DNA from: Lepidodermella squamata | Taxonomy: Eukaryota; Animalia; Gastrotricha | Length of the DNA stretch: 64,000 bases | Direction of reading: 5' to 3' | Assembly (NCBI GenBank): GCA_047495785.1 | Contig: JBLDXI010000009.1 | Location: 2,914,001 to 2,978,000, forward strand | Part shown: positions 1 to 64,000 of the stretch, one piece after another | Position numbering within the stretch: the stretch's first letter is position 1 | Layout of the letters: every line of letters begins with the position of its first letter | The notes under the pieces: generated by a model | Seen by the model: only the letters and a program-made list of their open reading frames with translations | What the model was told of the DNA's origin: nothing | The model's database searches: none | Made by a program: the position numbers and the translations under genes

Positions 1-3000
1 TGAGCAGCCAACATCAGAGGAGTCTCACCTGAAAAAATTGAATTTCATAGAATTTATATACCTATAGGAAAATAAAAAATATAAAAAACCCCTAAATTTA
101 GGGTCCAGTGTTAAATTGGAGGCTCCATCACTAGCTAGTTTGTCGAGTTTCAAATCTTCAATTGAACCCCAATTTTTTAATAGTGAAGGGTTTATAGCCC
201 TGGCATGTTAAAATTAGCAATTAGAGTGAAACTCAACCAATAAGAAATAGACTTATTAAACAATTAAGCAAACTTTTCCAATGACTTAATTGAAAATTTT
301 CCCGACTTTTATAGCCACTATTAGGGCGTGAAATTGAAATTTTAATTAATGATAAGCAGCACGTGATATTGCTGGCACGAGCGCTGACTAAAGCTAAAAA
401 TATCAATTTATAGAGTCTGGATTTGGGGCGCAGGACCTTATAGCGATCCTTTTTTCAAATTTCTTTGAATTAAATTTGCATAGGTCAATCTTGAATTAGT
501 AAAAAAGAATTTCCAGATTTAAATATAAAATTACCTGGCTCTGATTGAATTTCGGCAGATTCTGGACAATTTTGATAGAGCACTCGAACCATGTACAATT
601 GTCCAGCCATCGAAGCGCATGCTAATGGCGTCAAACCCGCAACATTTCGCGTCAAAAGCGCCTCGGGACATTTCCTAGCCAAAAACCGCACAATATCCAA
701 GTGATTACTCGCAGCGGCGGCCATAACCGGGGTCTGGCCATGTTTCGCCTCTCGCCACTTTGCAACGTCAGGCAGTTTCTCGGTCAAAAATCGCGTCAAC
801 AGGTGGTCACCCATCGCGGCGGCACACATCAAAGACGTGAAATCTTGCCGATTAGTCTGAGCCGCCGCGTCATGGCATTTCGCCATCAAAAAGCGCACCG
901 CATCGAGATGACCGGCTTTAGTCGCGATGTGAAGCGGCAGCTCGCCGTCAACATCTTCCTTCCTCGCCGCCTCCGGGTGCACATCGTAAACCCACTCAAC
1001 CGAATCGATGTTACCGTGGAGAGCCGCGAACGACAAAGCTGTCGCTTCGTTCTTATCAAGCGCCTTAACTAAAGTGCCTCGAACATTCCGCTCGTGAATA
1101 AATCTGGCAATATCAGTCTGGCCGATCATTAACGCGAGTTGGATCAGATTCCGCCCGTTCGAATCGACTATTTCATGCAGATCCAAACCGTGGGGGATGA
1201 AATGCTCAAACAAATACCGAACAGCCTCGACATGGCCGTTTTGAACAGTTCGAAGTAGAATTAAGGCGGAGAAGTCTCGGTTGAATTTAACATGTTTCTC
1301 CTCCAGGAAATAACTTGCTATTTCCAGCCGATTTTGGGCAATTGCATGCATTTGAGGCGTGAAGTTGCTATCGTCCTCCAGTTCCATCAAATCAGCGTAC
1401 TTTTCCGAGAGAAATTTGGCAACTTCCAAATGGCCATTTCGACTCGCGTAAGATAACGGGTTCATGTTGTTAAGCGGCTTGTTGCTCGGCGGTTTTTCAG
1501 CTTTGATTTCAGCTAGCAGTTGAACAGCGTTAAGGTGGCCGCATCTCGCCGCACAGGTCAATGTCATTTCGTTGAAATTAGGCCGATTTGCATATTCAGC
1601 CTCAATCGTGTCTAAATCACCGCGCGCACATGCGATAATTAACGGGTCACTTATCGCGGGGTCGAGGGTCAGCGCGAGCCATTTCATTTCTGTGTATAAT
1701 CACGCCGATACGGATGTAGAGCTGAACTCAGCCTCGGAATATACCGGCTTGATTTCAGATAATTTTCCATTGTTTCAAATAATCGGTAGAAAACAGTTTC
1801 ATGGTCGTGATTTTCCAGTTTTAGCATTTCGACAAATTTCGCTGCGCCCAGGCGTCGGCAAATTAACCAAAGCCAGCTTTGGAGGGTTTCGTTTTCGAAT
1901 GGCAAACTATCAAAGGCGACATGAAGTATCGTCCGGCCATTCAATCGATGAATTTTCGTTCCACATAATTCGATTAAATTCTCGTCATTTATATACGTAA
2001 AAACCTTTGCCAATAATCGGAAGTTTTGATTGTCCAACATATCGATCGGTATAGCTAGCTCGGGAATTTCTTCCGAGGAAATTCCTAACTGACCTCTGAG
2101 AATAACCATTCGAATATCGCTGATATTGTCTTTTTTGTACAGATTTTTAGCAATTTGAAGTGCGGCGTTGTATTGTAACTTCGGAACGCAATATTCATCC
2201 GGACTTCGTTTAACAATCAAACCTTCTCGATCGAAGACACGGCATAACGCTCGTGATTTCAATCGAGAATCAGCGTTCGAAGCAAAGCCCCATAGTAGAG
2301 ACAAATCGTCAAGACTGACCGGTTCGCCGGGTTCGAAGAACAGAAACGCGAAATAGCCGTTCCGCATGGGTAAATCCATGCGTTCGATGCCTAATTTCGT
2401 CAACAGAGCGACGTTTTTCTCCACCGAATCGCCGGCTAATTTCAACAGATATTTCAACTGCTCGTCGACTGATGTCTTATTAGCGACACTTGTTAAATGA
2501 TTTGAGGCCAAATTCGCGAGAAGAGGGGTCCATAGGCAAATTTTGTCGGATAATTTCACGAAATTCTCAAAGCTCAATTTCCCAGCTAGGTTGTACGTAG
2601 TTTCAAGCATGTTTATGAACATATTTTGATCTACGTTCATTCGGCCGACTCGAAAATGTCGATTGAAGTTAAGCAGCTCGGTTTTATCAGGGGTTTTGCT
2701 GGAAATAGCGATGCAATAAACCGGGGCGGTGTATTTTACCCGCAAGCAATCGACGAGTTTCATGTTGGAGAAATCGTCCAGGACAAATAGAATTCGGCAG
2801 TGTTTCGACGTGAAATGATTGGCGATGCCTTCGAGGTCGAAAAACATCTCATCAAAGTCATCGGGCCAGAGTTGGCGACCGGCTTGTTCGGCGAGACGGG
2901 CGATCTTTTCACAGAAGGCCTCTTCGGTATCGCGGTCGAAATCGCGAGAATTCGCCCATCGCGAGCAATTAACCCATAATACAATATTGATAGCGCATCG

Positions 3001-4942
3001 CCGATATAGGTGATATTCGTTTTTCGAGAGAACTTGAGAAAGCAAAGCCGTTTTACCGACACCGGAATCACCAGACACCAACAAATATCCTGAAATAAAA
3101 ATGTCTCCCTTCAAGACCTGTAAATAATTTTCGGAATTGAACCAATAATTTCTTAACAATTTTAAATATTTTTCTACACTTTCAGTGGAACCTAATTTGT
3201 GGAATTCGATTTTGATAAAAAAGTTCGTTCGGAACTAAATAAGGGAATACTCTATGACTAGCCATGGAGTAATCCTATTCCTACATGTGCAGGTTCTATG
3301 CCAATTGAGCAAACGAAAATTGAGCAACGAAAATTGAGCAAGGGCTTTTGAGCAACGATGTGAGAGCAAACGAAATTATAGCAAAACGAAAAAAGAGCAA
3401 ACGAGTTTAGAGCTAAACGACTTTTGAGCAAAATGAAATGAGAGCAAAATGACACCAGGGCAAATTATGTTTATAATAAATATAAGAGCTGAAATTAATT
3501 ATTAAATTTACTCTTGTGTCATTTTGCTCAAAAGTCGTTTTGCTCTAAACTCGTTTGCTATTTTTTCGTTTTGATCTTTTTTCGTTTGCTCTCACATCGT
3601 TGCTCAAAAGCCCTTGCTCAATTTTCATTTGCTCAATTGGCATAGAACCCATACGCACTATCTGGAGCCACTTTTTGGGGAATTAAAAAGGGTCATACAT
3701 CATACCCCTGTGAAAATAGCATATAAAGTTGAAATAAAAATTCCACCTTAAAAATGTTATGGTGGCATAATTTTGCCATTCGCATGTAGGAACTTGAAGG
3801 ATTAAAATTCCAAAAAATACTTTCGAAATTTTGGGAATTTTCTTGATTGGAAATTTATTTAGAATTCAAAAAGTTCTACGCGTGATTTTCAGTAAAATAC
3901 CTCGTCATGGTTTAGCGATAAAGGCGTAATTCAACAAAATTCACTAAATTATTCGAAAAGGTCGCTAGTTTAATATTTTCAATTTTTCAATATTAGGAAT
4001 TTTTTCAATCAAACCTTGATCTTGCTGCTTGCAGATTTCTCTCAAATCCTTCAACACTTTCTCCTCCTCGTCTTTTCGATGGAAATACCGATAGAAATTC
4101 GGAACATTTACAGTCGTAAAATCACTGTGTGATGGATAATAATTTTTTTTATTTCGTGTCAATTTTTTTATGACTTGCTTGTTTGACGGGTATGTCGCGT
4201 TAGACAAATGGGCACTTTTATCAGGTCGCATTTTTGGTTTGAACATGGCTCGAACACGGTCGGCGATCTCTTCGAACAGTTCACCAGGCGTTTTTTCAAC
4301 ACCAAAATCCAGCCATCGAGTGTCGTCGAGCGGGTACGGCAGCCATGTGTCATCATTGCCCGGCGTCGCTACGTCACCATCGGGCCCTGGTGAGTGCAAT
4401 TTGATTGGTAGAATGTGTTTACGGCGTCGTTGCGCGTGATTGAACTCGAGACGGCATATCGGATTTTTCTGGTAATTTGCGTCATAAATTAGGACAAATA
4501 ACTGGCATCGATCAAGTTCACGGCGGATGCGCTATAATATCAGCAAATTATCGTAATTTTTTACTAATAAATCGCAAAATTACCTGAATTAAAATGTCTT
4601 CAGGAGCTCGATCAACACGCTCTTTGCTGCCGAAAATTTCGAATTTTTCACTGCAATCACGGAGAATTGAAATTAGCCATTTCAGGTCTTCGAGGCGTTG
4701 AGACCAGCTCGAGCTGATGTAAATCCGTTGAACGACTTTCCTCAGCCCATCTGGAATGGGGAAAATTAAATTTGATGGAATATTCTAACCCTGAATTTCC
4801 AACCAGCTGTGCGGACTGACGGCTTATCGCCGTTATCGACTTCTTTCTCCGCGAAATTAAGGATTATATTGTCGATTGGCAGTTGATTAATTGTCGTAAC
4901 CGAAGCTCTTCGGATACTAGCGCGCCGCGGCTTTTGAGACAT
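1..4942 (-). CDS. Spliced TIR - NB-ARC/STAND NTPase - ankyrin repeat protein (NLR-like); 3' end lies beyond the window start
   Basis: Exons by eye: 4942-4804, 4750-4584, 4531-4015, 3089-535, 28-<1, with phase-compatible GT-AG introns (53, 52, 925, 506 nt). TIR_2-like motifs RIYISSSW...FVLIYDANYQKNPICRLEFNHAQRRRKHILPIKL. Walker A GDSGVGKT, Walker B ILFVLDD, GxP-like WTPLLA. About 10 ankyrin repeats (GHLNAVQLL, GELPLHIA, GQTPVMAA). One frame break at about 1684-1687. Confidence 0.8.
3292..3649. mobile_element. MITE / foldback element in intron 3 of the TIR-STAND gene
   Basis: About 150-bp inverted arms starting GGTTCTATGCCAATTGAGCAAA, built from GAGCAAACGA-like subrepeats; degenerate 8-bp flanking duplication CATGTGCA/CATACGCA (6/8). 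Confidence 0.75.
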
Positions 4943-5655
4943 AAGGATCGAAAATTTTACGTGGCCTGGAAACCTGTACAAGGCATTTTTGATTATACTA
5001 TTTTTCTTTACAAAGTCATTAGCAAACCTGCTATTGATAAGATTTTACCGCAAAAATGCATGGAAATGTATCAATTGGCATCTTGCGAGCGTTTTTTGTC
5101 TATTCAACAATATTTCTTTGAGGTACCCTAGAATTTGCAGTGGTTAATAATGGCAATTTTAAAAGGAAATCGTGTTCCCATGGCCTGCCGCTGACGTCAA
5201 ACGTATGTTCTTCAGAGGTGGTATTAAATATAGTTCAGCCAATTTAATGGCCCGTGATTAAGCAGACAGACAAATGTTGCCCAGTTTTTTTCTGAAATTC
5301 TTTGAGAATCAAAGTGAAAGAACCGACAAAGGTCTGTTGTCTGTTGCAGGAATTTGAAACATTCCAGGCAACGCTGTAAATATTGTTTCTGTTATTCCGT
5401 TGTCTATTTCCGATGTGTAACGGACTTTGGGCTTCAAATCGAAAGACGTCTCATCGAAGATCGTATAAAAAGGGAAAAACACGACCGGAAAGTTACTGCG
5501 TTAGAATTCTAAGATAAAACTCCGCATCCGTGTTACACTTAGTTTAGAATTACAAGCTTTAATGGCTTACAGGATGCATTCCCTAGGTATCCGGCGCTAT
5601 CAATTCTAATCGTCCTATTCGCCTTTACAACAAAAAAAACATTTGGAATTTAAAA

Positions 5656-8040
5656 ATGCGTCTTATTAGTCTGGTCATTCTACTCGCCTGGTCGGCGATC
5701 TCTTCTTGCGCTGAGTTGAAAGTTATGCGTATGCTCGCCTTGATTCAGTTCACTGGAGCGGAACCTCGGGATGGAAGAATTTGCCAAGCAACAATGCAGG
5801 TTGCAGTCAATAGCGTGAATGCAAGGCGAGATTTGCTGCCGGACTATCGTGTTGAAATCGATTTCCAAAACGAAGAACCCGGTTCAAGAATGTCACCCCG
5901 GCGATTTATCGAGTTTACCAGGCAATTTGACAATGCCAATAGATCAATGTTACTCGCCCCAGTTTTTGTCGGACCGAACGGGAACTGCCAGAATGTGGCA
6001 AGAGCTGCTGTTAGTTATCGAATGGTTCAGTTCTCAACAGGCTGCGGCGGAGCCCAATTCACAGCTAACAGGAAACAATTCCCTAACCTTTACAGAAGCC
6101 GAATTCCGAACGAGCCGCGAATAATTCCTATACTTATCTTTATTCAAAGAATAGGGCTTTGGAAGCAGATCGGAATTTTGACCTTTGCTGGGAATCAAAA
6201 CGAATTCTTAGTCGGCAGGAATCTTCACACTGCTGCAACCCAAGCTGGAATCGAGGTTGTATGGTTTGGCACGATAATGGATATGGATGAAGATGTGGTA
6301 ACTTCTTTGAAGAAAAGTGATGCTCGAATCATTTTCGTTCAATTCAGTGATGCCCCTCGTTACATTCAATTCATGTGCCTAAGCTATCAAGGCGGAGTTA
6401 CTGGATCAAGATATCTATTCGTTATGCAAACTGTTGTCTTCATCAATCCTTACAGCAGTGACTATCAACTGCCAAAAGGTTGCAATCGTGAGATGGTTCT
6501 AGAGCAGATCAAAATCACATTTTGGATAGGAGTGTTTGATTTTGCCATTGGTGATACCGGGGCAACTTCCCTAAACTACACTCTCGATGAATTTGAGAAG
6601 AAAGTGGACTTGCTGACTAACTCGTCTCGTAGTGCTGACTATGACAGAAGGCATCGATGCCACGATACAATGACTCAAGCTCTAGTGACTCTGGATGTCG
6701 CTGATAAGAGGCTGAAAGCAGAGTTAAACTTGTCACTTCAAGATCACCAGCGATTCCCAGACTTGGTTATGCGGGTTGTGAATGAAACAGCATCGACAGC
6801 TAATGTCTCAGGTCTTAGGATAGGCCCCATTGAATACTCAGACAGGCTGGAAGTGGACAACGAGCCGCAATGGATATCTCAGTTCATTGAAGGAAAATGG
6901 CGCCATGTTTACAAAGTTTGGCATTTAGGAAATAACGGGAGTAACACTCTGGAACCTAAAGCATACGCCAGCCAGGGTTTCGCTGACCCAATCTGGATGA
7001 CCAAAGATGGAAAACCACCTAAAGATCTATCCGATGTAGCAATTTTCAAACAAGACGTCCCTATATTTGTAACTTGGCTAGTCGCCGGAATAATTTGCGT
7101 AGCCACGGTCTTCACCTTTCTTATGGCACTGCAAGTTGTTAGGATTGGATTGCGCCAGAAGAGTGGATTTGGGAATCTGCACAAGCTAAATAGCGTTTTG
7201 TTAATGGGACTTGTCCTTCTTTACGGATCCAGCCTCGCTTATTCGGTTAATCCATCTATAGCTGGAGAGTCGATTTGCACAATTCGTTTAGCTTTGGCGA
7301 TATTAGGGTTTGCCTCCGTAAATGGGAGTGTCTGTATTAGAATGTTAGCGGTGAAAGATTTCCTGGCGAGCTTAAATAGAAAGCCTCGAAAATTAAGACG
7401 AAAAAAGATTGCATCATTGCTATCGGCTGCCAATCTTGCGTCTAGATCGATTGAAAAGCCACCGGAGCGAACACCTAAAGCTATCCTGGCTGAAGGAGCG
7501 CATCGCGCATTCTGCATGACTTGCATCTTCATTTCAATTCATCTAGTAGCAGCCATTGTTTTTCTTGGGGTGGTTGATCGTCAGCTTTTGGTGTCTACAG
7601 TCTCACCTACAATTTATGACGCTTCGAGCGATATCAACTTTCGAATTCAAAATGTTTCCTGTCAATCATACTATCAAGATATTTGGATAGGAGCTATAGC
7701 AGCTATTAATTTTGTCTTGTTAGCTTTCGCAACATTCTCGTCTTTCGAAATCCGTAAATTGGTTCCCCCGCAGGAAATAAAGTCCGAGTTGCGGGCAACC
7801 AAATTTGCATCGATAAACCAGTTGACGTTGCTTGTTTTCTTCACTCTCCTTATTGTTATGTTGCCATCTGGAATTTACGAAATTCTTGCAATAATTATTG
7901 GATGCGCAGCTTTTGGCAGCACGACGGCTCTAATTTGTTGGCTTTCTACATTGGAAACGAAACCGTCGAACGAGAATGCTTCTCGCGCTGGATCCGCGGC
8001 TAATTTTGCTCTTCGCACGGAAATGAGTCATCAAGCGTGA
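5656..8040 (+). CDS. Class C GPCR, GABA-B-receptor-like (Venus flytrap + 7TM, no cysteine-rich domain), intronless
   Basis: 794-aa ORF: signal peptide, ANF-receptor/VFT motifs (AVNSVNARRDLLPDY, NRKQFPNLYR, LKKSDARIIFV), W..GKPPKD linker, seven hydrophobic helices. Confidence 0.85.
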   Translation: MRLISLVILLAWSAISSCAELKVMRMLALIQFTGAEPRDGRICQATMQVAVNSVNARRDLLPDYRVEIDFQNEEPGSRMSPRRFIEFTRQFDNANRSMLLAPVFVGPNGNCQNVARAAVSYRMVQFSTGCGGAQFTANRKQFPNLYRSRIPNEPRIIPILIFIQRIGLWKQIGILTFAGNQNEFLVGRNLHTAATQAGIEVVWFGTIMDMDEDVVTSLKKSDARIIFVQFSDAPRYIQFMCLSYQGGVTGSRYLFVMQTVVFINPYSSDYQLPKGCNREMVLEQIKITFWIGVFDFAIGDTGATSLNYTLDEFEKKVDLLTNSSRSADYDRRHRCHDTMTQALVTLDVADKRLKAELNLSLQDHQRFPDLVMRVVNETASTANVSGLRIGPIEYSDRLEVDNEPQWISQFIEGKWRHVYKVWHLGNNGSNTLEPKAYASQGFADPIWMTKDGKPPKDLSDVAIFKQDVPIFVTWLVAGIICVATVFTFLMALQVVRIGLRQKSGFGNLHKLNSVLLMGLVLLYGSSLAYSVNPSIAGESICTIRLALAILGFASVNGSVCIRMLAVKDFLASLNRKPRKLRRKKIASLLSAANLASRSIEKPPERTPKAILAEGAHRAFCMTCIFISIHLVAAIVFLGVVDRQLLVSTVSPTIYDASSDINFRIQNVSCQSYYQDIWIGAIAAINFVLLAFATFSSFEIRKLVPPQEIKSELRATKFASINQLTLLVFFTLLIVMLPSGIYEILAIIIGCAAFGSTTALICWLSTLETKPSNENASRAGSAANFALRTEMSHQA

Positions 8041-8376
8041 TGTCTTGTGTTTTACGAAGTAAAAAATTGCTATTGATTGCGTGTTGATATACACCTGGAT
8101 TCGTTTTAAGCCGTGGATTAGGATAAAAGACACTAATTACGAACAATTATCACGGAAAAAAGAAATTATTTGCCCTAAAACCCTGAATGGCATGGCCTAT
8201 TATGAGGCTAAAACCGAGTGGTATTAATGGAGACAGAACGGAAAAATATAGTCATTAGTCTTCCTTTAAAGAATTATCCACCTCCAATTAGTGACTGGGG
8301 GTGACTGTGATATCTAGTGAAATCTAATTAGGCTATCTAACTAATTAGGCATCAGGTTCCGCTGGGGGTGGTCGAA

Positions 8377-8382
8377 TATAAA
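8377..8382 (+). promoter_or_regulatory. Probable TATA box of the second GPCR
   Basis: TATAAA about 40 nt upstream of the ATG at 8422; retained in the duplicated copy at about 23043. Confidence 0.4.
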
Positions 8383-8421
8383 GCCTGAGATTGAACGAGA
8401 TTTGGAGGAATATTCTTAAAA

Positions 8422-10674
8422 ATGAAGTTTTACCTTACTTCGCCCCTTTTCGCCGTTTTTGCCGTGGTCATTGAATCGCAGAATATGAAGCCATTCATTC
8501 TACGTCAACTCGCCCTGATTCAGTTTACAGGCGCCGAGCCTCGAGATGGTCGAATATGTCAAGCGGCAATGCAAGTTGCTGTTAACAGCGCAAACGCAAA
8601 TCCGAATTTCTTGCGTGACTATCACATCGAAGTAGACTACCAAAACGAGGGGGCGAATTCAGAAATGACCCCTCGCCGATTCATGGAATTTGCCACTCGA
8701 CAATCTTCGCCAGGATCCCCATCTCCCGTTGTAGTCGGTCCTTACGCGAACTGTCAAAATATCGCTAGAATCGTACAACGTCACAACATGATTCAATTTG
8801 CGACTGGGTGTGGCGGTCCACAGTTCACGGCGAATCGACTGAAATACCCAAATTTATACCGGAGTCGAATGCCCAACGAGCCTCGCCTCATCCCTATCTT
8901 GTTTTTCATTCGGCAAATTGGCTCCTGGAGGCAGGTTGGAATCCTAACATTTGCCGGCGACAAGAATGAATTTGCCGTCGCCAGCAACCTGCACGCATCA
9001 CTTAGCCAAGCTGGCATCGAAGTGGTTTGGTTCGGAGGCATCTTGGATATGGACAGCAATGTGATAAGTTCTTTGAAAGCTAGTGCTACTCGTGTTTTGC
9101 TCGTCCAGTTCAGTGATGTTAGCCGTTTTGTCCAATTCATGTGTCTCAGCCATCAAGGCGGAGTTCGTGGGCCCCGTTACGTTTTCGTGATGCAAACAGA
9201 GGTTTTTGTTGATCCGTACAGTAGCGAATACACTTTGCCAGCATTTTGCACCCGAGCTATGATCCTCGAGCAAATGAGAATAACTTTCTGGATCGGAGCT
9301 TTTGATTTTGCTGTCACTGACAACGGGCCAACTAGCCTTGTCTATGGTCTGCAAGAATTTGAGAAACGTCTTGATGATCTGACTAATAGATCTCGTAGTG
9401 CTGATTATGACCAGCGGCACCGATGCCACGATTCCATGGCTCAAGCCCTTGTAACACTAGATTTGGCCGAGAGAACCCTGAAATCGAGATTAAACATGAC
9501 GCTTAAAGACCACATTAACTATCCTGAGCTAGTGTTACAAGTCATAAATGCCAGTGCGGCCTCGTTGAATGTTTCTGGCCTAAGAATCGGGCGAATTCAG
9601 TATAACGATCGGCTCGAGGTCGACAATGAGAACCAATGGATTGCGCAATGGATCGACGGAAATTGGCGCTATATCTACAAAGTCTGGCATGTTATGAATA
9701 ATGGCAGAGCAACTTTCGACCAGATTTCTTCATACAGATACGAGATGTTGGCTGATCCTATTTGGAACACAGATGACGGCAAACCACCTGCTCATCTGTC
9801 ATACTTTAGCACGAGGAAGGCTGGTCTGTCCAATTTAGTTTTCTGGCTGGCGTTATCAACCGTTGTCGCCTCGTTTATTATCCTGATTTTCCTTGAAGTT
9901 AACTTCCGTTCTCATCAAGCTTCACGTTGCCTGTCCAGTCAGCTTTCGATCCTTGGCGGCGGTTGCCTACTCATTGGTTCATTCCTTTTCGCAATAGACG
10001 CAGAGACATTCCCGGTTGCAGTCTGCAGCTCGAGAATTCTCATCTCCGTCTTGGGCTTGAGTTTGATTAATGGATCGGTGTCATCTCAAATGGCTTTAAT
10101 CGCGCGCTATTTGCGGACCTCTCGAACCCAAACCGAGACGACCATTCAAAGCCGCTCACATCAAATTCCAATTTCTGATCACCATTCATCTGCAGCTCGG
10201 ATCTTAGCAGCAAATGACTTGAAACGAACGTCGAAGCTGTCAACGTTATTTGCAGTTATTTTCACTGCCATGAACCTGATCATTAGCGCCGTTACACTTT
10301 TCGGCGCGAGAAATCCACGCTTATTAACCTACGTATCATCCTTCGAGTTTGATGTGGAAAAGGAGGAGTATTACGTTGTTAGAACTGCGTCGTGTGCTAA
10401 TGAGTATTATCAGGTATGGATCGGCCTACTCGCTTGCCATTTGATCCTCCTCGCAACAGCCGGGTTTCTCGCCTACGAGATGCGGGATCAGCCAGCGGTA
10501 ATCAACGAGTTCTTGAGCACGCGCTTGAATGCAATTAACACGGTGACGTTATTAACATTGCTAGCTGTTCTGTTTTTCACCGTACCGTCTCGTGAATTGA
10601 GTAACCTGATCGTGTTAATTTTCGGAGGTCAGCTGTACGCTGTGATAACCGCCGTAATACTTTTTTTAGTATGA
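8422..10674 (+). CDS. Class C GPCR, GABA-B-like paralog 2, intronless
   Basis: 750-aa ORF; VFT closely similar to 5656-8040 (LALIQFTGAEPRDGRICQA shared), 7TM more diverged, almost no C-terminal tail. Confidence 0.85.
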   Translation: MKFYLTSPLFAVFAVVIESQNMKPFILRQLALIQFTGAEPRDGRICQAAMQVAVNSANANPNFLRDYHIEVDYQNEGANSEMTPRRFMEFATRQSSPGSPSPVVVGPYANCQNIARIVQRHNMIQFATGCGGPQFTANRLKYPNLYRSRMPNEPRLIPILFFIRQIGSWRQVGILTFAGDKNEFAVASNLHASLSQAGIEVVWFGGILDMDSNVISSLKASATRVLLVQFSDVSRFVQFMCLSHQGGVRGPRYVFVMQTEVFVDPYSSEYTLPAFCTRAMILEQMRITFWIGAFDFAVTDNGPTSLVYGLQEFEKRLDDLTNRSRSADYDQRHRCHDSMAQALVTLDLAERTLKSRLNMTLKDHINYPELVLQVINASAASLNVSGLRIGRIQYNDRLEVDNENQWIAQWIDGNWRYIYKVWHVMNNGRATFDQISSYRYEMLADPIWNTDDGKPPAHLSYFSTRKAGLSNLVFWLALSTVVASFIILIFLEVNFRSHQASRCLSSQLSILGGGCLLIGSFLFAIDAETFPVAVCSSRILISVLGLSLINGSVSSQMALIARYLRTSRTQTETTIQSRSHQIPISDHHSSAARILAANDLKRTSKLSTLFAVIFTAMNLIISAVTLFGARNPRLLTYVSSFEFDVEKEEYYVVRTASCANEYYQVWIGLLACHLILLATAGFLAYEMRDQPAVINEFLSTRLNAINTVTLLTLLAVLFFTVPSRELSNLIVLIFGGQLYAVITAVILFLV

Positions 10675-10767
10675 CACAAGAAACAGAGCAAAACAAGCTC
10701 ATAGCCATGTATTCCTAACAATACAAATAAGGTTCAAAATATTGATTCAATATTCGATGATTAGATA

Positions 10768-10943
10768 TTATAGTTTATAGTAAATTGCAGCTGTGATAAT
10801 TAACAGAAATTTATGAATAAAATTGATGTTTCCAGAGGATACTGCTCCTTTTTGAGTGGTTTGATGTGAACTGGCACCGCTCAACGAACAGATTTCGTCG
10901 AAATCACAGTTTGCCTGAGTCAGCAGCGGGTAAGCGGCTCTAA
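10768..10943 (-). pseudogene. Duplicated 3' end of the MINPP-like gene's last exon
   Basis: Encodes RAAYPLLTQANCDFDEICSLSG..., nearly identical to 29429-29604; nothing upstream. Confidence 0.8.
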
Positions 10944-10978
10944 TTAATTTAAACACAATTTTGAGCGGGTAAGAGGCT

Positions 10979-11603
10979 TTGGCTAATCCGATCTGGATGA
11001 CCAAAGATGGAAAACCACCTAAAGATCTATCGGATGTAGAGGTATTCAAACGAAACATCCCAATATTTGTAACTTGGTTGGTTGCCGGAATAATCTAAGC
11101 TGCCATGACCGTGACCTTACTCATGGCACTGCAAGTTGTTAGGATTGGATTGCGTCAGAAGAGTGGATTTGGGAATCTACACAAACTTAATAGCGTTCTG
11201 TTAATTGTCCTTCTTTACGGATCAAGCCTTGCATATTCGATTAATCCTTTCATTGCTGGGGAATCGGTTTGCACAATTATTCGTTTAGCTTTGGCGATAT
11301 TGAGGTTTGCATCGGTTAATGGGAGCGTCTGTATTAGAATGTTAGCGGTGAAAGATTTCCTGGCAATCTTGATAAGGAAGCCTCGAGGATTAAGACGAAA
11401 AAAGATCTCAGCATTGTTATCGGCCTCCAATCTCCAATCAAAAGCCAACGGAGCGAACACATAAAGCTATCCTGGCTGAAGGAGCGCATCGCGCATTCTG
11501 CATGACTTGCATCTTCATTTCAATTCATCTAGTAGCAGCCATTGTTTTTCTTGGGGTGGTTGATCGTCAGCTTTTGGTGTCTACAGTCTCACCTACAATA
11601 TAT
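10979..11603 (+). pseudogene. GPCR1 pseudogene copy, left part (about 6980-7615 equivalent)
   Basis: High nucleotide similarity to GPCR1 with indels and a premature stop; 5' half absent; interrupted at 11603 by insertions. Confidence 0.85.
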
Positions 11604-11653
11604 TACAAGTTCCAGTGCGAACACTGTGATAAGAGCTTCGCCACTCGTGGCAG

Positions 11654-12306
11654 TGTCACACCTATCTATTAGAACAGAGTTATATCAAACCAGTAGCTTG
11701 ATCAACTCGAATAACAGATAGAGAATTAATTCTGGTATTTGATATTTTATTGCGACACTTGTTCGGTGACACAGGGCAGAAGTCTTCGGATGACTTCGTC
11801 GACAGTTAGTAGCACACGTAATTCTAGTGTCATAAACTAATCAAAGCTCGTGAGCTGTTAGCTTTGCTAGTTCTAGTGGTCTGCTAGTTAAGCTTGTTAG
11901 TTAGTTGATACAGAATGAGAAACATGGAGTTTATATAGGCTCATGCTACTGCGTCATTGGAATATTGCCAAGATCCATCATAGTACTTTCTATAGATGAT
12001 TCATATTTATTAAGTCGAAGCTATGATGAGTCATAATTATTATGACGTATCGATTGCATCATGGAGATGAGTCATTATTCCTATTGCGTATTGATTGCGC
12101 ATTATCTTTGAATCGATTGCTGATCGATTTCCTATTGCGTATTTCGAGATTGCTGATGCGTAGTTACGAATTATTGTTGCGTACGGAGGTGCGTCGTAAC
12201 TCATTTCTGATGTTCGAGCGTTGGTGGCTTGAAACCGGTAGCTGGTATTGAAAATATGAATAAACCTTTTGAAACGTATTGGTGTTGAGTGTTTAATCCG
12301 ATGACA
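11654..12306 (-). repeat. 3' LTR
   Basis: No differences from 21018-21670 seen by eye; minus-strand AATAAA at 11746-11751. Confidence 0.95.
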
Positions 12307-12321
12307 CCTCCCGCGTTACTT
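12307..12321 (-). promoter_or_regulatory. Polypurine-tract-like sequence
   Basis: AAGTAACGCGGGAGG immediately before the 3' LTR on the minus strand; purine-rich but imperfect. Confidence 0.6.
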
Positions 12322-12753
12322 TACATTTCGTCCCGAAATGATGGCGACTTTTCAAAACGCGTCGGTTGATTTTTGGCAAAAATTCCAGAATCCTGCGGCG
12401 AAAACTAAATTTTATTTGGTAAAACAATTTTTAAAATATTTTTAAAATATTATTTTAGCATCAATAATTATTTATTTAGCTAAAATATATTTTTCCTTCA
12501 CATTTCTCAGGAGTTTTCGAGAAAAAGTTGCAGGTTTAAGTTAGTAGGTGAACGTGATTTTTCAGCGGTTTTGGGTGGTTTTTCACTCTTCAAGACTTTG
12601 TCCACTCAGGTTTCTTTATTAAAACGACCGTTTTACTTAGTTCTTTAGGGCTTTTACTAACAATTTTCGTATTTTGTTTATCTAAATCGTTTCTAGGTTT
12701 TAATGGGTGACATAGGGAAGTTCACGCAGTGTTTATCTTTTACGCTCTTCTTT

Positions 12754-13350
12754 CTACCACTTCGGTTCTTGCTGTTGATATGTTTCGGGTGACCAGACTG
12801 ATACGCATCCGGCCTTTGGCGGGAATTCATGCTGGATCCGGACCACTGTGTCCAAATTTATGTTGAATTTGCCATCTGTTACGTGCATGTTGAACACATG
12901 GGCTGGCTGTGTTTGCACATAGTGATTGTCCCTTACGGGTCCTGCTACCTCCTTCTCTTGGCCTGTTGTTACTGCAGTCGTACTTGCGCTCAGATTCGGC
13001 ATAGTTTCGACCGCCAATTTTGGTACCAGGATCTTAGGTGAGCACCTCTGGGTCTCTTCCTGTGGTTGCTTGCTTAGACGATAGATCCCGTTGCTCGTGG
13101 CTGCTTCTCCAGCCAAAGTTCTTCGTAGCGCAATGGCTTCTTCTTCTTGCTGCTTTTCTTCTCGCGATATGTATTTCGATCTTAGGGGAATACTTTCGGC
13201 GTAGAGTTGATCATATGGAGCCGGTCTCTTTGTCCGGTCCATACGGACTCGTTCCTCCGGTGTGGCCTCTTGATATTCGCGAGCATAACGGTAACGCCGC
13301 GATTCCATCTTGGATGGCGACAGTTCTTTCTTGGAAACTTTGGCAGCCAT
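12754..13350 (-). CDS. Retrotransposon accessory ORF F (198 aa), unknown; charged N-terminus with KRPAPY NLS-like motif
   Basis: ATG-initiated, same strand as gag-pol, GC-richer than the AT-rich flanking spacers. Confidence 0.65.
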   Translation of the reverse strand: MAAKVSKKELSPSKMESRRYRYAREYQEATPEERVRMDRTKRPAPYDQLYAESIPLRSKYISREEKQQEEEAIALRRTLAGEAATSNGIYRLSKQPQEETQRCSPKILVPKLAVETMPNLSASTTAVTTGQEKEVAGPVRDNHYVQTQPAHVFNMHVTDGKFNINLDTVVRIQHEFPPKAGCVSVWSPETYQQQEPKW

Positions 13351-13582
13351 TGATAATAATTTTTCAAAATTCTAAGATTATAGATTATATTAAGTTTAAC
13401 AAGTTTTAAATTTTGCCTTTTCCTTTTATTGTTTCTAGGTTCTAGATTTGTAAAACAGTAAAGACTGAGCTTATGGTTTAATGAGTCGGCTTCTTGTGAT
13501 GATTTGTCGGTGCTAGTATGGCTGTCATGGTTGGTTATCTATGGTCGAACATTATGAAGTTCCTCTGTTGTGACGGGGCTGT

Positions 13583-13885
13583 TTATTCTTCCATCATGGG
13601 TGAACCATTTGTCAACGTCTCCTCTGACGTTGCAGGCGTTGTGGTTGGCGAGATAGTATCTAATACGAGTAGTATCAGTTCGAACGAGGTCTCGAGGAAA
13701 ATAAGGATTGTGGGTACAATCCTTGTCCCTATGGGGCTGACCGGCCGACCATCGAAACCGACCGGGTTGAAGTGGTCAATCCTCGTCAGAATTTCCCCGA
13801 ATGCAAAGTCGAGGTAAGCTCTGAGTTCGGGCACCGTCGTCGGTTGCCTGTACAGGGCCGTGGCGCGTTCTTGCAGATGAGCCAT
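13583..13885 (-). CDS. Retrotransposon accessory ORF E (100 aa), unknown
   Basis: ACAATGG start context, AT-rich spacers on both sides, hydrophobic/amphipathic segment IVPTILIFLETSFELILLVL. Confidence 0.55.
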   Translation of the reverse strand: MAHLQERATALYRQPTTVPELRAYLDFAFGEILTRIDHFNPVGFDGRPVSPIGTRIVPTILIFLETSFELILLVLDTISPTTTPATSEETLTNGSPMMEE

Positions 13886-14151
13886 TGTGAGTTTTGAAAA
13901 TTAATTTTATATTGAGGTAACAGAGTTCTAACAAGTTGAAGACATCAGTCATTAGGCCAGGCTTATTTATTTATTATGCCTTAGTTATTTTCTTGTCATG
14001 CCAGGGTATGCGTATAATATCCTTTTGGTAGTTGACTAGTATTATTTAACAAGGTATCAATGTAACAGACGCATGTTAGCAATTTGCTTTTTGTTTTCCA
14101 GGGATACAACTTTACTGATTGCCGTGGCTTTCGAGTCCTGGGTGAGCAGTT

Positions 14152-14580
14152 TTACGGGTCTGCAGGAGTCTGTCGCTGTGTCGGTGTGATGACGGCGAGC
14201 AATCGTGGCGGTCCGCGCTGGCTGGGTTGTCCGCTGGGCTCCGTGCCGAAGAGGTCGAAGCAGCATCGGGCGACTTCTTCCCCTCCGAACGTTTCCCTTA
14301 ATTGCGCGAGGACGGTCTGGTTTTGATACCATACTTGAAGGCAAGCGATGATTTCCGGGCCGAATTGTTTGATCACGTCTGGGCGATGCAGAGCTTCGAC
14401 CATTAAATGGAAGTTGGCCTGTTCTGCCAACGCCCGCCACCAGACCCAGACTTCGTCGGGCCGTCCTTCTTCCCAGCCGGGCTCCGGATACTGCTCGGGC
14501 AGGGACCGCTCCAGACTGGATGTAAATAGCCAGTCATTACACCACAGCCGAATGGGGTCGGTTATTGTATGGTCCACCGG
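14152..14580 (-). CDS. Retrotransposon accessory ORF D (about 142 aa), Trp/Cys-rich, no own 5' ATG
   Basis: Open frame starts right after TTTCTAG; in frame with the 50-aa ORF C (14581-14733), separated by one TAG. Confidence 0.55.
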   Translation of the reverse strand, partial: PVDHTITDPIRLWCNDWLFTSSLERSLPEQYPEPGWEEGRPDEVWVWWRALAEQANFHLMVEALHRPDVIKQFGPEIIACLQVWYQNQTVLAQLRETFGGEEVARCCFDLFGTEPSGQPSQRGPPRLLAVITPTQRQTPADP

Positions 14581-14733
14581 CTAGAAATTATACCGGCCCT
14601 GCTGGCGCTGCTTCTGGCGCCAGCGGCACCCGTCGATCGTAAAGAAAGTCAGTATCAATCGCAGCGCCCGTTGGTTTCGCTCGAGATCGCTGCTTGCGCG
14701 ATTGTCGTTTTGGTTGCCAGTGTTGACGTCCAT
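14581..14733 (-). CDS. Small accessory ORF C (50 aa, MDVNTGNQ...GRYNF), not in the supplied ORF track
   Basis: ACCATGG context, preceded by CTAAC...CTCAG branch/acceptor-like sequence. Confidence 0.4.
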   Translation of the reverse strand: MDVNTGNQNDNRASSDLERNQRALRLILTFFTIDGCRWRQKQRQQGRYNF

Positions 14734-14808
14734 GGTTGAGGTAATTCTTTATGCCTGAGCGTTAGTTTAACAATTAGTTGTTCGAATCTAGGATGCAATG
14801 TTAATTGG

Positions 14809-15030
14809 TTAATTAGTTATGCTTGGTGACAGTGTGTCCCATGGTACGCTGGGTGACAATGGCGCCGAATATTCTTCTAATTCGCCATCATCAGGCCAGT
14901 CGTCATGATCGAAGTTAGTCTGGTTGTCAAATAAGTCGAAGAGCGACGTGAACGAGAAGTCAAGAATTTCGGGTATACAGTTGTGGCGATATTGATGATT
15001 GGTGACAAGCGGTACCTCATGTGGCGCCAT
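14809..15030 (-). CDS. Retrotransposon accessory ORF B (73 aa), acidic/aromatic
   Basis: ATG-initiated; ILDFSFTSLFDLFD...DDWPDDGELEEY. Confidence 0.45.
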   Translation of the reverse strand: MAPHEVPLVTNHQYRHNCIPEILDFSFTSLFDLFDNQTNFDHDDWPDDGELEEYSAPLSPSVPWDTLSPSITN

Positions 15031-15102
15031 GAAGCTTTACTAGGTACGTTATTCAAGTTTAATTTGTAGAGCTAGGGCTCACTTGCTGCTTACGCGCTTA
15101 GG

Positions 15103-15615
15103 CTAAGGCGCGTTTCTGCAAATGCAAGCAAGTTCATCGATGAGGCGGTAGTAGACGCACTGGTCTATTTCCAAGTCGATTTCATAAATGTCGGAACATT
15201 GAACTATCAGCTCCTTATATAGCGCTACGCCGCATTTTTCAAACGTTTCGCAGCGTTGTTCCAGAACGGTCTTTTCGCAACGGCTTGTTACTATTTTTAT
15301 CGGCTCGTGCCCTGGTATGCCGGTGGTATTTTTGTCGGTTAACACCTCGGCACAGGGTGCGGCCGCGCCTGTTGCGTTGAGCGCGTCGGTATTATTATCT
15401 GCGTGTTCATTAGCGACTGCGCACGGAGCCACTTGCGTTTCATTTATTGATGTGCGCGCGGGCTCGGCAGCTATCATAGCGGCGATCGGTATTTCTTGTT
15501 TTAGCGCTTCCAACCCGCTTACAGTTTTATAAATCAGGAACGCGGTCGTCGTGACCATCGCGATGAGCGCTAGCGCCTGCAGCACGTTCTTTCCTAAAGC
15601 GATGTAGTTGCACAT
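15103..15615 (-). CDS. Retrotransposon accessory ORF A (170 aa), predicted type II membrane or secreted Cys-rich glycoprotein
   Basis: N-terminal hydrophobic helix, four N-x-T sequons (NET, NNT, NAT, NTT), C-terminal domain with 7 Cys ending in CIC. Confidence 0.7.
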   Translation of the reverse strand: MCNYIALGKNVLQALALIAMVTTTAFLIYKTVSGLEALKQEIPIAAMIAAEPARTSINETQVAPCAVANEHADNNTDALNATGAAAPCAEVLTDKNTTGIPGHEPIKIVTSRCEKTVLEQRCETFEKCGVALYKELIVQCSDIYEIDLEIDQCVYYRLIDELACICRNAP

Positions 15616-15807
15616 TGTCCAATCGTGTTGATGAATACGGTCTCTGTAATTTTATCCTTACGTAGTTTATGCGCTCCGGCCTTCGAGCTGTCAATTCCTT
15701 ATTCAATCAAAAAGAAAGGTTGCTCGTAAGCGCTCTGCCCGGGAAATTTTAAGACGTCTTGCTAGCGAGTTTTCTTTTTGTTTGAATATTTCTCCCTCCT
15801 TTTTCGG

Positions 15808-18800
15808 CTACTTGTCCGATTTCTGGTACATAGATTCGTTTATGCGCGGTTCTTTGTAACATTTTCCCAGTTTAGCCGCTCTTGCCGGTAACTCTCTGTG
15901 TATTATGTTGCTGCTTCCACTCGTTTTACACGTGATCCCTGTTTCTGCCGAGCTGGGTTCTGAGGCCGTTATGATGTTTTGTGGTGTGATGGTGGGCCCG
16001 GATGCTATTTCTGGCAGTGGTGGTGGCGTGATGTTGGGCAGGTTTCTGCTTGCTGCCTCACTGTATGTTATGTATTGCGTAGTCTGTATTGGCTCCATTC
16101 GCACTATCGGTTGGTGCGCTAACAGCCTCTGTAGCTCTTCGGCGCTGACTGTGCGCGCTTGATTTGACGTGTTATTGTTTGGCAGACTAGGCGCCGATGC
16201 CTCAGTGTTCCATTGTTCTATGTCATACTCGTCTGCGGGTAACAGTTGCAATGTGCGGCTTTTCTTTTGTAATGTGGTCTGCGTTGTGCTGCGTGAGTTG
16301 CGCTGTTGCTGTTGCGCTATCTCGAATTCGGTCATTTTATCTAGTTGAGCCGGGACATCGCCATAGTATTCTTTTAAGCGGTTGCGATGTACTACTTTTT
16401 CCTTACCGCTACCGTTAAACAGTCGTATTGCGTAGTTGAGCGCTCCGTAGCGCGCTACAACCGTGTACGGGCCGCGCCATGCGCAATGGAATTTCGCAGA
16501 CTGCCCTCTTTTTACCACTGGGTTATGCAGCCACACCAGCTCGCCTTCTTGGAAGGGCTCGCAGTTTTTGCTTCCTTGATCGTATGTACGCTTTTGGCGT
16601 GCGCGCGCCTGCGCTAGTTTTTGCCGCGTTTCTTTGAATGCGGTGCGTAAGCGTGTGTAGACTTTTTGTGCGTACTCACTACGGTTTTGGATTTCATGAC
16701 TGAATGCTGGCTCTTGAATGGCTACGTCTATCGGTAGCTTTGCATGCCGGCCAGTCATTAGATAGAATGGTGCGTAAGATGTTGAGTCGTGCGTGCTGGT
16801 GTTATACGCAAATAGCGCTGATTTAAGATAGACATCCCAATCGAATTGCGTAGCAGGAGTCAGATATTTAGCTATGATATCCTGTACTGTTTTGTTCATG
16901 CGCTCGCAAAACCCATTGCTCATAGCGTGGTATGGTGTGGTGTGTACGTGTTTAGTACCCAGGATTGCGCAGATATCGTTTATTAGCTTGGCCTCGAAGT
17001 TTCGACCATTGTCGTTTAACAAAATTTGGCTGCGCCCCCACCTAAAAACAAAGTCGAGCAGACAATCAGCCACTGATTCGGCTGTAATATTTTTAAGCGG
17101 ATATCCCTCAATATATTTTGTGAAGTGGTCGCCTATTAGCAGAATGTAATTGTTGCCTTTCTTTGTTGTAGGTTGGATTGGACCCATTACGTCCCATGCT
17201 ACGAGTGCCATTGGCTCCGTTGTGTCAATTGGTTGCAGGGGAGCGACCGGGTGCGCGTTTGGCGCTTTTCGTTGTTGGCAGTCATGGCATTTCCGGACGT
17301 AGTCAGCAATTGTTTCTTCCATCTTTGGCCAGTAAAATCGTTGTCGAACGCGATCCAGGGTACGATCGAGTCCCAAGTGTCCTGCATTCACATCGTTGTG
17401 CAAGCTTTTCAATACTCTGTCTTGTAATGCTGGCGGTATCCATGGACGGTTATCGTTGCCGAGTTTTACAATTACTCCTTTGGAATTATGTAAGAGTTTT
17501 GCCTTTTTCCATGAATCATCTTTTTGCTGAGCTTGCTTTATTTCTTCTAGGGCGACGATTACATCGGGGTCGCTTTGGAGACCTACGACGTTTATGGGTT
17601 CGGGTCGTCTTGACAAAGCGTCTGCGTTGGCGTGTTTGGCTCCAGGACGATAGATGAAGTCGAAGTCGTACTCTTGTAAAAACATCTGGTATCGTGACAG
17701 CTTTCCTCCGACATCGCGGCATCTGTTAATGGTGACCAGGGGATTGTGGTCCGTGATCAATTCGAACTTTCCTCCTTGGTGTCGCGTCGCTAAGTACGGT
17801 CGAAACGTCTTAATGGCCCACGTCGCACCAAGCAGCTCTCGCTCTGTTGTCGAGTATTTCTGCTCCGTCTTGTTAAGCGTGCGACTGGCATAGGCGATCA
17901 CCACTTCCTTACCGTCGTGTACCTGGCTTAGGACAGCGCCAACTGCGAAGTTGGAAGCGTCTGTGTAAACCCGAAAGGGTAAGTCGAACCTTGGATATGC
18001 TAATATAGGCGGACTTATCAACTTTTGCTTCAGAGTTTCAAAGGCTTCCTGCGCTTCGCTTGACCAACGAAAGTTTTGTTCTGACTTGCGTGTCAACGCG
18101 GTTAGTGGGGCCGCGATTTTTGCGAAATCAGGTACGTAGCGGCGGTAATACGAGGCTAGACCAAGGAATGCTCGGACCTCCGTAATGTCGCGTGGTGCTG
18201 GGTAGTCGCGGACTACTTTGACCTTCCCTTCGTCCGGTCTCACCCCTTGTGCAGTCACGATGTGGCCAAGGTATGGTACTTCTTGCTGTGCGAAATGACA
18301 TTTAGACGCTTTTATTTTCAGTCCTGCGCGTCTTAGTCGATCGAATACCCGTCGGATGCTGTCGAGATGTTCTTCGAATGTTCGGCTGAATATCAAGATG
18401 TCGTCCAAATATACCAAACATCGTTCGAAGAGTAGTCCGTTCAGGACGTATCCCATTAGTCTTTGAAACGTCGCCGGTGCGTTACTGATTCCGAATGGGA
18501 GTACGCAAAATTCGAACAAACCAAATGGACTTGAGAATGCCGTCTTTGGTTTTGATTCCTCCGTGAGTCCGACTTGCCAGTACCCGGATGCAAGGTCGAT
18601 GCCTGTGAACCAGGCTGCTCCCGACAGGGCGTCGAGTGTATCGTCGATCCGGGGCAGCGGGAATGCGTCTTTTTCCGTCATGGAATTTAATTTTCGAAAA
18701 TCGATGCAAAAGCGTACTGAACCATCCTTCTTGGGCACGAGTACGATCGGGCTGGCCCATCCGCTTGTGCTTGGTCGGACGACTCCGGCAGCTAGCATTT

Positions 18801-19848
18801 CGTCCAGTTCCTTTCGGATGATTTCGCGTTCTTTGAACGTCGTTCTTCGCGGTAGCTGCTTCACCGGTCTTCCCGTGGTCCGAATTTCGTGCTTTACTAC
18901 ATTGCATTTGCCGAGATCCCGCTTTCCTTTCGAGAAGATGTCGTTGTACTCGATTAGCAAGGCCTTCAACTGCTCCCTTTGTTTGTCTGTTAACTGTGGT
19001 GAGCTTAAGTCGAGACCCTCCGGCACAGTGGCTTGTTCTGCTTTCTTTTGCACTCCTGTTCCTACCGAATTGATGATCGGAGCTGTCTTGCTGGGGATTT
19101 CGGACTCGGCGACCTGTTCTAGGTAAGCTATCTTTTGATCTTTGTGTAGGACTAGCGGGCATTTTGACACGTTTAGGATGGGCACTACTATTTTCCCTTC
19201 CTTTGCGCGGACCAGTGCGTGACCTATTAGGTATGCGGGCTGTTCTCCTCCCAGCTCGATAGGGTTCGTAATGCCTACCCTACCGTCCGGTATGTCCGCG
19301 TGTCCTTCCACTAGCGCTGCCGTTTCCGGGGCTATTTGTGTGGCTTTTACTAGCCTTATGGGTTCTAGGGCTTCTGGTATGACCACTTGGTTAACTTGTA
19401 TGGTCTGGTTAAGTTCCTTCAGCGGTATTTTATTTCCGTCGAGGCTGATTTCTCTTTTAGACCAGTTGACCTTGGTGGTGCATTTTTCTAGGAAATCTGC
19501 GCCCAAGAGCCCTTCTGTGCATAAATTATTTACAAACAGAAAGTTGTGCTTGTAGGAATGGGGTCCCAGTTGAAACAGAATTTCTGCTTCTCCTGCCAGG
19601 TTGAGGGGCTTGCCGTCGGGGCCTACTGCCGTTGCCTTCTTTGTCAGAGTTCCCTTGGGTAGGTACTTAGACTTTAGACAACTTTTAGCGGCTCCCGTGT
19701 CGACTAGAACGTTTATTTTATTATTGTTTACTGTAAATTCTATGGCTAGTCCCTTAACACTGTTTTTACCCACTTGAGCTATTAATGCGGGGTTTGGCTT
19801 TTGGGACGGCGTTCCCCCGTTCGCTACACCGGCCCTTCCTAGTTTCCC
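15808..19848 (-). CDS. pol: Pol polyprotein (protease, RT, RNase H, integrase), reached by -1 frameshift from gag
   Basis: VDTGA protease, YLDD RT, TDAS RNase H, HHCC zinc-binding and D-D-E integrase (AWDVMGP, NDNGRNF, CERMN), GPY motif, then a long Q/T/P-rich tail; the frame is open from the GGGAAAC heptamer. Confidence 0.95.
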   Translation of the reverse strand, partial: GKLGRAGVANGGTPSQKPNPALIAQVGKNSVKGLAIEFTVNNNKINVLVDTGAAKSCLKSKYLPKGTLTKKATAVGPDGKPLNLAGEAEILFQLGPHSYKHNFLFVNNLCTEGLLGADFLEKCTTKVNWSKREISLDGNKIPLKELNQTIQVNQVVIPEALEPIRLVKATQIAPETAALVEGHADIPDGRVGITNPIELGGEQPAYLIGHALVRAKEGKIVVPILNVSKCPLVLHKDQKIAYLEQVAESEIPSKTAPIINSVGTGVQKKAEQATVPEGLDLSSPQLTDKQREQLKALLIEYNDIFSKGKRDLGKCNVVKHEIRTTGRPVKQLPRRTTFKEREIIRKELDEMLAAGVVRPSTSGWASPIVLVPKKDGSVRFCIDFRKLNSMTEKDAFPLPRIDDTLDALSGAAWFTGIDLASGYWQVGLTEESKPKTAFSSPFGLFEFCVLPFGISNAPATFQRLMGYVLNGLLFERCLVYLDDILIFSRTFEEHLDSIRRVFDRLRRAGLKIKASKCHFAQQEVPYLGHIVTAQGVRPDEGKVKVVRDYPAPRDITEVRAFLGLASYYRRYVPDFAKIAAPLTALTRKSEQNFRWSSEAQEAFETLKQKLISPPILAYPRFDLPFRVYTDASNFAVGAVLSQVHDGKEVVIAYASRTLNKTEQKYSTTERELLGATWAIKTFRPYLATRHQGGKFELITDHNPLVTINRCRDVGGKLSRYQMFLQEYDFDFIYRPGAKHANADALSRRPEPINVVGLQSDPDVIVALEEIKQAQQKDDSWKKAKLLHNSKGVIVKLGNDNRPWIPPALQDRVLKSLHNDVNAGHLGLDRTLDRVRQRFYWPKMEETIADYVRKCHDCQQRKAPNAHPVAPLQPIDTTEPMALVAWDVMGPIQPTTKKGNNYILLIGDHFTKYIEGYPLKNITAESVADCLLDFVFRWGRSQILLNDNGRNFEAKLINDICAILGTKHVHTTPYHAMSNGFCERMNKTVQDIIAKYLTPATQFDWDVYLKSALFAYNTSTHDSTSYAPFYLMTGRHAKLPIDVAIQEPAFSHEIQNRSEYAQKVYTRLRTAFKETRQKLAQARARQKRTYDQGSKNCEPFQEGELVWLHNPVVKRGQSAKFHCAWRGPYTVVARYGALNYAIRLFNGSGKEKVVHRNRLKEYYGDVPAQLDKMTEFEIAQQQQRNSRSTTQTTLQKKSRTLQLLPADEYDIEQWNTEASAPSLPNNNTSNQARTVSAEELQRLLAHQPIVRMEPIQTTQYITYSEAASRNLPNITPPPLPEIASGPTITPQNIITASEPSSAETGITCKTSGSSNIIHRELPARAAKLGKCYKEPRINESMYQKSDK
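19788..19848 (-). promoter_or_regulatory. -1 programmed ribosomal frameshift signal (slippery site + predicted H-type pseudoknot)
   Basis: G GGA AAC (19848-19842) just before the gag TAG; 6-nt spacer; stem GGGCCGGTGT/ACGCCGTCCC; loop CGGGG can pair with downstream CCCCG. Confidence 0.8.
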
Positions 19849-20825
19849 CAGTCCTGCTCGGCGGGTTTATTGAGCTCGGATTCACTTTTTGTTGGGCGAC
19901 GACAGTTTCGTTTGATGTGGCCCTCCTTTCCGCAGTTATAGCATTTAACGGGTCGTCTTCTCTGGTTATTGAACCGTCCCGGTCCGTTGCTATTGCCACG
20001 GAAAGAGTTATTGTTGCGCCGAAATGGTCGATCCTCCGGCTCCCCAACTCTTTGCTTTTCCATCTTATCTGCTAGTTGGTCTAACTTTTCGTCCTTTTTC
20101 TTTTGCAGCTCTATTTGCTGTGTCAACAGACCGATTAACAATGGTGTCGTGGAGTCTGTGATATTGCCGATAACTGGTGAAGTGCCGATGGCGCCAAGTT
20201 TAAGCGCTCGTTCTTCTCGCTCGGCCAATTCAACGGCTTTTTCGAGCGTAGCTGGGTCGCCGCTTGCCTTGAAGACGGCGATTCGAAGGTCTGGTCGTAG
20301 ACCTGCCATGAAGCGAGCAAGCAGTTTTGCGTCTTGGATGGCTTTTGTTGCCTCCGGGTCGGCTAACTTCATCAGCTTCCTGAGAGCTGCGAGGAAATCT
20401 CGGACTGTCTCGCTGGGTTGCTGAGTTTTGTTTTGAAATCGAACCTCAGCGACAGCTTTGTCGACTTCCAAATGGGCTCCTTTGGCCAGTATTTCTTTTG
20501 CCGCCTTTAAGCTGTAGACCGAATCGCGGTTTTCGGCTTCCCAAATTTCGAGCAGTTTAGCCGGCAGATATGCAGGCAAGACTTTCAAAACCATGCGAAT
20601 TTTGTCCCTTGCTGCTGTTTGGGCTGTAGCTGCTGCTGTTCGTGTTGTTTCGTCTGGTATCGCTGTGGCTGATACGTCGCGAGTTGCTGCGGTGTCGTCT
20701 ACTCCGCATGCTATGGCAATAGCGCTGAAATGCTGCCAGCTTTCCTCGAATTCTTCTGGTGATTCGCTCGAGATTTTCGGCAAAGCGTGAAGACATCTTT
20801 GTAATTCTAGAGTGGTGTGTGCCAT
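19839..20825 (-). CDS. gag: Gag (capsid + CCHC nucleocapsid)
   Basis: 328 aa; QQPSETVRDF major-homology-like region, RFMAGLRPDLR, zinc knuckle CYNCGKEGHIKRNC. Confidence 0.92.
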   Translation of the reverse strand: MAHTTLELQRCLHALPKISSESPEEFEESWQHFSAIAIACGVDDTAATRDVSATAIPDETTRTAAATAQTAARDKIRMVLKVLPAYLPAKLLEIWEAENRDSVYSLKAAKEILAKGAHLEVDKAVAEVRFQNKTQQPSETVRDFLAALRKLMKLADPEATKAIQDAKLLARFMAGLRPDLRIAVFKASGDPATLEKAVELAEREERALKLGAIGTSPVIGNITDSTTPLLIGLLTQQIELQKKKDEKLDQLADKMEKQRVGEPEDRPFRRNNNSFRGNSNGPGRFNNQRRRPVKCYNCGKEGHIKRNCRRPTKSESELNKPAEQDWGN

Positions 20826-20999
20826 CGATTACCATGTGCTGGTTACTTGTTTGTAGCGAATATTGTAGTAAAGAATCAATGCTTGTTTGACTCGTTGAGT
20901 TGCCTTTTTGAACCTGAGGTTCTTTTTCCGATTTGGGCGATAAATGTCAATTCTAGCGTGTTGCGCCGTAATTGTTTTGTGATTGGGGTGGTTTCGCTA

Positions 21000-21012
21000 A
21001 CCGCTGCCACCA
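21000..21012 (-). promoter_or_regulatory. Primer binding site, tRNA-Leu-like
   Basis: TGGTGGCAGCGGT, 5 nt inside the 5' LTR; complementary to the ACCGCTGCCA-CCA 3' end typical of eukaryotic tRNA-Leu(AAG/TAG). Confidence 0.8.
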
Positions 21013-21017
21013 GAATA

Positions 21018-21670
21018 TGTCACACCTATCTATTAGAACAGAGTTATATCAAACCAGTAGCTTGATCAACTCGAATAACAGATAGAGAATTAATTCTGGT
21101 ATTTGATATTTTATTGCGACACTTGTTCGGTGACACAGGGCAGAAGTCTTCGGATGACTTCGTCGACAGTTAGTAGCACACGTAATTCTAGTGTCATAAA
21201 CTAATCAAAGCTCGTGAGCTGTTAGCTTTGCTAGTTCTAGTGGTCTGCTAGTTAAGCTTGTTAGTTAGTTGATACAGAATGAGAAACATGGAGTTTATAT
21301 AGGCTCATGCTACTGCGTCATTGGAATATTGCCAAGATCCATCATAGTACTTTCTATAGATGATTCATATTTATTAAGTCGAAGCTATGATGAGTCATAA
21401 TTATTATGACGTATCGATTGCATCATGGAGATGAGTCATTATTCCTATTGCGTATTGATTGCGCATTATCTTTGAATCGATTGCTGATCGATTTCCTATT
21501 GCGTATTTCGAGATTGCTGATGCGTAGTTACGAATTATTGTTGCGTACGGAGGTGCGTCGTAACTCATTTCTGATGTTCGAGCGTTGGTGGCTTGAAACC
21601 GGTAGCTGGTATTGAAAATATGAATAAACCTTTTGAAACGTATTGGTGTTGAGTGTTTAATCCGATGACA
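21018..21670 (-). repeat. 5' LTR (promoter)
   Basis: TATATAAA at 21301-21294 on the minus strand; two ATGAGTCAT AP-1-type sites in U3. Confidence 0.95.
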
Positions 21671-22248
21671 GCAGGTTCGACATTCACATGGGTGAACGGC
21701 ATAATGGCGTAACGACGACGTCCAGTAGTGGTGAACGGGGAACCGCCGCTGAGAGGGCCAGCGGTGGGGCTGCGAAGGTGGTGCGCAGTCGTGGAGTTAG
21801 TGCCGCCAAAAAAATTGTAGTAAAAAATGTAAAAAATAAGGCGGGTACTAATAAGGTAGCCGGAGTGGGGAAAAATGGGCGATCGTCCAGTGAGCCTTTG
21901 TCGACCGCAATCAGTATCCCTACAAGCAGTCAGTCGTTGCAACGAACTGAACCCCCGGGAAGCTATGAAGGCCCGGTGACTCGGTCGAGGCGCTTGTTAG
22001 TACAGGTGCCAGAGCTGGGTCCTGGTCTGAGTAGTGGAACGGACATCACGCACGGGCACCTTTCAACGCAGGCGATTATCGAGCAACCTTCGGGACGCTC
22101 TCTCAGGTCGACTGCAGGTGTCAGTGCAAACAGGAAAGCAGCAGTTTTGATGGGCACTCGGCACCCATCGAGGCTGGACGGTGATTAGTATCATTGATTG
22201 GTGGACAACTGGCTCCGTTGGCTGGTTTCAGCTAGATGCTACCACCCA

Positions 22249-22685
22249 CACCTACAATATATGACGCTTCGAGCGATATCAACTTTCGAATTAAAAATGT
22301 TTCCTGTCAATCATACTATCAAGATATTTGGATAGGAGCTATAGCAGCTATTAATTTTGTCTTGTTAGCTTTCGCAACATTCTCGTCTTACGAAATCCGC
22401 AAAATAGTTCCTCCGCTAGAAATAAGCTCCGAGTTGCGGGCAACTAAATTTGCATCGATAAATCAGTTGACGTTGCTTGTTTTCTTCACCCTCCTTATTG
22501 TTATGTTGCCATCTGGAATTTACGAAATTCTGGCAATAATTATTGGATGCGCGGCTTACGGCAGCTCGACGGCTTCAATTTGCTGGCATTCAACATTGGA
22601 AACGACGCCTTCAAACGAGATTGCTCCCCTCGCTGGGACAGCGACTAATTTTGCTCTTCGCACGGAAGTGAGTCATCAAGCGTAA
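22249..22685 (+). pseudogene. GPCR1 pseudogene copy, right part
   Basis: PTIYDASSDINF...SHQA, nearly identical to the GPCR1 C-terminus; downstream intergenic DNA also matches 8041-8420. Confidence 0.85.
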
Positions 22686-23086
22686 TGTCTTGTGTTTTAC
22701 GAAGTAAAAAATTGCTATTTGAAACCTAGATTGCGTGTTGCTATACACCTGAATGCCATGGATTAGGAAAAAAGACGAATTATGAACGGTTATCACCGCA
22801 AAAGAAATTGGCCGTAAAAATCCTGACAAGGTCCTGAATGAAAAGGCTTGGAAATCTCAGCCTATTATGAGGTTAAAACCGAGTGGTGCTCATGGAGAAA
22901 GAACAGAAAATCAATAAAGAGTCTTTAGTCATAGTTAAAGAAATATAAGGACTGCGTCTATTAACCTCCAATTAGTGATTGGGGGCGACTGTGCTATCTG
23001 TAATGAACTAATTACGCATTCAGTTCGGCTTAGGTGGTCGAATATAAAGCCTGAGATTGAACGAGATTACAAGGAATATTCTCAAA

Positions 23087-23225
23087 ATGAATTACACCTT
23101 GCTTTGCCTGTTGTAGCCGTTTTTACGCCCATCTTGCTTTTCATGCAACAAATCGGCTTCTGGAACCAGGTTGCAGGTCGCAATCCTAACATTTGCCGGC
23201 AACCAGAACGAATGTACTGTAGCAA
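23087..23225 (+). pseudogene. Degenerate 5' remnant of a GPCR2 copy
   Basis: Matches 8422-8460, then jumps to about 8890-8985 (internal deletion, indels). Confidence 0.7.
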
Positions 23226-23368
23226 CTAAATTTTACCGGGAAATTGAAGCTTGATGAGGACAACGCCAGCATAATTTTCGTCGTCGATTTCCATAAGCAA
23301 AACCAGAAAATTTCAATGCCATAATTAACATGTATTCCCCATGAAATAAAATAAGGCTGAAAATAGTA

Positions 23369-23860
23369 CAGCAGCGTGCCCCTTAAGTTGCGCAATAATT
23401 ATTTAAATTCGCAACCTTATGCACTCACTCTTTCCCCTCATTTCTTTTTGAATTAATAATACCGGGAGAATCTTCCATCATTTATCAACGATTTTATTGA
23501 AGAAATATAGAATTGTCCTCAAAAATAAAGGCCGAGTAGCTTGGCCAATTCGATATTTTGCGGTATAACATTCGTAAATCGTTCATATAAACTTCGATGT
23601 AAACTTTTTACTCATGTTATACCATACAAATATAAATTCGCCAGAGAACTCCCGTAAAACCCCGATGGTAACTGGTTCGGTAATTTTCCGTTTTTTCCCT
23701 AGTTGAATTTCTCCGGATTTTTTAAATCCTATTATTGCCAAGTGAAATGCTTAATTGTTGTTCTTGCGGCATTTTTAATTTTCTAAGGCCTCTCATTTTA
23801 GAGTTTTTGATTCCTTTTCCGAGTATTTTCTTTGCTTGCGTTACTCATGGGACTGCGCAG
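23369..23860. mobile_element. Degenerate Tc1/mariner-like MITE, related to 57184-57441
   Basis: Imperfect TIRs (CAGCAGCGTGCCCCTTAAGTTGCGCAA / TTGCGTTACTCATGGGAC...) and shared internal AACTGGTTCGGTAATTTT. Confidence 0.55.
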
Positions 23861-24269
23861 TCATTATTTTGAGAAAAATTGATTAAAAACTCCGTGGGCA
23901 AATTTGAACCAAAATATCACGTGTCGTCGGGACTTCGAGGTGTAGTATATCGCTGAGCTTCGCTCATGACGTCTACCGACGACTTCTGGACAATCAAAAT
24001 GAAAGGTTTTTCATTGCAACACAGGAGCCGCCGCATGTAGAGACTACTAGAAACTAGAATTATGTGGCATCTGGTGTATAGCGAATATCTGGCTGGCTGA
24101 AAAAATCTAAAAGGTGGTTTGATTGAATGAGTTTACAAGTCCATTAGCCTAAATTATTCGGGCGCTTGAGACAATGCTCAGTCGGAATTTAGAGCGGGCG
24201 GCGAACGTAGTGCGTTATCCCATTCAGAAGATTTTTGTGTTTACTCATATCAAAGACAGATTTCATGAA

Positions 24270-26659
24270 ATGATTGCTGAGCTCATTTTCTTGTTCATAG
24301 CTCTGAGTCATCAAAACGAAGCCCAGTCAACGTTGCGATGGCCAACAAGTGTAAAAAAGCCATACAAACTGGCGATTCTATTCAACACTGTAGTGACTGG
24401 ATCCGAGCCCAACACGGCTGTTGATTGCCGAAATGGCGCTCTCGTCGCCGCCGCTCACGCCAATAATCGTACGGACATTCTCCCCGACTACAGCCTAGAC
24501 TATTCAATCTACGACGAGGAAGTTGGCGGACGTCGGGCACCGACTAACTTTTGGCGATTCTACCGCAAGTACGAGAATGGCAGTGACCCTAACATGTTCA
24601 TGTCCCCACTAGCGATTGGCCCGACTTCGTCAAATGGATGCCAAAGCTTGGGCTATTTCATGCATCACGTCAACTTTTTCGCCATAGCAACAACTTGCTC
24701 TGCCACTGTTTTGTCCCGAAACCGGGAGCGATTTCCTAATCTGCTCCTTACTTTGGTAACAGCCCACCCGCTGAATTATGGCTATGTAAGGTTCATCAAA
24801 GAGGTCGGCAAATGGAATAAAATTGCTATTCTCACATCGGCCACGAGTGTTTTGAGCTACAATTCGGCTCTACATTTGCAAGGCGTTGCTGAGAGTCAGA
24901 AAATCGACGTGGTTTGGTTCAACTCCATCATTGAATTCGACCACGAAACTGCCCTTTCTTTGAAATCAAGTGGTGCTAGAGTCGTGGTTTTGATCGTCTC
25001 ATCAATCGACGACGTAGCTTCGTTTTTCTGTCTCGCCTATCAGGTCGGCATGTACGGGCCCAGGTTTATGTTTATGACATACGACTCGAGCTTCATAGAC
25101 TATAGAACTGCGCCAGAGAGAGTTCTGAAAGGCTGCTCCAGGAAGGTTCTTGCGTCTCAAATGTCGCGAACGCTTTGGTTCGCAAACTACGATTGCCACT
25201 CTCAACCGACCATGAAAACGTCGATTGGCTACAACCGACCTGAATTCGATGAAATCTTCGACTATTTCACTAATAAATCCCGAGATTTCGACTACCAGTA
25301 CCGTTTGGTAAGTCTTATGTAATGATTTTACTTCCGTTTGAAACCTCATTTCACTTACAGGTATGCCATGATGCAGCAATGAATGCAATTCTGACTTTGG
25401 ATAGAGCTGAGAAAGCTTTGAAAAGTCAAAACTTAACTCTGCGTCAATTCCATCAGTTCCCAAAAGAGGTCGGCTCTGAAGTAGCAAAAGCAGCTCTTAC
25501 ATCAAGCTACAGCGGACTTCGCACACCACAAGCATACTACGACTATCGCGGCGAATTGGCTGGCGTTCCTAGTTTTATGGTACATTGGACCCCTGATAAA
25601 GGTTTCACCAAGGTCATCGAAATCATTCAACTAGACGGAGCACCCAAATACGACTATAGCAGCTACAGGTTGAATCTAATGGAAAAGATTCCCTGGTTAA
25701 CCCCAGGCGGTACACCTCCGCGAGATGCTCAGCGAATTTCAACCATCCGCATTGAGCCAAGTTACGAGGCCTTGGTCCTCGTCTCATCATTCGCAGCTCT
25801 GCTGACTTCGGCTCAAATCTGGTACTTGATTGATGCTCTCAAACAGGTAAAACGCAATTCCTCGTTATCACGAATGCCGAAGCTGAAATTCATCAGCGTT
25901 ATCGGGTGTTTTCTACTCAATGGATGCAGCGTGACATTCGCCCTTCAAAATGGCTCATCGGGTCCTTACCCTGTATGGATTGTAAGAATCGTGTTGTTGG
26001 TTAGCTCTTTAGCCCTAATCGTTTCTAGCATCGCTTTTAGAATGCTAGCGAATTATAAGGCTATAAAAGAGACACTGAGGGATTTTACCATTTCGCTAAC
26101 TAACTCAGGACAAATTTCTGTCATAACTGAGAATAAGCTACGTCAAATAACTGTATCATCCTACACCTATGCCTATTTTGAAAGACAAGCTTTGAAATTC
26201 GTAGCCGCTTTCGCTTTCGTCAATATCGTCATCCTAGCTATTTGGCTTTCGCTAGATCCACTGCAGTGTTCACTAGTCCGACCATTCCCGGCAGAAATCG
26301 ATGATGCCTCTGACACCATGCTGATTTATCTTGAGCACCGTTGCTCATCCAATATTGGCTGGTTGTTCGGACTGACTTGTCTCAACATAGCTTCACTTCT
26401 CTTCGCGTGCTTTCTTGCTTTCAAGCTTCGCCAAACGAAATGGCACAAAGGCTTTGTCAATTTCTCATCCCACACTGTTGGTTTGATTCTTGTTACCTCC
26501 TTACTCATGGCTGCCATTTTGATTCTTCTGCTATTGCAAGGCGTTGTTCAACAGCAGAAGGCTGTGGCAGTGTTGGGCATACTAATTTCTGGCTTGTTCA
26601 GCTCGTCTCAAAATATTGATGTCTTGAAGAAGGGCTTGAAGAAACGAATTTGGGCGTAA
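24270..26659 (+). CDS. Class C GPCR, GABA-B-like paralog 3 (one intron, 25308-25360)
   Basis: Signal peptide MIAELIFLFIAL, VFT (NNRTDILPDY, NRERFPN), a 53-nt GT-AG intron joining YQYRL to VCHDA, 7TM with WLSLDPL. Confidence 0.85.
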
Positions 26660-27126
26660 TCGATCATTAGCAGGTACAACAAAGCTACCCCGAATTTTGA
26701 CCATTCGGCTAGCTCAATTACTCGATGATAAAGTGCTTCATTCGATTTGCCGGGATTAAGGATCAACTGAACTTATTTCAATCAAAAACGATTGAACGAT
26801 CATAGTTTCTTACTTTGCACATTCATCTTTATTTAACGCTGAGGGATGCCGCGAGGCTGTCTATCAGTACTATCGTGGATAAAAGGCCGATAAATTATCT
26901 CAGTGATAAATTTTGTTGAAAGTATTTTTCCACTTACTGTATTGTTTTGATGATACTTCGTTTTTGTCCCTATTATTCTCTGTTACGGCTATAATGAATC
27001 CGGTCTATATAACTTTGTTGTTTTCTCCTACTACACCTTTCTTGTCCTAACTGAATCTGTTCCGCAATTATATGTTGTTTTCCCTAACATTGTCGAGCTG
27101 CCCTCTCTTGGGTGTAACAGCTGTAA

Positions 27127-27155
27127 AATAATAAATAAATAAATAAATAAATAAA
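27127..27155 (+). repeat. (TAAA)n tract, possibly the 3' tail of a truncated LINE/SINE
   Basis: AATAATAAATAAATAAATAAATAAATAAA after a T-rich 3'UTR-like stretch; no TSD found. Confidence 0.4.
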
Positions 27156-27627
27156 CACTCCACTCGTGTGGTAATAAAATTGATGTCAGACAGCATCTTC
27201 TGACGCATATGCCTGTAAATGTGTTTGCCAAATTTGGGCAGCGCAACATCTGAGCGTGAACTCGAACACTCGGCAGCTGGTCAAACTTGGGAAGGCAACT
27301 AAATCACGCCAGAGATCGAATGTAAAACACCTATCATCATTTAATACCCGTCTGGTCAGCCTAAGGTGCCGTTTGAAAAACAGGCGGCCGAATTAGACGG
27401 CGCGGAAAATGAGTAATGCCGCCTGATTCGGCCGGCTGATTTGGTGCTTGGAATTGGTTAACGCCTTATAAGGAAAATTAGTCGGCTTCAGCGGGCATGA
27501 TCCTATAAATATCTTCATCAAGTTTTGAGTAATTAATCTACTTCATTATCCCGCCGCGAATATTCGCGATTTAAAACTTGTTCCACGTGGCTTCCACGGC
27601 TACGTCTGGCGGTCCTTGGGTTGTAGA

Positions 27628-28609
27628 CATAGACATAATATCAGTATAGACTGTCTACTCACGATAAAGGGGGTGTAACGCCATGGGCGCCAGATGGCCT
27701 GCTGATTCATCAATTTCTTGGAGGCCAACAATCGGAAATATTCGATTCTTTTCTTCTTGGTTCCAGGACCATTTTAATTTTTTCGAACGATTGGTTGACG
27801 GTCTCAAATAGTTTAAATTACGCTGAACACATCTGTTATTTTTTCGAATTTTTCACAGCTTAGTAACTTGATCTAATCTTGAAAAAATGAACTCGGCGTT
27901 TCATAAAAAAGCAATTAATTCCATTATTTAGGTCGAAATTGAAACAGTTTTTGCATGGTGCAAATAGGTTAAAATGAGATCCACACTTTGATACTTGGAG
28001 CGATCTTGGATAATTTTTTACTGATTTTCTGGGAATTTTAAAGAATTCAGCCCAGAAAAAACAATGCAAAAATAACTGAGGATTCTATCCTGAACCTTTG
28101 TGTGAGCACGTGTGATGGAAGCACATGGCGCAGTTGGAAATAATCCAGCGCAGGGTCAATCTTGAAAATCAATGCAAATACCACTGCCGGAGATTTTCGA
28201 AATTTCCAGAAAATCAGGTAAAAATTATCCAAGATCGCTCCAAGTATCAAAAGGTAGCTCTTGCTATGAAGAGTCTATTTTCCTCAAAAAGTCGTTCAAT
28301 TCAACTTTTTTTGAAGCTGTTGTCATGGGTTATTTCCGAATGCAAAATCATATTTCCTCATTTTTGATCGGTTACTTCATTTTTAAAATTGAGGAAAAAA
28401 TATCACCGTGTTCCTCTTGACGAGATCTATCAGATGGCATTTGGTTCTTCCTAATGCCACCTTTCATCGCCAAGAAATCAATGGAGGAAATTTTGAAATT
28501 TCCCATTTTTGGCCTCCAAGAAATTGATGAATCAGCAGGCCATCTGGTGCCCATGGCGTTACACCCATTTTCTCGTGAGTAGACAGTCTATACTGATATT
28601 ATGTCTATG
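27628..28609. mobile_element. Non-autonomous DNA transposon (P-element- or hAT-like MITE)
   Basis: About 115-bp TIRs starting CATAGACATAATATCAGTATAGAC; 8-bp TSD GTTGTAGA/GTTGTAGG; second inner inverted pair at about 27986-28045/28195-28252. Confidence 0.85.
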
Positions 28610-29140
28610 GTTGTAGGTCAACCGAGTGCAGTCTTAGTAGCGCAACAAGCTCCTACTACTCAATATATCCCCCGGTTAGGAACGCCTAGCCGGAGACAGT
28701 TCCAGCGGCTAAAGAAGAAGCTCCTCCTCCCCCGGCTGAGGAACGCCCCCTCCTCCGCCAGGCGTAGTCCCACATTTTCAATGCTTGTTTGCACTACTTC
28801 TGGTAAAAAATATCATTATGAATCATTATTTTTCCAGCAATTTCTATGAAATAGATGATTGTATAGCTGGGTACTAGACAGGTTGCTTTTTGATGTCTTC
28901 GGACTTTGTTTTCTCGATGGAAGGCTACCAAAGTTCGAGCTGGTGATTCACCAACTTTTCGGTACGGAAATCCTAAAATAATAATGTTTGTATAATTGTG
29001 GTGAATTTTCAGACCAAGTTGATCCCCGCCCACTTTGTCCCCATTGGTGTCAGCGTGTACTATCAGGCGTATCAGCCGCGGAGCCTCGGCTGTCATCATT
29101 GGATAATTGATCCTCCTCGGGGTACCTCGCCTGGTTACCT

Positions 29141-29335
29141 CGCCTAAGAGATGCGGGATCAGCCAGCGGTAATTTACTGTTACTGAGTTACTGAGCACGC
29201 GCCTGAATGCTATCAACACGGCGACGTTATTAACATTGCTAGCTGTATTGTATTTCACCATGGTTTGAGCAATCTGATCGTGTTAATTTTCGTGGGTCAG
29301 TTGTACGCTGTGGCAACATCATTTTTGTTGTATGA
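29141..29335 (+). pseudogene. 3' remnant of a GPCR2 copy
   Basis: Matches 10470-10674 with indels; homology continues through the shared 3' intergenic region into the MINPP 3' end. Confidence 0.75.
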
Positions 29336-29428
29336 TACAAGAAACAGAGCGAAACAAGCTCATAGCCATTTATTCTTAACAATAAAAATAAGGTTCAAAG
29401 TTCAAAATATTGATTCAATATTTTATGA

Positions 29429-31028
29429 TTAGATATTATAGTAAATTGCAGCTGTGAAAATTAAGATTAATTTATGGATATAATTGATGTTTCCCGAGGA
29501 TACGTCTCCTTTCTGAGTAGTTTGGTGTGAACTGCCGCCGCTCAACGAGCAGATTTCGTCGAAATCACAGTTTGCCTGAGTCAGAAGAGGGTAAGCGGCT
29601 CTAACTGTTGCGACAGGACACGCCAACTTGAATGGACAAGCTTTGGGCAGAGTTTCGGCACGTCCATTAACAAACAGCAGAACCATTTTATCATTAGGCG
29701 CTTCATCGTCTGGGCAGTAATACTGAAAAATTGGACTCGTTATGAATGCTGAAGTAGAATAGAAAAGTACTCACGAATAGAAACATGATATTAGATGCCA
29801 TTCTGCCGATTTCTGACGTATCAAACTTCCGATTGTTGAAAAAGTACCTCGAAGCGTCAGCGACGAATCCTTGATCAGGGTCGCGGAATAGTCCAAGAGC
29901 AGCATAGATTGGCAGAACGATTTCGAGATGAGAGAACCCGAATATGCTGTCGACGAATTTTCCTTGTTTCGCCTCTTCAAAGGCCAGTCTAGCAGATTCG
30001 AACATATCTCCAGTAAGGACGCAACTCATGTCTCGAGTAACGCCATTGGGACTGTAAGCTTTCTGCCAGAATTGCTCGAGATCGTCGGAGAATTCCAAAT
30101 ACGCAAGATCGTCGTGATCAAACAACGGTAAGAAAACGCTCGAATTTAGGTTGAGCATCTCAAACGCTGTCATCTCATAGAGTGCGGTTACGTCCTCTGA
30201 TGAAACATAATAATTTATTATGAAATGATTAAAGAGGAAAAACACTCACTCCAGCTTAAGACTTCATCGCTGAGACCAAGCTTATCCTTATTAATTTTCC
30301 GTACGATTCTGGACGCTTCTTTCGTGGATTTCGCCTTCTGCCTTTCCGTTTTCGTGTCTTTGGGCTTGAGAACCTTCGAAAGGTAGCTAGGACATTTCTT
30401 GTGGAAATAGTAAAGTCTATCGTCGATGTTGATAGTCTCGTCGGCAATACCAGATTTGCCCGACACAGCCGCCAGTTCGTTCTTGAAAGACTCGCCACTC
30501 TCTCGAGCTCGGCTGACATTCGAAGACTCGAAGCGGAACGAGGCAGATTTAGCAAAAACAGGATTAACTTTCAGCAAGTTATAGAAATTTCGAGCGATGA
30601 ATCGATGCTCGTTTTTGCCACGTTCAATAAGCTCTTTCGCCACGGGCAGCTGGTTCCGCCAATTCCTGATAGCCGTAAGCTGTTCTTCCGTAATTTCTCT
30701 GTTATTTTCAGGGATTTGTTTCGATAGTGCCTTGTTGAGGTCTTTAATCGCTGATTGAACATCTGTTACTTTATCCTCGCCGTATGTCCTCGAGCCGTGG
30801 CGAGCAACAGACCTGACCTTTAGAAACACAATTCTTTGAATTGAATGAAACTGAGACATAGGTTATATTAATTACGTGAATCAATTGACATGTTTTAGAT
30901 AGCTGGGCGTCTTTAATTGCGCTTTCCCAGTCAGTATATCGTAAATCGTATGGAGTTTTGCTGCCGAAGAGGTTTGCAGCGCTTGCTAGGTGTATAACGA
31001 AGAGAATCGGCAAAAGCGTAGCAAGCAT
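29429..31028 (-). CDS. MINPP1: Multiple inositol polyphosphate phosphatase-like histidine acid phosphatase, spliced
   Basis: Signal peptide, FGSKTPY, RHGSR catalytic motif, SNVSRARES, FGFSHLE proton-donor motif, hydrophobic C-terminus. Confidence 0.85.
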
Positions 31029-31834
31029 CTTCACTGTAGAGTGAGAAAAGGCGGTATAAGCCCGAGTTCGTGTTGTTTTTCCTCTCCCCATCAGCTTATT
31101 ACAGCCATGTTGTTGTGTGCTCGGCATCTGATTTGTTGGTCTAATACTCGCTGGTGAAAATAATGACCCATCACACGCCATTAAACACGCTTATATTGTT
31201 GTGCTTCTTGGGAAAAACATCGAGCAGTGATGTGGTTCTGACAGTATACAGGCTAATATTACCAGCGATAAATCAGCAATGGCGAACAACGCGTCTGAGG
31301 CTTGCTTGATCTCTCAAATTATCTTGTTCCAATAACAGCTGCCTCTCTTCGTCAATACAGAAATGAAATGGCGGGCGATGCCCTTCGACGTAGGTGGAAC
31401 AGAGAATAATGCCATCAAAATTATTTTGCTGGAAAAAAACAAACATCAACTTCCCGGATTCTGTCTGCATTTTTTTTTAATATTGTCGAGTATCCTCTCT
31501 TGCACGCTCATTCCTGCGTTATTTGCTTTCATCCAAATAAATTCTCTTGAATAAAATATTAGCTATTTTGTTGCACGTAGTCAGACGACACATTTACTAT
31601 TATAAATGAATGCGAAAAACAATTTGCGAAGTACAAGAGAGGTAAACAAGCGGAGTAAGAAGATGATAAATGCGCCTCTTTTTGATGCTATTGCCTTGCG
31701 ATCGACATTACTTCATGTCAATGGCGCAGCGATGCATCCATTTGTTTTCACCTCGCGTGTGAACTAATTTACGTCACAGAGACGGCCGAAAAAACAGCTA
31801 GAGATATTTCTCTTTAAAACTGTAGCACTCCACC

Positions 31835-32584
31835 ATGAATTCATATTGCGACTTGGATAGAGATATTGTAAACAGAACACCTGAAATCGATAACGCTGCA
31901 GACCATGGCTCAAGACTTATCGGTGATCTCGACCAAATTTTGGCGAAGCTTACCTGCCTAGAGGGCCGAGTCGATAATCTCAATTATACAGTTTCCGACT
32001 TACTTAAACACAACAAGCTGAGTTCGAGAGGTCTTCACAATCTCGCCCTGCTGTCTGCATTTTCGAATAAGCCCCTGATGCAAGTTCTAGAGGTCTGCTT
32101 CAAGTTCCTTACTATCGGAGAGCCGTTTTTCTATGAAACCGAATTACCGGACGATATTATCAACTTCGCAAGACTCGAGCGACTGCGATCAGTGGATGCT
32201 GAATGTTTGATTCGCGGCGTGGACCGGCTGCATAATAACATGAAAATTCTAGCAATTTGGCGAAAATCCGCTGCGAGCAATTTGGGCCACATTCTGGCAG
32301 CGATTATCGAATTAGGATATCCCCAGCAACAAAATTCAGCAATCGCAGTCTTGATTGCATTCAAACACAGTGCCTTGACGTTTTGCATGCTACAAAACAA
32401 CAATTTTGTGGTCTTCGACGGCAAAACGGGTGAATTTGTCCGAATGCTCAACAGTCCGAAGTCAGTCCTTCGCTTAGTAGAAGCTTCCTCGCTTAATTAC
32501 TTTGGCCTCAGTGCTGGGCCGGCTTCAGATCAAACAATCGATATAATTGTATTGAAATCAAGGCATCATTATATCAAAGAATAA
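31835..32584 (+). CDS. Uncharacterised intronless 249-aa protein
   Basis: Long ATG ORF with ACCATG context; N-terminal coiled-coil-like segment; no family recognised. Confidence 0.55.
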   Translation: MNSYCDLDRDIVNRTPEIDNAADHGSRLIGDLDQILAKLTCLEGRVDNLNYTVSDLLKHNKLSSRGLHNLALLSAFSNKPLMQVLEVCFKFLTIGEPFFYETELPDDIINFARLERLRSVDAECLIRGVDRLHNNMKILAIWRKSAASNLGHILAAIIELGYPQQQNSAIAVLIAFKHSALTFCMLQNNNFVVFDGKTGEFVRMLNSPKSVLRLVEASSLNYFGLSAGPASDQTIDIIVLKSRHHYIKE

Positions 32585-32702
32585 AACTAACTAATGCTCT
32601 TCTTGCGGCAATTATGATTAAACTAAATGCCCCCAAGGGATTTCAGAAGTTTCAGAAGTGCATTTTGTCTCAGAAGTCTAGCGAAACATTATATTATTTT
32701 TA

Positions 32703-34533
32703 ATGAATTCATTCACATGTTTTATTACTCTCCTAAATGTTGTTACGTACGGTCTTGGGCAAACCATGTTGAAGGACGTACCAAAGCTTTGTTATGGACC
32801 AGAATGTAAGCAAAGACATCGAGCCTTTTACATTATAAAAGAGTTATATCAAAATGCAGCTAATGTCACTGAGCAGGATATTTTCGAGCTGTTATTTTCG
32901 AGATACGGCAGCTGGCAGCGTCCGATAAAAAGTGTAACAGAACCTGTTAAAGTTAACGTCAGCCTGGGATTGTCGTCGATAAACGACGTGGTAAGCTTCT
33001 AGCCGTGATTTAGAAATGGTGCACATTATATAACTATCATCAAATTATTTCTTGTAACAATTTTCGGTTTTTCAGTTTAATTCTTACGAATTTTTAATTT
33101 TCAATTATAATTTCAAAGTTTGTGGCCAATGTTTCAGATTGAAAAGAATCGCATTATAAGGCTCACTGGATATCTGTCAATAAGATGGAGGGACCAGTTT
33201 CGCGTTTGGCGAAATGACTATCCTCTTAACTGCGTGCCGTCAGTAGGTAGGCCATTTTTTATTGAGCAATGAAGCTGATGACATCCAGCTTTCTTACGAA
33301 GTTGTACCTCACGAAGAGATATGGCTACCGGACGTAGCTTTGATGAACGGCGATGGAAGATACGTTATCATGAACCTCCCAGGAGAGAAAGTTCGTGTGC
33401 ACAGCGACGGCTATGTACTTTACAGTCCCGGAGGAACTTTCGACGTCTTCTGCCAGTACAATTTACAGCTGTAAGGTTTACATTTTAATAATGATTGCTA
33501 TATTAAATACGATGGTCCCGTAGATTCCCTTACGATGTTCAAACTTGCCGAATTCAGCTTGAGTCATGGCGATATAGCCATCCTCTTATGACGCTCAATT
33601 TCGGCGATCCACCGGTGAAACTCTTCCAATGGCTCGAAAACGACCAGTGGGAGATGGTTAATATTACCCAAACGTCGTATGATCTCTCTTATTTCGACCC
33701 GCAAAGCTCCTTCGATCACATTGAATTCATCATTACAATCAAGCGAAAGGCGTTATTCTACATCATGTCAATAATGATTCCAGCACTTATAATTTCACTG
33801 ACACAAATATCGATTTTCGCGCTGCCAGTGAGTTTTGTCACTTCGCCAAACTTCGCCAGTAATAGGAAACATGTATCCAATAGGTTGAAGAAGTCAACAA
33901 AGTCTACATCTTATTCACATGCATGCTTGCCTACCTTGTCTTCTTACTCATGATTGTCGGTGATATGCCAAGGTAAACAAAGATAGGAACTTTTTAAATT
34001 GATGATTCATCCTATTATAGATCGAGTGATTCGGTGCCCATGCTTTCTATATCTATCAACGTTTGCATGGCTCTCATTGCGATATCGATCTTTGGAGAAA
34101 GCATCGTATTTGGATTTCTGAGATTGGCCGAATCTGATCACAGTAATGGCCCTATGGAAGTCCCCCACTGGATTATGAATGCTGCAACTGTTATTGCCAA
34201 GCTTCTTTGCGTTAGGATCGACCCGAAACTTAGCTCTTTCAAAGGCATTGTCATCAAATTCTCAACATCAAAAGTCAGTATTAATAACGAATCTGGTAAT
34301 TTTTTGATAGCCCACAAGCTAGCACTATATCACTTGTTTTAGATTCGGTTGAAAGGCCTGACCCGTTAACAGCCCCAGATAACGTTTTGCTTACAAGAAG
34401 ACGATGGAGGTTTGCAGCGCGAGTTGTGGACCGTGTGACATTTGCCGTGTACTGTGTGGGTGCTTGCGGAATTCCCTTGATCATGTTCGTTGCTCTACCA
34501 GTCCTATCCTATCGTCGACATAGCTACATGTGA
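32703..34533 (+). CDS. Divergent nAChR-like Cys-loop receptor subunit 1 (spliced)
   Basis: WQRP, IWLPDV, Cys-loop CQYNLQL|FPYDVQTC, ESWRY, M1-M4, AARVVDR; no vicinal CC. Confidence 0.88.
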
Positions 34534-34695
34534 GGGCGGCAATCGATTTCGGAAATTCATGTAATTTTATTGACTCAATGGCAGACACACATGCTGTGGC
34601 AACATTGATAGTGCTGGATATAATTAACGAGAAGTAAATCTATGAGTGCCACTAGCACCAAGCTATGATTGGGTAGTTCTTTTGAGTTTGAAGTA

Positions 34696-36417
34696 ATGAA
34701 AAGCTGGAAGACTTTGTCACCGTTATTCCTTAATTTCTGCATCCTCCACGTGACCTATTCCCAAACGTCCCTTCAAGATGTCCCAAAAGGATGCAATGAC
34801 TCAACAACAGGTAATAGGAACACTTATATTTCATAAATTCTAGACTTTAATTCAATATACAGAGGTCACGGAACAAGATGTTGCCGAAAGGATTTTTGCT
34901 CGTTTTGGGAAATGGCAGCGACCTATAAGAAATGTCTCTTTCCCTGTCAGAGTTAATGTCAGTTTTGGATTCACAGCAATAAATGACGTGGTAGGAAGAG
35001 ACTATGATGTGTCATTTTTAAAAGTTAATTCGATATATTTAGATCGAAAAAGATCGAGTCATTCGCCTGACTGGGTATCTTTCGATCCGATGGTGGGATC
35101 AATACAGAGTTTGGAAAGATATTTTCCCCTTAAATTGTGTTCAATACGTAGGTGAGTTCTTATGATAATGGTTGTAATTAATTTGATTAAATAATGCTAA
35201 TTATGACAGTCATACCTGCCGAGGATGTTTGGATTCCAGATATAGCGTTGATGAATGGTGAAAGCCATTACACAATAATGACTCTAGGTGGAGAGAAAGT
35301 TAGAATTCACAGTGATGGCTACTCATATTTCAGTCCAGGCGGTACATTTCCAATTTTCTGTGAATACGACCTCCGATTGTAAGGTCATGATTGTATATAA
35401 ATTACAAGGGTTATCGATCTTTTCGGATACAGATTCCCCTTTGACGAACAATCCTGCGCAATTCAACTGGAATCTTGGCGATACACTCACCCAATGATGC
35501 ATCTTAAATTTCATCAGCCACCCATCAAAATTGTCCAGTGGCTGGAAAACGACCAATGGACTCTGAAGAACTTCACCGTCAAGAACATCGATCTGTCATA
35601 TTTCGAAGCACAAAATTCGTTTGATCGCTTGGAGTTTCACATAAAAATCAAACGAAAATCACTATTTTACGTTATGTCAATCATGATCCCAGCGATGATC
35701 ATTTCGTTTACTCAGCTCTCAATATTTGCTTTACCGGTGAGATCTCAAATTCTGACAAATTTCTTCGCTGATTCATAATGTTCAAGGTCGGAGAAGTCAA
35801 CAAGATTTACATTCTGTTCACATGCCTTTTGGCTTATTTGGTTTTCTTGCTCATGATTGTTGACGACATGCCAAGGTTAGGAAATTATATAACACTCTCG
35901 CTTTGGTTTTAATTTTTGTCCCAGGTCAAGTGGTTCGGTGCCTCTTCTCTCCATATCGATCTACGTCTGTATGGCTTTGATAGCATTTTCCATTATCGGA
36001 GAGGGCATCGTTTTTGGTTTGCTGCGGTTGGCTGATTCGGATGATAGCCGGGGCCCCCTTCAAATACCTGCAACATTCTTTTCTCTTATGGTGCTATTTG
36101 GGCAAATTCTATGCGTTCGCGTCGATCCGAAAATTTTGCTGCGGGTCTCTAAACTCGCCGCTACGAAGCAAGCTGTTACTCCAAATGCAGGTAAGAAAAT
36201 GTTATCAAAACTGAAGGCTGATATTTGCACCATTCGTGTTACAGTGCCGGATGGCATTGGCAGAGGTCAAGGATTTTCTCGCGAATTTGTAAAAGCGACA
36301 CGGAAAAAGTGGAAATATGCAGCTCGTGTCATTGATCGATTAACTTTTGCAATATACTTGACTGGGGCATTAGTCATCCCTATCATAATGTTCGGGGTTA
36401 TACCTTTATTGTCTTAA
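34696..36417 (+). CDS. Divergent nAChR-like subunit 2
   Basis: Similar exon pattern; CEYDLRL|FPFDEQSC; AARVIDR. Confidence 0.88.
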
Positions 36418-36767
36418 TTTCTGGCAAAGCTGAGCTACGAAACGAATCCTGTGGTGTTTTCCCTCGCAAATCAATATTATGCCCACGATTTTTGGAAGTT
36501 TTAAACTTGAAATATAACTTGACAATATACGTGATCCTGGGTATAACATTTGGATTAATCAATTGTCTTGAGCGGTTATATTGTCTTAAAATTTTGGTTG
36601 TGCATACTCTGCTTTCTGATGGAAAAAGCGGAAATGTGAAACTAGGTGAGTATTGGTTCCTGGTAAAATAATGTGAGCAATGTGCAAATAAAGTAGCGAT
36701 TTTTTGCGACAAACAAATTTTATTGTACAATGCTTACTGTCGGGGGAAATACATTTGCAAGTTCAGA

Positions 36768-38467
36768 ATGATGCTTTTCGCCACGCTTTTACTGATCACT
36801 TTTTCTCAATGCATTTCGCTGACTTCAAGTCAAACTTCGCAAGCCGACGTACCAGATGGCTGCAAATTAAGCAATTATGGTAGATTATACGCATCCATTT
36901 GATAAAACCCAACGTCTCCATTTGTTTCACAGAGGTGAATGAGCAAGATTTATCGGATAGATTGTTTTCTCGGTTCGGAAGATGGCAGCGGCCGATAAGA
37001 AACGTTAGCCAATCTATCAAAGTTAACGTCAGCTTCGGCTTCACCGCGATCAACGACGTGGTAAGAAGAAAACCGAGTAAAACCTGAAGTTTCTTAATAA
37101 TTTGAAAAGATTGAGAAAGACCGAGCCATGCTGCTCACTGGCTATTTCTCGATCAGATGGTGGGACCAATTCAGGGTTTGGAAGGACAACTATCCTCTGA
37201 ATTGTATTCCGTACGTGGGTAAGCCATTCAGCCCTCAAATTGAGCTTTATCCAAGTCTTTTCCCAAGTTATTCCAGGTGACGAGGTTTGGCTCCCCGACC
37301 TTGCGATGCTGAATAGCGATAGTCATTACACGATTATGGCAGCTGCTGGAGAAAAGGCCAGAATGCACAGTGATGGCTATGTCTCTTTTAGCCCAGGTGG
37401 CACATTCAAAATCCTATGCGAGTTTAATCTCAGATTGTAATATTATCCATTCTCATATCTCTCCGAATCACATATTTTCACGTATTCAAGGTTTCCATTT
37501 GATCAGCAAACCTGTTTCATTCGATTTGAATCGTGGCGATATACGAAAGGACTAATGTCGTTGCAGTTTCACCAGCCACCTATTAAGATGTTCGAATGGC
37601 TCGAGAACAGCCACTGGTCGCTAGTCAACACTTCCTACAGGATGTACGGCCTTTCCTACTTCGATCCGCAGAACTCATTCGATCGATTGGAGTTCAGTAT
37701 TACAATTAGACGAAAATCCTTCTTTTACGTGATATCAATCATTCTACCGGCCATAATAATATCATTCACACAATTTTCAATATTCGCTTTGCCGGTAAGT
37801 TTAAAATTATGATGAACAACTTCACCAAGTAAATCTCACTGCATCAGGTTGGCGAGGTCAACAAGATCTACATGCTCTTCACTTGCTTGGTAGCCTATTT
37901 GATTTTCCTACTCATGATCGTAGATGACATGCCTAAGTATAAACTCAAACCTCCTTTTAGCATTGACTTCACTTATTTTCGGTTAGGTCAAGCGACTCAG
38001 TGCCATTGCTGTCTATATCAATTTTTGTATGCATGGCTCTCATTGCGGTATCGATAGCTGGGGAGGGGGTTGTATTTAGCTTTCTGCGAATGTCAGATGC
38101 TGATGAAGGCGCTCTCACTAGGCCTGTTCCATCGAAGCTTTTGTCCGTATTTAGAATCTTGGGGGACATTCTCCGCGTCCCAACCAATGAAAAACTGTTC
38201 TTGATCACCACGGCAGGCAGTGATCAAGAGGTCGGAGGAATCCAAGGTACGCCCGTTTTAAATTTTAAATGAACGTTAAAATCATTAGTTCTTTTAGCAA
38301 TATCTGACAAGCGATTCAACGTGAATTCGCGCGAGTTGGCCAGGTTGTCAAGGAAACGCTGGATTTACGCAGCCAAGGTTGTTGATCGATTGACATTTGT
38401 TATTTACTGCATTGGAGCTTTGATAATGCCAATTATGATGTTCATAATTACTCCAGCAATGTCGTAA
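36768..38467 (+). CDS. Divergent nAChR-like subunit 3
   Basis: CEFNLRL|FPFDQQTC; AAKVVDR; ends PAMS-TAA. Confidence 0.85.
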
Positions 38468-39088
38468 ACCAATTGTTTCAGGAATAAAACACGTCGTATA
38501 AATCGCCAAATTTTCCAATAATACCAACTCAGCTTTCAACGGTGTAATGGCCATCTGGGGTGGTCATATTTCGCTTGATTTCATCGATCGCAATACCTAT
38601 TTTCGATTCCCAGTTGAAAGCACATGCATTTAGGATGCATGTTTGAAATTACTTCACGGCAGGCGAGAGATTATTTCATTCGCTATTCGTGCTGATGATC
38701 GATCCAGCTGCTCACTTTTCAATGTCCGACGTAGAGCTGCTGTCTACCTCCAGGTGTCTTGATCGCTTTTGCTGCTGAACTAAAGCCTATGTGAATCCTC
38801 GCCTTGGGGCCGTAATTCTGCTTAGATTACATTCTGCTTTCTATTCCCAGCACATTATCGTGCTAGTTTCCCACCAAAGGGCATCGAAATTAATTCGATG
38901 ATAATTTGACCCCTAGATATTCCAGCTGAAGTGTGTGTTTGTCCAGTGATTAAAAGCAATTAATCGTCAAATTAGGACGAAATTTAATAGCTAAGAAGTA
39001 TCACATGCCAAAGTTCGCTGAGTATCTTGGCAGCTGATATAACATGAGGCGAATTTCTCTAAATGTCTAGCTATAACCGCGGCGACAA

Positions 39089-40365
39089 CACTCTAAGACC
39101 TAACACGGCTTTCGCCTATATTAAAAACCTAGTCCGTAACCCGTGTCATTTTTCGCACGAGACCCGTTATGTAAGGTGTGACTAACTGAACCGGGACGCC
39201 CGGTTTACGACCCGGCTGTGGCGTCTTGCCTTACGTAACGGGTCTCGTGCGAAAAATGACACGGGTTTGCCCCGGCTTTGGCCAGACCCGGTTTTGGTTC
39301 CACCATTCCGGTTTTCATCCCGATTTTCGTATCCTTTCATCCTTTTCATCTTTTCATCATTTCCAACTTGTAACTTCTACACCAATAAGTCGCGGTCATC
39401 AAGTGCAAGTCTTTAGTTAGACGGAGAGCCAGAGTAATTTAAAACAAGTGGAAACAAAAGAAAAGCTTCGAAGAGAAAAACTGCTTAGGTTAGATGCGCG
39501 TGTGGGAGAGAGCTATCCGGTCCGATTAAACCAAAATTTTGAACACCTCCTATAAAATACAAATAAATTAGACAATAAGTATTGAAGTTTTGAATAAAAA
39601 CGATATGTGGAGAACTTTTCTCAATTAGAAACGCTGTAGACCCTCTCGCAGCCATCATCGCAGACTAATACAAGCAAAACAAGACAAATTAGGCTCAAAA
39701 TGATTATTTTGAAGTTTGAAATTAGGTTGAATTCAGGTAGAGTTGCTCGTTGACGGCCGAGAATTTTCGAAAGAGATGAGCGTCAAAGAAAACGATTGTT
39801 TGCTAAAATTACATTCTAAAAAGTCTTACCTATTACCCCAGACTGATGAAAATTGAGGACGGAGTCGCCCAAGTTCTGAAAGCATCAAATTCGTGCCAAC
39901 GTGCATGGGCTCTCACATAAATCATCACATAAATCATCACAATACTTATAAGTAAAAAAATGCAAGTCAGCTAATCTCTCGTCGTCGTCGTCGTCGATAT
40001 AGGTTGAATTTTTGAAAAACCGGACCTCGCCGAGGGAATGGTCGACGGCATCCCGGGTTACTACCCGGATTTATCGCGCGCGTTGTTAAGCGAAATCCCA
40101 CATCCCGGTTCATGTTCCAGGTTTTCCCGGTTCGACTAAATTTGAATGAAAAGGCCAAGCCGGGCCGGAAACCGGCTCACGCTAGTATCGGTTCACGGGC
40201 TAGGTTTTCTAACATTGTATCGGGTTTGTACCTGGTTTGTGGATTGGTTTGCCGTTGCGAAAACCGCTACTTCTGGCGTAACGATTCGAGGACTAGGTTT
40301 TCTAACATTGTCCCGGGTTCAGCCCGGCTTTCGTAAAAACGAAAACCATGTAAAGTTTTAGAGTG
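39089..40365. mobile_element. Non-autonomous CMC (EnSpm/Mirage)-like DNA transposon
   Basis: Imperfect ~26-bp TIRs CACTCTAA(G/A)AC.., 2-bp AA flanks, many subterminal (A)ACCCGG/CCGGGTT motifs, an internal 39-bp hairpin (39138-39267). Confidence 0.65.
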
Positions 40366-40415
40366 AACTCACAAAACAGATTAAATCTCTGTAAACCGAA
40401 GAGATATACCACGAT

Positions 40416-42203
40416 ATGATAACCGTGCATTATCTTCAAGAAAGGCATAATTTAGTTATCTGCCTTCTCGCAACTTTGATCCCATTGTGTACATCACAAT
40501 CCTCATTCGCAAATCGTCCGAAGGCTTGCGATAAAGCCGCAGGTAAGACATTAAATTCCTTCTAGCCTATTATAACCATTTCCTATGAAATAGTTAGCGA
40601 ACGAAACCTTTCAATTTCGATTTTCTCTGGAATTGAGAACTGGCAGCGGCCACTAACAAACGCTAGCAAGCCAATTATCATCAACGTAACCTTATCACTT
40701 TCGGCAATCAATGAAGTGGTTGGTCTATACCTGCTTAACATCAAATTATTAACCTTTATTTCACTATAGATAGAGAAAGACAGAATTTTGCGAATGTCGG
40801 GCTACCTCAACATGCGATGGTTCGACGAGCTGCGCGTATGGAATGCCTCGTTTCCTCACAACTGCATACCCTACATAAGTAATTTACGATTATTATTGAA
40901 GTTATTGTTATAATCGGTATCTAATTACAAACAGTTCTTCCTCGAAATGATGTGTGGATCCCGCACATCGCCTTGATAAATGCCATGGACTACTATGCGT
41001 TGACCTTTAATACAGTAGAAAAGGTGCGACTGCATAGTGACGGCTTCATTTCTTACAGCCCAGGTATTTGCAACTGAGAATCTAATCATTTCGGCTCACT
41101 GTGATTTTCAAAGGGGGAACTTTCAGTGCATTTTGTGATTTCAAATTACGTTTGTAAGTTCACCCGACGGTTCACAAGAATGTTAATTTGTTTCTTACTA
41201 CAATCCAGCTTCCCTTTTGACGACCAGTACTGTGAAATCATTTTTGAATCTTGGCGATACACATCCAGTTTTCTGAAACTCCGATTCGGTATGCCCAAAG
41301 TGTTTATCTACCAATGGCTTGAACATCAGCAGTGGGAACTTGTTAACACGTCGCAGAGGCTAAACGACATACCCTACTTTGATGCTGACAACAGCTTTGA
41401 ACGAGTAAGCTCATAATTTGCAACCTCTTAGTTTTCATAGTTTCCATTTTTAGATTATCTATACTATTCATATAAGGCGGAAGTCATTTTTCTACGTATT
41501 TTCCATCGTCTGTCCTGGTTTGATAATTTCATTGACTCAAATAGCGATTTTCGCTCTACCCGTAAACATTTAACCTTGAATTTTTCTTGAATTTAATATA
41601 TTTATTGCAGCTTGAAGAGGTGAACAAGATCTACATCCTATTTACGTGTTTGTTGGCTTACTTAGTCTTCCAGCTGATGATTGTTGACGATTTGCCCAGG
41701 TTCGATTTTGTTAATGAAAACACATGATTTAATTTCCTGAATCAAGGTCGAGTGAGCAGACACCGTTGCTTGCAATATACGTCAATATCAGCATGTTTCT
41801 GATTACGCTAACCATTCTTGGCGAGACAATCTGTTTTTCATTTCTCCACATGGCTAATTCGACGCATTCGGAAGGCCCGCCCCATCTCCCGCCCAACAGC
41901 CTAAAAGTTGCTCTTGCATTCGCCAAAATCATGGGCATCAGGATTGATTATGCAAAACTTGGCCTGCCTGACCCAAAGACAGCTCAGGACCAAGCTTATG
42001 GCACGCGTCCATATGAACAACCAGCTTCCAAATTTAGAATTGAAAGCGAAAAGGCGCTTCGACTTCGCGAAGTTGGAAAAACTCGAGCAAGGTGGCGATT
42101 TCTCGCCGTGATAGCTGATAGGGTGACACTCTACGTATATTCCTTTCTGGTGATTACTGTCCCTATTGTGATGTTTGGCATTATACCGCACGTTTGCGAG
42201 TAA
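40416..42203 (+). CDS. Divergent nAChR-like subunit 4
   Basis: CDFKLRF|FPFDDQYC, VWIPHI, AVIADR; extra introns relative to genes 1-3. Confidence 0.85.
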
Positions 42204-42794
42204 AAGATTCACAATTTTCTCTCAATATCGAACAATCCCATGCAACTTCGGATGTAAAAAACTTTAAGACCCACACAAAACCTTGTAATAGATTCTTTAA
42301 TCTTGAGATTTGTACTCGGAACGCACTCGCGTGATGCCGCAAAATGGGTCAAATTTTCCAAAACAACAAGTCGAATAAAAGTCAGATGAATATTTAAAAG
42401 TATGAATCGATGCTCGTTTATAGTCGACCTTTTAGTAAGTGTACATGTTGTTTTTATATCGCTTTTGAGCTGCGATTCACAACGTCGTTCCTGTTGACCT
42501 GGATTTATAGTATATGCCGCGATAAGAATAATTAAACCTCTAATTGCCATTTGATATTTTCGAACCGGAGTTCGAAGTATTTACATTATTTACGTATTAT
42601 TTGTATTCCCGATTGCTTTCTAGAACCTTCTTGGCCAATTAGCTAATGATGGGTAGCTGCAAAAGAATGATCACTACAATTTGATAACTTGAGTTATATG
42701 ATTATTTTATGACTCCTAAAAGTACAGTGGTCTGGTTGGTTGGGTGGAAATAATAATCCACTCATACCTAATAGAAGGTGGAATAAAAGGCCGG

Positions 42795-44598
42795 ATGTTT
42801 TCCCTTTGTAAAACTTCGGGCATCTACCTTGCTGTTCTGGCGCAACTTGCTTCATTGATTGATGGGCAATCGAAATTCAGTCAGCGACCAGAGGCTTGTG
42901 GGGCAGTTTTAAGTAAGTCATACTTTCATAATTCAGCCGGCTAAAATAAGAGTTTGCAGTGAGCGAGCGAGATATCTCGTTGTCTGTATTTTCTGGGATC
43001 GAAACATGGCAAAGACCCCTACGAAACGCAAGCCTGCCCATAGTTGTTAATGTAACACTATCCCTCTCTGCGATTAATGAGCTGGTAAGTCTCTAGCCAC
43101 ATGTTTCAGCTGAACTACAGCTTTTTGGCCCAGATTGAGAAGGACAGGGCCATGCGCATATCTGGCTACCTTAACATGCGATGGTTTGACGAATTGCGTG
43201 TTTGGAATACGACCTTTCCATTCAACTGCATACCATACATAAGTTAGGAATCATCTGCTTTGCTTTGAAACCACTTGCATATTTGATCCGCAGTCATTCC
43301 TAAGGAACAAGTTTGGATCCCCCATGTAGCCTTGATAAATGCTGTCGACTACTACGCTCTTACATTGAATACCGCTGAAAAAGTGAGACTTCACAGCGAT
43401 GGATTCCTAACCTATAGTCCAGGTCGGTTAGGCTAATATTCACCCTATTTCTAATCTAATTAAAGCTTTCACAGGCGGTACTTTCACCGTGTTTTGCGAA
43501 TTCAAGCTTCGCCTGTAAGTTACGGACCTTGAACCTACTATCGTCAAATCCTTTTCTCAGGTTCCCTTTTGACGATCAAACTTGCGATTTGATTTTGGAA
43601 TCATGGCGCTATACGTCAATATTCTTGAAGTTTCGATTTGGGAAACCAAACGTATTCATCTACCAGTGGCAAGAAAACCAGCAATGGCAGCTGATTGATA
43701 CCTCGCAACGTCTGATCGACATTCCTTACTTCGAAGCGGAAAACAGCTTCGACAGGGTTTATAGTTGACCTTCAAAGTGCTTAATTCGTTAAAAATTACA
43801 ATTTTAAGGTTATTTTCACAATCCGACTGCGCAGGAAGTCATTCTACTATCTCTTTGCAATTGTTGTCCCTGGAATGATCATTTCGCTGACCCAAATATC
43901 CGTTTTTGTTCTGCCCGTAAGATCCTTCTCATTTCCATCCCTACTTATTCATAAGTGTATGTTTTGCTATACAGCTCGAAGAAGTCAACAAGATATACAT
44001 TCTATTCACCTGCCTACTGGCCTACTTAGTATTTGAGCTAATGATATTTGGTGACTTGCCCAGGTAGGGTAGATGAGGGTTGAGCGAACATTGCATTAAT
44101 TTATTCAATATGTTTTCAAGGTCAAGCGATCAGACACCTTTGCTTTCGATTTACATCAACGTCAGCATGCTTCTGATTGCTATGTCGATCTTAGGCGAGA
44201 GCGTTTGCTTTGGCTTTTTGCGTATGGCTAATACTACGGATTCAGAGGGTCCCATGGACTTGTCGCGGAACAGCCTTCTCGTTGCTGTTAGCATTGCGAA
44301 GATTTTCTTCATCCGCATCGACTATAAACAACTTGGACTTGACGACTTGGACGATCTTGAGCCCAAACTGACGTATGCAGCACATGAAACGTTGTCAGTT
44401 CTGAGCTTAGCTGAGGCAACCGTTGACAAGAGCCGGATTCGGAGTTGGAAGTTGATGAAACAGCGTAAAATGGAAATTTGCCGAGCACAATGGCGATTTC
44501 TTGCCTTTCTTGCTGACAGGGTTACTCTTTACGTCTATGCATTTTGCGTGATCTTTGCTCCCATTGTGATGTTTGCTATCATTCCCCGAGTGTGTTGA
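42795..44598 (+). CDS. Divergent nAChR-like subunit 5
   Basis: CEFKLRL|FPFDDQTC; M2 KIYILFTCLLAYLVFELMIFGDLP. Confidence 0.87.
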
Positions 44599-45724
44599 AT
44601 TCCGCATTACCAGGTCTTCTTGGCTTTTGAATGGATGCACTACATTCTGAGAGCATTTTTTACTCATTGCAGCATAGCCTTATCTCCTCGCTATTAAAAT
44701 AAGCCGGATGATTGCTAATTTCTTCATCTTTGCCGCTTGAAAACAATAAAATATGGATTAAGGGATATCCACCTTGAAGAGTCATCGTGTTTCGATCGAT
44801 TGGGATCAGAGTCTCTGCTGATCTCAAGATGATCGGCGACTGAGATCCACAGGTACTTCCCTTCCCACTCGGAACGCTTTCGCTGCCGAGACGAGGCTCT
44901 TAATGAAACGATTTACTATTTGATGGCAAAAAGCATCACGAGCGCAAATCGATAATGCAACAAATTAGAAATGACCCACAGTTTGTATACCTTATTACGC
45001 TGGCTCATTGTTTATTTGGGACAGTTCAGAAACAGTAAGAATATCGTAGTTACCGAACCCGGGCCTAATGATACTCGAGGGAAAAGTAGGCTTCTGTTAG
45101 AGATAGGCTTATGCAATCTCAAAACCTAGCACAATGTTCGCAATTAAAATACAGATGTCATCATTATAGACAGGTTCCGCGTCGTCTTCGTCGTTCCTCC
45201 TCGCCTAATAGCTAAAAATTAAGAATAATTAGGAAAGCTACAACAAACCTACCGTGAATCGCAGATTATTAAATATCTTCAGGCATTTTCGTTTTAAAAC
45301 CGTTCAGCGCGTGCTTCTAGCTGCAGCAGAGCATACGTTTCGCACGTGCCGTAGTAGCCTAGACTAATATTCGAGATGTTCATCGACGAATTTCAATTAC
45401 CTAGGCTTCTAAATTCTGAATGAGGGGGGCTATATTTCGGTAACCAACGGTAATCAATGGTAATCAACTTCCTTTTCTGTCGCCAGTATTTTTGGCATTG
45501 ACAGCGTTTTGATCAAATCGCTCTTGCTAATTAGCTCCGCGAAAAACAAGCGAAGCGAAGCGTGCCATTGGGAATTTTCTACTCATCCATGTTTTAGGCG
45601 CATTCGTATCACTCATGTGGCCATTTTTTCGATCAATCATATGCATGTTGTCGATTGATTGCATCGAAGTCATGTTTTAGCTGTGCTATAAATTGCAGTG
45701 CCAATCAATTGCCCTCAAATAGTG

Positions 45725-47545
45725 ATGCTCTTTCCCCCACTATCTAGTGGCTGATGGCTTTTTACGTTCTAAGCTTGGCAATTTTGATCAGCAGCGCAAC
45801 GCTATGTAACGGGCAATCTAAGTTAAGCGAAAGACCAAGAGCCTGTTCCGCAGTCCCGGGTAAGTTAAAACAAACGTTTGATACAAACTGAAAATAGCTT
45901 CGCGTATGTATTGTGCATTCAGTCAGCGAGCAAAACATATCGCTTTCATTCTTCAATGGAGTCGAAACATGGCAGCGGCCTGTTCGAAACGCCAGCAAAC
46001 CTATCGTCATCAACGTCACACTGTCTCTATCATCTATAAACGAACTTGTTTGCGGGATAAAAAATTTATTCCTATGTTTTATCGTTTTCTTATAATAAGG
46101 TTGAGAAAGATAGAGCCTTGCGAATATCAGGCTACCTTAACATGCGATGGTTTGATGAGCTTCGCGTTTGGAATGCAACCTTCCCGTACAACTGCATACC
46201 CTATATCAGTTTGTCATAAAATTTCAACATTTTGATTTTGTTTCTATTGTTTTCGATGTTATAGTCCTTCCGAAGGATGAAGTTTGGATTCCTCATCTCG
46301 CTGTGATCAATGCTGTCGACTACTACGCTCTAACTCTCAACACAGCAGAGAAGATCAGACTTCACAGCGACGGCTTTATTTCGTACAGCCCTGGTACTTT
46401 GGTACGGAACCGAAATAAAAATGAAGGAATTAATTTATAGGAGGCACATTCACTGTATTTTGCGAGTTCAAATTACGCCTGTAAGTTTCAGAGTTCACTA
46501 TCGCTATATTTTACTCATATTTTACTTGTTATCAGATTCCCATTCGACGATCAGACCTGCGAAGTCATTTTGGAATCTTGGCGCTACACTTCGATTTTTC
46601 TAAAATTCCGATTCGGAAAGCCTAATGTGTTTATATATCAATGGCAGGAGAATCAACAATGGGAGTTACTTGATACCTCACAACGCATGATTGATATTCC
46701 CTACTTCGAAGCAGAAAACAGCTTTGACAGAGTATGAGTTTATTCTATTCGACGACTTATAATTCGTTATTCAATTTTCACAGGCTATATTCACCATTCG
46801 ATTAAGGAGGAAGTCGTTTTACTACCTATTTGCGATTGTTTGTCCCGGTTTGATAATTTCACTCACGCAGATATCAGTCTTTGTTCTGCCGGTATGTTCA
46901 ATCAAAGATGTATTCCATCCATGGTTAAGCAATTTACTTTGCACAGCTGCAAGAGGTCAACAAAATCTACATCTTGTTCACGTGCTTACTCGCTTACTTG
47001 GTGTTTGAGTTGATGATTTTCGGTGACTTGCCAAGGTTTGTATTCTATATTCCCACGAAGGCAACCATAAATTTTCGCTTTTTAGGTCAAGTGAGCAGAC
47101 GCCGTTACTGTCGATCTACATCAATGCCAGTATGTTTTTCATCACACTATCGATCTTGGGCGAGAGCGTTTGTTTTGCCTTACTGCGTATGGCGAACTCG
47201 ACCAACCTGGATGGCCCAGTCGAGATATCTCCAAGTTGCCTAAATTTCGCTGTCGCTCTTGCTAAAATGATGTGCATTCGCATTGACTACAAGCAACTTG
47301 GACTACTGCGAGCTGAAATGACAAATGGCGATGTAATGAAAGAAAAGGTATCAGTCATTAGCCTGGCTGATGCTTCCGCCGGCCAGCGAACTTGGAAGAT
47401 GATGAAGAAGCGAAAGGTGGAGACATGCCGCGCCAAATGGCGATTCCTCGCATTTCTAGCGGATAGACTTACTCTATATATTTACGCATTTTGCGTCATT
47501 TTAGCGCCCATTGTTCTGTTTGCTATTGTACCGCATTTTTGCTAA
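45725..47545 (+). CDS. Divergent nAChR-like subunit 6
   Basis: Close paralog of subunit 5; TATAAA about 35 nt upstream of the ATG. Confidence 0.87.
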
Positions 47546-47872
47546 TTTTCATCAACAAAAAGGTACACTATACCGGCCAAAAATGCAGTAAATAATTCGA
47601 TTTTCGTTAATCAATTCTCTCTTCCGAATGGGCGTGGCTTACCAGGCAGCTGAGTACTGCCCAGCATCCCGTGCATTCACAGGTAGTCATATATTGACCG
47701 GATTCCAGCCGATTACGCGCTATTGAGGCAGCCACGCTGCAAATTGGGTCGCCTGGCAACGCGCATGTGAATACAATACAGCTTAGTTTCATGTTTTTCA
47801 CCCACTGCGCGAGGCTTATACTGGCGGCTTTATTAGCGCATCGAACTTCGAATATTATTCGAAAATCAGAAC

Positions 47873-49720
47873 ATGTCTGCTTACCGGCAGCGATCTTCGA
47901 AAAGTAACGTTCTTCTTATCATTCTTTGCAGCTCATTATATCGAATTTTCCTTTCAGATGTGTCTTTCGATCCCTACTTAACATCCCATAAGGAGGATTA
48001 TTACAATAAACAATCGAATATTAATTGTGATCCTTACTTCAAGAAGTAAGGCTCCTGGTTGATTTAAATTCCATTTTCATTTTCGTATTTTCAGCCAAGA
48101 ACGAGGTCTTGATCGGCTATGGGCCTATACTAGCGCCACGTCAGGCCCTGATAAGAAGGCCACCTCATCTTACACTTACGAATTCGGAAGCAATACCAGA
48201 AGTCGCGACTACTCGAAAAGTCATGGACCCAGGCCGCAGGTTAGACCGTCAACGACGTTCCACGAGACCGAGCGCCAATTAGATCAGGCCGTACAAAAGG
48301 TATTCAGGCCGACTAGTGAGTATAGAGATCAGTACCTCGGGACAAGACAAGCAGTGCAGCCAGCCCATAGCTACGGCGTACAATTTAGCGACAAATTCGA
48401 TGTTAACAATGTACCGAGAGATGCTCGTTCGAGTCAGCATAGAGTACACGATTTGCAGCCTCATGCGAAGAATCCTTATCTAAGCAATCCTGAAGGTACT
48501 CGATTTGAGAATGCTAAAAATGATGCACTGAAAACCGGCATTGGTAATACTTTCATTCACACATGTTTCATTTCCACTACTTTCGCACTAATCACTTATT
48601 AGTTCCTACAACACTGCCGAAATCGGCGTCTTCTTCGAATATTGCCTCTCGCATCACTCGCGAGGAGAGCACAACGTACGGTGCCACACACTGTCGTCCA
48701 CACACGGGAGTTTGCGTTCATGCGAGGCCCCAGAATTTCTCGCAACCAGCATACGCTGCTCCGTTTGATCCTAAATCAATTCCGCCGCCTGCATATGGTA
48801 TATACTACGACCTGTTATAGCTTTCCCTCTCACCTTGCGCCTGTTTTTACCTAATGCTTTCGCTTTGCTTGACAGAATGACATCTTGTGTTGGTTTAACA
48901 CCCCTTAATTTTTGCGCTTTCATCAGACCGGCCTCCTAGTTCGCAATATCGACCTGTGGGTGATCAGCGCCCGGGCTCGACGCTTGGTAGGCCATCATCT
49001 AATTACGGGCTACGCTCAGCATTGCGCACTAACCGCCCCGCTTCGTCGCTGTCTACCACCCGATCACCCACACCTAATAATGCACAAGAAGTCGTCGTAA
49101 CAGACGAACCTAATAATGATGAATTTCGTGTTGAATCCGCTACAGTTCCCCACTACTACAATGACCCAGAGTATGACCGCAACAATTTGATCCAGAATCA
49201 GTACTACGAGCCTTCACCGAGGTTTTCTCAATCTTTTGCTGATGGAGCAAGGCCGAGCTCGCCGCCGCCAATGCCATCCCCACCGAAAACAAGTCAAGGT
49301 TTTAGGCCAAGGCCTCCATCACCCCCCAGCGCGAGAAGAGCCCCGTCACCTCCTCCACAGAGGCGCGTACCTTCTCCACCACCCCAGAGGCGATCATCAA
49401 CTCCTCCGCCAGAGCGGTCGAGAGGCCGGCCGGAAAATCCCTACGGAGCGATCCCTCACGTTCCTATGAAACACATGCCTGATCCGGACCCGAATGATCC
49501 TCGATTCGATATGGGCGACCAACCCGCACCGACCGCATCTTACTACAACAACCGTCTCGCCTACGAAGCTCCAACTACAACAGGCGTCCCGAACAAGCGA
49601 CCTGGCAAAAATGGTGGCGGGGGTGGGAGTGATAAGCTGGACATGGCAGGCATCGAAGCCATGCTCCGAGAAGCAGAGTCTCTTACGCAAAATATTCGAT
49701 ATGATGTTTCGAAATACTAA
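47873..49720 (+). CDS. Uncharacterised spliced low-complexity, Pro-rich protein
   Basis: Five exons with phase-compatible GT-AG introns; RxPSPPP repeats in the last exon. Confidence 0.65.
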
Positions 49721-50896
49721 AAAAATCTCTTTTACGTTGTGTTGCCACAGTTGCTTCAGAGTTCGCTGTGTATTTATATTTTAGTTGATGTTTCAGAAGA
49801 GCTATTTCATGGCCCTTGAACTTTGATAAATATTTCCTGACAATTTGCCTTGTCACGTAGAGTGAGAAACCAGAATAAATGTGATATTTCAAACTCGAGT
49901 GCATTTGACTGTTAACAAATGAAAAGTGGGGTTTGGCGTATTTTCTGTGATCTCCAGCAAATGGCAAAAAGTGTGTTCAATTGAAGAGGGACGAATCGAA
50001 ATGAGTCGAACGAATTGAAATCCCAAATGTTCTTACTCGGTTTTTCTTGAGGGCTTTGAATTTTCAAAATGCAGTCCTCTCATCCACTTCGAAAGACGGG
50101 AAATTGATCAATTCAGCTAATAAACAGACTGGGGTGGTTCATCTTTATTTTTCCATCTTATAATGAGCTTTCAAAATTGATAAAGTATTAATTGCGAGCC
50201 TGTTGTAGAAAAGCCTTGGTCGCCCTTGGAAACCTGTTCGTACGTCAAAGAAACCGAAATTTCTGGCAATAAAAACAATCAATCGAAACAACATACGAGT
50301 TATAGCGGCAAAACCGGAAAATTTTTTATATTTCTTCGTCAAAAAATTCTAAAAACGAACGATAAAAAAAAATATTTAAATATCAATAATGTGATGATCA
50401 ATAATGTAACTTGTAACTCTGACTCATGGACCGAGAGCACCTTCGGGTGGAAGGTCGATAAACAATAAATCTAAAATTTTGCCAATGAATGCCAATATAT
50501 TTTAGCTGTGTGTTCTGACTTTCTTACGGTAATGCTTTGGCAGTTAATCATCATATCAGCATGCATTCTAGTGACTTGTCGATATGCTTAAACAATGAAG
50601 TTGTTGGTACTTAAGAGCGGAGTTCTCACGCATTAACGGGGTATAATGCGTACAACCTGCAGATCTAAAACTTCAGAGCGCTGCTGGTCAAGAGTCGTCG
50701 GTTATTAACACGCATTAACAGCTCAACATCTCTGCAGCACGCGTCGGTGGAACAACAACACAATGTCTACGCGCCTCGCCCCCTAACAATAGTAGTGAGT
50801 GCGGGGGTTTTACACCAGTGTAAGCGAGTGAACCAAGTCGGGTTCTCGTGTTTTCAAAATCGGTGCAATATCGCCACTAGATACAATCACTATAAT

Positions 50897-52241
50897 ATGC
50901 CCACTTACTTCGCAGTCGCCCTGTTTGGGCTAACCATTGTCCATTTTTCCGTGGCCGCCTCTCTGTTTGACGGATGCATCTCAAGCAAAGATTGCCCAGT
51001 CAACGCAGAGTGTCGCATCCTGTCTCCGAGTTGCAGCAAAGGAACTTGCGTTTGCATCCCCGGTTTCGTTGAACAGCTCAATAGCGCTACCAATACCTAC
51101 ACATGCAAACGAAGTAATATCCCTTGAGGCATTTCAACATTCATTTTTAATCAAATTTTTAGGCGTAATGTATGGCGGAAGTTGTAAATCCAGTTCTGAC
51201 GTTTGCGTCACAGCAAACTCAGACTGCATCGGCGGCACTTGTAAATGCCTTGATGCTTACAAAATCGGGCCAGGCGACAATAAGTACACATGCACAATTG
51301 GCACCCAGCCTATCGGTGGATCTTGCAAAACTGCTCAAGAATGCTACGATTTTGGCAATATGCAATGCAAAAAAGGCACCTGCGATTGCGCGGATGGTTA
51401 CACTGCCTATGACAAATATCGATGCGCGAGAAGTAGGACATTCACATATTGAACCATCCACTCTTTTATTCCACTTACCCTCGTAGGAAATGTTGGTGAT
51501 AAATGTGGTAATGATCGCGATTGCTGGGCTATGCCTAATACCTGGTGCAATAATGGTGTTTGTGACTGTAAACCTGGATCGCAGAAGAAGAAGGTCACTC
51601 TGCCCCAGCCGGTGGTTTACTTCAACCCGGCGTATGACAACGTTGCCACGGGTTACGCCTGTTTCGCGGGTACTAACCCTGGTGGGGAGGGCGATACATG
51701 CTTTTCGGGAGATGACTATCTAGTCGTTTCTGACCTGTTCCCTGCAACAACCCCGGCTCCCACTACTACTACTATTAAGACCACCACCACGACAACAACT
51801 ACTACTACCACTACTCCACCACCGGACGTACCCGTGGCGGATTCTCCGTCCGCAGGAGACGCTCCTGCAGCTGCTCCGGAAGTTTTCATGGAGGAAGGTG
51901 AGCCCACTGCGGAGCCGGCACCGGCCCCAGCTGAAGAAACTACAACGACGACGACAACAACCACGACAAAACCGACTACTACAACCACCACTCTGCCCCC
52001 AGTTACTACCCTGGCGCCTCTTAAGGTGCAGCCAATCACCCTTTGCGCGGCACCCTTCCAGTGTACCTATTGCACGGTGGATAAACCAATCTGTGCCCGT
52101 AAGTTGGGTTGAATTAATGTCTTTTATAGATCTGGTATCCTGTTTTTTCTAGGTATGAACCCAGTTTACGTGCAGGGCGCGAGCAGTTTAGGATTCAACA
52201 TCTTCGCTATCGTTGTTTCGTCAATTTTTGTTATGCTTTAA
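50897..52241 (+). CDS. Cys-rich EB-module repeat protein 1 with Thr/Pro mucin insert, GPI-like C-terminus
   Basis: Signal peptide, repeated GxxCxxxxxC...CxxGxCxC modules, poly-Thr tracts, hydrophobic tail. Confidence 0.75.
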
Positions 52242-52608
52242 ATTTTATATTATATTACACTGCTGACGGTTTCCAATTCTGTAACTTATGGTCCTAATTG
52301 ATGTGTCAAGTTTTTAATTAATAATTTTTATCATGATTTAATGCGAGATGAAAATAAAAAACCTACTCGTTTGCCATTCATGGGATTTATGATAAAACAA
52401 TACAAACGTGTGAACGTTAGACCCTTCTGCTTTTCGCGCACGACCTACGCGCTAGCTTTGTTTGGCGCTTACACTCAAGAAAAGCCATCGTCACGCACTT
52501 TCCCATCACAATTGCTACATATTGTATCCTGCCGCTGCTACAACTCACGCCTCTTTTTACTATATACTGGGTATATACTACGGCAGGGTATAATTATATC
52601 GTAAAATT

Positions 52609-53820
52609 ATGAAAATTTTCCTTCTTTTATTCACCATTGCTGTTTATGAATTCGGTACGACAAACCAACAACAGACCAGGGCGTCTGGTGGTCGTAAAGT
52701 TCTTGTGTATGACCGATGCACTTCGAACAGCCAGTGTACAGCTCCTAATTCATACTGTCAAATCATCTCGCCAACATGCGGCGCTGGAACCTGTATGTGT
52801 ATCGAGTCTTTCGAAACCGATGACTACCGCATCTGGTGCAAACGCTCTGTTTACAACGACCAGTATTGCCGCGAACGTTACGATAACTGCAACGATCCTA
52901 ATGCTGAATGTGTGAATGCAAAGTGCGTGTGCAAAGACGGCTTTAAATACGCCGCTTATGGGAAAGAATGTGTTCCAACTTTTAAGGTGAACATTTTTGC
53001 GCATCTTTCGTTTCTTTCACTTTTTATAATATAGACTAAAGGCAATAATGAAAAGTGTACATCCGCCACTGATTGCTACAACGAACTGGTTTGCAACAAT
53101 GGAACTTGTTTGTGCCCAACTGGGACCAGAGTTCGGAAGAACAATAACTACTTCTGTGATCCAAGTAAGGATTGAAACCGTGTTGCTAAACGTAAATCAA
53201 ACATGAAACGTTCAGTTAAGTATGGCGACGCGTGTGTGAACAATGCTGATTGCTCCTATTACTCGAACATGATTTGCAGTAAGAGCAAATGCATTTGCCG
53301 AACCGGTTCTGGCCCCCTGGATGTTAGCATCTTAACTTCATCGGTTTACGCGAACACCCCGACTTTCGGCCAGGCTACTTTGTGCTATAAAGGAGGAGGT
53401 AAAACCTTAATATTCAACTTTTGAGTTATTATGTCTACTTCATCATAGAAACTCCAAGTGCAGAGGCAAAACCTTGCAATATTTACAAGGAATTGGGGAA
53501 CATCACGTAACAAATCATAATTCCTAATATGTTGCATTTTTCAATGATGAATTTAACCCTAGGTACTGCCAATATCCCTTACATTGCAGATTTTGCAGTT
53601 ATCGCTTCCTTTGCGTCCGTAAGTGGGCAAACATTTTTTTCTACCATTCAAATTTGATTATCACTTCACAGGGCCCGTTCTAGCATTCAAGTCAAGCCAG
53701 GCAGTACACAATTCAAGCTTGTCTCCCGTTTTGTTAACATTAATAGTTACTTACGTCCTATGCTCATTTTTCATGTCTACTTACGAAAAGGTTTTGAAAG
53801 TTCGGAAGTTTCAAACTTAA
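52609..53820 (+). CDS. Cys-rich EB-module repeat protein 2
   Basis: Signal peptide, same module (ISPTC..GTC.C), hydrophobic C-terminal segment. Confidence 0.75.
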
Positions 53821-53882
53821 CAGAATTAAATTCTTATAGATTTGCGTAAATATTTCACTTTTTTATTTTAGATTTTTATTAA

Positions 53883-54928
53883 ATGCGATTGGATGGCAAA
53901 TTTGTTGGCCCACTCTCTGTGATATTTATTATTATTCCTCTAGTCATCGAATCAGCTTTCATCTACGAGCAATGTCGGAAGCAGAAAGACTGTGAACTCA
54001 AAAATAGTCAAGTATTTTTCTTGGAATTACCCAAATTCATGATCAGGAAATTTTTTCAGTGTTCAATTCTATCCCCGACCTGTTCAGTCGGTAGTTGTGT
54101 TTGTACGCCGGGTTTCGGACCTGACGTCAATTTCACGACTTGTAAACGCATTGTTCGAGGTCTAGGCTCGTCCTGCTATCCAAACGACGATGTTTGCGTA
54201 GTCGAAGACTCTTACTGCTCAGAAGAATCTGGATACCTTTGCTCCTGTAAGCCTGGGTTCAAACAGCATCCTACTCATCAAAAATGTGTCCCGCAAAGGA
54301 TGTCGTCTGGTCTTGGAAGGTCTTGCACAAACTCAAACGAATGCTTCACCGGAATGGAATGTGACCGCTCAACTCGAACTTGCAACTGCAAAATCGGCTT
54401 TGCAGTAGTCGATGATTACGAATGCGCCCCAAGTAAGCTCCTATTTAGTACCAAATTCCTAAATCCTTATAGGGTGTAACTCCAGGGTTGTACGGAGGGG
54501 TGTGTTCAAGGAATGAAGACTGTACTCAAACTGCAAATGGAGCTTGTGTAAATGAGTCCTGTAAATGTGCCCTTGCAGCCACCGCCCGTCTCACAAATTT
54601 CGAGATCTCACCTCATGTTTATGAAACTAGAATAATATGCTTCGCATGGGCTGTTACTCCGCGATCGGAAGGAGAGGAATGCAACCTTGACCCAGATGAT
54701 GGCCCTCTCGTCTATTGCAAAAACCCTTTTGTCTGCTTGTTCTGCAACTCAAAGTCAATATGTGCTCGTAAGGAGTGATTGTTTTATTTCGCAAGTCATA
54801 GACTAATCTCAAACTTAATAGGGCCGGTGCCTCCTTTTGGGAGGCCCAGAAATAGCAGCTGGACAATCGGCAATCAATATAGGCTGGCTTTTGTAATTTT
54901 TACACTAGTTTGCACTAGTAGCGTTTGA
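53883..54928 (+). CDS. Cys-rich EB-module repeat protein 3
   Basis: Same modules (ILSPTCSVGSCVC); the last exon ends AFVIFTLVCTSSV-TGA. Confidence 0.72.
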
Positions 54929-54947
54929 ATAAAAAATTTGCGATGGA

Positions 54948-56365
54948 TCATTCTTCCGTGACCGGCATTCTGTTGAGCTTGATTGAAGGTTTCTCGCCTT
55001 TACGTCCTGGCACTAACGCCGCTGAATTCTTGGAGACTTGTTGACGGCCGATGATGTCCTCAGGCTTGTGGCAATAGACTGAGTCTCGGATGAAAGGCAC
55101 TTCGTCCAAAGTTCGGCCGCGCAGTTCGAACGGATCGTAGCATCTTATGAAGAGGTAGCCAGTGTCAGGGAAAGAACAGCCAATCCACCGTAAAACGAAG
55201 CTAGCCGGCGTGCAGTCCCATTTGTTAGGCGAGATCCTAATGCGATCCCAATACGATTTCGGGAAAGCTTGGACAAAATGTTGGAAAATGTTTAGCCATG
55301 CGAACCTGACATCGGAGAGTTCATTCAAAGGAACTGAAAGTGGCTCAAAAGATGACAGATTGTTGTACTCGAGGTGAAGAGCTTTCAGCTGGGGCAAAAT
55401 GTTGGAGAAAAGCCTCGGGTCAATCTCTTTCAGGCCATTGTCGTTGAGGTACAAATTGTCAATCACGGCTCCGTCGAATGCTTTTCTATCGAAGGTGATG
55501 TAGTCGTTGCGAACGAGACGTAGAGTACCGATGTGAAGGCCGTTGAAAGCATGGCGGTCGATAGCCAGTTCTGGCGAGCCACTTATTTCGAATTCGTCGA
55601 TGCTGAGCGGGTCGAGGGTGGCTGGTACAAAGTTCAGCCGCATTGAGCAATCATTCCTATCGAAAGCATGACCAGCAATTCGAGCAATGTTAGTCGATCG
55701 GAAAAGCAATTTGAGCTGTAAAATATATAGGAAAATCCACCTTAATAACTTAAAACAATGTCTACCTTGGTTTTTCTGAGTGAATACAGGAATTTGCATA
55801 GCATTTTATCATCCAACGTGTCCACCTTGAAGGTTGACTTGTAGAAAGACACAATCATCACCCGTCTATTGCCCTCTGGGCCATGGTAGAACGGCTGACG
55901 TGTTTCAATCACCCAATTTCCGAGTTGCTCGAACATGTAGCCAGTTGGGACTTCGTTATTAAAATTAGCCGGCCCATTGCCCTGGCAATGAACTATATCA
56001 GCAGCATCATTTTCGTCGAAATACCTGTCCTGAGGTTTCCGAAGCAGCCAAGGTGGAAAGGCGTGGATACTGTCGAGAAGGGGAATAGGGGCATTTGTCG
56101 ATGAAACTTCGTGCTCGAAACCGAAGTTTTCGATCTCTGGATGGCTGCTATGGCGGCATCGAATTGAAGTCGAATTGCCGAGTAGGTCGCTTACAACGCG
56201 ACACGGCGGTTCGGTGGAGCAATTGCCAAGGCGCCTCAGGCTGATAGTTAACGCATCAATAACAGGCTGTTGTAAATGCTGGCCTGGGTAGTGGCGAAAC
56301 GCGTCGTTGAAAATGAAGCAAAAATGTGAGATGAATAAAGCTGAAAAAATTCGGCGCAATTTCAT
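54948..56365 (-). CDS. Secreted leucine-rich-repeat protein (one intron, about 55718-55767)
   Basis: Signal peptide, LRRs (LYLNDNGLKEID, LHLEYNNL), LRRCT-like NKWDC...C..P.ELRG; no TM seen. Confidence 0.75.
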
Positions 56366-57183
56366 TGTGTTGAAAAATTATTGTGAAAATATCGCGCTTT
56401 GTTGATGGCTGTTGATGCTGGTGGGAGAAAATCGGCCGGAAATTGTACCTGTTATCGGTGAATGGCAAACAAAAACACGCCCTAGCGCCGACTTCCCTCA
56501 TCGTATATAGCGCATTATTTTATTTACTCGCGAGCTTTTAAGGTGGTTTATAATGTGAATAAAATAATAACACCGGGCTGCAATGCGTTTTATTTACGAA
56601 CATCAAATCATGTCTTTCTGAGAGCAAAAATCGGCGGCTCCTCGGCAGCATCGGCAGCAGCAAAAAAACAAATCAAGAATTAATACTGAGTCGGGCGTAA
56701 CCCCGCACCGATCGCTTTTATCACACGATGAATAGCAGTAGAAAAAATAATCATATAATATACATAAATAACATGAATATAACAAGATAGATGTATGTAA
56801 AAGCTAGGAAAGATTTGTTATGCTATGGTGCGTGGATCGCTCAGTTTTCCTTTCAGCACTCGATTATGAGCCGACCTTGGCGCGAATCTCGTCACTCAAT
56901 GATTACAAATTCGAATTTGGGCGGCGGGCACTTAGTCTAGGAAATAAATATCTGTTTAAAATAATTTTTATAGTCATTTTCAATAATTTTGCCGATAACG
57001 GATGGGGATTATATGGGACGCGCATTGGTTGCGCAAAAAGTTTCGATTAATTTTTTGATTAAGGAATATTCGCTTCCAACTAAAAAGGTGTCCATAACAT
57101 CAAATATCATGCTGGTAACTATGGGATCATGCAAATAAACATATAAACCTCACAATTAAAAGTATAAGGTGCATGCATTACTA

Positions 57184-57441
57184 CAGCGTGTAGCAAAATA
57201 AGTTGCACAACTATTTTTTCATTCTTCAACTTATTGTAATAAAATCAACTAATTATGCTAGACCTAACGAGGGAATATTTCATCTTCCATGAATGAATAA
57301 ATTAAAAATTCATCGGAGAAAACCCGGAAAACTGGTTCGGTAATTTTTGGTATTTTACCCGGTTGGACCACATTTCTGCGGACTTTTTCTGTACCCTTTT
57401 CCGTGTATTTTCTGTACTTGCGTTACTTATGGGACACGCTG
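57184..57441. mobile_element. Tc1/mariner-like MITE
   Basis: TA-CAGCGTGT...ACACGCTG-TA termini; internal similarity to 23369-23860. Confidence 0.6.
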
Positions 57442-57694
57442 TATTAGATGCTTCCTCAATAAATTCAAGTTCCATCGTAAATTTAAAAAAATATAAAAGT
57501 ACAAAAACCAAAAAATTAATTAGTTTTATTATAAAATTTCCTAAATAATAAAAAATAATTTAAAATAATACTTTAGATACCTATATCGAGCCCCTTGTCC
57601 CAAAAAAATGTGAGCGGTCAAATCGAATGTTTGTGAAAGGAAACCGTGCGATTAGCGCAATATTATCACCGACACAACAAAACAAACAAAGAAA

Positions 57695-59087
57695 TTAGAA
57701 CAAATCAGCACAATACGCATCTCCGATGCGCTTCGCATACCTCGCGAGTAGGTTATTGGCCGCCCGCCGCACGTTGGGCCGCGCTTGAGGCGGAGGCGGC
57801 GCCGCTTTATGAACCGGCGTTGTCACCTTGGTAACCGAGGTCGATGCAATAGACACAGTATCGGCCGAGCTTTCCTTCCTTGTCATGACTGGCAACGGCA
57901 TGGCGATGAGGTTGGGAGACGGCGGTGGGGCGGTTGGCTCTGGCTTGCTCTCTAACGCCGTGAAGTAGTCGTCTAAATCATCGTCGAGGGAACTGAACTG
58001 GAAAACCGAGTCAGAGCGAGACGTTCGATTTGAGGCGCCGAGATGGCCCAGTTTCGCCCGGGCGGTTAAACCAAGAGAGCGTGACGACGCACTCGGCGAG
58101 CCTCTGGGCGGCATTTCGTATATGGGTTTCAGATCCTCATCGACTACAACCAACGCGTCCTGCTCACACGAGTCGTAAATCGACGGCTCTTCCTCGCCAG
58201 GCTCCGCCTCGTCATCGCCATCCATTTCATCGTCGTAGGCACCCTCACTCGCGAGTCGCTGGTGGAGCTCAATCAAATCCATCTGCAGTGATTTTCGCAG
58301 CATATCTGGGTCGTAACTCATCGGCGTGCTGACTGAGGAGAAACTCGCGCCTGGGTTTGAGTCGAAACGAGGCATTTTCAGGTCGAAATTGAACACGTCG
58401 TGTTCCTCCGCAATTGATGTCAACATTAAGGTGGGACTCACAGCGCCGATCATCATCCCACTGATCGCGCTCATAGTCGGGCCGAGGACTGCTGGCCGCG
58501 TCGGTGGGATTTGTGGGTCAAGTGAAAATTCGGGTAGCTCGAGCTGAGGCGCATCGACATCGGTGTCCGGCCGTGGGCGCCAGGTGCTAGGACTCATCGG
58601 GGACGAATGGCGGCGCAAACTCGAACTCTCGATATCTGACGTGTCCGAATAATTTGAATTGGCCTCGCGTGCTATGGCTATGCTCTGCCGCCGTTCCATT
58701 CGATGGAGTTCATCCCGCTTTGACACCATAATGCTCACTATTACATAAATTAGGCTGAAATTAAGCTGGATGTTAATACTTACATCTATGGATTGCGGAA
58801 CGTTTCCAATGTTTATCAGGCTGGTAGCCGGATCTTTCCAGATCTTTCAATAGGTTAATATGAACCCGGACGTGGTGGTAAATTAGCGAAATCATCAATA
58901 GGGTGAGTACACCGAAGAACCCAGATAGTGCGACAATTATAGCAGGCGGTGGCATATCGTTTTCTTCCTCGCTATTCGGCAACTCCTCGGCGGTGACGGC
59001 CAAAACCATGGTCCCATTAATCGGGCCATCGCCTGATGTCGTGCACGTGCCATCTGAGCAGTCGACTCTAAGAAATCCCTCATCCAT
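57695..59087 (-). CDS. Single-pass membrane protein with long disordered acidic/Ser-Pro cytoplasmic tail
   Basis: Two exons joined by a short GTAAGT...TAG intron (about 58740-58783); TM IIVALSGFFGVLTLLMISLIY; start codon uncertain. Confidence 0.65.
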
Positions 59088-60706
59088 ATCGGCGAATGAG
59101 GTGATACAAAATCGTCGAAGAATACAATAACCACTTTGCACCTAAGCTTATAATAACGGCCGAAAAATTGCTCAAGAGTGCTTCTTATTTTTTGCAGCCT
59201 ATATCATGTGATATAACCGGAAGGCAGCACAGCCGTTTATATAGTAATATATAACTTTGCATGGGTAATGCGCGGTTATATAATAACCTGTTTTATAAGA
59301 TGTAGTGCCGGCTATGAGGGCGTTTATTTGCTTCCTAAAAAACAGTTTACCCGCTCCGTTTTCATCCCCGCTTGCGCAGTGCTTTAACGAGGCAACGGCC
59401 AAGAAAACGCTTTATTAACGTCATAACGCAGCGTGCGGGCGCGTTTATTATTTTACTACTCCTTAAAAGCTCCGTTGCGGCGCTTGTCATTTTTTGCGCG
59501 CTCGTACCGCAGGCCTTGTAATAAATCGGCGCGGTTTTTTTTACAGACTCCGTGTTATTACTGCTGGCACGCTTGCCACCTTGGTTGCCAATTTATCGCA
59601 GCAACAGGTAAAAACCAGGCTAACCCCCGCTGATAAATGAATTGTAGCAATAAAAATCTGAGTTCATATCGTTTTTTGCCACTATAAAAGTTCTTACAGC
59701 ACTGAATTTTTTCAAATTATGGGTTTTCGATTTTTACGTCTTCACTAGAATCACGATTTGTTGTTACCATGCCTAAACGATAGATCTTTAGATTACGCGT
59801 ATTTTGCGCTAAAATTATGCCGAGCCGATATCGATTACAATTTATCGATTTTACAAATCAGTGATTTTTCCGAAATCAAACCTCTTGGAACCAAACAAAT
59901 TTGTCTCCATAGCTTCGCGCACCATGTGGCTAAACTACAAAATTTCAGGTTCAGATCATGAGGGCATCGGGCATCATCAACAAATGTAATAGCCGAAATC
60001 GCAAAAAATCGGAACAATTTTATTGCTGGAACCTCATTTTTTAGTGACGCAAATATTTGATAAAATTTAATAAAAAATTCAACAAATTTTCGACTTTTTA
60101 TCATTTTATTCGATCGATTCTGATTAGTTTCCATCTCTCAAATAGGAACCGATATTTTTTAACAACAAAATCAATTAGCGATGATGATGATGATTTGTCT
60201 GCTCGCTGAGTCTTTGAATTCCAAGCCGCTCCACTTCGAACAAAATTTACACGAAATGAGCGACCTTATATGTAATTGCGTTGCATTTTTAACAATAAAT
60301 CTCTGTACACAGTCTGGAGACATGTTTTTTCTGCTCGTTGGGAGACACGGTTTCGCCATGAGAGGTTGTATAAACTCGATCAAATAAAACGTGAGTTCGC
60401 GGGTACAAAATTTCGCCATCGTCGCGTGGTAACAGAGTTTCAACGAATAAATTCTGTTTTTTTTTATCAATACATAAAAAATTGACAAGATAGGGTATGT
60501 CTTCCGTATCCTCCAGAAATGTCCGCGCAGTCGGAGTGAAAACAGGAAGAAGAAGACGACCAGGATAAAAGTTGCGAGAAGTAATCCCATCAGCGCGGTT
60601 GCTAGAGTGCCTCCGATGATTTCTTTTTGTCCGGCTTTTCAGCGTCGATAATAATTTTAAATGTGAAAGTGCCATGTTGAATTTTATAGTCGCCGATAGC
60701 CGTCGG

Positions 60707-63470
60707 CTACATGTCGTCGGCTTCGATGATGCCGATGCGTTGGCCGATGCGCCGCACCTTGTTCTTCACCTCCTCCTGCATCAGGCCCAGGCACATGGAA
60801 ATAACTGAAAGACCTATTAGCAACCACAGCGCTAGCACGATTAGCTTCTCTTTGTCATCATTTTCTGCCGTCCCGGGTACGAAGTCGCCAAATCTATAGA
60901 AAAATCATGCAATTATAGAATTAGGTCATCTTGGAATTAAATTGAAAAGTTCAGGAAAATTTTAGACTGTGCACGATGATGTCAAAGGTCAATTTTAGAC
61001 TGACCTGTCGGTTTTTGTACCAAAATAAAATTCAGGCAATTTCGTATCAATTGAATATATGGTTCTTATGCAAAAATTAAGTGCGAATTTTTTTAAGCGC
61101 TCGAATTTTTTGAGTGCGGGAAATTTTCGCGCGCATAACAGTTCAGTGTGCGCATTCATTTTTTGCCCGTTGATTTTTGTGGGCCTATCCCTATATTCAA
61201 TCGATAGGGAATCGATTGCACTTTAATTTTGTATAAAAACCGCCAGGTAATTAAAAGGTTGCCCTTTGACATCCTCGCACGGGGAAAAGTGGGACTTCGG
61301 ACGCACGCAAATCGCACTTTTTGCCCATTTTGGTTTGCAATTAAGCAAAAAATAGCAAAATTTTTCTAAAAATTAATTCTGGCATAAAATTAAATGTTGA
61401 GTAAAAAAAATCAAGTTTTAAAATTCTTACCCGATAGTACTGAGCGTTACAAAGCAGAAATAGGCGCCTTCTAAGAAGGACCACTCCTCCCAGACGGTGA
61501 ACAGCAGCGCGCCGCCCATAATGTAAGAAACAATGACCAGCAAGCACATACTGATAGGCACTCGGACTTGTTCGATCCTCGTCTTCTCCTTGCCCTTCAT
61601 CGCCGACGGATCGGGCACGGCCAGCTGTATGGTATAGGCCTGTTCTTGCTGTTGCATTTGCAACTGTTGAATCTTTTCGGCAAGCTCTGATCCAGTTTTA
61701 CTATGAAAAGACGCATCGGCATAATAAGCCCCGTCGTCCTCGCCGTAGTCTTGAATCGGCGTCATATTAGCTATCCTAGAAAGGCGTTGTTGCTTCAACC
61801 CAGCCGACAACCCAGAGGCGTTGACAGACAGCCGAGGATGGCCTGTCGCCGTAGACAGCATGATTCTCTCCTCGGGCAACCCGGATGATGAGTTGTTCTT
61901 CGACTTACTCCGCCGGCACATCGGCGAGCTGCACGCGCGCCACGTTAGGCGGAAAATCGACGCGAAAAAGTTGCCGATGTTGGCGAGGCACAAAAACATG
62001 AGAGGGATGCCGATGAGGGCGTAGCCGATGCAGACCATGCGACCGAGCGGTGTTTTCGGCGTTATGTGGCCGTAGCCGATTGTTGTTATAACGGTTACGG
62101 CGAATAGCAGCGAGCCAGGCAGCGACCATTGAGCTTCGTCGCGGGCTTGGTCGTCCGTGCCGTTGATTCGAACGAGCCGCCAATCAGGCGTTTCACGGTA
62201 CTTGGCATGCACTGTCTCGATAAATCTGGAAAAATATGCGAAAAAATTTTAAAAATCAGATGAAAAGAATTTGCCTTGGAAAAAATTAATTTCGACATTC
62301 AAGTTTTAAAATTCAAGTTTTAAAATTAAAATTAAAATTAATGTTTTATTCAGAATTTAAAATTAAAGAAAATTAATTTTAATTTTAATTTTAATCGATT
62401 TTAAGGTGATCAAAATTGAAGAGAAAAACTAACGCCATCATGACTTCTTTGGCTTGATCTTGCCAGTCGTCTGGGTCGAGAATATTGAGCGAAATAGTAA
62501 CATTCCAGAGTTCTTGAACGCGATGGGCAAGTTCGGCGCGCACATAAGCCCGCTGATCTTTGATCAACTGAATTTCGTTGTCGAGTTCAATTTTTTGAAA
62601 AATGATGCCGCCAATGAAGCAGTAAGCCACCACCATAACGCTAAGACCTATCTGCGAGCATAGGAATGTTATCGTCTTCTTCATGCAACTCTTTATTGAC
62701 CGGGAATTGACTTTGTGACACCTGTATTACAAAAATGACAGAAAAAATAAATTAAAAGTACATGCTAAACACGAAAAATCTATGACAAGAAATCTATATC
62801 AGTGCATTCTTGCACAAAAAAAGCTATTCATGTGTACCCACGATACATCAACTAAATATCAAGCTAAACATAAAAAATATTCCAATCCAGGAAAAAAATT
62901 CTGTACCTTCCCTTTCCGCTGCACAATAATTAATGATTAAAACGAAAATTAAAATCTGAGTAAAGGGGTCAGGATTTTGCGAAAAAATCAGATCTTGAAA
63001 TTCCGAAGCCCAAGTAAAAAATTTAAAAAGCCAAGAATTGGAGGATTTTTTTCAAATTAAATTTCATGATTGAAATTTTTGAAAAATTCTATAGATCTTT
63101 TTTCTTACCCCATTCGTTGACAGCAATTTAGAGGAGGCGGGGTTTGACCATTTTCTAGATACTCCAATTGGCTGCCTTCGATGATGATTGGCTGCTTAGT
63201 TTCAGGATCGATAGCAAGCGTGGACCCGTCAGACGGTGTGGGTGATATTGAGGGGTGCATGGATCCGGGCGCTAGGGTGAGGTTCTTGCCGAGCCGCAGC
63301 GTGCCTTTGCGCGACAACGAGCCCGGGTCGGACCCGTCCGCGTTCAACTGCTGGTCCATCGCCTGGCTGTTCGCCTCAGCTTGAAGGGCCTGAACCATCC
63401 GCTGCTGCTGGGCTCGGCGTGCCGACGACGGGCTGCCCTGGCCAGGCTGTTCGGCCAGCGACTTTTGCAT
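60707..63470 (-). CDS. Two-pore-domain (K2P, TWiK-family) potassium channel
   Basis: Four exons; pore motifs TTIGYG and STIG|FGD; LGRMVCIGYALIGIPLMF; 4 TM segments. Confidence 0.92.
60969..61280. mobile_element. MITE-like inverted repeat in the K2P intron
   Basis: About 90-bp imperfect inverted arms (GATGTCAAAGG...TTGAATATA). Confidence 0.55.
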
Positions 63471-64000
63471 AACTGTTTCGTTTGAAAAAGACAAATACAT
63501 CGATTAGCAGTGAAATATGGCGAGAATCAAGTCATGCATTGAAAAATAGTAGTAAATTTACTAGACACTATGTTCAGAGTTAACTTGGCCACTGCATTTG
63601 GCACACGACGACGAGAACGCTGCTCCATTGAACGATAAAAAAATCCTCCTCAATTTGAAAAATAATTGTTATTTAAGCGCGCCACTCAAGCTGTATTACA
63701 GTTAATTATACACTGCTCATGATAAAAAAAATTGTGAATATAGGGCACACACTGTGCGCGGTGAAGCGCCCGTCTCCGAAATAGGGCGCGCACAAACTGT
63801 CATCATGCGACAGCTACAAGTGAGGCACCGCACTTGGGAAAATCACTCATCGCGCATACAATTTCGCCCTCGATTTGACACCAAATCGCGTCTGCGGCGC
63901 TCGTGTATATCAATTTACATGCACTGGCGCGACAAAGAAACCCCGGAGAGTTGGCACCAATATAACACAATAAATTATTACGATAAAAAAAAATTATCGA

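Follow-up and report, generated by a model that had tools for sequence, protein, structure and literature searches.

What is encoded in the 3.5 kb that separate pol from the 3' LTR of a young Ty3/Gypsy element in the gastrotrich Lepidodermella squamata, and does it serve the element? The question arose from a prediction made on a 64-kb stretch of DNA (hereafter the window), in which an env-less element was proposed to carry 5-6 small accessory ORFs in a layout resembling complex retroviruses. It must be mentioned that the premise of this original prediction, namely that pol of Gypsy elements is followed by a single env at most, is outdated (compare PMC5408684, PMC10309623, PMC11963269 and PMC7264820). 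Our analysis makes a maintained accessory module plausible but unproven.

The element and its gag and pol genes

The locus is occupied by an intact Ty3/Gypsy element on the minus strand, positions 11654-21670 of the window (Table 1). Its LTRs, 653 bp each, are 100% identical and have TG..CA ends; the 3' LTR contains TATAAA at 11935, AATAAA at 11751 and two ATGAGTCAT sites. Direct TG..CA repeats and a short (4-bp) target duplication agree with a Ty3/Gypsy element, and no further copies were found in the 64-kb window besides the two LTRs. A tRNA scan of the window found none, hence there was no tRNA to match against the candidate primer-binding site, and an Rfam scan gave no match. The purine-rich stretch at the 3' LTR is a candidate polypurine tract, judged from its sequence.

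The pol product contains the Pfam domains RVP (12-101), RVT_1 (346-506), RT_RNaseH (570-702) and Integrase_H2C2 plus rve (779-992), i.e. the Ty3/Gypsy order protease, RT, RNase H and integrase; no domain matches the 185-aa tail behind them. Among solved structures, Ty3 Gag-Pol is its closest relative (E 4.5e-115), and Pfam detected no dUTPase in pol. Gag has the capsid-like domain and knuckle of such elements, and the pol frame is -1 with respect to that of gag and overlaps it briefly, which makes a frameshift or read-through a candidate route from gag into pol. With identical LTRs and 0 breaks in gag and pol, the element is intact and very young, as had been claimed, and decay after insertion can therefore be excluded.

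Table 1. Features of the element and of its post-pol region (window positions)
Feature	Position	Strand	Remarks
5' LTR	21670..21018	-	653 bp; 100% identity to other LTR
3' LTR	12306..11654	-	653 bp; identical to 21018-21670
Target-site duplication, low copy	11650..11653	.	GCAG on + strand; same 4 bases at 21671-21674
Target-site duplication, high copy	21671..21674	.	4 bp, matches low-coordinate copy
Candidate primer-binding site	20995..21012	-	begins TGG, 5 nt past 5' LTR
gag	20825..19839	-	328 aa; Retrotrans_gag and CCHC knuckle (zf-CCHC); no interruptions
pol	19773..15808	-	1321 aa as listed; open frame extends to about 19866; no interruptions
Stretch from pol stop to ORF-A	15616..15807	-	non-coding; imperfect 31-nt inverted repeat
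ORF-A	15615..15103	-	170 aa, acidic; no homologue
ORF-B	15030..14809	-	73 aa, acidic, pI 4.1; marginal coding signal
ORF-C	14733..14581	-	50 aa, basic; coding unsupported
ORF-D	14577..14152	-	141 codons, GC-rich, acidic, predicted helical
AT-rich D-E spacer	13886..14151	-	GC 0.29-0.44
ORF-E	13885..13583	-	100 aa, acidic; no homologue
AT-rich E-F spacer	13351..13582	-	GC 0.19-0.44
ORF-F	13350..12754	-	198 aa, basic, pI 9.0, short basic cluster; no homologue
AT-rich tail past ORF-F	12337..12753	-	non-coding; GC down to 0.13; short AT tandem repeat; no coding signal
Candidate polypurine tract	12307..12336	-	adjoins 3' LTR; purines 22/30; ends GGGAGG

Layout and ORF content of the post-pol region

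The 3.5 kb from the pol stop to the 3' LTR hold six small ORFs (ORF-A to ORF-F; 170, 73, 50, 141, 100 and 198 aa), all on the gag-pol strand and with coordinates that fit the original prediction. The AT-rich spacers which it had described between them are confirmed by the GC profile, in which islands of 0.46-0.65 alternate with spacers going down to 0.13-0.35, and the island borders match the ORF borders, most sharply at ORF-F. Likewise, the label env-less holds, as Pfam detected no env family. LTR elements with conserved additional ORFs (aORFs; PMC7264820) are characterized by ORF(s) in this position which all or most copies of a family share; the single copy in the window has ORFs in this position. 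Five of the six (ORF-A, ORF-B, ORF-C, ORF-D and ORF-F) are in pol's frame and ORF-E is in another one.

Compared to Markov shuffles of the 3.5 kb, an ATG-initiated ORF of at least 198 aa is rare (P about 0.001-0.002), and ORFs of at least 50 aa amount to 823 aa in total, where about 224-231 aa are expected. This excess is confined to the sense strand. The hairpin after the pol stop is not significant (fold z -1.28 versus shuffles). Furthermore, AATAAA occurs eight times on the sense strand of the region, with seven occurrences in spacers or at the end of an ORF, and these motifs could truncate transcripts; their enrichment is only borderline.

Coding signal and codon usage

Openness of a reading frame and coding structure within it were evaluated separately, the latter by a log-likelihood of in-frame codons, for which gag and pol were the separately counted training sequences, and compared with stop-free Markov nulls. 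ORF-A, ORF-D, ORF-E and ORF-F have a gag-pol-like in-frame codon structure (z 3.5-4.4); these four exceed chance and look like real coding sequence. In a sliding map, the coding signal switches on and off at the ORF borders and is absent from the spacers, and the antisense ORFs of the region carry none. The ORFs share with gag-pol the order GC1>GC2<GC3, and they score as element-like in codon usage (+0.06 to +0.16), versus -0.11 to -0.21 in eight neighbouring host ORFs. Hence, of the 5-6 accessory ORFs originally proposed, the coding signatures of these four are solid, whereas ORF-B is marginal and ORF-C is unsupported; ORF-B is doubtful as a gene and ORF-C is probably not one.

Two further lines of argument were discarded. 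An early ATG does not mark genuine starts here, because antisense control frames have it equally often, and CpG depletion is uninformative as a residence clock, because host and element stretches alike have observed/expected ratios of about 1 or higher (0.93-1.59, with most at this level). As a post-hoc observation on start contexts, gag, ORF-B, ORF-E and ORF-F all open with ATGGC, and ORF-C also has G at +4.

The individual ORFs

ORF-A is improbably open for its own base composition (P about 1e-3) and has the highest codon score (z 4.4). Its product begins with a hydrophobic helix, which could be a signal or an anchor, and contains four N-X-S/T sites and 10 Cys; it has no R-x-K/R-R (furin-type) site, fusion-peptide pattern or C-terminal hydrophobic span. 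ORF-F is the least likely to be open by chance (P about 3e-4 under its own composition; codon z 3.5), with a signal that is weak in the charged N-terminal third and strong in the C-terminal half. The openness of ORF-D and ORF-E is marginal under their own composition (P 0.03 and 0.05), with codon z values of 4.35 and 3.5, respectively, and ORF-E contains, at about residues 55-80, a single hydrophobic segment that resembles a membrane span. The listed start of ORF-D is GTG; there is no ATG in its first 58 codons and the first one appears 59 codons in. A 127-aa ORF overlapping ORF-D in another frame has no coding signal. For the two remaining ORFs openness is not significant under their own composition (ORF-B, P 0.1, codon z 2.1; ORF-C, P 0.46, codon z 1.35). 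Some of the feature calls in the original prediction (surface glycoprotein, acidic activator-like peptide, NLS-bearing protein) have a visible counterpart in composition, namely in the hydrophobic N-terminus, N-X-S/T sites and Cys of ORF-A, the acidity of ORF-B and the basic cluster of ORF-F.

Homology and structure searches

Pfam at E<=1 returned no family for ORF-B to ORF-F and only a chance-level TAP42 match for ORF-A (E 0.11). Large protein databases contained no match to ORF-A or ORF-F, PDB sequence searches gave nothing below E 0.09, and comparison of the ORFs with one another, with gag and pol and with all other parts of the 64-kb window showed no paralogy. No accessory protein, env or host gene was among the matches in Pfam, PDB, the large databases and the viral structure library, nor did the matches returned include retroviral regulators of the Tat/Rev/Tax/Bel1 type, insect Gypsy Env, Cer1 CERV or the ORF3 types of rotifers. 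Generally, these missing homologues are weak evidence and cut neither way, because even gag, searched as a control, has only a single database relative (56% identity).

A full HMMER search with ORF-D gave three weak matches (E 3e-6 to 2.5e-5). Each score is a sum of 3-9 repeated stretches, and the targets are themselves repetitive. In one of them, a tandem Gypsy pol, the RT/RNase H connector aligns with residues 47-113 of ORF-D. However, the Pfam model of this domain misses ORF-D, and the comparison of ORF-D with the element's own pol is not significant. We reject these matches as evidence and keep them only as a lead. Single-sequence structure models were of low confidence, with pLDDT 46 for ORF-A, where only the N-terminal helix is confident, and a weak, helical model for ORF-D (pLDDT 56, pTM 0.48). 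Foldseek, which the original prediction had suggested for each product, found no match to the ORF-D model in PDB or BFVD.

Weighing the explanations

It could be assumed that the ORFs are accidents of a T-poor, stop-poor untranslated region. The sense strand is indeed A-rich and T-poor and for this reason has fewer stops, ORF-B and ORF-C lie within chance expectation, the openness of ORF-D and ORF-E is merely marginal, and an open, non-coding frame of 158 codons overlaps ORF-D. However, ORF-A and ORF-F are improbable even under their own composition, the stop-free nulls are surpassed by ORF-A, ORF-D, ORF-E and ORF-F, and the excess of ORFs is restricted to a single strand. This reading is already disfavoured, and we regard it as very improbable. 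The region could also be passenger cargo, i.e. pieces of host, mobile-element or virus transcripts which were gained by template switching during reverse transcription and do not serve the element. Such an origin would be in line with the mosaic composition, in which islands of varied GC are joined by AT-rich filler, and with the orphan state of the ORFs; LTR elements are known to carry additional ORFs of a transduction-like kind, which usually occur in one or few copies (PMC7264820). Nevertheless, the codon usage is like that of gag-pol and unlike that of the neighbouring host ORFs, no ORF has a paralogue elsewhere in the 64 kb, no host-type or recognisable foreign domain was detected, and all units are in sense orientation. 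Cargo appears to us quite unlikely.

A third reading deserves somewhat more attention, namely that one longer, env-like ORF3 decayed before this copy arose, so that the ORFs are its open remnants and the element is now env-less. ORF-A to ORF-E span about 2 kb, which is the size of an env, and the hydrophobic N-terminus and glycosylation sites of ORF-A and the membrane-span-like segment of ORF-E would suit a former glycoprotein. Moreover, five of the ORFs share pol's frame, the A-to-D stretch has 11 stops in this frame versus 26-27 in the other two, and small ORF3s of rotifers have been interpreted as env remnants (PMC5408684). Since the LTRs are identical, any decay of an ORF3 has to be older than this copy, yet four pieces retain codon structure at full strength. 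The coding signal ends at the ORF borders with none in the spacers, whose low GC forms a sharp contrast that is not produced by decay through point mutations, and neither an env family nor a furin-type site or fusion-peptide pattern in ORF-A was found. On balance, we consider a decayed ORF3 unlikely.

A possible region of element-specific genes

To the remaining explanation we give an about even chance: the 3.5 kb would be a region of additional ORFs that belongs to the element itself and comprises at least four lineage-specific coding units (ORF-A, ORF-D, ORF-E and ORF-F), possibly exons. The region would then be neither junk nor a recent host capture; the four units would have resided in the retroelement long enough to acquire its T-poor, A-rich codon usage and would be flanked by non-coding AT-rich spacers. 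By analogy with env-bearing Gypsy elements, retroviruses and Cer1, expression might proceed from LTR-driven subgenomic RNAs, which are probably spliced. If so, ORF-D, lacking an ATG of its own at its start, would be an internal or 3' exon and not a free-standing gene, and some of the remaining units may likewise be exons that belong to one or two genes.

Possible functions can be proposed from composition only. ORF-A may be a small, cysteine-rich and N-glycosylated protein that is either signal-anchored or secreted, and ORF-E may be a single-pass membrane protein; together they might provide a membrane-targeting or egress function replacing the classical env. ORF-F, basic and predicted to be partly disordered, could bind or regulate the element's RNA. 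A bolder extension, which we consider unlikely, is that the lineage of this invertebrate Ty3/Gypsy element has evolved a 'complex' genome of its own. Alternative splicing of subgenomic RNAs would then yield at least four element-specific proteins, of which two would be small (a glycoprotein and a membrane protein), one helical and acidic, and one basic and of RNA-binding type. Such a genome would be a non-retroviral counterpart of complex retroviruses, assembled from entirely unrelated genes.

If the region is conserved and expressed, gene-rich, regulated Ty3/Gypsy genomes arose more than once and from unrelated proteins, and four orphan families would be added to the few known accessory functions of retrotransposons. 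To our knowledge, CERV of Cer1 is so far the only well-studied case of an accessory protein outside env in an animal retrotransposon. If the region is not conserved, the locus is an ordinary further example of a young LTR element whose long 3' region contains ORFs. Whichever applies, codon statistics trained on composition are able to tell real from spurious small ORFs in one copy; four of the six ORFs are supported by them, one is marginal and one has no support.

Comparison with known systems

Errantiviruses and complex retroviruses have same-strand extra coding capacity after pol as the present element does, and spliced subgenomic RNA would be expected here as well. An errantivirus-like env ORF encodes a signal peptide, a cleavage site, a fusion segment and a C-terminal anchor, whereas the longest frame here, with 198 aa, falls short of the size of an env, and no glycoprotein family was found at E<=1. 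What defines complex retroviruses is a pol of the retroviral type together with env, accessory proteins that have known relatives, and multiply spliced subgenomic mRNAs. Unlike in these viruses, pol of the present element groups with Ty3 and not with retroviral polymerases, and neither env nor an accessory family was matched in Pfam, PDB or the viral structure library.

Among plant elements, Retand has a region of 2.9-6.6 kb with ORFs between pol and the 3' LTR (PMC11963269; PMC7264820). Retand, Grande and RIRE2 resemble the present element in such a long region with additional ORFs of unknown function, which in the plant elements are conserved, and in recently active copies with identical LTRs, but their additional ORFs are mostly antisense, carry a conserved domain (TRP28) and are often accompanied by tandem-repeat arrays (PMC11963269, PMC7264820). 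Here, all ORFs are sense and without a domain, no sizeable tandem array is present and the host genome is of animal type.

The bdelloid rotifer LTR retrotransposons Vesta, Juno and TelKA possess diverse ORF3s, one per element, many of which are traceable to a paramyxovirus F-like protein, a GDSL esterase or a DEDDy exonuclease (PMC5408684). Profiles of these three types matched none of our ORFs (Pfam, E<=1). The rotifer elements contain a single ORF3 and the present one four or more units, none traceable; a further difference is that no dUTPase was detected in its pol. Shared are the invertebrate Ty3/Gypsy type, near-identical LTRs and lineage-specific extra ORFs past pol; moreover, the small rotifer ORF3s (about 210-230 aa) contain cysteines as well as hydrophobic segments and lack any detectable homology to env (PMC5408684). 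In Cer1 of C. elegans, the regulator CERV is made from a multi-exon spliced mRNA and has no homologues beyond its host group (PMC10309623). The CERV exons overlap gag, whereas the units described here lie after pol, a comparison that uses the published description of CERV only. Like the present element, Cer1 belongs to Ty3/Gypsy, and with its non-env regulator it demonstrates that 'complex' gene content exists outside the Retroviridae (PMC10309623).

Structure and age of the element

The element on the minus strand of the window belongs to the Ty3/Gypsy LTR retrotransposons, since it shows every defining feature of this group that could be tested. Its LTRs (653 bp each) are identical at every base, start with TG and end with CA, and the element is flanked by a 4-bp duplication on either side. 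A candidate primer-binding site initiated by TGG follows the 5' LTR, and a purine-rich tract adjoins the 3' LTR. Pol lies in frame -1 with respect to gag and overlaps it briefly, its domains follow the Ty3/Gypsy order (Pfam), and among solved structures it is most similar to the Ty3 Gag-Pol polyprotein (E 4.5e-115). Neither gag nor pol is interrupted, which together with the identical LTRs makes the original prediction of an intact, very young Gypsy element correct. Moreover, the LTR identity implies that the present state of the frames downstream of pol was inherited from the parent copy and not gained after insertion.

Some further features were observed in the element. Beyond the C-terminal domain of integrase, pol extends into a tail rich in Ser, Thr, Pro and Gln, which has neither a domain match nor a chromodomain, yet its codon structure is pol-like. 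A second ATG, 10 bases ahead of the gag start codon, begins an open frame that overlaps gag in a different register. The U3 of each LTR contains two exact ATGAGTCAT sites, an AP-1/GCN4-type palindrome, within a 33-nt unit that is repeated three times upstream of TATAAA. The whole window holds 5 such sites versus 0.5 expected, and the arrangement probably forms an enhancer module of the element.

Features of the element and its surroundings, in window coordinates
Feature	Position	Strand	Size	Codon z	Remarks
LTR retrotransposon	11654-21670	minus	10,017 bp
gag	20825..19839	minus	328 aa		Retrotrans_gag segment, CCHC knuckle
pol	19773..15808	minus	1321 aa as listed		protease, RT, RNase H, integrase
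pol tail	15811-16365	minus	185 aa
frame overlapping gag	20557-20835	minus	92 aa
ATGAGTCAT sites in U3	12026-12075; 21390-21439
ORF-A	15615..15103	minus	170 aa	4.4
ORF-B	15030..14809	minus	73 aa	2.1
ORF-C	14733..14581	minus	50 aa	1.35
ORF-D	14577..14152	minus	141 codons	4.35
frame overlapping ORF-D			127 aa	-1.5
ORF-E	13885..13583	minus	100 aa	3.5
ORF-F	13350..12754	minus	198 aa	3.5
receptor-matching flanks	10974-11606; 22249-23124
class-C receptor genes	5656-8040; 8422-10674; 24174-26659				ANF_receptor + 7tm_3; third copy in two adjoining ORFs
NLR-like gene (predicted)	485-3159	minus			NACHT/NB-ARC ATPase ORF, then ankyrin-repeat ORF
further host ORFs	50937-51452; 53883-54479; 29703-30859; 54948-55799; 61427-62212

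Coding capacity downstream of pol

Six small ORFs (ORF-A to ORF-F) occupy the 3.5 kb between the pol stop and the 3' LTR, all on the gag-pol strand. They form islands with a GC content of 0.46-0.65, and the intervening spacers drop to 0.13-0.35; coordinates and GC profile thus confirm the predicted row of six same-strand ORFs with AT-rich spacers. In Markov shuffles of the 3.5 kb, done for both strands, an ATG-initiated ORF of 198 aa arose in just 0.1-0.2% of cases, and ORFs of at least 50 aa summed to about 224-231 aa compared to 823 aa observed, with no comparable excess on the antisense strand. Because the strand is T-poor, the openness of each ORF was also recomputed from its own base composition. 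Under this test ORF-A (about 1e-3) and ORF-F (about 3e-4) are improbable as open frames, ORF-D (0.03) and ORF-E (0.05) are marginal, and the openness of ORF-B (0.1) and ORF-C (0.46) is not significant.

The codon z-scores in the table come from a codon model trained on gag and pol, with stop-free Markov simulations of each ORF as null. Antisense ORFs scored about zero, and in a sliding map the codon signal begins and ends with the ORFs, with none in the spacers. From these tests together we conclude that ORF-A, ORF-D, ORF-E and ORF-F are coding sequence now, or were so until very recently. Four of the six members of the predicted cassette stand as credible coding units; ORF-B is doubtful, and ORF-C is unsupported and probably not a gene.

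Regarding the predicted products, ORF-A is acidic, with ten cysteines and four N-X-S/T sites, and an N-terminal hydrophobic helix is its sole confidently modelled part in structure prediction. ORF-E has one segment resembling a membrane span, and ORF-B is strongly acidic. ORF-F is basic; the coding signal is weak over its charged N-terminal third and strong over the C-terminal half. ORF-D is acidic, with a low-confidence helical-bundle model (pLDDT 56, pTM 0.48). Its first 58 codons include no ATG, so it cannot stand alone as a eukaryotic gene and more likely needs joining to an upstream exon. The start ATGGC is common to gag, ORF-B, ORF-E and ORF-F, as noticed post hoc.

Relatives and origin of the ORFs

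The six ORFs, searched as separate pieces, gave no credible Pfam family (E<=1) and no relative among PDB sequences. The fold check proposed in the original prediction, run by Foldseek with the ORF-D model, returned zero matches in PDB and BFVD. Nothing was found for ORF-A and ORF-F among 5.8 billion protein clusters. A full HMMER search with ORF-D against 1.84 billion representatives yielded three weak matches, which were discounted since internal repeats in the targets inflated their scores. One of them, from an unrelated tandem Gypsy pol, pairs ORF-D residues 47-113 (window 14239-14439) with the RT/RNase H connector (32% over 76 residues, weak). Pfam models do not support this similarity, and the element's own pol aligns at the corresponding place at chance level; the match may serve as a lead only. 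A calibration search with gag recovered just a single relative from the entire database, a truncated sequence of 56% identity carried by a 3-kb contig, so the element family is almost unrepresented and the missing relatives of ORF-A, ORF-D and ORF-F are weak evidence on conservation.

On one codon scale, usage in ORF-A, ORF-D, ORF-E and ORF-F is gag-pol-like (+0.06 to +0.16 bits per codon), whereas eight neighbouring host ORFs range from -0.11 to -0.21. Both these scores and the codon z-scores led to the same outcome with gag and pol counted separately or joined; the sliding map, the antisense scores and the calibration on host ORFs come from the joined count. The element-like usage argues against recent capture of a host locus, a case named beforehand as refuting an accessory module. 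No paralogue of the six ORFs was found elsewhere in the 64-kb window, and no similarity among them or to gag or pol.

Genomic surroundings

Sequence matching a receptor gene ends 47 bp before the element (gap 11607-11653) and restarts 578 bp after it (gap 21671-22248), and the two flank matches share 17 bases of the receptor paralogue (7604-7620). Host gene sequence does not directly adjoin the element. The arrangement resembles an earlier ~0.6-kb insertion into a receptor pseudogene, marked by a long target duplication; the Gypsy element would have landed within that insertion at a later time. The window also includes class-C receptor genes without introns, arranged in tandem, and two ORFs with a 4-base overlap that read as an NLR-like gene, either split across two frames or carrying a small error. 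The further host ORFs encode EB modules, leucine-rich repeats, a two-pore potassium channel and, in two ORFs, a histidine phosphatase; taken with the receptors, they suggest that the host is an invertebrate animal. CpG observed/expected ranges from 0.93 to 1.59, and in host and element sequence alike most of the stretches examined reach about 1 or more, which indicates a host without methylation-driven CpG loss.

Possible explanations

We favour, at about even probability, an element-owned region of additional ORFs with at least four coding units. Within this reading the coding nature alone is observed directly; expression and function we infer. Subgenomic, probably spliced, RNAs would express ORF-A, ORF-D, ORF-E and ORF-F; ORF-A and ORF-E may be membrane or secretory components, and ORF-F is a candidate RNA-binding or regulatory protein. 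A maintained accessory module, as originally proposed, is a plausible hypothesis, and the specific functions then given to the ORFs are speculation.

That the region is the decayed relic of a single env-sized gene appears unlikely. Five of the ORFs have one frame in common, and from ORF-A to ORF-D this frame contains 11 stops versus 26-27 in the other frames, as expected for a relic, but the spacers are compositionally sharp and the coding signal is confined to the ORFs. The element-like codon usage speaks against a transduced passenger sequence, which we regard as quite improbable, and chance ORFs are very improbable indeed.

Comparison with known systems

Generally, additional ORFs downstream of pol are not rare in LTR elements. 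In bdelloid rotifers, elements come with numerous kinds of ORF3, some of them small TM/Cys ORFs that lack homology to env (PMC5408684); they resemble the present element in having extra ORFs after pol. Cer1 of C. elegans produces a five-exon spliced mRNA for CERV, a regulator without homologues (PMC10309623). In plant Retand elements, 2.9-6.6 kb between pol and the 3' LTR hold conserved ORFs (PMC11963269; review PMC7264820), which are mostly antisense, whereas all six ORFs are sense here. In view of these precedents, the premise that Gypsy elements usually carry nothing or one env after pol is outdated. Defining features of env-bearing Gypsy elements and of complex retroviruses were looked for in the element and are absent, so it is neither an env-bearing Gypsy nor a complex retrovirus. 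The extra ORFs as such are of a known kind; what is unusual is how many separate coding units, all of them orphans, follow pol on the sense strand in one Ty3/Gypsy element.
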